A stretch of DNA of 49,225 nt from Octopus bimaculoides (Eukaryota): NCBI RefSeq assembly GCF_001194135.2, contig NC_068981.1:33782444-33831668 (forward strand), read 5' to 3'. This document shows positions 1 through 49,225 of the stretch, piece by piece; position 1 is the stretch's first letter; each line of letters starts with the position of its first letter. The notes beneath the pieces are model-generated. The model saw nothing but the letters and a program-made list of their open reading frames with translations, was not told where the DNA came from and searched no databases. The position numbers and the translations under genes are program-made.

Positions 1-313
1 GTTGCCAGTACCTCCTGACTGGCTCCTGTAGGATTTTCGAGCGAGATCGTTGCCAGTGCCCCTGGACTGGCTTGTGCGGGTGGCACATAAAAGACACCAT
101 TTCGAGCGTGGCCGTTTTCGTGCGGGTGACACGTAAAAGCACCCACTACACTCTCTGAGTGGTTGGCGTTAGGAAGGGCATCCAGCTGTAGAAACTCTGC
201 CAAATCAGACTGGAGCCTGGTGTTGCCATCCGGTTTCACCAGTCCTCAGTCAAATCGTCCAACCCATGCTAGCATGGAAAGCGGACGTTTAAACGATGAT
301 GATGATGATGATG
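1..313 (+). mobile_element. 5'-truncated RTE LINE 3' end, (GAT)n tail
   Basis: Family core gcacccactacactct..gagtggttggcgttaggaagggcatccagctgtagaaac...catgctagcatggaaagcggacgtt plus (gat)n. Confidence 0.85.
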
Positions 314-497
314 AGTACCCAAGACTGAGAGATAACAAATATTAGTTGTTCCATTTTCTCAAATAGAAGAGAAAATTGAGGAATGTAATGAAAGTACATT
401 TCATCAACTTTATTTTTTCTTACTACAAACTGAACATGCACTCATGTCAAAAGGTACCATTAAATTTATCACTAATTAACAAGTAAAACCTTCATAC

Positions 498-556
498 CTT
501 CCATTCCTTGAATAATCAATTTTGTATGGCCCAAAGTTCAAATCTAAGTCAAAGTA
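498..556 (-). CDS. WDR46: WDR46 coding exon 5 (YFDLDLNFGPYKIDYSRNGR); gene continues beyond the left edge
   Basis: Acceptor ctttttgtttttttcag, donor AG|GTATGA, 59 nt, phase 0/2; matches the conserved [21 protein letters not shown] motif. Confidence 0.95.
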
Positions 557-742
557 CTGAAAAAAACAAAAAGAGAAAAGGAACAAAAATCAAACAAATA
601 TATAAATTGAAGTACGATAAGGTTGTTGGGAGCAGAAATTAATGAAAGAGAGGTGATGGTAGAAAGTTAGGGGACATAACTGATGGTAAAAGAATGTGAT
701 CAGAGTTAAGAATAAGGAATGGAGAGGTTCCTGAAAAAGCTA

Positions 743-1541
743 TTGGGTCATCCCATAAATAATGCAGTTTCTTATACTTCTTTTATTTTTCAAAATTAAG
801 ATAAACCAAAGTCATTTTTTTAATCTACAATGTTCTTCTATCTATCTGGTAGACTTGCAAGGCCCCCTCTTCCATAATTCATTTGTCTGTGACGAAAAAT
901 ACATTTCCAGCACTGTTCTGACCTCGTCTACAGAATTCATATTTTTTTCCGTCCAAATAATTTTGAAGACTGCAGAATAAATGATAATCAGTTGGGGCAA
1001 TCATCATCATCATCATCATCGTTTAACGTCCGCTTTCCATGCTAGCATGGGTTGGACGATTTGACTGAGGACTGGTGAAACCGGATGGCAACACCAGGCT
1101 CCAATCTAATTTGGCAGAGTTTCTACAGCTGGATGCCCTTCCTAACGCCAACCACTCAGAGAGTGTAGTGGGTGCTTTTACGTGTCACCCGCACGAAATG
1201 GTGTCTTTTATGTGCCACCCGCACAAGAGCCAGTCCAGGGGCACTGGCAACGATCTCGCTCGAAAACCCTACAAAGGCCAGTCAGGCGGTACTGGCAATG
1301 TGCAGCGAATATGGTGGGTGGGGCATTGTTTCCCATTCAAATTACTCCAGCCTTTGGAATGTCATCCTTGCTGTATGTGTCTGAGCATTGTCCTGATGGA
1401 AGAACACCTTTCGTCTTGAAACCAAAACTGGTGGTTTTTCTTCTAGCGCTGACTTAAGCCACTCAAGCTGCTCATAGTAGATCTCCTTAGTTATCATTTG
1501 GTTTGTTTTTAAAAGTTCAAAGTGGACTAAATCTTTCATGG
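743..1541 (-). mobile_element. mariner (DD34D) transposase fossil with one TIR, split by an RTE insertion at 1002-1293
   Basis: Minus strand reads VFFHQDNA...PHPPYSLHIA|PTDYHLFCSLQNYLDGK; 34 residues between the 2nd and 3rd Asp after removing the insert; TA plus ttgggtcatcccataaataatgcagttt TIR-like end at 741-770. Confidence 0.88.
1002..1293 (-). mobile_element. RTE 3' end inserted in the mariner fossil
   Basis: Reverse complement of the family core; (cat)n tail at 1002-1020; GGCAAT at both junctions. Confidence 0.85.
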
Positions 1542-2097
1542 TACGTAAAAAACACCTTTTTGAGCATGGCCGTTGCCAGTACCATGTGACTGGCCCTCGT
1601 GCCGGTGACACGTAAAAGCACCTACTACACTCTCGGAGTGGTTGACGTTAGGAAGGGCATCCATATGTAGAAACTCTGCCAGATCAGATTGGAGCCTGGT
1701 GCAGCCTTCTAGCTTACCAGTCCTCAGTTAAATCGTCCAACCCATGCTAGCATGGAAAGCGGACGTCAAACGATGATGATGACTGTATTTCTCTAAGTTT
1801 GTCAAACTTGTCTTGTGAACATTGAGAACTTGCTTAAAATAAACAGCCAAAATTGGATGGAACTTCCCAGCAAAGTTCTCAGACCATGGTTTTCAAAATT
1901 AATTGATACGTGCGGGTGACACGTAAAAGCACCCACTACACTCTCTGAGTGGTTGGCGTTAGGAAGGGCATCCAGCTGTAGAAACTCTGCCAAATTAGAC
2001 TGGAGCCTGGTGTTGCCATCCGGTTTCACCAGTCCTCAGTCAAATCGTCCAACCCATGCTAGCATGGAAAGCAGACGTTAAACGATGATGATGACTG
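1542..2097 (+). mobile_element. Two tandem RTE 3' ends (about 1542-1782 and 1909-2097) sharing a duplicated 122-bp flank
   Basis: Two family cores with different diagnostic bases; 1772-1893 repeated at 2084-2205 with one mismatch. Confidence 0.85.
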
Positions 2098-2419
2098 TAT
2101 TTCTCTAAGTTTGTCAAACTTGTCTTGTGAACATTGAGAACTTGCTTAAAATAAACAGCCAAAATTGCATGGAACTTCCCAGCAAAGTTCTCAGACCATG
2201 GTTTTGATATGAAGGAAGTATGTTTCACTATAAATATGGTAATGACAGGGTTAAACTTAGGGGTTTTCTTACAATTAGGATGAAACATTTTTGATAAGAG
2301 ACATAGGGACATGCCTTAATTAAAATATGATATCACAACCGAAGTCTTATAGCATGTCATCTCAAACAGACATTTTATTCCAGCTTTTCTTATTCATAAA
2401 TAAACACAAATATACCAAC

Positions 2420-2489
2420 CTTAGTGGCACTTGTAATATCAACTGATGCTGCAATAGTGTCTTGGTCTATTAGTCGTATATCACTTGAT
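2420..2489 (-). CDS. WDR46: WDR46 coding exon 4 (SSDIRLIDQDTIAASVDITSATK)
   Basis: Acceptor attatttttttccag, donor AAG|GTTGGT, 70 nt, phase 2/0; matches human QADIVEAVDIASAAK. Confidence 0.92.
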
Positions 2490-3134
2490 CTGGAAAAAAA
2501 TAATTTCCAACATTGCTATCATAACTTAGCTAACTTTTTTACTCTGTATAATACAACACAACCAACATATACTATCTTCTGCCATATAATCACTACGAGA
2601 GAATTACCTGTACTAATAGCTACATCAATCTTCACTAATTACAACAACCTATTTTTTATGTCTTTCTAATTATCTATCTTGTGTGTGTGTGTGTGTATTG
2701 AGTATCAGGTTGGCTTAGCTCGTCATATTCCTTAAGGTTTCATGGATGTGAAAACATGACCATCTCCTCAGACATTTGAAAGTAAAGTAAAGAAAAAAAC
2801 AAATTGGCAGTGGATTTATCTGTAGCACAATTCCTTCTTTCCTTTGGTTCTCAACTCCCGATGGAGTTGTAAGGATGCTGTTGTGATACTGTTAAGGGGG
2901 CATTTTTAGCCTGGAGAATCTCATCTTTCTCCACGGTCACAATATAAACCAATAAAAAATAACACAAGGCAATGAAGGAATCTCTACCTACGAAATATAG
3001 CAGCCAAACCATTCCACAAATTACTCCTTACCCAAGGACACATACAATAATGTAGCCCCAGATACACTGTATATGAATAAAAAATGAGATATAAAAACAC
3101 ATAACAGACTACTCTTCACCAATCGCAAAACACT

Positions 3135-3834
3135 GCAAGCTTCTATGACAGTTTGGCTTCCTGCTTGGACGGGAGATACCCTTATCTGGCTTGCTCAATT
3201 AGAAGCAAATTTTGCAGCAAACAGAATAACAACAGAGGCACAAAAGTATAACATTATGTTAAGTAACCAAACCGACTATAAAAAGTGGTGACTTCCCAAT
3301 GTGATCACGAAGATAAACCACCACATCATAAAAGTATTGACACTTGTGAAAAATAGATAAAATTTTCAATAGAAAATAGATGACAGTTTCATTACACAAA
3401 ATTTTATCAACAGAAATATTTGATATTAAATATGTTTAGCCCCTCTATGTTTACTCCCTTGTGGGCAATAAAAAAATAAGAAATATTTGATATTAAAAGT
3501 TGAAGGAAAACGAACGCTGAAGAAATAAACAATAATAGTTATAAGAAGTTTTAACTGCACTTTCTAGCAAATTAAAATTATATTTCACTAAGAGCAAAAT
3601 TTTCTTTTTGATAAGTATAATACATATTTGAATGGAAGAAAATATTAAAGAGTTTGAAATGTCTTATTTTGATAGAGGATATATGCAAGCTTCTATGACA
3701 GTTTTGCCTCTTGCTTAGACGGGAGATACCCATATCTGGTTTGCTCAATTAGAAGCAAGTTTCGCAGCAAACAGAATAACAACAGAGGCACAAAAGTATA
3801 ACATTATGTTAAGTAACCAAACTGACTATAAAAA
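3135..3834 (+). mobile_element. Two direct copies (3135-3282, 3686-3834) of a Ty3/Gypsy gag-like fragment
   Basis: LPAWTGDTLIWLAQLEANFAANRITTEAQKYNIML resembles the gag N-terminal pattern P.FW...P..WF.Q.E..F...IT.E..KY. Confidence 0.6.
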
Positions 3835-3870
3835 CACAAAAAAATTAGAAAATCATTAGTTTTATATTAC

Positions 3871-3983
3871 CCAACTGTATCTTGTAATAAGAGTTTACTC
3901 CGAGCAGACTGTTCAATAGCAAATTGAGTCTTCTGCATTTTATTTATATAGCAATCCTTGTGATATTTGGTTTTGAAATATTT
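3871..3983 (-). CDS. WDR46: WDR46 coding exon 3 (KYFKTKYHKDCYINKMQKTQFAIEQSARSKLLLQDTVG)
   Basis: Acceptor ttttttctctatacag, donor GG|GTAATA, 113 nt, phase 0/2; SARSKLLL matches human AARSELLL. Confidence 0.9.
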
Positions 3984-6168
3984 CTGTATAGAGAAAAAAA
4001 AATTTTATATCAGGAGATATTCATTGTCATAACCGAAAAAAGTATTCACACATAACATTTCTCACATGAAAAAGGGTTGATGTTATTTTAATAAGGATCT
4101 ATGAGAAGGGATGACATGATTTCAAAACAGTTCTTTGAGAGAGGGTGATGTAATTTTAAGATGGATCTACAAGAGGAATTGAGGTGACTTTAATATAGAT
4201 CTTGAAGAGATGATGGAAATTAATATAGAGTAAGATTATACTGAAAGTTTAAAAAGAATGAAAGGTAACTCTCACATTAAAATCCAATGAAGGACTAATC
4301 AAACAGCATGATGACTCAGTAAAACTGAAATACCATATCAGCATGGCTGGAGCCTGTTAGCAGATGATGACCATGGAATATGGTGAAAGGGAGTTATGTA
4401 TCTTGCTATGTACCTATGTTATCTCACCAGTCTAGGGATTTTCATTGATTGATTAAAAAAACTAATGTTGTAGTTAGCAAAACACAAAGTGGTGGATCAG
4501 AAGCTGATGTAGGTTTTGACTGTAAGTGTGATACTGTCAGCCAATGGAAATCATTATGATAGAAATGGTGAATTGCATTAACTTTGTTTATGTTGTTGGC
4601 ATATCACTGAAAATAAGTGTTTCTCCTGCTAGAGTTAACTAAAGTTGTAACAAATAAAATATGGTATGAAGATGATGAACCAGAACCTGAAAACCTTCAA
4701 TGTGAAATATAGTTTTTGAAGAAGGTGTATCATTCCAGACATGAAAACAATGCTATATCGTGACATATACTTGCTCCAAGAAATGTCAACAGCTGCTAAA
4801 AGGTTTCTATTTTATTACAAATGCAAGATTTTTTTTTCTGCTATAGGAAATGATACCACAAATTGAGAATTCTAGTTGTTCTATAACTTGTAGTTGTGAA
4901 CAGTAGAGTTAAGCAAGCACAGAACAAAGAATATTTTCATTATCTTCTATCTTTTACTTGTTTCAGTCATTAGACCGCAGCCATGCTGGGGCACCGCCTT
5001 GGAGAAGTTTCAAATATTTTTTCCTAGTCAAATCATCATCATCATTATCATCATCGTTTAACATCCGCTTTCCATGCTTCAGTTCTTTTCATGCAGAATG
5101 TGATAGTCAAAAGCTTCACTCACATTAGAGAAACAATTAACAGGATACGTTGATAAGATGTAGCAATAAGTGCAGCATTATCAGCAAACTAGAAGCCACA
5201 GAGCAAGGATGGCATCTGCATGGAACTGAAATTACCACAGACATGTTGCAACAAGAAACTAGGGCCAAGACACAACCTTCCTTCGTGTTGTTTGAAATGT
5301 TACATGACTCTGACCATGTCTCACACACACACAGAAGAAACGGCATAACTTTAAGACACAGGTGTGGCTATGTGGTCAGAAGTTTACTTCCTAACCACAT
5401 GGTTCCAGGTTTGGTTCCCTTGGGTGGAACTTTGAGCAAGTGTCTTCTACTATAGTCCCAGGCCAACTAAATCATTTGGAGTGGATTTAGTAGACAAAAA
5501 CTAAAGGAGACTTGTCGCATGTGTTATGTGTGTGTGTTTGGATGGGTGGATATGCTTCTTTATTAGGCACACAGGGCCAAACAGAAAGGGGACAAAATAC
5601 AATGTAGGGCTTTTCTTTTCAAGAAAAGAAAAAAAAAAAGAAAAAGAAAATTTTGATCAAAAGGGATCGTGAGAAAAAAATGGGGGGGGGTGCAATAGAA
5701 AGAGAGAGAGAGAGAAGATAGAAAGACACACCCAAAGACAAAAAATGGCTATGTGGTTAAGAAGTCCCACTTCTCAACCACTTGATTTCAGTTTCAGTCC
5801 CATCATGCAACACCTTGAGCAAGTATTTTGTACCACAGCTAAGCTGGCCCAATCCCAGTGAGTGTATTTGGTAGATGGAAGAAATAGGCCCAATGTGTGT
5901 GTGCATGCATACATGAGTGGGTGGGTGAGTGGCTTGTTTTGATATTGTGAGCCAACCACAGACAAGTCATACACATGTGGTATGGTTTGTTAGCTATCTT
6001 GCATGAAAACATGTTCCTATTTGAAGGATTAGGGGAAATATTTACCTTAATTAGAAACAGGTGATAGTTGGCAACTGGAAGGGTATCAGGCCATAGAATA
6101 TCTGCTTCAACAACATTCATCTGACCCATGCAAGCAAAATGAGGAGGACATAAAAACGATGATCATAA

Positions 6169-6332
6169 TATGTGCATCCATACACATATGTATTTACACC
6201 CATGTGCATCCATACACATATATATATATACTTATGTGCATCCATATACATATATATACTTATGTGCATCCATACACATATGTATTTACACTTATGTGCA
6301 TCCATACACACACACACATATATATATATATG

Positions 6333-6373
<41 letters not shown>

Positions 6374-6452
6374 TTATGTGCATCCATATACATATATATA
6401 TACACCCATGTCCATCCATACACGTATATATATAGACTTATGTGCATCCATA
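6169..6452. repeat. Minisatellite of about 8 ATGTGCATCCATA units with variable (AC/AT)n linkers
   Basis: Direct reading of the repeats. Confidence 0.85.
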
Positions 6453-6647
6453 CTTATATTGTGTGTGTTTACAGGTTAAATAAGTACATACATATACACA
6501 TATATACATGTATCTATAGTTATATATATACATGTATCATTTTATTACAGATGTTGCATTGTGTCCTTCAAGTCAAGACTCACAACTCTACTTAACAAAA
6601 GCTTCACGGTAAATTAGGAAATCATTAAAGTTACCAGAAATACTCAC

Positions 6648-6722
6648 ATCTTTTGTAGAATCTCCTCGTTTATATTTTTTAAACTCTTTTTTATCAACAG
6701 GAACACGTCCTTCATATGGATC
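6648..6722 (-). CDS. WDR46: WDR46 coding exon 2 (DPYEGRVPVDKKEFKKYKRGDSTKD)
   Basis: Acceptor ttcttcctttcag, donor GAT|GTGAGT, 75 nt, phase 0/0; resembles human WDR46 DPFPGPAPVPVEVVQKFCRIDK. Confidence 0.88.
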
Positions 6723-6815
6723 CTGAAAGGAAGAATAAATAATCTTATTAATAGTTCCATCAGTTATTGTCCAATAGTAGCAGGGGTATGGAGTCAGGGT
6801 TGATATAAATGTAGG

Positions 6816-7067
6816 AGACACGTAAAATACACCATTTCGAGCGTGGCCGTCGCCAGTACCCGCCTGACTGGCCCTTGTGCTGGTGGCGCGTAGAAGCACC
6901 CACTACACTCTCGGAGTGGTTGGTGTTAGGAAGGGCATCCAGCTGTAGAAACTCTGCCAAATCAGATTGGAGCCTGGTGTCGCCTTCTGGTCCACCAGTC
7001 CTCAGTCAAATTGTCCAACCCATGCTAGCATGGAAAGCGGACATTAAACGACGATGATGATGATGAT
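6816..7067 (+). mobile_element. RTE 3' end
   Basis: Family core plus (gat)n tail. Confidence 0.8.
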
Positions 7068-7678
7068 GTACCAACACTGACTCTAATTATATGTATGCAA
7101 ATTATAACATAATGCATTAAAAATTCCAAATTCACAGATACTAATTGGACTGTTTTCTGTACTAAAAGTAATTAAATCAGATCTAAAGACTTCTATGAAG
7201 GAGGACTTGCAAAAGGTAAAATTGTTGGTAAATTTTAGATTTGGATTTCTGACTGAAGCCTTATTCTACAGACATATTTCTTTAATAAATTTGAAAGAAA
7301 TAAATTTTTCAATATTTTACAAGAAAATTTTTGTTATATTCACTTAAATTTTATATTCAAAAGGGATGTGTTATGTCCCTAATAGGGGTTAATTCTTTTA
7401 AGTGGCTATTTAACATGTTAACCACCACATATACCACCAGTGATTCATCACAAGCTTTACACAACTGCCTATGCACCACCAGTGGTACAGTTTCATAATT
7501 TGGGAAAATACTTTATTCTGTACCTTTGACATAGTTTCAAGGACATTTGAATAAGATGGGTGCTAAATATTAAAATTTAATTATGAAATATTGTAAAAAT
7601 GCAAAAAAAGTTACATTAAACATAATTCTATAGACATGCATTATTTAAAAGGGTTTAATAAATAGACTTATTATATAC

Positions 7679-8125
7679 ATCATCATCATTTAACGTTCAA
7701 TCTCCATGCTGGCATGGGTTGGACAGATTGACCAGGGCTGGCAAGCTGGAAGGCTGCACCAGACCCCAGTCTGATTTGGCATGGTTTCTATGGCGGGATG
7801 TCCTTCCAAATGCCAACCACTCCGAGAGTGTAATGTGTGCTTTTATGTGCTGCTGGCATAGGAAACATTTGCGTGACACCAGTATCTGCCACAACTACAA
7901 TTTTACTTGGCTTGATGAGTCTTCTTCTCAAGCACGACATAATATCAAAGGTCTCAGTCATTGCTTCCATGAGGCCCAACACTCAAAAGGAGCTTAACTA
8001 CTTTGCCTCTGTGAGGCCAAACACTTGAAAGGTGCTTTTTACATGCCATTTACCTGATGCCAGCATCAGCCACAACTACGATTTCACTTGGCTTGACAGG
8101 TCTTCTCAAGCACAGCAGATTGCCA
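7679..8125 (-). mobile_element. Older RTE 3' region with ORF2-end remnants and internal duplication
   Basis: (cat)n tail, diverged core, two copies of gccacaactac...cttggcttga...ctcaagcac. Confidence 0.7.
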
Positions 8126-8829
8126 AATGGTTAATATAAATATGATAATATAAGCAAAAACTAACAGCTGAAAACCAAAAAAAACAAGCTGGATGTGCAA
8201 AGGACACTGTATTAGATTTAAGAATACAGAATGAAAGGAATTATGTTTCACACATTTTTGTGAAACTGTTTGGTGTAAATTTTAAATAAGTGCTCTGTCT
8301 CTAAGCTTTATATAGCTTCAAATAAAGGTTACTTTCTTGTGTTATGCCAACTCATAAGGACCAGTTTCCTGGTTTCCATGGCCTATAAATTCCCCACCTG
8401 GGCAGGACACCAGTCCATCAGAGGATTACTCATTTTTGCCAGCCGAATGGACTGGAGCAATGTGAAATGAAGTGTTTTGCTCAAGAACATAATACATCAC
8501 CCAGTCCAGGAATTGAAACCACAATCTTATGATCATGAGTCCAACACCCTAAAGCCACATCCTTTCACTATATAACTTTAGGTCACACCAAGTCTAAATG
8601 TGACATTGGAGAGACAGTTTGTTGTGGCCGCAAGGTCTGACATAACTTTCCCAGTCACAACATATACAATCATCCTAAAATCAATATCTCTCATGCTCAG
8701 TCTAGAAACCTGAGAAACACACACACAAAATTATCAGCCGGACCAATAACATTATTAAATCCAAATGCTATACTGTGTTGGAATGTACATCACTAATGAT
8801 AAGTAGAAACATGAAGTGTCATATTTTAA

Positions 8830-9035
8830 AATAACCATCAATGTATCATACTTAATGTAAATACATTGGTGAAAGGCAATTTATTGTAGTATTTGTCCCA
8901 GAGATATTATCCCTTATGGACATGCTGTTTTTAAACACAATACATCCCTAAGAGAAGTTATCTCTGGACAAATACTGCAGTAAATTGCTTTTCAATGATG
9001 TATTTATATTAAATATGATACATTGATGGCTATCT
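8830..9035. mobile_element. About 200-bp imperfect palindrome (hairpin MITE-like)
   Basis: ccatcaatgtatcata...gtatttgtcccagagat pairs with atctctggacaaatac...tatgatacattgatgg. Confidence 0.7.
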
Positions 9036-9209
9036 TAACTGAATACTGCTTCTATTGCATAAATGGATCGTCATATTTTAAATAAATAGGGTGGTTCTTT
9101 TTGTCTAAAATATATGCTTTTGATGTCTAATATATTTTACATAAAGAATCACAACATATTTCCCATATAATTAACATCACACAATGATACTGCATATAAA
9201 TAAACATAC

Positions 9210-9365
9210 TTTTTTCTTCCCAAACACTCTATTCCTGAAATGTTGTACAGATGTGTTTGGTTGAATTTCAAAAATTTGTACATTACTAGAATCCACAGAA
9301 GGTAATTTTTCATAATTTATTTCGTTAGAACCTTTCTTTGGTGACTTTTCTTCCGTGGGCTCCAT
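9210..9365 (-). CDS. WDR46: WDR46/UTP7 coding exon 1 (MEPTEEKSPK...RVFGKKK, 52 aa)
   Basis: Acceptor tttttttatcttcag 4 nt before the ATG (context CAAAATGG); donor AAA|GTATGT, phase 0; joins in frame to the next exon. The sequence itself is poorly conserved; identity comes from the downstream exons. Confidence 0.8.
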
Positions 9366-11499
9366 TTTGCTGAAGATAAAAAAAGAAAATATATAATTAA
9401 AACTATGCACAAATCTGTCTATTTGTCTCTATCTATCTATCTATATTCCATTTCACAAACTTGAAGAAATAGATAGATTCGAATATGAGAGCTCTATTGA
9501 AATTTAAAAGAAAGTAATTTTTTAAATTTTTGTTAAAAAAAAACAAAACAAAATGGAATATTTCCGTAAAATTAAATACAGAATGAGGAATATATAATGT
9601 GTAAACATTTTTATGCGGTTCTACTGTAAATATACCCTACATTGGTACTGGAACTCTCAACTTATTGATTATTTGATTACATTACAAGGTGGTTGAGTAT
9701 AACTCACACACTGAATACTTAACGTAATCGACAGGTGTTATACGTTGGTAAATACTTTGGTTTACAGAAAATTCATACGAAAGTTTCCCTATGTCAAAGC
9801 TATCAAAAGAAACAAAACACTACTGGTTATCATTTTATTACCCACACTGTTATAGATATGCCAAAGTTAATGATACATACAATTAATATAGTAATTTCTA
9901 ACTTTACTGGAAAATATTCGTGAATTTTTGTTTTTTCTGTGAAAACTTAAATAGGATCGAATATCAAACTTCTGGGCGGAATCCAAATCGTTAAGTTAAA
10001 TTATTAATATTACCATATTTGATGGCATAAAGACGTAATAAAAAAAAGTTTCCCCGGGTCCATAAGCTTTAATGTATTAAATGTTTTTTTTCCTGAATAC
10101 ATGCGGCTGAAATCGGAGTACGTCTAAATATACCGATGCGTCTTTTATGTCATCATTGTACATTGTTCTTCTAATTCTATTCGCATCTAGGATATCGTAT
10201 AAAACTATTCAGTATGCAATTAAAAAATGAATATCTGTTTATATCAGTATTTCCTGACCAGAACAGATATTTTAAGCGACACATTAACATTAGTTACGAA
10301 TTATTTTATTATAACTTTTAAGCTATTTAACCGCTATAGTTCAGATAATACGAAATGATACAACAATACACTGTCCAAATTTTTTAAAATTATTTTTGTA
10401 TTACGGAATTAACTTGTCGATTACATGATCGGTAAAAAACTGAATTGCCGTTGACACTGAACGAAACATTAGATTCGTGACAGGAAAACGATTAGTTAGA
10501 ATTGAAAGGTCTTTCATATAAATTAATGATCAGTAATAGTGTTTAGAAGCAAGAATTCAAAATATGATGCATATTATAAAATCTGGACTGACTTCTGAAA
10601 GATATGAAAATTTAAACAAGAAGATAGTTACCTACACGTGTTTTCCACACGACACACACGGTGTAATATATTTCCGGTACACGTTTAAGGGGAGGTTACT
10701 CCAACCTCTTTTAAACACTTCCCACTGTTCAGACGTCTCAGTTTGCCGACCAAGTTCCATTCACAAGGTATTGATCAACTCAAAGTTATGGTAAATGCTT
10801 ACTGAAGGTGACGTGTGTTGGATCGAAACTGAAACCACGGGGTTGCTAATGGAGCTTCGTAACAACCTCGTAGCCATGTCTGCTAAGGACATGTTATGTT
10901 TTAGTGAAGCCCTACTGAAATTGTTTCTACATTGCTTTCGCTAGGTTACCATGAAACCAGGAACATTTCTTTGAGGAATGGAAGATGAGTGTAATGGTAC
11001 TGGAACATTTTAAAGATTATTAACGGCAGAAGTTAATAAAAAAAAAAGTTCACCGAAATGAAAGCGGAATCTTCAAACTAGCTTCCGTCTGGACTTGAAA
11101 ATTAGACTTTGGTCACCGGAAGCAAATATTATGTCGCTCACCTATTCATAGCTAACAATAAAATCTTGAGTCAATGTAAGCTAATGTTCTACGTTGGAAA
11201 ATTTGGCAGATAACGTATTCAAATTGATAAACCTTGCCGTGAATTCTAATTATTGGCGAGTATGCATAACGTTAGGATTCACTTCCCAAGATAGACGAGC
11301 GAATTCATTTTTTTTTTTTTGTTGGAAGCCAAACAATAATTTTTATTACATATATTACACGTATGTATATGAATAATACAAAGCCACATTAAGATACAAA
11401 CCTTAAACAATAGTCATGATTCTTCTATTATATAAGAAAGACAAGGAAAAGGGGGAGAGGAAAGAAAGAGAAAAACAATGCCGCACCAAGTGCTTCAAT

Positions 11500-12070
11500 T
11501 TGTCGCACACCATAAGGTTCAACGGAACCTACTGAAGCATGCCAGCACGCTTGCGGCATTACTATTGTCTTACCGTCTAAATGCTGGTCGTTTTGCTCGT
11601 CACACCGAGCTAAATCTAATCATTAAGCGGGCCTTGGGTCTGATTAATATCCCCTCAGTTTTGGAGCCGGTGGGATTATCCAGAAGTGATAGAAAGTGAC
11701 CAGATGTCTCTCTCTGCCTAGGTAAGAGGTCACTGCCACGTCTGGAACACCACAGCCTGTGACTCCTTTGCTTCTTCCCACATCCTGGGTGCTGCGGTAA
11801 ATAGGAGGGTCACTGCTTCCGTAGCCGAACGAAACAAAACCTTGAAGTATCGGTACTTGGCAGTGAACTGTCTCTTCCAGCCTGTGACGTTTGGAGGGGC
11901 TGGACGAGGTTCTTGTCATCGTTGGCTGTTCGCCAGGTATCAGGTGATACCCGTGAGGGTGCTTGGTTTTCCTAATACCTTAGCTTCGCTATCGCCCGAT
12001 TTAATGCTACGATCGTGCTGGCTTGCTTCTGTAGGTTCAGTTGAAGCACTTGGTGCTGCATTGATGTTTT
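11500..12070 (+). mobile_element. RLE-clade (CRE-like) non-LTR retrotransposon 3' fragment
   Basis: LSYRLNAGRFARHTELNLIIKRAL...PSVLEPVGLSRSDRK*PD...AERNKTLKYRYL...LFQPV matches a degenerate Zn-knuckle plus PD..D restriction-like endonuclease pattern. Confidence 0.72.
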
Positions 12071-12529
12071 GTGTGTGTATTTAGTATGATATACAGGTGA
12101 TGATTTTAATTCAATACAGTTTCAATTGCATACACTGAATATTTATACAGCCTGGCAAACTTCCGCATAGCCAGTGAAAGTTTCATTAACTGTTTCTTAT
12201 ATATCGAAGCACGAATTTTGTTTAAGTGATGATTGGGAGTACGACATTGTCAAACCTCAAAAAAGTAAAATGCATCTGTCGTTTTCGTGAATCAATGCAG
12301 CGGCAATGTTCGTCTCAGTCCGACTGTGTTTTTAGCACCACAAGTTGAGGAAAAGGTTTCACCTCAGACATTTTCACATCATCTTGCCTTCTAACGGTGT
12401 GTATGCATTTAATATGATACATAGACGACATTTTAAATATAATGCTGTTTCAATTGCGTACATTGAATTTTACACTCAGTTTTATTTTCATGCTATTGTT
12501 TTTAATTATCGTTTTACGGTTTAATCGAA

Positions 12530-12880
12530 GGCAGTGGCTATAACTTTCGCTGCTTCTCCGATCTATACAAGTTATGTTCAACTTCAAAAAAATACACTGG
12601 CAAGAAGGCAATGTCGTTTCGAAACTGTTGGTCTTTACTTGTCAGCTCCCGTATTTAGCCACAGCCAGCTTTATGTGAATTTAAGTCGTACAAGAGGGAA
12701 GGAAACCTTTAGAATTCTTTTGAAGGAAACAAGCAAACAAGGGATGTTGGTTGCGGATAGATTTTTCGCAAAAAATTTGTTCATAAAAGAATTATTAAAC
12801 TAAAAACTTGGTTTTGTACTTTATTTTATATATAAAATACTCCAACTAGTTGTCATTTTTGACGGCACGGGGCCAGCTAG
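12530..12880 (+). mobile_element. Helitron 3' end (helicase C-terminus plus CTAG terminus)
   Basis: FETVGLYLSAPVFSHSQLYVNLSR (consensus VGLYLP.PVFSHGQLYVALSR); short GC hairpin ggcacggggcc, then CTAG 12877-12880 followed by T. Confidence 0.85.
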
Positions 12881-13232
12881 TAATGATATAACCTGCATAA
12901 GAGAGCGAGTGTTGTTGGAAATGTGAAGGTGCAACGAAGGTCAATATCGTTTGCATAGGACTATGTATTGTAATGGAAGAAAGAAATGCTCTCAATTTTC
13001 TACTATAATTCCATTCGCGTTTAGAATGTTGAGTGGTACTTTATTTTATCAACTAGGGAAGGATGGAAGATAAAACTGGCTTCAATAGGATTTGAATTCA
13101 GAATGTAAAGGGTCGCAACAAAACAGTGCCCTGCTTTTTAGCAGACGCTTTAATGATTTGGTTTAGTTGGTCGTTAATATGCCCAGAAGAGTGTAAGAGT
13201 TCTTACTGAACATTTGGAGTTTCAATGTGTGT

Positions 13233-13268
<36 letters not shown>

Positions 13269-13878
13269 GGAGATTAAAAGAGAAAAAGATTTAAATTTTC
13301 ATTATACTTGAAAAAAATTGGGGTGGTCACGACTAGATTGACTTCGATCCTAAATTTGCTTGATAATGGGGCTGATTTAGGGATAAACAACAACTCTGAA
13401 TCATGTGCAGCAAATAATAACAAAATAAACAGAAGCCTAAGTGATGCTTTGATTTGTTAGAAATAGTAACCAAATCTCTCAAATTACAACCAAAAATCTT
13501 AGTAAAAAGAATAACAAATCATGCGGTCACGAGGGAACTGTGACGGGAAAAATGGGATGGTCACAGTTGAAATGTCTTTGATCACAGGTTTTTCGGAACT
13601 TTAGCTTATCAATGCCCGCTGATTCTGGGATGAAAACACATAATTCTATTAATGGCCGAGGTACCTAGCAAAACATCTCACTTTTGTAAATACTATGAAC
13701 ACACTAAATGAATACGTGTTCAGTTATCTTGCAAAGCTGAGTTCATCTTTCCGCAACACTAACGCAGCCAGTACGAAGTCTTCAACAGTGTTCGTTGAAC
13801 TGGACAGGGTGGAATTAGCCATAATTTTTTTTTTTTTCATCTAGTTAAATTTTATGTGAATTACTCGATGTAAATTCG

Positions 13879-14004
13879 GGTAAATTTTCAGATTAACACG
13901 CGCACGATTTTCACTAGGGTGTTAGGATTAGGGAATTGCGTCCCTAACCCTAATACCCTAACACTGTAGTGAAAATCGTGTGGGTGTTAATCTGAAAATT
14001 TACC
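13879..14004. mobile_element. Merlin-like MITE with telomeric repeats, copy 1
   Basis: TIR GGTAAATTTTCAGATTAACAC; perfect 8-bp TSD TAAATTCG (13871-13878 and 14005-14012). Confidence 0.85.
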
Positions 14005-14193
14005 TAAATTCGAATCAGTTTGAATACAATCCTATTTGTCATCATTCCGATTCTAGCAAAAATTATGGTCGTGACAGCTAATAAATGCCGTGTACAGTTA
14101 TTATTAGAGTCATCTCCCTTGATACTTTTTTTTATTTTATTTTTCTCAATTAATAATTTCAAGAAAGACAACTTTAGGAAATTGCTTTAAATA

Positions 14194-14203
14194 TTTTGGC
14201 GCG
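14194..14203 (+). promoter_or_regulatory. E2F-type element TTTTGGCGCG in the putative CDC7 promoter
   Basis: Exact TTTSSCGC consensus; a good donor TTG|GTAAGT at 14347 could end a non-coding first exon; CDC7 is an established E2F target in mammals. Confidence 0.5.
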
Positions 14204-14976
14204 ACATCTCTTATCATTTCGGTCGCTACGGTAATAACAGCTGAGGGAGATTCTATCCTCTTTTACTCTGTTCGTATTTCTCCATAATCTCCACGAATTT
14301 CGTTACTCCGTAGGCAATATTATTTAATATCTTTCGTAAAAAGTTGGTAAGTTCTATTTTTCGGTCATCTTGAATTCAAAATTTACTATTCTTAGTACTT
14401 AACATTCTTGTCCATACTCCGATTTGTTAAATACCATAATATATGTTTTCTTTGTTTAATGTTAATTTTTTTTGACGATATCATTTTATCTTTATTGTTT
14501 TCCTTGTAATTGGTATAATGAAAAAGGAATTATGTTTGTAACTCAAATATTAATACATAAATGTAAATCGACATTTTTTTCTGTTGACAAAATTATCACA
14601 TTTATAATACGTGAAATAATAAATCTAGTCGTTTAAGTCACATGTTTTGTTGAACTGCCAGTCTAAAGTCTTTCTTTGTACAACTTTTTTAAGGACATCT
14701 ATTTCTGAAGTAAACATATACAGTTTCTCGAGTACTAGACATAAAAACTATACTGTTATTGCTGTGGAGTCAAAGTAGAACAGAAAGAAAGAAAGAAAGA
14801 AAAAAAAAAAAATACGGTTGGTGGGTGGAGTTTTAAACTTTATTTTTGAACAGAATTTTACGCATAAAGACAGGCAGTATTAGTTTTATGGCATGTCTGA
14901 AGACCTATCACACTTTTATAAGTTGTAGTGTGATATTATAAGGTAAGTAGCAGAATCGTTACGTCAGACAGAATAC

Positions 14977-15121
14977 GGTAAATTTTCAGATTAATACCCG
15001 CACGATTTTCACTAGGGTGTTAGGGTTACGGTTAGGGTTTTAGGGTTAGGGAATTCCGTCCCTAACCCTAACCCTAAACACCCTAGTGAAAATTGTGCGG
15101 GTGTTGATCTGAAAATTTACC
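14977..15121. mobile_element. Merlin-like MITE with telomeric repeats, copy 2
   Basis: Same TIR; perfect 8-bp TSD CAGAATAC (14969-14976 and 15122-15129); TTAGGG and CCCTAA arrays in the stem. Confidence 0.88.
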
Positions 15122-15131
15122 CAGAATACTT

Positions 15132-15237
15132 ACTACTACTTAAATACAGAGGTCCCGACGCATCTACCGAACCCTAATCTATAACGAGTGTGCACTGTAA
15201 AAACTTTGCGTCGGGACCTCTATATTTAAGTAGTGCC
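15132..15237. mobile_element. Second MITE family (TIR GGCACTACTTAAATATAGAGGTCCCGACGCA; left end degenerate)
   Basis: About 28-bp inverted repeat; flanks GAATACTT and TAATACTT (7/8 match). Confidence 0.7.
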
Positions 15238-16347
15238 TAATACTTTACGGTATTTGTTCAAGTATTTTATGTTTTTGGTTCAAATCCTGTCGAGGTCAAC
15301 TTTGTTTTCCATCCTCCTCTGGCCAATTAGGATCTGTTCTCCCTCAAATTTCTGGCCTTGTACCTAATTTATTAAGAAACGAGATGGATTGGCGGACTTG
15401 TAAAGCGTCGAACAAAATGCTTTGCTGTATTTTTTCAGGCTCTTGATGTTTTAGGTTCAAATCCCGTCCTGGCCAACATTTCCTTTCATCCTCCTAGGGT
15501 TGATAAATGAAGTGCCAGTCAAGTTCTGTGGTTGAATATAACCGACGGTTCCCCTCTTTAGAAATTTCTAGCCTTATCTCTAAATTAGAAACAATTGCTT
15601 TATGTTTTCGACGCTTTCTTGCTAGTTCCTACTACACCAACTGGCGAACCCCTATTCCTGACGTGTGATCAGTATTGTGTAATCCTGTGTTAGAGTTTTG
15701 CTTTGCTGTGGTGATTGGTTCGTTATTTCTTGTGTTTGTGAGTCTTCTGTTTTGTAGAATATATATACTGTGAATTGTGTTATGTTGGGTAGTGAATATA
15801 TTTTGTATGTGTCGTGTTATTGGCGTTATGCGATTTAGTGTCGCACAGTAATATTATTTTACTTGTACCAGGCATTTGACTACGGCCATGCTGGAGCACT
15901 GCCTTCAATGCATTTTTTTGAAAAAATTTTAACTGGGGTGGAGGGGTGAAATAAATTTTTTTTTGTATATTCGTAATCTCCGACATCTAAAATGTAGGAA
16001 TACGAAAACAAATTTTTTTTTTAATGCATTTTACAAGGGGAGGTACGAAATTGCATTAGCCCCCTTTTTTTAGTTGAACAAATCGACCCCAGCGCTTATT
16101 CTATGTAAGCCTAGTATTTATTCCATCAGTCTGTTTTGCTGAACCACTAAGCTGGTTGTCAAGCGGTAATGGGGGACAAACACACACACTCACAAGACTT
16201 TGGTCAGCCTGAGGCTATAGTAAAAGGCACTTGCCCAAAGTGCCACGCAGTGGGACTGAACACAGAACTGTGTGGTTGAGAAGCAAGCTTCTTACCACAC
16301 AGCCATTGTGTATAGTCTATGGTGATGTGTGTGTAGAATGGGAGTAG

Positions 16348-16720
16348 TCATCATCATCATTTAACGTCCGCTTTCCATGCTAGCATGGGTTGGACGATTT
16401 GACTGAAGATTGGTAAGCTAGAAGGCTGCACCAGGCTCCAATCTGATTTGGCAGAGTTTCTACAGCTGGATGCCCTTCCTAATGCCAACCATCCCAAGAG
16501 TGTAGTGGGTGCTTTTACGTGCCACTGGCACGAAGGCCAGTCAGGCGGTACTGGCAACGGCCACGCTCAAAATGGTGTATTTTACGGGCCACCTGCACAG
16601 GAGCCAGTCCAGCGGCACTGGCAATGATCTCACTCAAATGTCTTTTCACATTCCACTGGCACAAGTGCCAGTAAGGTGATGCTGGTAACGATCACGCTCA
16701 AATGGTGCTATTTACGCGTT
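16348..16720 (-). mobile_element. RTE 3' end with several 3'-UTR modules
   Basis: Family core plus repeated gccagtaccgcctgactggc modules. Confidence 0.85.
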
Positions 16721-17566
16721 GTTGGTATTACAGTTTTCTTCTGTTTATTTCTTGTCAGGAAGGAAAGCAATGTCCATGACCGGTTATAGGGCCTCTGAGG
16801 CTGGAAGGGAGGTGGGATGAAGATATCTTTGTAACAGAAACCTGTTCTGAATGCTTATAAGAGAGTGGACTCTGTGAAACGCTCTGCACAAGGTATTAGA
16901 TGATAGTGTTAAAACTGGTCAGCTGGTTGTGTATGTAGTCAGTAGGTTACAGTGGAATTTGAACTCGGAACGTAAAGAACTAGACTAAATACTGCAAGGC
17001 ACCTAACCCAACATTCTTACAGTTCAGCCAATCCACTGCTCTTGATTAGTACTCTATTATCAACTCTGAAAGATGAAATACAAAGATGACCATGGTAGGA
17101 GTTGAACTTGGAATGCAGAGAACTAGATCAAATACCATAAAGAATTTTGTCCGGCAGTCTAATGACTCTGTTTTCCAGGTATCAAATATGTAAGGGTGAG
17201 TTCTGATCATGTAGAGCAGGGTTTTCACAACAGTTTTTTTTTTTTATCAACTGACTCCTTTAATTACTATTTTGTTCTGATGGACCCCAATAGCTATTTC
17301 ATGTTTAAAACTAGTTTTATAGATACTTCTTTCAAAATTTCTGTTTTGTTCATCAGACATTCACTTGTGTAGGTTGAACCATGTATAATGTGAGAGAAAG
17401 AAACCTAGAAATATAACTTTTTGGTTTTTCAGTGAATGACTCTGTGTTTTAAGGATTAAACTGCTTTAAGTCATAGTATGAGTGCATATATCTTTTCAGT
17501 TTTTATTTTTAATTTGTTTCTTGTTGATACAAACCAACCATTACTGACTTATTAGTGGAGGCATGT

Positions 17567-18090
17567 GGCCTAGTGGCTAGGATGTTGGACTCCTGGTTAT
17601 AAGATTGTGGTTTCAATTCTTGGACTGGATGATGCTGTGTATTCTTGAGCAAAACACCTCATTTCACATTGTTGCAGTCCACACATCATCATCATCATCG
17701 TTTTACATCCACTTTCCATGCTAGCATGGGTTGGGCGATTCGACTGAGGACTGGTGAACCAGATGGCTACACCAGGCTCCAATCTGATTTGGCAGAGTTT
17801 CTAAGGCTGGATGCCCTTCCTAACGCCAACCACTCTGAGAGTGTAGTGGGTGCTTTTACGTGCCACCAGCACGAAGGCCAGTCAGGCGGTACTGGCAACG
17901 GCCATGTTCAAAATGGTGTATTTTATGTGCCACCTGCACAGGAGCCAGTCCAGAGGCACTGGCAATGACCTCGCTGACTAATCCTGTGATGGACCAGTAT
18001 CCCATCCAAGGGGTAAATCTATATAAGCCACAGAAACTGGGAAACCGGCCCTTATGAGTTCATAAGGCTCAAGAAGGGGGCTTTATCCAT
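17567..18090 (+). mobile_element. tRNA-derived SINE interrupted by the RTE at 17684-17975; related minus copy at about 8345-8550
   Basis: A-box tggcctagtgg and B-box-like ggtttcaattc; body cctgtgatggaccagtatcccatccaagggg...cagaaactgggaaaccggccc. Confidence 0.65.
17684..17975 (-). mobile_element. RTE 3' end nested in a tRNA-SINE
   Basis: Family core; the host SINE continues on both sides. Confidence 0.8.
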
Positions 18091-18292
18091 ATACTGACTT
18101 ATTAATCCTGGTAACTATTTTATTAATTAACTATACAAAGGACAACATTGTCGTGAATATTTCTCTAAATATACTGACTATTGAAAGGAAAACAATTTAA
18201 TTTTGGATTGTTATGTTACTCCTAAAAATATTAAGTGCTGTACTGTAAATCTTTCACTCATAGTTTACCAGTCTGAAGTAAGAAACTAAAAA

Positions 18293-18344
18293 ATGTCCAC
18301 TTCTACTGACAACAAGGATGAGTTACCTGCTGAGGAAATGCCAG
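18293..18344 (+). CDS. CDC7: CDC7 coding exon 1 (MSTSTDNKDELPAEEMP)
   Basis: ATG with A at -3 and an in-frame TAA two codons upstream; donor CAG|GTATGT; phase 1 matches exon 2. The N-terminus is not conserved, so support is structural only. Confidence 0.7.
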
Positions 18345-18904
18345 GTATGTTAAAGCTTTACTTGTTCATTTTTAGTTAATCTTCAGATTAAATCTGTAAT
18401 ATGATATATTGGATATTCTGTGTTTAAAGCTATGTAAAATGTTTTTGTTTTATGTGGTATCCATTTATTTCAGTGCTTATGAGTGTAGTTAGAGAGAAAA
18501 ACTTTACCTAATAAAAGCTTTGGTGATGGGTTGTTGTGAACATTTGTGGAAAGAAAACTCCTTTGTTAATTAAAACATACTTATTAGTTGAAAATGGAGA
18601 AATATAGAATCTGACAATTTATCCCTCAGATTGTTCACAGCAGTTTTCTGTTGTTTTTTCTTCTATCTTCTAGTCTTGGATTTGCTGTTCGCATCCATTG
18701 GTAACTTGGACAAATATACATATAAAATCAGTGCTGCATAAGTTATTAAATGTAGAAGCTCCAAATTATTTGTAGCTTCTACATTGTATACGCCTGCACA
18801 CACACACACCCCGGGTGTTTGGGCTAGATTTAACAGTTTGCATAAAAGGAAAAGAAAACACAATATCTCATCCCAAAATAAAAGAATTTTAAAAAAAATA
18901 AGAA

Positions 18905-19400
18905 GATAACAACTAAATTATTGCTGGGAGATAACAGTTTACTAAAAGTATTTGCCCTCAACTTCCACCACAGCCTCATAGTGACTGCAGAATCTGGCAC
19001 AGGAGTTCCTCACATGTCCCTGGGAAGATCTTTTGACACTTCTTTGATCTTGGCCACTAGCCTGGCCTTGGAGTTTCTGGCGAAGCAGTTGGTGTCTTTC
19101 TCAACCATGTCCTACACTTAGTAATCCATGGGATTACAATTGGGAAAATTAGGAGGCCTAAAATTGGGGCTGATGAAGTTGTAGAAATTCTCCAACAACC
19201 ACTTCTGATTCTTTCCAGAGGTGTGGCAAGGAGCTAAATCCTGCTCCTACACATTTCCTTTTCTAGCAGCAACCCTCTCCAGCTAGGGATTGATCATAGT
19301 CTCCAGTAGCTTCACATAGCCATCTGAATTGAGCCTAAGCCCCTGTTCAAAGATGTGGGATGAATTCCAGTGTGTGGAAACAATCAGAATGCCTGCTGCA
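18905..19400 (-). mobile_element. maT-type (DD37D) transposase fossil
   Basis: EQDLAPCHTSGKNQKWLLENFYNFISPNFRPPNFPNCNPMDY: 37 residues between the two Asp; ends EAVVEVEGKYF. Confidence 0.85.
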
Positions 19401-19731
19401 TCTCTTCTGCTGGCCATGGCTTTGTAGTCTCCACTACAACTGTCCATCTCAAGTCTTACAGCATTTTCAGGGTTCACAGAATGGTGAGTAGCAGTCATCA
19501 TGTTGGAATTTTGATAGCTGGGTGTGAATCATCATGACACAGGAAACTTTTCCAGCATCCAGATGATTTATATCTATACGTACCCGCATGGGAAGAAGTT
19601 TGCTTCCAAACTGCATGGTTCTGGGTTCAATCCCATTGCATGGCACCTTGGGCACGTGTCTTCTACTGTAACCTCAGGCCAACCAAAGCTTTGTGAGTGG
19701 ATTTTGTAGATGGAAACTGAAAGAAGCCTGT

Positions 19732-19739
<8 letters not shown>

Positions 19740-19804
<65 letters not shown>
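19740..19804. repeat. (AT)n microsatellite
   Basis: Direct reading. Confidence 0.95.
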
Positions 19805-19806
<2 letters not shown>

Positions 19807-20040
19807 TCATCATCATCATTGTTTAATGTCTGCTTTCCATGCTGGCATGGGTTGGACAGTTTAACTGAAAACTGGTAAGCCAAGAGGCTGCACCAGGCTC
19901 CAATCTGATCTGGCAAGGTTTCTACAGCTGAATGCCCTTCCTAATGCCAACCACTGCGAGAGTGTAGTGTAGTGGGTGCTTTTTATGTGCCACCGGCACG
20001 TGGGCCAGTCTGGTGGCACTGGCATTGACCATGTGTTTTT
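19804..20040 (-). mobile_element. RTE 3' end
   Basis: (cat)n tail next to (AT)n; family core. Confidence 0.8.
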
Positions 20041-20354
20041 GTCCCTCACCAGTGCTGGTATGTTTGTGTTCCTGTAACTTAGAGATTTGGCAAAAGGGAC
20101 CAATAGAATAAGTACCAGGCTTTAAAAAAAAATTATTAGGGTCAATTTATTTGACATAAAATTCGTCAAGGAAGTGCCCCAGCATGGCTACAGTTAAAAA
20201 AAAAACAGCTTGTACATACATGCTTAGATAGATGTATGGTTGACATTGATTGATGGAAGCTTACGGTGATATTCTAATGTTAATTGTTTTAACAATCAGG
20301 TAAATTCATAATTATGATTAAAATTCTGTTTTTTTTTTTTTTATATATATACAG

Positions 20355-20441
20355 AACATATACGAACAGAGATTGAAAAGTTGTATGGGTTTCTCCCGGA
20401 ACTTAAAAAGTATTTTCAAGTTATCAAAAAGATCGGTGAAG
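20355..20441 (+). CDS. CDC7: CDC7 exon 2 (EHIRTEIEKLYGFLPELKKYFQVIKKIGEG)
   Basis: tacag acceptor after a poly-T tract, G|GTATTT donor; matches human [25 protein letters not shown]. Confidence 0.95.
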
Positions 20442-20599
20442 GTATTTATAATTTTTCATGATAATTCTTAGCATTTGAAAGAACATGTGATAACAAAAAA
20501 CAACAAAAGAACAAAGCAAAAAACAAACTTTGTTCCTGTTATACAAATTCTAATGAATTTCATTTAGCCATGTCTTTGAATCGTTGTACGGTGATAATT

Positions 20600-21030
20600 T
20601 TTAGCAAGTGGAGGTGTGATTACAGACTGGCTGTGTAATATGTTGATTAAAATAAAAAAGTGCTGATCTCTAACTGTGGAGGGAACCTGTGGAAGAGGTA
20701 GACCCAAGAAGACATGGGACAAGGTGGTGAAGCATGATCTTTGAACATTGGGCCTCACAGAGCCAATGACAAATGACCAAGACCCGTCAAGCCAAGTGGA
20801 ACCATAGTCGTAGCCAATGCTGGTGTCACATAACAGGCACTCGTGTCAGTGGCACATAAAAAGGACCCATTACACTCTTGGAGTGGTTGGCGTTAGGAAG
20901 GACATACAGCCGTAGAAAGCATGCCAAATCAGATTGGAACCTGGTGCAACTCCCCATCTTACCAATTTCAGTCAAATCGTCTAACCCATGCCAGCATGGA
21001 AAGCAGATACTAAATGATGATGATGGTTAT
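20600..21030 (+). mobile_element. RTE LINE ORF2 C-terminus plus 3' UTR and tail
   Basis: Reads LTVEGTCGRGRPKKTWDKVVKHDL*TLGLTE, then the family tail. Confidence 0.8.
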
Positions 21031-22418
21031 GATTATTATGAAGAAAACCAGTTTGGATGACCTGATTTATATTTATAAATGTCTCTTGTGGGGTAATGCC
21101 AATAATTTCTGCCTAAACAAATCAATGATTCATTAGTAGCTGATTGAATAAAGCATTTCAATATTTTTTCTTGTCACCGGTGCCATATGTAATGCACCCA
21201 TGCCAGTGCCATGAGTAAAGCACCTGTACTGGTGCCATGTGTTAAGCACCCATGCTGGCGCCACGTAAAAAACACCCAGTACCCTCTGTAAAATGGTTAG
21301 GGTAAAAACCATACCAAAACAAACAGTTGGAGCCTAATACAGTTCTCTGACTGGCAAGCTCCTGTTGAATTGTCCAACCCATGCCAGCATGGAAAATGGA
21401 CATTAAATGATGATGATGTCTTCAACTGTAAACAGTTCTTGTTTAGCCATCGGACAGTTCTAATCAATGATGCCTGTGTATGAAGTGTGATTTTGTATGG
21501 TAGCAAGAAATGGGGCCTGAATATGGAAATAATTTGTTGTGGCAGATTTTCTATGGCTGGATGTCCTTCCTGTTCCCTATAGTTGGACATGTTTTCACAC
21601 AAGATTGGAAACAAAGGACACTGCTTGCAAGACATTAACATCATTGTCGTCATTGTTTAATGTCTGCTTTCCATGCTGGCATGGGTTTGACGGTTTGACA
21701 TGGAGCTGACTAGCAGAGAGATGTCTGGACTCCAACTGTCTGTTGTGACATGGTTTCTAAGGCTCAATGGCCCTCTTAATGTTAACCACTTAGCAGTGTG
21801 CTGGGTGCTTTTTACATGCCACTGGCATGGGTACAGTAATGCAGCATCGGCATGGGTGCTTTTTAAGTGACACCGGCACCTGAAAGGACAAGCCTATATA
21901 TGTGGAAGACAGCAATTTTACTTAGCTTGATCCATCTTACTAAGTACAGCAAATCGCCACATCTCTGGGCCCCTTGTCATTTCTTCAGCGAGGCCCAGTG
22001 TTCAAAGATTCTTTCCCACTACTTCGTCTCACATCTTCCTGGGTCTACCCCTTCCACAGGTAACATTTGTTTATAACTATCATTTGATATCAAAACAAGG
22101 AGATACAAACACACACACACACACACAAGATTTGTAGAAAATCTGCCTCGACAATTTCCATTTGACCCAAGTGATTATGGAAAAGTGGATGCTAAATGAT
22201 GATGATGATCCATCTCTCATCTACTTGACATCACTTAATCCTGAAGATCTTAAGAGAAAAAAAGAAAGACGTTAAGAACATAAGGATAATCTATCATCTC
22301 ACATGAGAAATTAATAAATGTTGCCTTAATTATTTATTGTTGATACATAAATAGGGATATCACTTCATTTTCTTTAAACCTAATTTAATATAATGAGTAA
22401 ATAAATTTTCAATTACAG

Positions 22419-22554
22419 GTACTTTCAGTTCTGTTTTCCAAGCAAAATTACGCGAGTACCCCAAAGTGAGTAGGCTGTTTGCTCTGAAACACATCATTCC
22501 CACTAGCCATCCAATGAGAATTGAAACTGAACTAAAATGCCTTCAGGAACTAGG
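22419..22554 (+). CDS. CDC7: CDC7 exon 3 (GTFSSVFQAKL...FALKHIIPTSHPMRIETELKCLQELG)
   Basis: Gly-rich loop, catalytic Lys (ALKH) and the CDC7-specific PTSHP motif; ttacag / GG|GTAATA, phase 1/2. Confidence 0.97.
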
Positions 22555-24556
22555 GTAATATGATATTTTATTTAAATTGAATATTTTCATGTTTTTAAGT
22601 AAAAGATGAGCTCCTCAATGAGACAAATTCACAACTTGGTTTCATTTTGTTTTTCAAGTAGCCTAAATGTCGTTTGATCTCAACAGCATTTTTTGTTCCT
22701 CAGTAAGAAGTAATTATTTTTGTTTCTACTGCCAACTTCAACCAGGCTCAATTGTCTCACTCTTATCACCTATATTGTATCTGGCTTTTTATGTATATTC
22801 TAGATTTATCTAGTTCTGTGGTTTGCACTAATGTTCTTGGGTAATAATGGTGCCTGAGATAGGTGGTACCAGTCTAAACATTACAATATTTTATTTTTCC
22901 CTTCTTGGTTCTAGCTTAAAAACTTCCTGGGGTTGATTATTTGCCTGTTATCTCTCTGGGGGTCAATAAAATATCTAATATATTCTCTCTGATTTACTTG
23001 AATAGTGTTCTAACAAAACATTTCTTTTACTTAAATAATGATTTAGTATAAAGATGAACTGGTTTAGTAGTCTTTGTAAGGTTACTTGCTCTGTTAGAAA
23101 CAACTGTCAAATCTTCCTCTTGTACTTCCTCTACAGCAAAACATTTGTTTCTTTCTCTCTGTCTGACTATAACCTTTCATCATTTGATACAAGATCACCT
23201 CCTCCAGTGCCCTCTCCCCTCTTGAAAGTTTTTTTTTTGTCTTGCAAGTTCTTGGGGACCCTGTCAGTGCAGGTGCCACTTAAATGCACCCAGTCCATAC
23301 TGTAAAGTGGTTGGTGTTCGGAAGGGCATCCAGCTGTAAAAACCTTGCCAAAACAGTTACAGAAGTCTGGTGCTGAAACCGTCCCACTCATGCTAGCATG
23401 GAAGGCAGACACTAAACGATGATGATGATCACTGTTGACCATTAAAAAATGGACCTATTAGATATTGTAGTTCTAGATCACTGGTTCTCAACCATTTTTT
23501 TCCTATGGATCTTTTTGATTCCTATTTTGTTCTACTGGACCCCCATTGACATTTGTTGGTTAAAAAAATTCCCATTATATATTTATAATTAAATGCTATG
23601 AATTGTATAACAAGTATAGTTGAAATATTTTGTGCGTTGTAGAAATATAACCGATTTATTGCACATAATTCTTAACAATAACATCTTATATGGACCCATA
23701 AGGGGGTCCAGATTGACTCATTTGACTAGTGGAAGAAACTTTCCCAAGGTGCTGCACAGTAGGGCTGAACACATGTGCTTGCAAAGTGAGCTTCTTAAGC
23801 AAATACTTATGACTGTGCCCAGAAAAGTATATCACTTCCCCCGTGGGGAATTGAAACGTGGTCTGCTGTATGACAGACGCGGATACTTACCACTATTCAA
23901 CTGAAGATTTGATAAAATTACCTGGTCTCTTTATATCTAACTATGAAATCAATATTTTGTAGTTGAAAGGCAGTGAGCCGGCTGAATTGCTACTGTGCTG
24001 GAAAAAATATTTAGCAGTATTTCTTCCAACTTATGCTCTGAGTTCAAATGCTGCTGGGATCAGCTTTGCCTTTCATCCTTCCGGGGTCGATCGACTTAGT
24101 CCCTCCCCGAAAATTACTAGCCTTGTGCCAGAATTTGAATCTAATATTTCTTGGTTGAGAAATACTTGACAACACAAATGATGTAATTAAGAAATTTTCT
24201 TCCATGGACACGTAAAAAGCACTATCCGAATGTGATCAAATCAGGGCCGCCTGACTGGCTCCTGTGCCAGTGGCATGTAAAAAGCACCCACTACACTCTC
24301 AGAGTGGTTGGCATTAGGAAGAGCATCCAGCTGTAGAAACAGTGCCAGATCAGATTGGAGCCTGGTGCAGCCGCTGGCTTTCCAGACCTCAATCAAACCA
24401 TCCGACCCATGCCAGCATGGAAAATGGACGTTAAACAATGATGGTGATGAGACAAAGAGAAAGTCTACAAAAAGATATCTAAGATTGTTTTTTTTTCTTT
24501 GTAGTTTTTCTCAATTGTTTTGTAATTCTTGGCATTTGTCCCATTCTCTATTTCAG

Positions 24557-24650
24557 TGGCAAAAACAATGTTATGGGTGTGGAGCTGTGTCTTCGAAATA
24601 AGGACCATATTGTGATTGGAATGCCATATTTCTACCATGACAAACTTCAG
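24557..24650 (+). CDS. CDC7: CDC7 exon 4 (GKNNVMGVELCLRNKDHIVIGMPYFYHDKLQ)
   Basis: ctctatttcag / CAG|GTAACT, phase 2/0; matches human [24 protein letters not shown]. Confidence 0.96.
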
Positions 24651-25584
24651 GTAACTACCACTGGTTGATGATTTTTTTTTTGCTGTTACTATAACTCTAA
24701 TAGTTCTAAATACTGCCAAAAAACTTTTCCGTGTTGGCATGAGTTGGACAGAATTTGTTGAGGTGGGTTTTCTTTGGCTGGATCTTCCTGTTACCAATCC
24801 TCTACTGTTTCCAAGCAGGGTAATATTTCCCAATGGCCAGATATGTTTCAAGATAAGGTTACACACACACACACATCATACATATACGACAGGCTTCTTT
24901 CAGTTTTTGTCTACCAGATCCATCCTCAAGACTTTGGCTGACCTAGCACCATAGTGGAAGACACTTGCCCAAGTTGCTATGTGGTGGGACTGATCCTGAA
25001 ACCCTGTGGTTGGGGAGCAAACATATCCACACAGCCACGCCAGGGCCTATTAGACTTAAAATCTGGGAGTTGATTGAAACTACAACATCACCCTCTCTCT
25101 ATAAAAACTGTCAAGGTCTCTGTGTGTTAAATCATTATTTTTCTATTTTTTATGAAAATTGTGATTCGACAGAATTAGTAGAGCAGTCGATAAAATGCTT
25201 TGTGAAGGCACATAGCTTTGTGATTAGAGTATTTGGTTTAATTCCTGGTGGCATGGCACATTGTGTCCTTGGGCATGACACTTGATTTCACCTTACTCCT
25301 GTCCACTCAGCTGGCAAAATTGAGTTGTACCTGTAATTGAAAAGGGCCAGTTTTGCCATATTCTGTGTCATGCTGAATCTCTCTGAGAACTACATTAAGG
25401 GTATGCATATATATGCATACCCACAGATGTGGAGTACTCAGTCACTTGCATGTTAATTTCATGAGCAGGCTGTTCCATTGGTCAGATCAACTGGAAAACT
25501 CATCATTGTAATCGACAGACTACCTGTCAGATAAAATGCTTTGTGATATTGAGTTATGTATCTTTCCATCTTGAGACAACTGCG

Positions 25585-26388
25585 CTGGTATGGTCATGTA
25601 TTGTGAATGAATGAGGACAGCTGTGTGAAAAATGTCACACCCTAGCAGTTGAGGGAACCTGTGGAAGAGGCAGACCCAGGAAGACTTGGGATGAGGTGAT
25701 GAAGCACGACTTTTGAACATTAGGCCTTACCGAGGCAATGACTACTGACCGAGACCTTTGGAGATGTGCTGTGCTTGAGAAGACCCAGCAAGCCAAGTGA
25801 GACCATAAACCTGTGGCCTTTGCCAGTGGGTGTAACCAGCCCACTTATGAGTACCCCTCATTCATTGGACAATAAACTTTGTTTCGAAGACCTGTTGTGA
25901 CAAGTGAAATCAAAANNNNNNNNNNNNNNNNNNNNNNNNNNNNNNNNNNNNNNNNNNNNNNNNNNNNNNNNNNNNNNNNNNNNNNNNNNNNNNNNNNNNN
26001 NNNNNNNNNNNNNNNNNNNNNNNNGTGTGATTTTTGCCAGGGTCGCTGATTGGCTCCCGTGCTGGTGGTACGTAAAAAACACCACTCAAGCATGTTCGTT
26101 GCCAGCGTTGCTTAACTGGCACATGTGCCGGTGGCATGTGAAAAAGCAACATTCGAGCGTGGTCATTGCCAGTGCCGCTGGACTGGCCCTCGTGCCAGTG
26201 GCATGTAAAAGCATCCACTACACTCTCAGAGTGGTTGATATTTGGAAGGGCATCCAGCTATAAATACTTTGCCAGATCAGATTGGAGCCTGGTGCAGCCT
26301 TCTGGCTTACCAGTCCTCTGTCAAACCGTCCAACCCACGCCAACATGGAAAGTGGATGTTAAGCGACAACGATGACGATGATGATGAG
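25585..26388 (+). mobile_element. RTE LINE ORF2 C-terminus and, across the gap, 3' UTR and tail
   Basis: LRWYGHVL...[19 protein letters not shown]...TDRDLWRCAVLEKTQQAK*, typical of an RTE-clade ORF2 end; tail at 26025-26388. Confidence 0.82.
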
Positions 26389-26602
26389 GAATTAAAATTC
26401 TATAGGTGTTTACTTTGCTTTTAATGTTCAGGTATCAATAAAATAAGCACCAGTTAAGTACTGGGTTGAATTAGGCTGGAACTTGTTAATTTTCCATTCC
26501 TCATTGTTTTATTTATTTACTTATTTGTTAACCATTTAATGGATTCCATAATTTAATGTTAATGTAATACTAATCTTTAATGGGTTTCCATATTATTTCC
26601 AG

Positions 26603-26745
26603 GATTGTTTGACATCTTTAACTCCTAAAGAAATCCAATGCTATATGAAAAATTTATTAATTGCTTTAAGTCATGTTCATGAATATGATATTATCCACCG
26701 TGATGTGAAACCCAGCAATTTCTTGTTTAACCGTAAAACACAACA
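26603..26745 (+). CDS. CDC7: CDC7 exon 5 (DCLTSL...IIHRDVKPSNFLFNRKTQ)
   Basis: Catalytic loop HRDVKPSN; tatttccag / CA|GTGAGT, phase 0/2. Confidence 0.97.
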
Positions 26746-27084
26746 GTGAGTAAATGTTTCCCTTTTCCTACAAGACCCATTAAGGGGGTGAGCTGGCAGA
26801 ATTGTTAGCATGCCAGGCAAAATGCTTAGCAGCATTTGTCTCTATGTTCTGAGTTCAAATTCAACTGAGGTCAACTTTGCCTTTCATCCTTTCAGGGTTG
26901 GTGTAAAATGTACCAGTTGAACACTGGGGTCGATGTAAACGTCTTGGACCCTTTCCCAAAACTGCTAGCCTTGTGCCAAAATCTGAAACCATTATTATTA
27001 TTATTATTAATAATTGATCATACTGGCACAAGTCCCATTATCTGCTTTAGCATGGTTTCTATAGCTGGATGTTCTCAATGTTGT

Positions 27085-27463
27085 TGGCATTCCGTCGCTT
27101 ACAACGTCGAGGGTTCCAGTTGATCCGATCAACGGAACAGCCTGCTCGTGAAATTAACGTGCAAGTGGCTGAGCACTCCACAGACACGTGTACCCTTAAC
27201 GTAGTTCTCGGAGATATTCAGCGTGACACAGTGTGACAAGGCTGACCCTTTGAATTACAGGCACAACAGAAACAGGATGTAAGAGTGAGAGAAAGCTGTG
27301 GTGAAAGAGTACAGCAGGGTTCGCCACCATCCCCTGCCAGAGCCTCGTGGAGCTTTAGGTGTTTTCACTCAATAAACACTCACAACGCCCGATCTGGGAA
27401 TTGAAACCGCGATCCTATGACCGCGAGTCCGCTGCCCTAACCACTGGGCCATTGCGCCTCCAC
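27085..27463 (-). mobile_element. tRNA-derived SINE, full length; partial copies at about 25215-25520 and 28130-28290
   Basis: Reverse complement of the 37708-38068 element; A-box TGGCCCAGTGG, B-box GGTTTCAATTCC. Confidence 0.85.
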
Positions 27464-27549
27464 TGTTCTTAATACCAACCATTTTATAAGAGTGTATTGG
27501 GTGTTTTTTTTTTTTTGTGGCAAGTACTCAGGCTCTTACAAATACTTAG

Positions 27550-27690
27550 GGAATCCCCTTGAAGTAGTCAATAGCTTCTGTTACCTAGGTTACCTGATTA
27601 ACAGTAGCAGAAAGCGGTCTGAAAGCATAGTCCGAACAAGAACATAATGGGAAAAGTTTAAGGAGTTTATTACTTCTGTTGGTAACAAGC
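27550..27690 (+). mobile_element. RTE reverse-transcriptase fragment
   Basis: LEVVNSFCYLGYLI resembles the F-x-YLG RT motif of RTE elements. Confidence 0.6.
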
Positions 27691-27793
27691 ATTGAAAAAT
27701 GAGCATAAAATTAAGATGATAATTATGATGTGGACTGTATTTCATACTTTGCCTGTACTTCTGTTGTTGAAGATGTTATTTCTTATGTTTTAG

Positions 27794-27920
27794 GTTCTCG
27801 TTAGTGGATTTTGGTCTTGCTCACAAAGCACCTTTACCTTTGAAGGAAAATAAACTCAAATCTGATATACCCTCTCATCATTACTTTCCAGTCAGACGAA
27901 ATTTGAAAAGTACGTCAAAG
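27794..27920 (+). CDS. CDC7: CDC7 exon 6 (FSLVDFGLAHK...STSK; start of kinase insert 2)
   Basis: DFG motif; tgttttag / AAG|GTAAAT, phase 2/0. Confidence 0.95.
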
Positions 27921-29097
27921 GTAAATTTCCTTTTTATTTTCTATTTCCTATTTTCCATTTATTGTCTTGGTAGAGATAATTTCTTTTATTCTTACAGTTA
28001 GGCAGTGTCTATGACACTTTACAGGGCCTCCAGGAATGGTGAGAGAGAGAGAGAGAGAAGGTATCCTCAGACTGGAGATTGGCCAAAATTCTTGCAATAA
28101 AGTGCACTCCATTCTCACTGGCACTCTGTTGGTTGTCACAATGTGGGTTCCAGCTGATCCAATCAATGGAACAGCCTGTTCACGAAACTAATGCACAAGT
28201 GGCTGAGCACTCCACAGACACATGTAGCCTTAATATAGTTCTCGGGGAGATTTAGTGTGAGGCAGAGCATGACAAGGCCGACCCAGCTGAGTGGACTGGA
28301 GCAATGAGAAATAAAGTGTCTTGCTCAAGGACACAACGTGCTGCCAAATATCAAACTCATGACCTTATAATTGTAAGCTGAATACTCTAACCACGAAGCC
28401 ATGTACCTTCACTGGACTCCATTAATGACATTGAAGGTGTGAGGTGGTCATGTTTAAATCGGGCGACAGTTTATGTCAGTTGCTCATGTAAGTCATGATG
28501 AGAATTGAACTTATAAAGTTCCAATCTGTTACCCTAGATTGGTACTTTTTCTGATGGAATCCTCCACCTCAAAATAGAGGAAAGGTAAAAATTGATCTTG
28601 GAGGATTAGACATCAGAACATAGAAATTTGGAACAAATACTACAAGGCATTCTATCTGATACTCCAAAGACTCTGTTATTTTTATTTTCTGCAGCTCTAA
28701 AAATTATTTTGTGTTGTGGGAAATAATTTGTTTGTAGAATACCTGCTAAATCCTGTGTTAACTCCTTAATTATATGTTCAGAGATCTCTAATTAAATGAA
28801 GTTCATACGTCTTCAAACAACAATATATATCAGTGGTATGTTTTAAAAAAGAGGAAACAAAGTCATGTGATGCATTTTGTCTAGTATGAGGCTTTTAACT
28901 AATAATTTTTAACAGCCACATAAAGCTTCAGATTTGACTTTATTTTACTGACCTCAGAAAAATCTAAGCTGAAAACTTTGTGAGACAAAACTGAATACTG
29001 GAGGATATTTAGACTGACTTTCTGTCTTTTCTGCTATGAAACTTTTTACTTTATTCATAATAGGATAGGCAGAAACAGTAGGGTATCAAAGTAAATA

Positions 29098-29325
29098 TTG
29101 GGTTGTCTGGAAAGTTTGTGCCGATTTATAGTAGCTTACCTTTCGACTTATTTGCCATGAAAACACCTCAGTTCTGGGAAGAGGGTATTTTCAAGTTAAA
29201 GGAAAGATGGAAACGCATTGTGCAACAAAATGGTTCATATTTGGTTGATTAAAAATGTAATGGCAAGTATTTGTTGACCTTTTTATTTCCTTTAAAAATC
29301 GGCACAAACTTTCCGGACAACCCAA
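29098..29325 (+). mobile_element. Internally deleted mariner (228-bp MITE)
   Basis: TA TSDs (29096-29097, 29326-29327); TIRs ttgggttgtc(t/c)ggaaagtttgtgccgattt; residual FWEEGIFKLKERWKRIVQQNGSYLVD*. Confidence 0.92.
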
Positions 29326-29469
29326 TACTTAACTCCATTCATGATTCAAGTTCATATTGTAAATGTTACAGTATTATGATAGATTCAGTCAAATTCTCAA
29401 TAAATTTGTGGCTTTGTGACAATATAAAAAAACATTTTATGTGCTACTTTTTTTTACCTTATTTAACAG

Positions 29470-29794
29470 CATGGTTTGAAAAGTATTCCAACAAGTGATA
29501 AATGTGGTCAAAGGACTGCCAAGAATTCCACTGTATTTTCTACCCAGTCTCCTCAACAGCGATTGCTCATAAAACAGGCTGCAGTTAAAGTCAATCANNN
29601 NNNNNNNGTCAAAGGACTGCCAAGAATTCCACTGTATTTTCTACCCAGTCTCCTCGACAGCGATTGCTCATAAAACAGGCTGCAGTTAAAGTCAATCACA
29701 ATGTTGCATCATCAAATCAACACAGTGGCATCTCAGCTGCTCATACTTGTCGATGTTTTGGAAAACCCATGATCTGTCATATTTGTTCAGAGAG
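29470..29794 (+). CDS. CDC7: CDC7 exon 7 (kinase insert 2, ending TCRCFGKPMICHICSER); contains a 10-N gap and a 91-bp artefactual duplication, true length about 224 nt
   Basis: ttaacag / AG|GTAAAT; C-x-C-x6-C-x2-C zinc motif spaced like human CDCYATDKVCSIC; frame restored by removing 101 nt (10 N plus one 91-nt copy). Confidence 0.88.
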
Positions 29795-30475
29795 GTAAAT
29801 AGAAAAGGGTAAAGCCTTCTTTTGTTTGGTCAGTTAGTCATTTTACTTACATTTTTTCCATGTTTGCATCGGATGGACAGAACCTTATTTCAAGATGGCA
29901 TTTTACAACTTCAGTATTCTTCCTGCTATCAACTCTTACTTGTTTCTCGAGTAAGGAGTTCTTTTAGTTCTCTTAAGGTTTTTGAAAGCGCTGAGTGACT
30001 GGTTGTAGTGTCAACAGAGAATGTAAACATCACATCACCTTTTTGCTTATGTTGTGATAAGTGCAGACATGGAATGTCAACATTATCACACACACACACA
30101 CACACACAAAAAAAACATACATACATACATGCACAGGTTTACACACATACATAATGGGCTTTTATACAGTTTTCATTTAACAGATCCACTCACAAGGCAT
30201 TGGTTGGCCTCAAGTTATATGAATCATTTTCATTTAAGATCTGCCTTCCATGCTGGCATGGGTTGGACGGTTTGACAGGAACTGGCCAGGCAGAAGCCTG
30301 CACCAGACTTCTGTATTTGTTTTGGCATGGTTGTTACGGCTGGATGCCTTTCCTAACACCAACCACCCCACAAAGTAAACTAGTCTGGTGGTCACAAGAA
30401 TTTGAAGTTTCTACTCATAAATTAGTGCAGAACATCAAAGTAGACTGAGGCATGTAGAATTAAAGTTCCCTATTA

Positions 30476-31361
30476 CACTGAACCGCAAAAGAAACGCGAT
30501 TTTTTTCAAATGTCATTTTTATATGGTAAATTCTGAAAATTTATTTCGATGATGTAAATATTCCAAGACATGCTGGTTTATGGCTGGTACCCAAATTGCA
30601 GGTCACCTTTCAGTTTTCCCTGAAATGAGACGCCAAAACGCATCTCTGCTGAATGCTGTGGGTGACAATCGCAAACAATTGTCATGGAAACCAAAATGCA
30701 TGTGAATCTCGTGGAAGTTATGGGTATGAAAATCAACTTGAACCATGTTCCTAGCAATCGTAATTTGGATGCATCAGGTATGACCTGATTGTCAGCAGTG
30801 CAGAGAGAACAAGCTATCGGCTGATTGCAAGCAGAGCAGCATGCCCTGGTTGTTGCGAAAGCTTATAATTTCCATATCAGCACCATCTATTGCCTGCAAC
30901 AGCGATACAACAGCACCGACAGCACTGCAGACATGCCTTCAGAGGGCACCCCTGGGTGACCATGCCGTGGTTGGCTCTCGGCCCGGATTTGAACCCAATC
31001 AAACACCTGTGGGATGAAATCCAGGGATTGTGGAACCAGGTGGTCCCAAAGCCGACAACTCATGTGGAACTGGAGGCAGCTTTCCTCAGGGTATGGGCAC
31101 AGGTGCCAATGGCTTTTGTGAACCGCCTCATGCACTCCATATACTGACGGTGTATGGCCATTTTGAACACCCAGGGAGGGCATACACGGTATTGAACATA
31201 TCACGCCCTACAATCTCGATGTGTTGGATCCACCCACTACTAGAACATATAACAACGACCCATAGAAACTGACTTTATCAGATTTATCAAAATTAAAACA
31301 TAATGAAATTAAAACATATTTCACAGTCACACACGCCTCGCGTTTCTTTTGCGGTTCAGTG
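30476..31361 (+). mobile_element. Internally deleted Tc1 element (886 bp)
   Basis: TA TSDs; TIR CACTGAACCGCAAAAGAAACGCGA; HTH remnant REQAIG*LQA and catalytic-end remnant PWLALGPDLNPIKHLWDEI. Confidence 0.92.
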
Positions 31362-31469
31362 TATATACACACTTTGAAATGTTCTGGGTATAAACACCTG
31401 ATATATATTTCTGGCAGCCCATTTTTATTTTGTACATACTTCTACTTTGTAATATAAATTCTTATTTGA

Positions 31470-31616
<147 letters not shown>

Positions 31617-31818
31617 TAAGATTTTGCTTGATTTATTGGGTCTGATGGGAGTGGAGTTGTTGTTAGTGTCTCTTATTAATTGGTATGAGAAATTAAGCCT
31701 GTCAGGTCCATCTAGACATGCTACACATACACACACACACACACAAATTTGAAAAATCATTGCAATACAGTAGTATCCCTTTCCAGCCAAATAAAACACT
31801 GTAAAAGTAGAATTATAA

Positions 31819-31996
31819 ATAAGAAATAGTGGTATGACAAGGCACCAATGTTTGCTGGAAATAACAGTCGATAATGACAAAATGCTATGTAAAGCTTCAC
31901 TGAAATACATTTCAGTGAAGCTTTACATAGTGTCGTATTGCTATCGACTGCTATTTCCAGCAAACATTGGTGCTGTGTCATACCACTATTTCTTAT
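31819..31996. mobile_element. 178-bp near-perfect palindrome (hairpin MITE-like)
   Basis: ataagaaatagtggtatgac...gcttcactgaaat followed by its reverse complement, with almost no loop. Confidence 0.75.
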
Positions 31997-32157
31997 ATGT
32001 AGCTCGAAACGGCAAAGACTTTCCGTATTCCCGAGCGTCATACTAATACATCCTTTTGTTATTTACACCACCTGTCCTCGTCTGTTGTTGTTTTTTCGTA
32101 TATTCTCCTATATATATATATGTATATGTATGTATGTATGTATGTATGTATATATAT

Positions 32158-32350
32158 GGCCATCGTGCCGGTGGCACGTAAAAAGCACCCACTACACTCT
32201 CGGAGTGGTTGGCGTTAGGAAGGGCATCCAGCTGTAGAAACTCTGCCAGATCAGATTGGAGTCTGGTGCAGCCATCCGGTTCACCAGTCCTCAGTCAAAT
32301 CGTCCAACCCATGCTAGCATGGAAAGCGGACATTAAATGATGATAATGAT
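32158..32350 (+). mobile_element. RTE 3' end (young)
   Basis: Family core plus gat tail. Confidence 0.85.
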
Positions 32351-33478
32351 ACACACACACACATAACATGGCAGGCTTGTTTCAGTTTCCATCTATCAAA
32401 TCCTGTCCCAAGGGTTTGGTCAGCTTGTGGCTATAGTATAAGTCACCTTCCCAGGGTACCATGCAGTGGAACTGAGCCCAAAACAATATGCTTAAAGTAA
32501 GAAGCAACAGAACAGTTCCCCTGCAATGCAAAACTGATGTAGTATTCAAACACAATTCTACATCCCCACAAGGACAATTATTAGCTGAGAAATAGATAAA
32601 TTAAAAATGAAGCAAATGAGAATATGTGACAAAATCATGAAATTGAGATAAGTTGTTGTCAACATGACAGCTATGCACTTATATTATAACTAACAGATGT
32701 GACAGAATAACGAAACTACAAGCAAGTCTCAGGATTTTTACTTCCTATTTTTCTCAGCTCAAGTTTTTAAGTTTTTGCTTAATCTATCGGATCTGATGGG
32801 AGTGGAGTTGTTGTTAGTATCTCTTATTAATTGGTGTGAGAAGTAAAGCCTGTAGTTTTGTCAGGCTCATCTAGACTAAGATAAGTTTAATGATGTTGAG
32901 TTTAATGTTGTTATTGTTTACATTTGAACATTTCCAGATTCGTGATTGGAAAGAAAACTGTCCAAGATGTTAAAAGTATCGATCTCACTAGTTTTAAAGC
33001 ACTTGTGAAAGCCATAGATACAGTTCCTTCCTCCAGATCAACACAACAACAACAACAACAACAATAATAATAATAATAATAATAATAATTCTTTCTAATT
33101 TTGGCATAAAACCAGTAATTTTGAGGGAGTGGGTAGTCATTTACATGTACCCCAGTGTTCAACTGGTTCTTTATTTTATCAACCCTGAAAGAATGAAAGG
33201 CAAAGTTGCCCTTCATGGGATTTGAGCTCAGAACATAAAAAGCCAGAAAGAATGCTGCTAAGCAATTTTGCCTGGTGCGCTAATGATCCTGCCAGCTTGC
33301 TGTCATTGACCCTTTAGCATTTAGACCTGCCATATCTGGCCAAAATGTTCTATTTGTTTTATGTTCAAACTGGCCTAAATCCAGTCTCTTACATCTACCC
33401 TATAATGTCATAATAGAAGTAAACAGTCCCATAATTGAAATCTCAAAGCTACAAGATTATGCAGGATTAATTCAAAAC

Positions 33479-33770
33479 AATCATCATCATCATCATCATC
33501 ATTTAGCGTCCGCTTTCCATGCTAGCATGGGTTGGACGATTTGACTGAGGACTGGTGGACCATGAGGCGACGCCAGGCTCCAATCTGATTTGGCGGAGTT
33601 TCTACAGCTGGATGCCCTTCCTAACACTAACTACTCCAAGAGTGTAGTGGGTGCTTTTACGTGCCACCGGCACGAGGGCCAGTTAGGCAGGTACTGGCGA
33701 TGGCCACGCTCTAAATAGTGTATTTTATGTGTCACCTGCACAGGAGCCAGTCCATCGGCACTGACAACGA
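33479..33770 (-). mobile_element. RTE 3' end
   Basis: (cat)n tail plus family core. Confidence 0.85.
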
Positions 33771-34073
33771 TAAGCAATGCTAAAGGGTTAAAAAAAAAAT
33801 GCAAAAGATAAAAGAAACCCCACCAAAACTACACCCTGAGTATGATATTAGACTTTCAGCAGTAGTCCTAGTTACATTTATTGATATCTTTCATTGGTTT
33901 GAAGATTTGAACTGTATCTCTTCATGATACACTGTAGTAAAAGTTAAATGTCTTTGGCAGGACCCAGTGGATAAAATGTATTGTTGACCAATCTCCACTA
34001 ATGACACTTAGCCATCTGATCTTTATAATTTAAATATTATTCTTACTATTTCAATAATAACTAAGATTTCTGA

Positions 34074-34695
<622 letters not shown>

Positions 34696-35423
34696 ATCAT
34701 GTTAAGGTGGTTAAATGATGATGATGACAAATCACGTTAATTAAGGTGATGAGCAGGCAGAATTGTTAGCTTGTTAGGAAAAATGCTTAGCAGCATTTTT
34801 TCTTACTCTTTACATTCTGAGTTCATATACCACTGAGATCAGAGTCAATAAAATAAAGTACTAACGAAGTACTGGGGTTTATGTAATCGACTTGACCCAT
34901 GCAGCGGCCTGGTGCCCTGTTCAGGGGGATTGTTGGTGATCTTGGTCACTCATACACGATGGAAACCAAGTAACTGGCCTTATGAGTCCTTGGGCTTTAC
35001 CAAAAATATAAAAAATAGAAATAAAAAAGAACCCAGTTAATTACACATAATCAATTAATGTCAAGAAATTCAATACCTTTATGAACAAGGAGCTGGGCTA
35101 CTAATCAGATAGCCACACATTCAAACCTTATTGGTACAGATGTTATATTGGCTGTATGCAAGGTACATTATTATTATGGCTCGGGAATAATACCCAGCGA
35201 CACCTACCTTATGTAAACTTAAGAGTAAAGTGGGTATTTACATATTTGATGCAGTATGCCAGGTAATTAAAAGCTATAATTTTAATGATGGAGAACACTT
35301 CTCTTCAAAATTACTAATTCTTGTCAAAAAGGGTAGAGGAATCAACCAGGAAATTTTACTTTCTTGGTTGTCTCTAATTAAATATGGAATGCACAGTAAT
35401 AATAATAATAATAATAATAATAA

Positions 35424-35660
35424 TGGTGGCCAGCTGGCAGAATCGTTAGCACGCCGGGCGAAATGCTTAGCGGCATTTTGTCTGCCGTTACATTCTGAGT
35501 TCAAATTCCACAGAGGTTGACTTTGCCTTTCATACTTTCGGGGTCGATTAAATAAGTACCAGTTACGCACTGAGGTCGATGTAATCGACTTTATCCCTTT
35601 GTCTGTCCTTGTTTGTCTCCTCTGTGTTTAGCCCCCTTTGGGCAGTAAAGAAACAAATAA
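35424..35660 (+). mobile_element. SINE family ggcagaatcgttagcacgccggg...; other copies at about 14940-15330 (disrupted), 23975-24150, 26786-26990, 33110-33300 (-), 35690-36100 (-)
   Basis: Recurrent consensus ttctgagttcaaattcc...gaggtcgactttgcctttcatcc...ggggtcgat...aagtaccagt. Confidence 0.75.
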
Positions 35661-36775
35661 TAATAATAATAATAATAATAATGGTTTCTAGTTTTAGTAC
35701 TGGGGAGGGGCAAGTCAATTTCCTTGATCCCAGTACTTGATCCCAAAAGGATGAAAAGCAAAGTCAACCTTGACAGAATTTGAGCTCAGAACATAAAGAC
35801 AGACAAAGCAGTATGCTGATGGTTCTGCCAGCTTTCCACCTTATTAATAAAGGTTTCAAATTTACACTGCCTCGTTAACAATAATATTGGTTTCAAATTT
35901 TGGAACAAAGCCAGCAATTTCTGGGTAGGGTTAAGTCGATTACATTAACCCCCAGTGCTTAACTGGTACCTATTTTATTGACCCTGAAAGGATGAATGAC
36001 AAAGTCAACCTCTGTGGAATTTGAACTCAGAATGTTAAGATGGATGAAATGTCACTAAGCACTTTGCCCAGTTTACTAAAGGTTCTGCCAGTTTGCCACC
36101 TTATGTATGGCTGATATCAGTGTTACGTAATTGGCACTCGTGTTGGTGGCATGTAAAAATCACCCTTTGAACATTGGGTGATATATCGTGCTTTAGAAGT
36201 ACCGTCAAGCCAACTGAAATCATAGTCATGGCGACTTCAATCATTTGAATCAGTTATTTAGATTGCTTGATGTGATTGTTATTACAACAGTGTTTGCCTG
36301 CTCAGAAAAAAAAAAAAAAAATGGTAAGTGATTCAGAGCAATTGGAGAAAATGTGACCATCATATTGGTGGCACATAAAAAGTACCTTTCGAACTTTGGG
36401 CCTCACGGAGGCTGCGACTAGTGACCAAGACCATGGGTAATATGCCATGCTTCAGAAGACTTGTCAAGCCAAGTGAGATTGCAGTCATGGCTGATACTGG
36501 TGTTTCATAATTGGTACCCATGCTGGTGGCATGTAAAAAGTACCCACTATGTTCTTGGAGTGGTTGGCATTAGGAAAGGCATCCAGCTGAAGAAAACATG
36601 CCAAATCAAACTGGAACCTGGTGCAGGTTCCCAGCTTAACACTTTTCTGTCAAGTCATCCAACCCATGCCAGCATGGAAAACTGACATGAAATGATGATG
36701 ATGGTTCATTTAGCAATAACCATGGTGTTCTATGGAAGATGTCTAATAAATTTTGTATTTTTTTTTGTCATTCAG

Positions 36776-37098
36776 GTAAAGAGTTGCTCTGTTTACCATA
36801 TACACCATCTATAAATTTCAAAGACCTTTGCACCAAATTACGTTCATCTGACTTGAATGACAAGAACAAGAACAACAACACCAACTTACGCCGTGATATA
36901 CCTTCAGAAAATTTCATTGATTTGGTTGGCAACAATGCATTCGATTTGTTGAGCAAAATGTTGGACTTGAACCCAGAAACTCGGATAAAGGCAGAAGATG
37001 CATTAAAGCATCCATATTTTGAAACACATTTTAAGGAAAATAATAAAGCACAAAAACCAATAAAAAATAATATAAACAAGCATTTATTTTCTAAATAA
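36776..37098 (+). CDS. CDC7: CDC7 exon 10, last (insert 3, AFDLLSKMLDLNPETRIKAEDALKHPYF, stop)
   Basis: gtcattcag acceptor, subdomain XI motif, TAA at 37096-37098. Spliced CDS totals 1419 nt = 472 aa plus stop. Confidence 0.95.
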
Positions 37099-37707
37099 AA
37101 ACCAATGACGAATGTCTAAAATGATATTTTATATAAGATTGTATTATTTCTTTTTGTGTTAATGTTACATGGTGGCGCTCAGATGTTTTGTTTTCATTAC
37201 CTATTTTATATAAATTGAAATTTCTGATAATTTAACTCTTTTCCTGTCCTGTGTGTTTCATGTGATACGTGATAAATGTTTCTGTGCATTGTATATGATA
37301 CACATTCCCAGTTTGTGTCAATCACCAGAGTAATTTGAGATTTATGAAAGGAAAGCTTTATATTACTCAGAACACGTGACACAAAGCTTTAAATAGAAGT
37401 CCGAAAACAAGCACAGAGGTTTTGGACAAACATGACAATGCTTTCGATAGGCAAAGCATAGAAATGTTCCCTTTCCTAAAAGGAATTGTTACCATTTGCA
37501 GCGATACAACAAAGAGTTATGTACCCTGATATCCAAATGTGGAGTTGGCTTTCTATGGTTGAACTTTTTGTTTAGAGTTATTTCCCTTGAAATTATTTGT
37601 TTTGAAATGTATTCAAAGAGTTACGTCCCCTGCAGCGCTTCTGTCCATCGACACGACGCAAAATGTAGGTGTTAATTCTTCCTTTCATATTTATACTATT
37701 TGCCTAC

Positions 37708-38068
37708 AGTGGAGGCGCAATGGCCCAGTGATTAGGGCAGAGGACTCGCGGTCGTAGAGTTGCGGTTTTGATTCCCAGATCGGGTGTTGTGAGTGTTTAT
37801 TGAACGAAAACACCTAAAGCTCCTCAAGGCACAGACAGGGGGTGGTGAACCCTGCTGTACTCTTTCACCACTCTTCTTGTTTCTTTTGTACTTGTATTTC
37901 AAAGGGCCAGTCTTGTCATACTCTGTGTCACGCTGAATCTTTCTGAGAACTACGTTAAGGGTACACGTGTCTGTGGAGTACTCAGCCACTTGCACGTTTA
38001 TTTCATGAGCAGGCTGGTCCGTTGATCGGATCAACTGGAACCCTCGTCGTCGTAACCGACGGAGTGCC
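37708..38068 (+). mobile_element. tRNA-derived SINE, full length
   Basis: A/B-box head gtggaggcgcaatggcccagtgattagggcag...ggttttgattccc; body shared with 27085-27463. Confidence 0.85.
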
Positions 38069-38405
38069 CCGATTTGCCTACAAAATATTTTCCTGTATTG
38101 TTATACAGTTANNNNNNNNNNNNNCCATAATTTCGGATATTCTTGACTTTCGGATATATTTGTGACTTTTATCGTTTTTACTGAATTCAGCTACTGGACT
38201 ATGTCCTTGCTGGGGCACCGCCTTGAATGGTTTAGTCTAGCAAATCGAACCCAATACTTATTTTTAAAAAAATCAGTTAGTGTGTTGGGCTCTTTTTGCC
38301 GAACAGTTTAGTTACGAGGAGGTAAACGAACAAAAAACCGGTTATCAAGTGATGTGTTTTCGTTGGACAAACTCAAAGGCAATATTACACACACACACAC
38401 ACACA

Positions 38406-38441
<36 letters not shown>

Positions 38442-38464
38442 TGCATAGTATTGCAACAGCTTGG

Positions 38465-38600
38465 GTTTTAGGAAACCACAACTGTTTAATATCTTGCCAA
38501 GGAACCTAAGAGATCTGCAAGGTATAGATGTGGTAACGTTAAAAAAGTACCTGAACAAATTTCTATCTGAAATCCCAGATGAGCCCACATTTTATTCAAA
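38465..38600 (+). mobile_element. LINE (CR1/L2-group) ORF2 C-terminal fragment
   Basis: PQLFNILPRNLRDLQGIDVVTLKKYLNKFLSEIPDEP. Confidence 0.6.
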
Positions 38601-40539
38601 GGAAAAGATCCAATTACACTGCCAGAACGTGTTGTTGAAAAATCACAGCAGTAATTGTTTTCACCTCAATAGATGTCAGTGATTGGTTGAAATTACCGAA
38701 ATACAACTTTTAACATGAAATTATTTGGAATATAGAAACTTTTCTTAACAAGGCTAAGAGAAAAAGATGTTTTATATGACACATTCTACCAGTATCCCAA
38801 GTTTTAAAGTGTTTCGTTAGAAAACAAATGGTGTCCGCCAAATCAGAAAGATCCAAGAAAAATTGCATGTGATGTTTCGATGAGACGTACAAAGATTACG
38901 TTGTCCCAGGTAAAAGTTTGTTTTTCAGCATAGAGGCCAAAGCTGTTCGGTGTGTGCGGACAGTAGAGGTACAACATATAAACAAAATTGCAATTCGGAC
39001 TTCAGTGGACGTGAGTATTCGATTTCAGAGATGTGTATGAGCGCAGTGGAATGCAACTGAGGCAGCAACAAAAACAGCAAATTATGGCTTCCTGAGTATC
39101 ATCAGACACAAATGCAGGAATGGCAAAGGTGATTAATTTGTATCCAGTTCCAGAAACAAGCGAGCAGACATTCCGTTCCCTGACAGTAACACGCAATAGC
39201 ATCGCTTCATTGTTGTGCGACGAGGAAGATATAATAGCTGCAGAGGAAAGTGTCCAAATTGTCAGGGGAAAAACCAAAGTAAAAAAAAAATGCAAAAATG
39301 TCAAAAGCAACAAAAGAACTCAACGATGAGGAACAACCACGTCAAAACAACAATGATGCCCCTCCTCAGAATAATGATGGAGACGGAGCCTTTGAAGATC
39401 AAAGCGATAACTAACAGATAAAATCATGCATCCATGGCGCCATGGATATTCCGTCAGTGACTTAAAAATGACGTAACCGCTGTTAATAGGTGTATTTGGG
39501 TGCACGAGACGAAAGTACGAGTAATGCCAAGCGGGTAGGGATGTGGGGTGCTCTAACTCGATCTAACCAGTAGCTTTCTTCACGGTGTGAGGACAAGAAC
39601 GAAAGACATTTTCCTACTTATTTCCTTTTAATTATACCTTGTTTTAATTACGGCGTGGTTTATTATACTTTCTTATTTGTTCTGTGTAAATATCTCCGCT
39701 TTATAAATTTTTAATTCGTCCGTTTGTATATTGTTTAATGTTTTTTATGTCATTCCTTCGTATAACTTATATGCTCTACTTCCTACGTTTTCGTAAGGAC
39801 ATCGCCTATTCAACGTTTCTTTACATTTTTTTCTGTATCTTTACGAGCCCTTGTGCCAATTAAGGAAAAGATTCTTGCTGTTCTAGTAGTCACTTGTGGC
39901 CAGTCTATAAAAAAAAAAAAGAAAAAATTACAGTAGTCAGTTCTCCAAAATAAGTCTTTCGATTTTTATATTCGATATTCCTCGTAATAAACATCAATCA
40001 AGTACTCTTTGGTTTCATTGCTGATGTCATCTAACTCCTGCATAGCTCTGATCTAGTTGGCCTATGACTAGAGGTATTCCAACCAAGAACATCCCATCTT
40101 TTGTGTATNNNNNNNNNNNNNNNNNNNNNNNNNNNNNNNNNNNNNNNNNNNNNNNNNNNNNNNNNNNNNNNNNNNNNNNNNNNNNNNNNNNNNNNNNNNN
40201 NNNNNNNNNNNNNNNNNNNNNNNNNNNNNNNNNNNNNNNNNNNNNNNNNNNNNNNNNNNNNNNNNNNNNNNNNNNNNNNNNNNNNNNNNNNNNNNNNNNN
40301 NNNNNNNNNNNNNNNNNNNNNNNNNNNNNNNNNNNNNNNNNNNNNNNNNNNNNNNNNNNNNNNNNNNNNNNNNNNNNNNNNNNNNNNNNNNNNNNNNNNN
40401 NNNNNNNNNNNNNNNNNNNNNNNNNNNNNAATCAGTGTTGGCTACAATTTCTAACAGTAGAACACGGTATTGACTCATAAAAATGTTTAATACACCAGCT
40501 GATCTAGCAAGCGTGGCATAATTTCAATGAGGTGAGGGG

Positions 40540-40880
40540 CTCCGAAAGGGGTCTCAGGGAGTAGCATCCCTGCCTTCCTGAGCTAGTTTTCCACCACATT
40601 TCTTAAAAATCGTGGTAGAGGCCTTAGTATCGGAACCACTCATGTCTAGAAACTGAGGTTTGGGGTAAGCAAGGGCATGCTCCCCGTAGAAAATCCAGTT
40701 CCAAAAAAGCCTCATGGTAACAAAGGAGAATGGGCACCAGCCAACCAGTCCAAAGGTTGCGGTGGGCTACACCTGCCTACCTCGGTTGCTATGGCATTGA
40801 GGTAGATCCCGCCACCCTTGTTAACGGGGACAAAACTTGGATTTAAAACACTGGATGATGAGGGATGATGATGATGATTG
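40540..40880 (+). mobile_element. 3' end of a second RTE-like or SINE family with a GAT tail
   Basis: aagggcatgctccccgtagaaaatcc parallels the main family's aagggcatccagctgtagaaac; (gat)n tail. Confidence 0.45.
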
Positions 40881-41665
40881 GCGAGGAGGGGGTGCAATGA
40901 TGCCGTCGAATAGTAGGCCCCCAAACGACGCGCATTCTCTCCTGATTACCCCAATAAACTTGCTAGCATCCGGAATGCGGAGCGTTTAACTGGTAACACG
41001 TGCAAAGAATGTATTACGGTTGCATAACGAAATGCCGCGTACCTATAAGTCATTAATAATTCTTAGGATTTATGAGAGTCACCTTTCTTCATTCGACTTA
41101 GAGAAGATGAAATGTCGGAAGTGTTTCCTGTAGATAAAGTATCTGACAACTGGTTCATGACACCAGATTACAACTTTACAGCAGATTACTCCATATTTTG
41201 AGGCAGTAGCTTAACTAAGATCGGTGCCACCAGGAACGGTAACTCATAGAATTCTTATCAATGTTAGCATTATTTTTTTGTACGAATGTTACGAATTTCC
41301 ATTTGTTATTGAGTATAATGGCAATAATCACGACATAAATAACTAGAAAAATTAAGTGCACCTTTAATTTGCAATATAATTATACATGCAACCTAAATAT
41401 ATTGACATTTACATAGTTCCACGTGGTTAAAATGAGAATTCGGTTAGGAAACAAATTCTAAGTACAAACGTTTTTGAACTACTTAAAAAAAAATATCAAT
41501 TTTTCACCGCTCAACTTTATTGTTTTATAAGACGCATAGCTGTGTTGATTTCGGGTTCAGTTCCACTGCACAGCATCTTGCGCAAGTGTCTTCTACTATA
41601 ATCCTGGAGCGACAAATGCTTTGAAAGTGAACACGGTAGAAGGGAAATTTTATGGAAGCCTACTC

Positions 41666-41731
<66 letters not shown>

Positions 41732-41742
41732 CATATACACAT

Positions 41743-42130
41743 TGGCGCAGGAGTGGCTGTGTGGTAAGAAGCTTGCTTCCCAACCACATGGTCCCGGGCT
41801 CAGTACCGCTGCGTGGCACCTTGCGCAGGTGTCTTCAACTATAGCCTCGGGCCGACCAAAGCCTTGTGAGTGGATTTGGTAGACGGAAACTGAAAGAAGC
41901 CAGTCGTATATATATATATATGAGTGTGTATGTATGCGTTTGTTGTTTGTGTCAGTGTTTGTCCCCCCACCATCGCTTGACAACCGATGTAGGTGTGTTT
42001 ACATCCCCGTCACTTAGCAGTTCGGCAAAGAGAAACCGATAGAATAAGTACTCGGTTTACAAAGAATAAGTCCTGAGGTCGATTTATGCTCCAGCATGGC
42101 CGTAGTCAGATGATTGAAGCAAGTAAAAGA
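41743..42130 (+). mobile_element. tRNA-like SINE with an internal (AT/GT)n tract; many partial copies (e.g. 5345-5520, 16195-16310, 19575-19740, 43960-44120, 46375-46600)
   Basis: Head gtggctgtgtggtaagaagcttgcttccc...gtcttc.actatagcctcgggccgacc; tail ...ctccagcatggccg...aagtaaaagag. Confidence 0.8.
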
Positions 42131-42136
42131 GTATAT

Positions 42137-42690
42137 ACACACAAGGTCTCATCAATAAGTAATCGGACTGTTGCCATTGTAACGAAGCTAAAGCACGCAA
42201 AGTGAAGCCGCATGACAAAGATTGGTCTTGAATTCTGCTGTGCATGCGCACTAAGTTTTAATGTTCTACCTCACTTCCGCTGTTTGCAGTAGTGCTTCGA
42301 AGGAAGGTGTGTAGCGTGTGATTGTCGCATTCACCATGACAAAGAAAGCTGTCATGGCGATACCTGCTCAGAGGCCTATACAAAGTTGCAGAAAGTGTAT
42401 GGAGAGGAGTGTATGAGCTGCACATAAGTGTACAAGTGGTTCAGACATTTCGAAGATGGCCGAAAAAATGTCGATATTGACGAACGTTCTGGGAGACTCG
42501 CAACCAGCAGAATTGAGAAAAACATCGCAGATGTGCGTGCAGCAGTGAGGGGAAATCTTTAAATCACCAAAGGATGTGCGGATTAGTTACGGTTCAGTTC
42601 AGTCTATTATCACTGAAGATTTGAGTGTGAGATGTGTATCTGCCAAGTTTGTGGCAAAACTGCTTTAAGCTGACAAAAAAAAAAAGAAAA
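42137..42690 (+). mobile_element. mariner transposase N-terminal fossil
   Basis: SEAYTKLQKVYGEECM...VYKWFRHFEDGRKNV...ERSGR...VSAKFVAKLL (HTH plus a WVP-like motif). Confidence 0.8.
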
Positions 42691-42762
42691 GAAAAGAAAA
42701 CACTTAGCTTTCAGTTGCACAATATATGATAGATTTAATCATATGATAGATTTAATCATACC

Positions 42763-43560
42763 TTATTGGTCAAGTGGACAGGATTCTGAGTTGCAACTGG
42801 ATTTAGGCTCTTGGTATCGACCATGTGTAATGATACTCTTCATATTGGGACAACAGCTATATGATAATTTCACAGAACGCCTATTAAATATTTTCCTATA
42901 TCTGTGAGTTGCTGGAAAATGTTTGTCTAGGAGAAACAAGAATCTTTTACCTATGTTAGTTTTCATATTAAGGGAAAAGGAGGGGCGAACTAAATAATTT
43001 TCTTTGACCTATTTTTAGGTTTCTTCTTCTTCTTCTGATTAATATTAGAGTGGTTATACATTACTTTATGTTTGATGTCACTAGATCTATAACTAATATC
43101 TTGATTATTATTAGAGGGATTATATATCAATTTACCTTTGAAGCTACTTTTGGCTAGGGCATTGTTATAATAGGGGGCAGCTTTCTCGAGAAAATTTCTT
43201 TAGAAGAGGAGAGGTTAGAAACTCTGTTACTAATATTAGCTATCAGGTTTTTAACTATTACAGGAGGGTGACAAGACTGCTGCTGTATATATGCGAGTTT
43301 CTCATCAGGCTTATGGAAAGTTTTATACGAGTAGGAGTTTAATCTAGGGAAACATCTAAATGATCAACTGTAGAGACATTAGTTGCTACTGTAATTTTAA
43401 GTCCTAATTAATTAAAAGTATAAATAAGTTGCTCTCTAAATATATCAAGGGTTTCATTGTTGCGTTTCTTCTATTATTAAATTTATTTTTTTAGTTCGTT
43501 TTGATATGTGGTTTGCGCCTGAAGAATATGTTTGAGTCTTCTCAACATATGACACTATTA
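42763..43560 (-). mobile_element. Penelope-like retroelement RT/thumb fragment
   Basis: VDHLDVSLD..YKTFHKPDEKLAYIQQQSCHPPVIVKNL...AAPYYNNALAKS...KTNIGKRFLFLLDKHFP.THRYRKIFNRRSVKLSYSC. Confidence 0.78.
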
Positions 43561-43698
43561 TAACGCTTTAATACATGTATTGTGCCCTTTAAATATATAT
43601 ATATATATAACTTAAAACTTAGATATGTTTCGACCAAAGATTGGTCCAGGCCATGTCTAACTTAATGGCACCACCTGATAGGATTATCTAAATCCTTT

Positions 43699-43925
43699 TT
43701 AAGTCGAGTTTTGTGATATTATGGCCCATTCAAGTACTGAGTTCTTGTTGTGTGAATTGTATTCAGGTTTGGGTGGCTTATCTGGTATTCCTTGAAGAAA
43801 TTTGTCCAGACTCCGTTTAAAGGTGATGGGATCCTTTTCCTCTTTGATCAATTTTGGGACAATGTTAAACAGGGCAGGACCTGTTGAGGAAAAGAAATTG
43901 TGTCGCTGTGTACCTATATGTTGTG
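43699..43925 (-). mobile_element. LINE (CR1/L2-group) ORF2 C-terminal fragment
   Basis: GPALFNIVPKLIKEEKDPITFKRSLDKFLQGIPDKP. Confidence 0.65.
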
Positions 43926-45649
43926 ATCCTGAATTGGGCAAAAATCGCTAGACAACCAGACTTGTTTTGTTTACAGCCATCTAATTTAGCGGTCTGGCAA
44001 AAGAGATTGATGAAACAAGTATCAGATATTAAAAAATAAGTCCTGGCGTCGACTTGTTCGACTAAACCCTTCAAGGCTCCAGCATGGCCACAATCAAAAG
44101 ACTGAAACAAATAAAAAATAAGATACATTAATGACATAGCAACAATTTATGGTCATCCAGCTCCTCTATTTGTGTCACTCAATGCAGCCCGCGTCACAAT
44201 TGTGTTATTAGTGATTTAAGGCAAGGCAAATGTACTTTTGTAAATTTACTTGTAGTTGACCGTGTATATATTTAATACAAACATGTAGCCCAGAGAAATT
44301 ATAATGAGAAAATATATGCAAATATAATTATTTGCAGAACGAGTCAATATAAATAATCTGCTGTAAACCAAGTTTTTTTTTTTTGTTTAACAGAAAAGAA
44401 CACTCAAAACTAAACAAAACAAGATAAAAAGAACTTGCTATATTCGGCACCCGGGCAACATTGAGTATCTTTGTACACACGCATCACACACATACATGCA
44501 TATATGCGCGCACACACGCACGCACGCACATATACACACACGCGCACACACGTACATACATATATGTATACATTTAAGTACATACATGCATACCTACCTA
44601 TCTATCTACTTACCTGCCTGCCTACATACATATATACACATACAAATACACATACATGCATGCATGCATACACATACATACATACATACATACATACATA
44701 CATACATACATACATAGAACCATGATTAAAAGTACACAAAAATGAAATTTTCAATTAAAAATTTTTTTGGTTAAATCACAAAAAAAAAAACAACCCAAAA
44801 CAGAACATATCTTTGTTTATAACCAAAATTTAATAATCAATGTTTCAATGTTTCTGACGTGAATATCTTGTACTTTTCTAATAAATTCAATTGTTATCAG
44901 GAAACCATTTTCACAATAAAATATTGTACTATATGCTTCCCAGAACCAACACGATGAATTAAACATTTGTTTTGAAGAATTTTTGAATTTCAACTTTGAC
45001 TTAATGATCACCCCTATGTATCCATTATGATTCAGACCCTGGGACGCCTCGTGCAAAAGGAATTGGTGTCTGAATTGTATTTTTTTTTTTTTTGCCTTGA
45101 AATGTTTTGTCTCGTTTGGTAAGATGAATAGTAACGTTGTTGTATGGAACAGTGCGGTTTGAGTTAGTTGTTCTATAACATACAAGAAAAAATGCTTTTG
45201 TAAAACCCCTCTCTCGCAAAATTGTACAGAATCGATAGCCCACCAAATCCATAACTGTTCTGAATATCTTTTTCACTGGTTTGATTCGGAGAAAGAAGTT
45301 ATATCCGTGATCTTTACAGAGAGAATACCTGAAATAAACTCGACTGTTTTCACAAACGAGAATACTAAAAATGAACCCAGCCGCTCCCCAAAATTAAGTA
45401 AAAAAAAACAAAAACAGAAAAATAATCCAGAATCTTTCTCTGGTACTTGATCGATCCCAATGCTAGTCGTGGAATGTGAAAATGGTTTTAGAAAATTTAG
45501 TAACAGTAATAAATACTTTATCTCTTTCTAATACAAGCCAAAGTTAACAAATTCACCATTCGAATAGTTATAGCTTAAAGGGAGATAAGTGAGAAAGACT
45601 TGAAAGTTAACGTAAAATCGTAATCATGTAAAGTAAAGTAAATATAAAA

Positions 45650-45833
45650 AATAATCGGTACCGGATCAATCTCAAAATCTAACCAATTCGTGCCACTTAC
45701 GAGGCCAAACATCCCTGAAAGTTTCATCCGAACCCATCCAGCCATTCTTGAGATATCTAGTCCACAGACAAACAAACAAACAAACTAACCGCCACTAAAA
45801 ACAATACCGCCGCCTTCGCTATGGCGGAGGTGA
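45650..45833. mobile_element. Helentron/DINE-1-like non-autonomous element end
   Basis: (CAAA)n microsatellite next to the terminal hairpin accgccgcc-ttcgctat-ggcggaggt. Confidence 0.45.
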
Positions 45834-45985
45834 TAGAAAAAAGTATTTCTAGACCTCAAAAAGAAAAGAAAACACAAACAAAAACAAACAGAATGTTCTC
45901 CTGACGATATACATAAATATATATAAATATGCATGAACGCACACATACATACTACCATGCATTCGTACGGATACGCATACACGCG

Positions 45986-46019
<34 letters not shown>

Positions 46020-46139
46020 GACATAATAATGTTTGTTTTTATGATGGGTTATAATAAATTTTAGAATTTTAAGAAATTTTACATTAAACTGAATGATTGC
46101 TCAGTACTTTTTGTAGAATATAAATTTATTATATTTCAT

Positions 46140-46172
46140 TAGAGTGGTGACAGTGACTTCGAAGTTTCGGTC

Positions 46173-46217
<45 letters not shown>

Positions 46218-46328
46218 TGTGTGTGTGCGCTTATATATNNNNNNNNNNNNNNNATATATACATATATGTATGTTTGTATGTTTGTATTTATATATATATG
46301 TATATATGTGTATATATATATATGTATG

Positions 46329-46360
<32 letters not shown>

Positions 46361-47535
46361 CTTGTATTTATGTGTGTGTGTCTTTGTATCTGTATTTGTC
46401 CACTCACCATCGCTTGTCAACCAATGTTGGTGCATTTACGTCCCGTAACTTAGCGGATCGGTAAAAGTGTTCGGTAAAATAAGTACTAGGCTTACAAAGA
46501 ATAAGTCCTGAAGTTGATTTCTTCGATTAAAAAAACCAAAAAAACCTTAAGGCGGTGCTCCAGCATGGCCGCATTTAAATGTCTGAAACAAGTAAATGAA
46601 TAAAAGAATAAACACACACATGTATGTGTGTATGCATACATATATATATATATGTATGTGTGTGTGTGCATATATACATGTGTGTTTGTGTGTGTGTGTG
46701 TGTGTGCGTGTGCATGCGTGTGTGTGTACAAGATAACGATAAAGATGTTTATTTAAATTTTCTAAAGTGTTGTTAGCGTAGATTTACCACCATTCTTGGT
46801 GTTATTTCGAAAGTTTACAATACATTTCACGTACATGCACTTCTGCTGACATGCAGCGTGAGAAATACACAAATCAATATATCTCCACAGACACACGAGT
46901 GACACACAAACTTAAATACATTAATATACCCAGACACACATGGATGTGCACACGCGCAAACGTCGATAAGCATACGTTCACACGTGTACGTACATGAATA
47001 CACACCAATATAGATATAGCTGTATATGAATATCCATACATACAAACACAAACATACGTACGTACAGTTGTATATACACACACACACACACATGTGGATA
47101 TCCATACACATATATACATTCGTATATGCACATGAAGAACCCATTGGCATGCAAATGTGCTTGTATTAATATATTCATATCCATAAATATACATGTTGAC
47201 ATGTATCTCTACACACACATACTAATCAAAGCTACATATACACATAGAGACACAAGCTAATATACATACGTACGCACATATGTACATATGCATAGATATA
47301 TATATATATACCTACATAAGAATTCATACACATAATATACACATACTTTTACTCATGTAAAACTGAGCACATTGACATGCATGCGTGAATGCATGCGTAA
47401 TTGCATATCATTAAGGCTACCTACCCGAATAGGCACAAGTTGGCATCAATACGCACAGACTTTAATATCTATTTATATATACACACCCTGAAATACACGT
47501 GAACGCAGACATTAATATATTTACTCTTATATATT

Positions 47536-47568
<33 letters not shown>

Positions 47569-47937
47569 GTATATATATATANNNNNNNNNNNNNNNNNNN
47601 NNNNNNNNNNNNNNNNNNNNNNNNNNNNNNNNNNNNNNNNNNNNNNNNNNNNNNNNNNNNNNNNNNNNNNNNNNNNNNNNNNNNNNNNNNNNNNNNNNNN
47701 NNNNNNNNNNNNNNNNNNNNNNNNNNNNNNNNNNNNNNNNNNNNNNNNNNNNNNNNNNNNNNNNNNNNNNNNNNNNNNNNNNNNNNNNNNNNNNNNNNNN
47801 NNNNNNNNNNNNNNNNNNNNNNNNNNNNNNNNNNNNNNNNNNNNNNNNNNNNNNNNNNNNNNNNNNNNNNNNNNNNNNNNNNNNNNNNNNNNNNNNNNNN
47901 NNNNNNNNNNNNNNNNNNNNNNNNNNNNNNNNNNNNN

Positions 47938-47968
<31 letters not shown>

Positions 47969-48430
47969 TATATACACATACATATACATATTCACGCATG
48001 CGTATATACGTGTATATGTTGATATACGCTTGTAGTCACAATAAGTATAGCCAGGTACAAGCTGACATGCACACGTACACATACTTTAACATCCATCAAT
48101 GCACACACGCTAGTATACATGAGTATATACACATGCATAAACGTTTATATATATTTATATGCACACACATCCACTCGTATGCACACGTACACACATATAC
48201 AAATACATATATAGACACATACTTATACATGCATACACATATATGCACACATGCGTACAATCATTAATACCCACCCATATACATACACGTATGAATATAC
48301 AAACACATGGACACAAATATGTATACATACGTGAATACATACACATACAAACAGATACGTATGCATACACGTATATACACACGTACACATGTACGCATAC
48401 GCATGCGGATAAGCATGCGTATAAACATTA
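46140..48430. repeat. Large degenerate AC/AT/GT low-complexity domain containing two N gaps
   Basis: Direct reading; explains the Y/I/H/T-rich spurious ORFs. Confidence 0.85.
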
Positions 48431-48916
48431 ATTCACCCGCGGACGTCCTCAGCCCAACTCTACGCGCTTTTCTGCACCATGATTTCATCCTATTGTTTCG
48501 AATGAGTAAAGCGTTAGACAAAAGATGCTCAAAGGAAATATTTCTATTTGATGTTTAATTTCTCTCTCCATCCTAACCAGCCACAAACTCGGTTTTGGTC
48601 TTTACTTTCTGGGTATTGCCCCACTCTCTTCATTGCAATGTATGACACATTAGCAATTGAACGCATTTTTCTAAACCAGAGTGTTTGCGTTGTTTAGCCC
48701 CAAGTAAGCCCCGAACAAGCAGAATAATGATCAAAGGCGATCCCGCCTTCACCATCCAGTATTTATTTTTTATTTAAATATTTACCCCAGATAACACTAT
48801 CTGTGTCTTTGTTTAAAGACTGTAGTGTATAATTCGAGGGAGGTTTGGCAGCTATTTTCAGTTGGTAGAGCGACTATACAGAGATTTCCTCATTGGCTGA
48901 ATCCAAACTAAAGAAT

Positions 48917-48918
<2 letters not shown>

Positions 48919-48975
<57 letters not shown>

Positions 48976-48976
48976 G

Positions 48977-49064
<88 letters not shown>
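48919..49064. repeat. (TCTA)n tetranucleotide microsatellite
   Basis: Direct reading. Confidence 0.95.
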
Positions 49065-49065
<1 letters not shown>

Positions 49066-49225
49066 ACACACACACATATATATACAGGGTGCGACAGAAG
49101 TAATGCTATTTTGTATTTGAGTTTTCCAATGTCTAATTGAGTTTCTTTTTTATTTCCTAAAACTTCTGCGATTTTTCTCATTAGTTTATTATTCGTGTTC
49201 AATAAAAAATTGCTTAATAAACATT

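Follow-up and report, generated by a model that had tools for sequence, protein, structure and literature searches.

A hairpin MITE with a telomere-like core, provisionally of Merlin type, inserted twice near CDC7 and a divergent WD40-repeat gene in Octopus bimaculoides

Introduction

Foldback (FB) elements of Drosophila possess arms of hundreds of base pairs, composed of units of 10-31 bp, and are flanked by 9-bp target duplications; Repbase groups Foldback with Mutator, and the criterion that Wicker and colleagues are said to have set out for Mutator and Foldback in 2007 is a duplication of 9-11 bp. Elements of the hAT superfamily begin with C/T-A and P elements with CA, and the duplications of Ac follow the consensus nTnnnnAn. 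Short interstitial telomeric sequences of vertebrates were reportedly traced by Nergadze and colleagues to telomerase acting in the repair of double-strand breaks.

Members of the superfamily Merlin/IS1016 (Feschotte 2004, in the outline that PMC8101967 gives of it) are defined by 5'-GG ends and target duplications of 8-9 bp, and with 191 Merlin transposase-like proteins Octopus bimaculoides has the highest count named for a protostome in the survey concerned (PMC8101967). Duplications of 8 bp also occur in hAT and P elements, where the consensus for hAT Buster is nnnTAnnn and an end such as that of the hAT element Mar reads CAGGGG (PMC3517528). The 8-bp length is shared by a few rarer superfamilies as well. 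Concerning telomeres, TTAGGG is the only motif determined experimentally in cephalopods (PMC13218726, PMC6160780), in agreement with the repeat that a first-pass annotation of the present locus had assumed for the host group.

In the present study the window, i.e. the whole 49 kb stretch of O. bimaculoides DNA under analysis, was scanned for two short elements which that annotation had described as Merlin-type miniature elements (MITEs) made of inverted telomere repeats; both copies lie within the window, and positions are counted from its first base. We consider it likely that they represent a Merlin-type MITE mobilised in trans, which arose as a terminal-repeats-only derivative and was inserted twice, in this lineage alone, near an accessible 5' region.

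Results

Two elements, their ends and duplications

The two elements and their flanks, none of which is assigned to a strand, are arranged as follows.

13871-13878, no strand: left target-site duplication of copy 1, TAAATTCG, perfect over 8 bp
13879-14004, no strand: MITE copy 1, length 126 bp; the terminal repeats occupy 13879-13896 and 13987-14004, and a telomere-like core with the loop AATTGCGT about 13915-13968
14005-14012, no strand: right target-site duplication of copy 1, TAAATTCG, perfect over 8 bp
14969-14976, no strand: left target-site duplication of copy 2, CAGAATAC, perfect over 8 bp
14977-15121, no strand: MITE copy 2, length 145 bp; the terminal repeats occupy 14977-14994 and, with one mismatch, 15104-15121, and a telomere-like core with the loop AATTCCGT about 15013-15085
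15122-15129, no strand: right target-site duplication of copy 2, CAGAATAC, perfect over 8 bp

Coordinates, lengths, ends and duplications thus agree exactly with those first proposed. The 18-nt end GGTAAATTTTCAGATTAA was found four times in the 49 kb, each time as an element terminus, where 0.17 occurrences would be expected by chance; its only mismatch lies at the right end of copy 2, and the paired ends agree at 35 of 36 arm positions. Termini read GGTAAA... and ...TTTACC in both copies, and because a shift of either boundary by a single base destroys the 8-bp duplication, the ends are unambiguous. Each copy forms one long hairpin, as had been claimed, with minimum free energies for DNA of -51.6 (z = -15.9) and -60.6 kcal/mol (z = -14.8), and neither has coding capacity, all six frames running into stops within at most 30 codons. 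Small, non-coding, bounded by common terminal inverted repeats and by duplications of fixed length that differ from copy to copy, and matched by empty sites in related species (below), the pair are copies of one non-autonomous, hairpin-type DNA transposon family, which is represented by these two copies in the window.

That the elements are no transposons but an artefact of assembly, a palindrome due to chance or a locally duplicated, hairpin-forming sequence is hardly credible. An artefact does exist elsewhere in the window, where 88 bp are duplicated around a gap of ten N at 29598-29607, but there are no N gaps near the elements, the copies differ in their flanks and in their perfect 8-bp duplications, and the end sequence lies far above its chance frequency. 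The precise empty sites in two other species refute such a reading.

Empty sites and age of the insertions

At the site orthologous to copy 1 a single TAAATTCG is present in Octopus vulgaris (locus L052, 5509-5516) and Octopus sinensis (locus L053, 5472-5479), and at that of copy 2 a single CAGAATAC (L052, 6876-6883; L053, 6812-6819). Since the targets are uninterrupted and hold the 8-mer only once in both relatives, both copies are true and independent insertions that followed the split of the species, which proves the independent transpositions that had been deduced from the duplications. Per 48 nt, each arm shows 1-4 substitutions relative to the consensus of all four; given a neutral identity of 87-96% between the species, this is compatible with a date of insertion later than the split but not in the very recent past.

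O. vulgaris and O. sinensis possess a SINE insertion of their own in the same intergenic region, which accordingly tolerates insertions. In O. vulgaris and O. sinensis a telomere-like array is also present in a second, unrelated MITE-like element, located 5 bp away.

In a search for further copies neither the end, with up to four mismatches allowed, nor the arm was found in 188 kb of DNA from O. vulgaris and O. sinensis; the same loose search of the window yielded nothing besides the two copies. Comparison of the 18-mer end with metagenome contigs (46 loci) and viral contigs (one) gave only chance matches of 18-20 nt, which had neither a second end nor internal similarity. A protein search with peptides read from the MITE, aimed at spurious open reading frames that might overlap other copies, delivered no candidate, and Rfam and tRNA scans of the region no match.

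The telomere-like core

The first-pass annotation had described the elements as built from telomere repeats, which holds for the central 54 nt of copy 1 and 73 nt of copy 2 but overstates the matter for the rest, as the outer 36 nt or so on either side, comprising the 18-nt terminal repeat and the subterminal CACCCGCACGATTTTCAC, are unrelated to telomere sequence. Within the cores the likeness is specific: all seven matches to (TTAGGG)2 with at most one mismatch in the window fall inside the two elements (7/7; 0.16 expected). The unit number varies between the copies, as had been noticed, with four exact hexamers in copy 1 (one TTAGGG, three CCCTAA) and seven in copy 2 (four TTAGGG, three CCCTAA), and also between the arms of copy 2, the left one being longer by two hexamer units. 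Runs of two to three exact units stand alongside degenerate ones such as TTAGGA, TTACGG, TGTTAGGG and TTTTAGGG. As tandem arrays of the host hexamer away from chromosome ends, the cores are interstitial telomeric sequences. Over at least 48 nt the four arms of both copies agree in consensus, and the 48-nt arm consensus is GGTAAATTTTCAGATTAACACCCGCACGATTTTCACTAGGGTGTTAGG. Five GGG runs occur in the left arm of copy 2, as reported earlier, and a G3N1-12 x4 motif is present on each strand of that copy (G4Hunter 1.24 and -1.48); in copy 1 the same motif was sought and not found. Full-text searches of the literature brought up no description of a MITE with TTAGGG arrays.

Could the core be genuine telomeric DNA, which the family spreads as interstitial telomere sequence with effects on nearby promoters or chromosome fragility? 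Two routes would lead there. Telomerase could have healed a broken transposon end, seeded by the TAGGG at arm positions 37-41, whereupon two ends of this kind fused head to head; or both ends of an internal gap could have been extended by telomerase and then joined. The G-strand does point inward on both arms, i.e. in the orientation of a telomere-telomere junction, and to this extent the resemblance to a telomere fusion that was pointed out initially is borne out. The cephalopod telomere motif itself, the G-quadruplex motifs on both strands of copy 2, the strong hairpin energies and the neighbouring, unrelated MITE-like element with its telomere-like array, which hints at a recurrent process, speak in the same direction. 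With 3-6 units per arm the arrays are very short, however, besides being degenerate, and copy 1 is devoid of a G-quadruplex motif. Moreover, both arms switch to repeats at one and the same position, as a copied long terminal repeat predicts and two independent breaks do not, and since both insertions are missing from two congeners no conserved role at the locus can be argued. We therefore regard genuine telomeric DNA as an improbable source of the core, and give similarly little credit to its special form, a telomere-telomere junction from telomerase-healed transposon ends that is now mobile and scatters palindromic repeats into gene starts. That telomere sequence spread in this way would bind telomere-repeat proteins and form cruciforms or G-quadruplexes is speculation, as are the recruitment of telomere proteins, the extrusion of cruciforms and the seeding of telomeres by the MITE. 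We rather judge the head-to-head TTAGGG core to be an uncommon cargo in an ordinary MITE family.

Superfamily affiliation

Both copies begin with 5'-GG and are flanked by duplications of 8 bp. As a yardstick, Merlin insertions were delimited in O. sinensis (n = 4, all four sites in its assembly), and 5'-GG ends together with 8-bp duplications were present in 4/4, with open reading frames of PF12762. They represent two Octopus Merlin families (loci L058/L060, 8.7 kb, and L061/L063, 1.36 kb) whose long terminal repeats measure 106 and about 354 bp. A third family is represented by locus L062. As partners of the MITE these families, F1 and F2, were rejected, their ends reading GGCGAT... vs GGTAAA... 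in the MITE; in a manual comparison at most 11 of 18 positions were shared between the right end of F1 and the MITE terminus. A DDE_Tnp_IS1595 transposase flanked by MITE ends was not found in the two families examined, and when two O. bimaculoides Merlin proteins served as tblastn queries, neither the window nor the orthologous loci gave a match. Of the Merlin assignment made at first sight, the GG ends and the 8-bp duplications consequently stand, while a transposase with matching ends did not come to light; because the delimited Merlin ends differ and an autonomous partner was not found, the superfamily call is provisional. A Merlin transposase (IS1016/IS1595-like DDE) is provisionally the most likely supplier.

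A real MITE that depends on another mobiliser (Mutator/Foldback-like, hAT, P or an undescribed one), its Merlin hallmarks being coincidental, is unlikely, yet deserves some weight. Such a mobiliser would agree with the failure to find a matching partner in the two Octopus families, with the fact that hAT and P elements also give 8-bp duplications (PMC3517528), with the 21 Mutator and 21 hAT vs two Merlin families that were recently active in O. vulgaris (PMC13282606), and with a Foldback-like layout in which the terminal repeat is followed by short tandem units increasing inward and by a small loop. The termini of the MITE start with GG, however, whereas those of hAT elements start with C/T-A and those of P elements with CA, and TAAATTCG and CAGAATAC fit neither the nnnTAnnn of Buster nor the nTnnnnAn of Ac; despite their 8-bp length the duplications thus do not place the MITE in hAT. 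Nor do the duplications place it in Mutator/Foldback, both being exactly 8 bp instead of the 9-11 bp typical there, and GG ends with an 8-bp duplication recur in every Octopus Merlin insertion that was delimited.

Gene context

Features of the surrounding genes are listed below.

13727-13822, minus strand: first coding exon of the divergent WD40-repeat gene, ATG as the complement of 13820-13822
14195-14202, plus strand: E2F-like octamer TTTGGCGC between the copies, identical in O. vulgaris and O. sinensis
14205-14346, plus strand: candidate non-coding exon 1 of CDC7 (inferred), donor G/GTAAGT at 14347; the start coordinate is a guess
18264-18344, plus strand: start-codon exon of CDC7, ATG at 18293, acceptor ...ctcatAG upstream, exact N-terminus of XP_014785246.1

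The identification of CDC7 was correct, its exons being 100% identical to O. bimaculoides XP_014785246.1. The start-codon exon lies 3.1 kb downstream of copy 2, and the acceptor in front of it means that CDC7 needs an exon further upstream. The promoter and exon 1 of CDC7 may be placed near 14.2 kb on account of this acceptor, of a peak of CpG o/e (1.5-1.6 at 14.0-14.6 kb vs 0.54 for the entire window and 0-0.5 within the gene body) and of the donor G/GTAAGT, which three species have conserved; copy 2 would then probably be situated in intron 1. A hairpin of -50 kcal/mol, if it came to lie in a 5' UTR, would be predicted to stop scanning ribosomes. The 5' regions of CDC7 transcript contigs of another species (L054-L057, 82% protein identity) align unconvincingly with the window, and the candidate promoter does not stand out by its conservation, which between species amounts to 87-96% throughout the surroundings of the site.

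On the other side, copy 1 starts 56 bp upstream of the ATG of the WD40-repeat gene, whose first exon was mapped and translated in three species and which is annotated in O. vulgaris (L052) as a 595-aa WD40 protein with a CDS ending at 5464. Copy 1 sits between two gene starts in a CpG-rich divergent intergenic region. The promoter side of the WD40 gene in this same region had been missed in the first-pass annotation.

The earlier view that the copies bracket the CDC7 promoter on both sides of an E2F motif is accordingly kept in part: copy 1 does lie in the divergent intergenic region, but copy 2 is probably intronic with regard to a putative exon 1, and the octamer, conserved and the sole match in the window, compares with about two matches expected by chance.

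Discussion

How the two copies might have come about can be envisaged as follows. A transposase acting in trans would recognise the GGTAAATTTTCAGATTAA ends, excise the element and paste it into a new site, where a target cut staggered by 8 bp would give rise to the flanking duplication. The element itself would be a terminal-repeats-only derivative, i.e. two copies of one Merlin end of 50-70 nt around a loop of 8 nt, and the identity of the four-arm consensus over at least 48 nt is what a parent with long terminal repeats predicts. TAGGGTG(TTAGGG)n units would have been part of the parental end, a hypothetical parent whose long terminal repeat already carried TTAGGG arrays, and their number would have drifted later by replication slippage, for which the differing unit numbers of the copies and of the arms of copy 2 are counted. 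The two insertions are separate events of the O. bimaculoides lineage, later than its split from O. vulgaris and O. sinensis, and their target was a CpG-rich and presumably open divergent promoter region common to the WD40-repeat gene and CDC7.

This placement is best explained by local hopping or by the usual preference that cut-and-paste elements have for accessible 5' regions, and not by a selected function, even if two insertions within 1.1 kb could reflect selection instead of targeting. What the locus offers is a clean and dated example of MITE insertion in a cephalopod, with two insertions whose empty sites are proven, located where two genes of housekeeping type have their common 5' region. 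It also provisionally ties a MITE to the Merlin transposases, which are unusually abundant in O. bimaculoides. If the family proved to be abundant, it would disperse short palindromes of telomere-like sequence, which could matter for genome stability, for errors in long-read sequencing and assembly, and for the annotation of 'interstitial telomeres' in cephalopods. Should the improbable origin from healed ends be true after all, then, together with the neighbouring element, telomerase-assisted repair would suggest itself as a recurrent route of MITE birth in cephalopods. On present evidence the insertions have no bearing on telomere biology or CDC7 regulation.

Comparison with known systems

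With Merlin/IS1016 elements and their derivatives the MITE shares 5'-GG ends, duplications of exactly 8 bp, terminal repeats that are long and symmetric, and a host whose genome contains many Merlin transposase genes. It differs from the two Octopus Merlin families in having no transposase, in its end (GGTAAATTTTCAG... vs GGCGAT...) and in the telomere-like hexamers of its core, which are absent from both.

Foldback elements and foldback-type MITEs likewise consist nearly entirely of an inverted repeat with short tandem units in the arms and a small central loop, and the number of tandem units varies between copies and arms in a similar manner. Unlike Foldback, the MITE has arms of 60-70 nt, units of 6 bp with the telomere motif and 8-bp duplications.

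DTC84 of the bivalve Donax trunculus (PMC3879986) is also a non-autonomous molluscan element with a central, variable tandem array; its repeats are described there as longer core units plus a microsatellite running in one direction, whereas those of the MITE are hexamers arranged head to head in a hairpin.

Vertebrate interstitial telomeric sequences resemble the MITE in the few TTAGGG units embedded in unique DNA, but they are one-directional and immobile and have neither terminal repeats nor target duplications. Mobile elements with the repeat of the host telomere are found in TBE1 of the ciliate Oxytricha, Tel-1 of Tetrahymena and telomere-ended Penelope-like elements (PMC4522978); in these, however, the repeats occupy the outer ends and serve end function or priming, whereas in the MITE they are central and enclosed between the terminal repeats.

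Structure of the two elements

Two hairpin MITEs (small non-autonomous DNA transposons) were delimited near the 5' end of CDC7 by reading the window sequence from 13600 to 15400:

13879-14004: MITE copy 1, 126 bp, flanked on both sides by TAAATTCG
14977-15121: MITE copy 2, 145 bp, flanked on both sides by CAGAATAC

The terminal sequence GGTAAATTTTCAGATTAA was present at all four element ends, with one mismatch at the right end of copy 2, and this 18-mer had no match elsewhere in the 49 kb (chance expectation 0.17). The ends are exact, because a one-base shift of either boundary destroys the target-site duplication. Each copy is a near-perfect palindrome and, as single-stranded DNA, was predicted to fold into one hairpin (-51.6 kcal/mol, z-score -15.9 in copy 1; -60.6 kcal/mol, z-score -14.8 in copy 2). 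The first-pass annotation had described both lengths, the common terminal inverted repeat, the separate 8-bp duplications and the single long hairpins, all of which were verified. The four arms, i.e., the halves of the two hairpins, yield the consensus GGTAAATTTTCAGATTAACACCCGCACGATTTTCACTAGGGTGTTAGG, from which each deviates at 1-4 of 48 positions. The copies are members of a real, well-delimited MITE family.

Inside the arms TTAGGG hexamers lie on the left and CCCTAA hexamers on the right, so that the G-strand runs inward from both sides towards a central loop of 8 nt (AATTGCGT or AATTCCGT). Copy 1 has 1+3 exact hexamers and copy 2 has 4+3, a difference in unit number already noticed at first reading; the remaining units are degenerate. 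The window contains seven (TTAGGG)2-like matches, against 0.16 expected, and every one falls within the two copies. The elements had been regarded as built from telomere repeats, which holds for the central 54-73 nt and not for the whole element. The five GGG runs reported for copy 2 belong to its left arm, and both of its strands contain a four-run G-quadruplex motif (G4Hunter 1.24 and -1.48); copy 1 has no such motif. The predicted hairpin, cruciform and quadruplex potential is thus real on paper. Full-text literature searches turned up no published MITE whose core consists of TTAGGG units arranged head to head.

Insertion history

The CDC7 protein cluster led to the orthologous loci in O. 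vulgaris (L052) and O. sinensis (L053), which could be aligned to the window left and right of each element. In both species the two insertion sites are empty, with an uninterrupted target and a single 8-mer (copy 1: ...CTCGATG TAAATTCG AATCAGTT...; copy 2: ...CGGA CAGAATAC TTGGTACT...). Since this was found at both sites in two species, the copies are genuine independent insertions with 8-bp duplications, acquired by the O. bimaculoides lineage once it had separated from the other two, as the claim of independent transposition had it. The arms have decayed by ~2-8%, comparable in magnitude to the neutral divergence among these species, and the insertions are not very recent.

Genomic neighbourhood

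13727-13822, minus strand: first coding exon of a WD40-repeat gene (MANSTLSSSTNTVEDF...)
18264-18344, plus strand: CDC7 start-codon exon, preceded by acceptor-like ...ctcatAG
18293 to 37095, plus strand: CDC7 exons, 100% identity to XP_014785246.1

With the joined kinase exons as query, the top match was Octopus bimaculoides CDC7, XP_014785246.1. The acceptor-like sequence implies at least one non-coding CDC7 exon upstream. A candidate exon 1 ends at G|GTAAGT (donor 14347), and the only TTTSSCGC (E2F-like) match of the window lies upstream of it at 14195; neither differs in O. vulgaris or O. sinensis. CpG observed/expected adds indirect evidence for this candidate, reaching 1.5-1.6 at 14.0-14.6 kb, compared to 0.54 in the whole window and 0-0.5 from 16.2 kb on, a pattern that fits a 5' region free of methylation and, after it, a methylated gene body. 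Conservation between species is 87-96% throughout the region and does not single out the candidate promoter, and CDC7 transcript contigs of a species with an 82%-identical CDC7 protein gave no convincing alignment to the window in their 5' regions. We therefore treat the position of exon 1 and promoter near 14.2 kb as a candidate, inferred from sequence. Further downstream, at 29510-29697, a 10-N gap (29598-29607) in a CDC7 coding exon has 88 bp repeated on both sides with one substitution, which is a scaffold-joining artefact duplicating part of the exon.

The WD40-repeat gene (595 aa, O. vulgaris annotation), missed in the first-pass annotation, lies next to copy 1 on the opposite strand. 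Its coding start is at 13822, and copy 1 is situated 56 bp upstream of this ATG, inside a divergent intergenic region that measured ~380 bp before the insertion, from the WD40 ATG to the candidate CDC7 start. Copy 2 probably belongs to intron 1, since the candidate exon 1 donor precedes it by 630 bp and the CDC7 ATG exon follows 3.1 kb further on. The two copies do flank the candidate start, as proposed; the bracketing of a CDC7 promoter has to be qualified, as copy 1 occupies a region shared with the WD40 gene and copy 2 probably an intron. At the WD40 exon-1 donor, O. bimaculoides has caagATaac where O. vulgaris and O. sinensis have caagGTagc, so that either another donor is used, or a base error or a real change is present.

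Nothing indicates a function of the elements at this locus: the insertions are lineage-specific, their arrays are short and degenerate, and a SINE of ~400 bp is tolerated between the same two genes in O. vulgaris and O. sinensis. A preference for open chromatin, or local hopping, would be expected to place two copies in a CpG-rich divergent promoter region, and the telomere-like cargo, unusual as it is, is probably passive.

The SINE is tRNA-derived (GGAGGCGCAATGGCCCAG...GGTTTCGATTCCC; L052 ~5600-6005, L053 ~5560-5955, window equivalent ~14095) and absent from O. bimaculoides. A highly repeated SINE-like family (e.g. 1-245, 1026-2035, 6763-7005, 7693-7997, 16348-16716, 17684-17975, 19803-20033, 25910-26263) has many copies in the O. 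vulgaris and O. sinensis loci as well, carries spurious ORFs such as HHHHRLTSAFHASMGW...LQSDLAEFLQLDALPNANHSESVVGAFTCH and an internal 67-bp tandem repeat (16513-16638 and 26034-26210), and interrupts Mariner-like transposase remnants on the minus strand at 845-1650 (...FHQDNAQTHTA..., ...IAPTDYHLF...). Two direct copies at 15239-15318 and 15416-15495 (76% identical, 177 bp apart, with tRNA T-arm-like GGTTCAAATCC) are probably fragments of another SINE.

Origin of the telomere-like core

Over at least 48 nt the arms on both sides follow one sequence, and in both the change to hexamers comes at a single position. Most simply, one long terminal repeat already holding TAGGGTG(TTAGGG)n would be present twice in the MITE, with the differing unit numbers arising from later slippage. 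The Octopus Merlin elements delimited here do possess long terminal repeats. Alternatively, broken transposon ends could have been healed by telomerase and then joined head to head, and the element would then carry interstitial telomere sequence to new sites. The inward orientation of the hexamers and the TAGGG seed in the arm fit this course of events, but it would take either a pair of breaks at exactly the same position or a fold-back step, and we consider it improbable. It is kept alive by a second, unrelated element 5 bp to the right of copy 2:

15135-15234 (L052 ~6890-7000; L053 ~6826-6936): older palindromic element, 100 bp

This element occurs in all three species, has ends (CAGAGGTCCCGACGCA) that differ from those of the MITE, and shows TA flanks in palindromic ACTACTTAAA/TTTAAGTAGT surroundings. 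Its interior in O. vulgaris and O. sinensis contains a one-directional array, CCCTTAA CCGTAA CCCTAA A CCCTAA GACTAA CCCTAA, and thus telomere-like hexamers are found in two unrelated small elements at one locus. The O. bimaculoides version is 25 bp shorter; from the right end, 17 bp are missing in the other two.

Superfamily assignment

The 9-11-bp duplications of Mutator and Foldback make both of these less likely. The ends of hAT elements begin with C/T-A, those of the MITE do not. Neither MITE duplication fits the Ac consensus or the Buster consensus (PMC3517528), and hAT is likewise disfavoured. The defining features of Merlin are conserved 5'-GG termini, duplications of 8-9 bp and terminal repeats 24-462 bp long, and the 191 Merlin transposase-like proteins of O. 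bimaculoides are the top protostome count named in the survey (PMC8101967). As a yardstick within the genus, octopus Merlin proteins from the supplement of that survey were traced in the protein collection and their loci fetched, which gave four delimited insertion sites, all in the O. sinensis assembly. The apparently intact elements, all with 8-bp duplications, are:

L058 265-8996: Merlin family F1
L060 252-8997: Merlin family F1
L061 5850-7209: Merlin family F2
L063 9750-10784: Merlin family F2

F1 (~8.7 kb, 305-aa PF12762 ORF) has terminal repeats of ~354 bp, ends GGCGATGTTTCG... and duplications GCAAATCT and CAAGGCTT; this form contains an inner 344-bp inverted-repeat pair (L058 638-981 and 5412-5755), its copies 98-99.6% identical. 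F2 (1.36 kb, ends GGCGATATCGTG..., duplications GGATTTAG and CAGACTTT) represents a compact form of 1.0-1.4 kb with 106-bp terminal repeats. In L062, the locus of a third Merlin family, an A10 run on the minus strand at ~3520-3550 is directly followed by TTAGGGTTAGGGTTAG, a short interstitial telomere-like tract beside poly-A.

No Merlin remnant was found in the window. Neither F1 nor F2 has the MITE end sequence, the best agreement being 11 of 18 positions by manual comparison with the F1 right end, and an autonomous partner was therefore not found among them. On balance we lean towards Merlin, as first suggested, and the family is provisionally called Merlin-type; another superfamily appears unlikely. 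The hallmarks of all four delimited Octopus Merlin insertions, GG ends, duplications of exactly 8 bp and long terminal repeats, are also those of the MITE.
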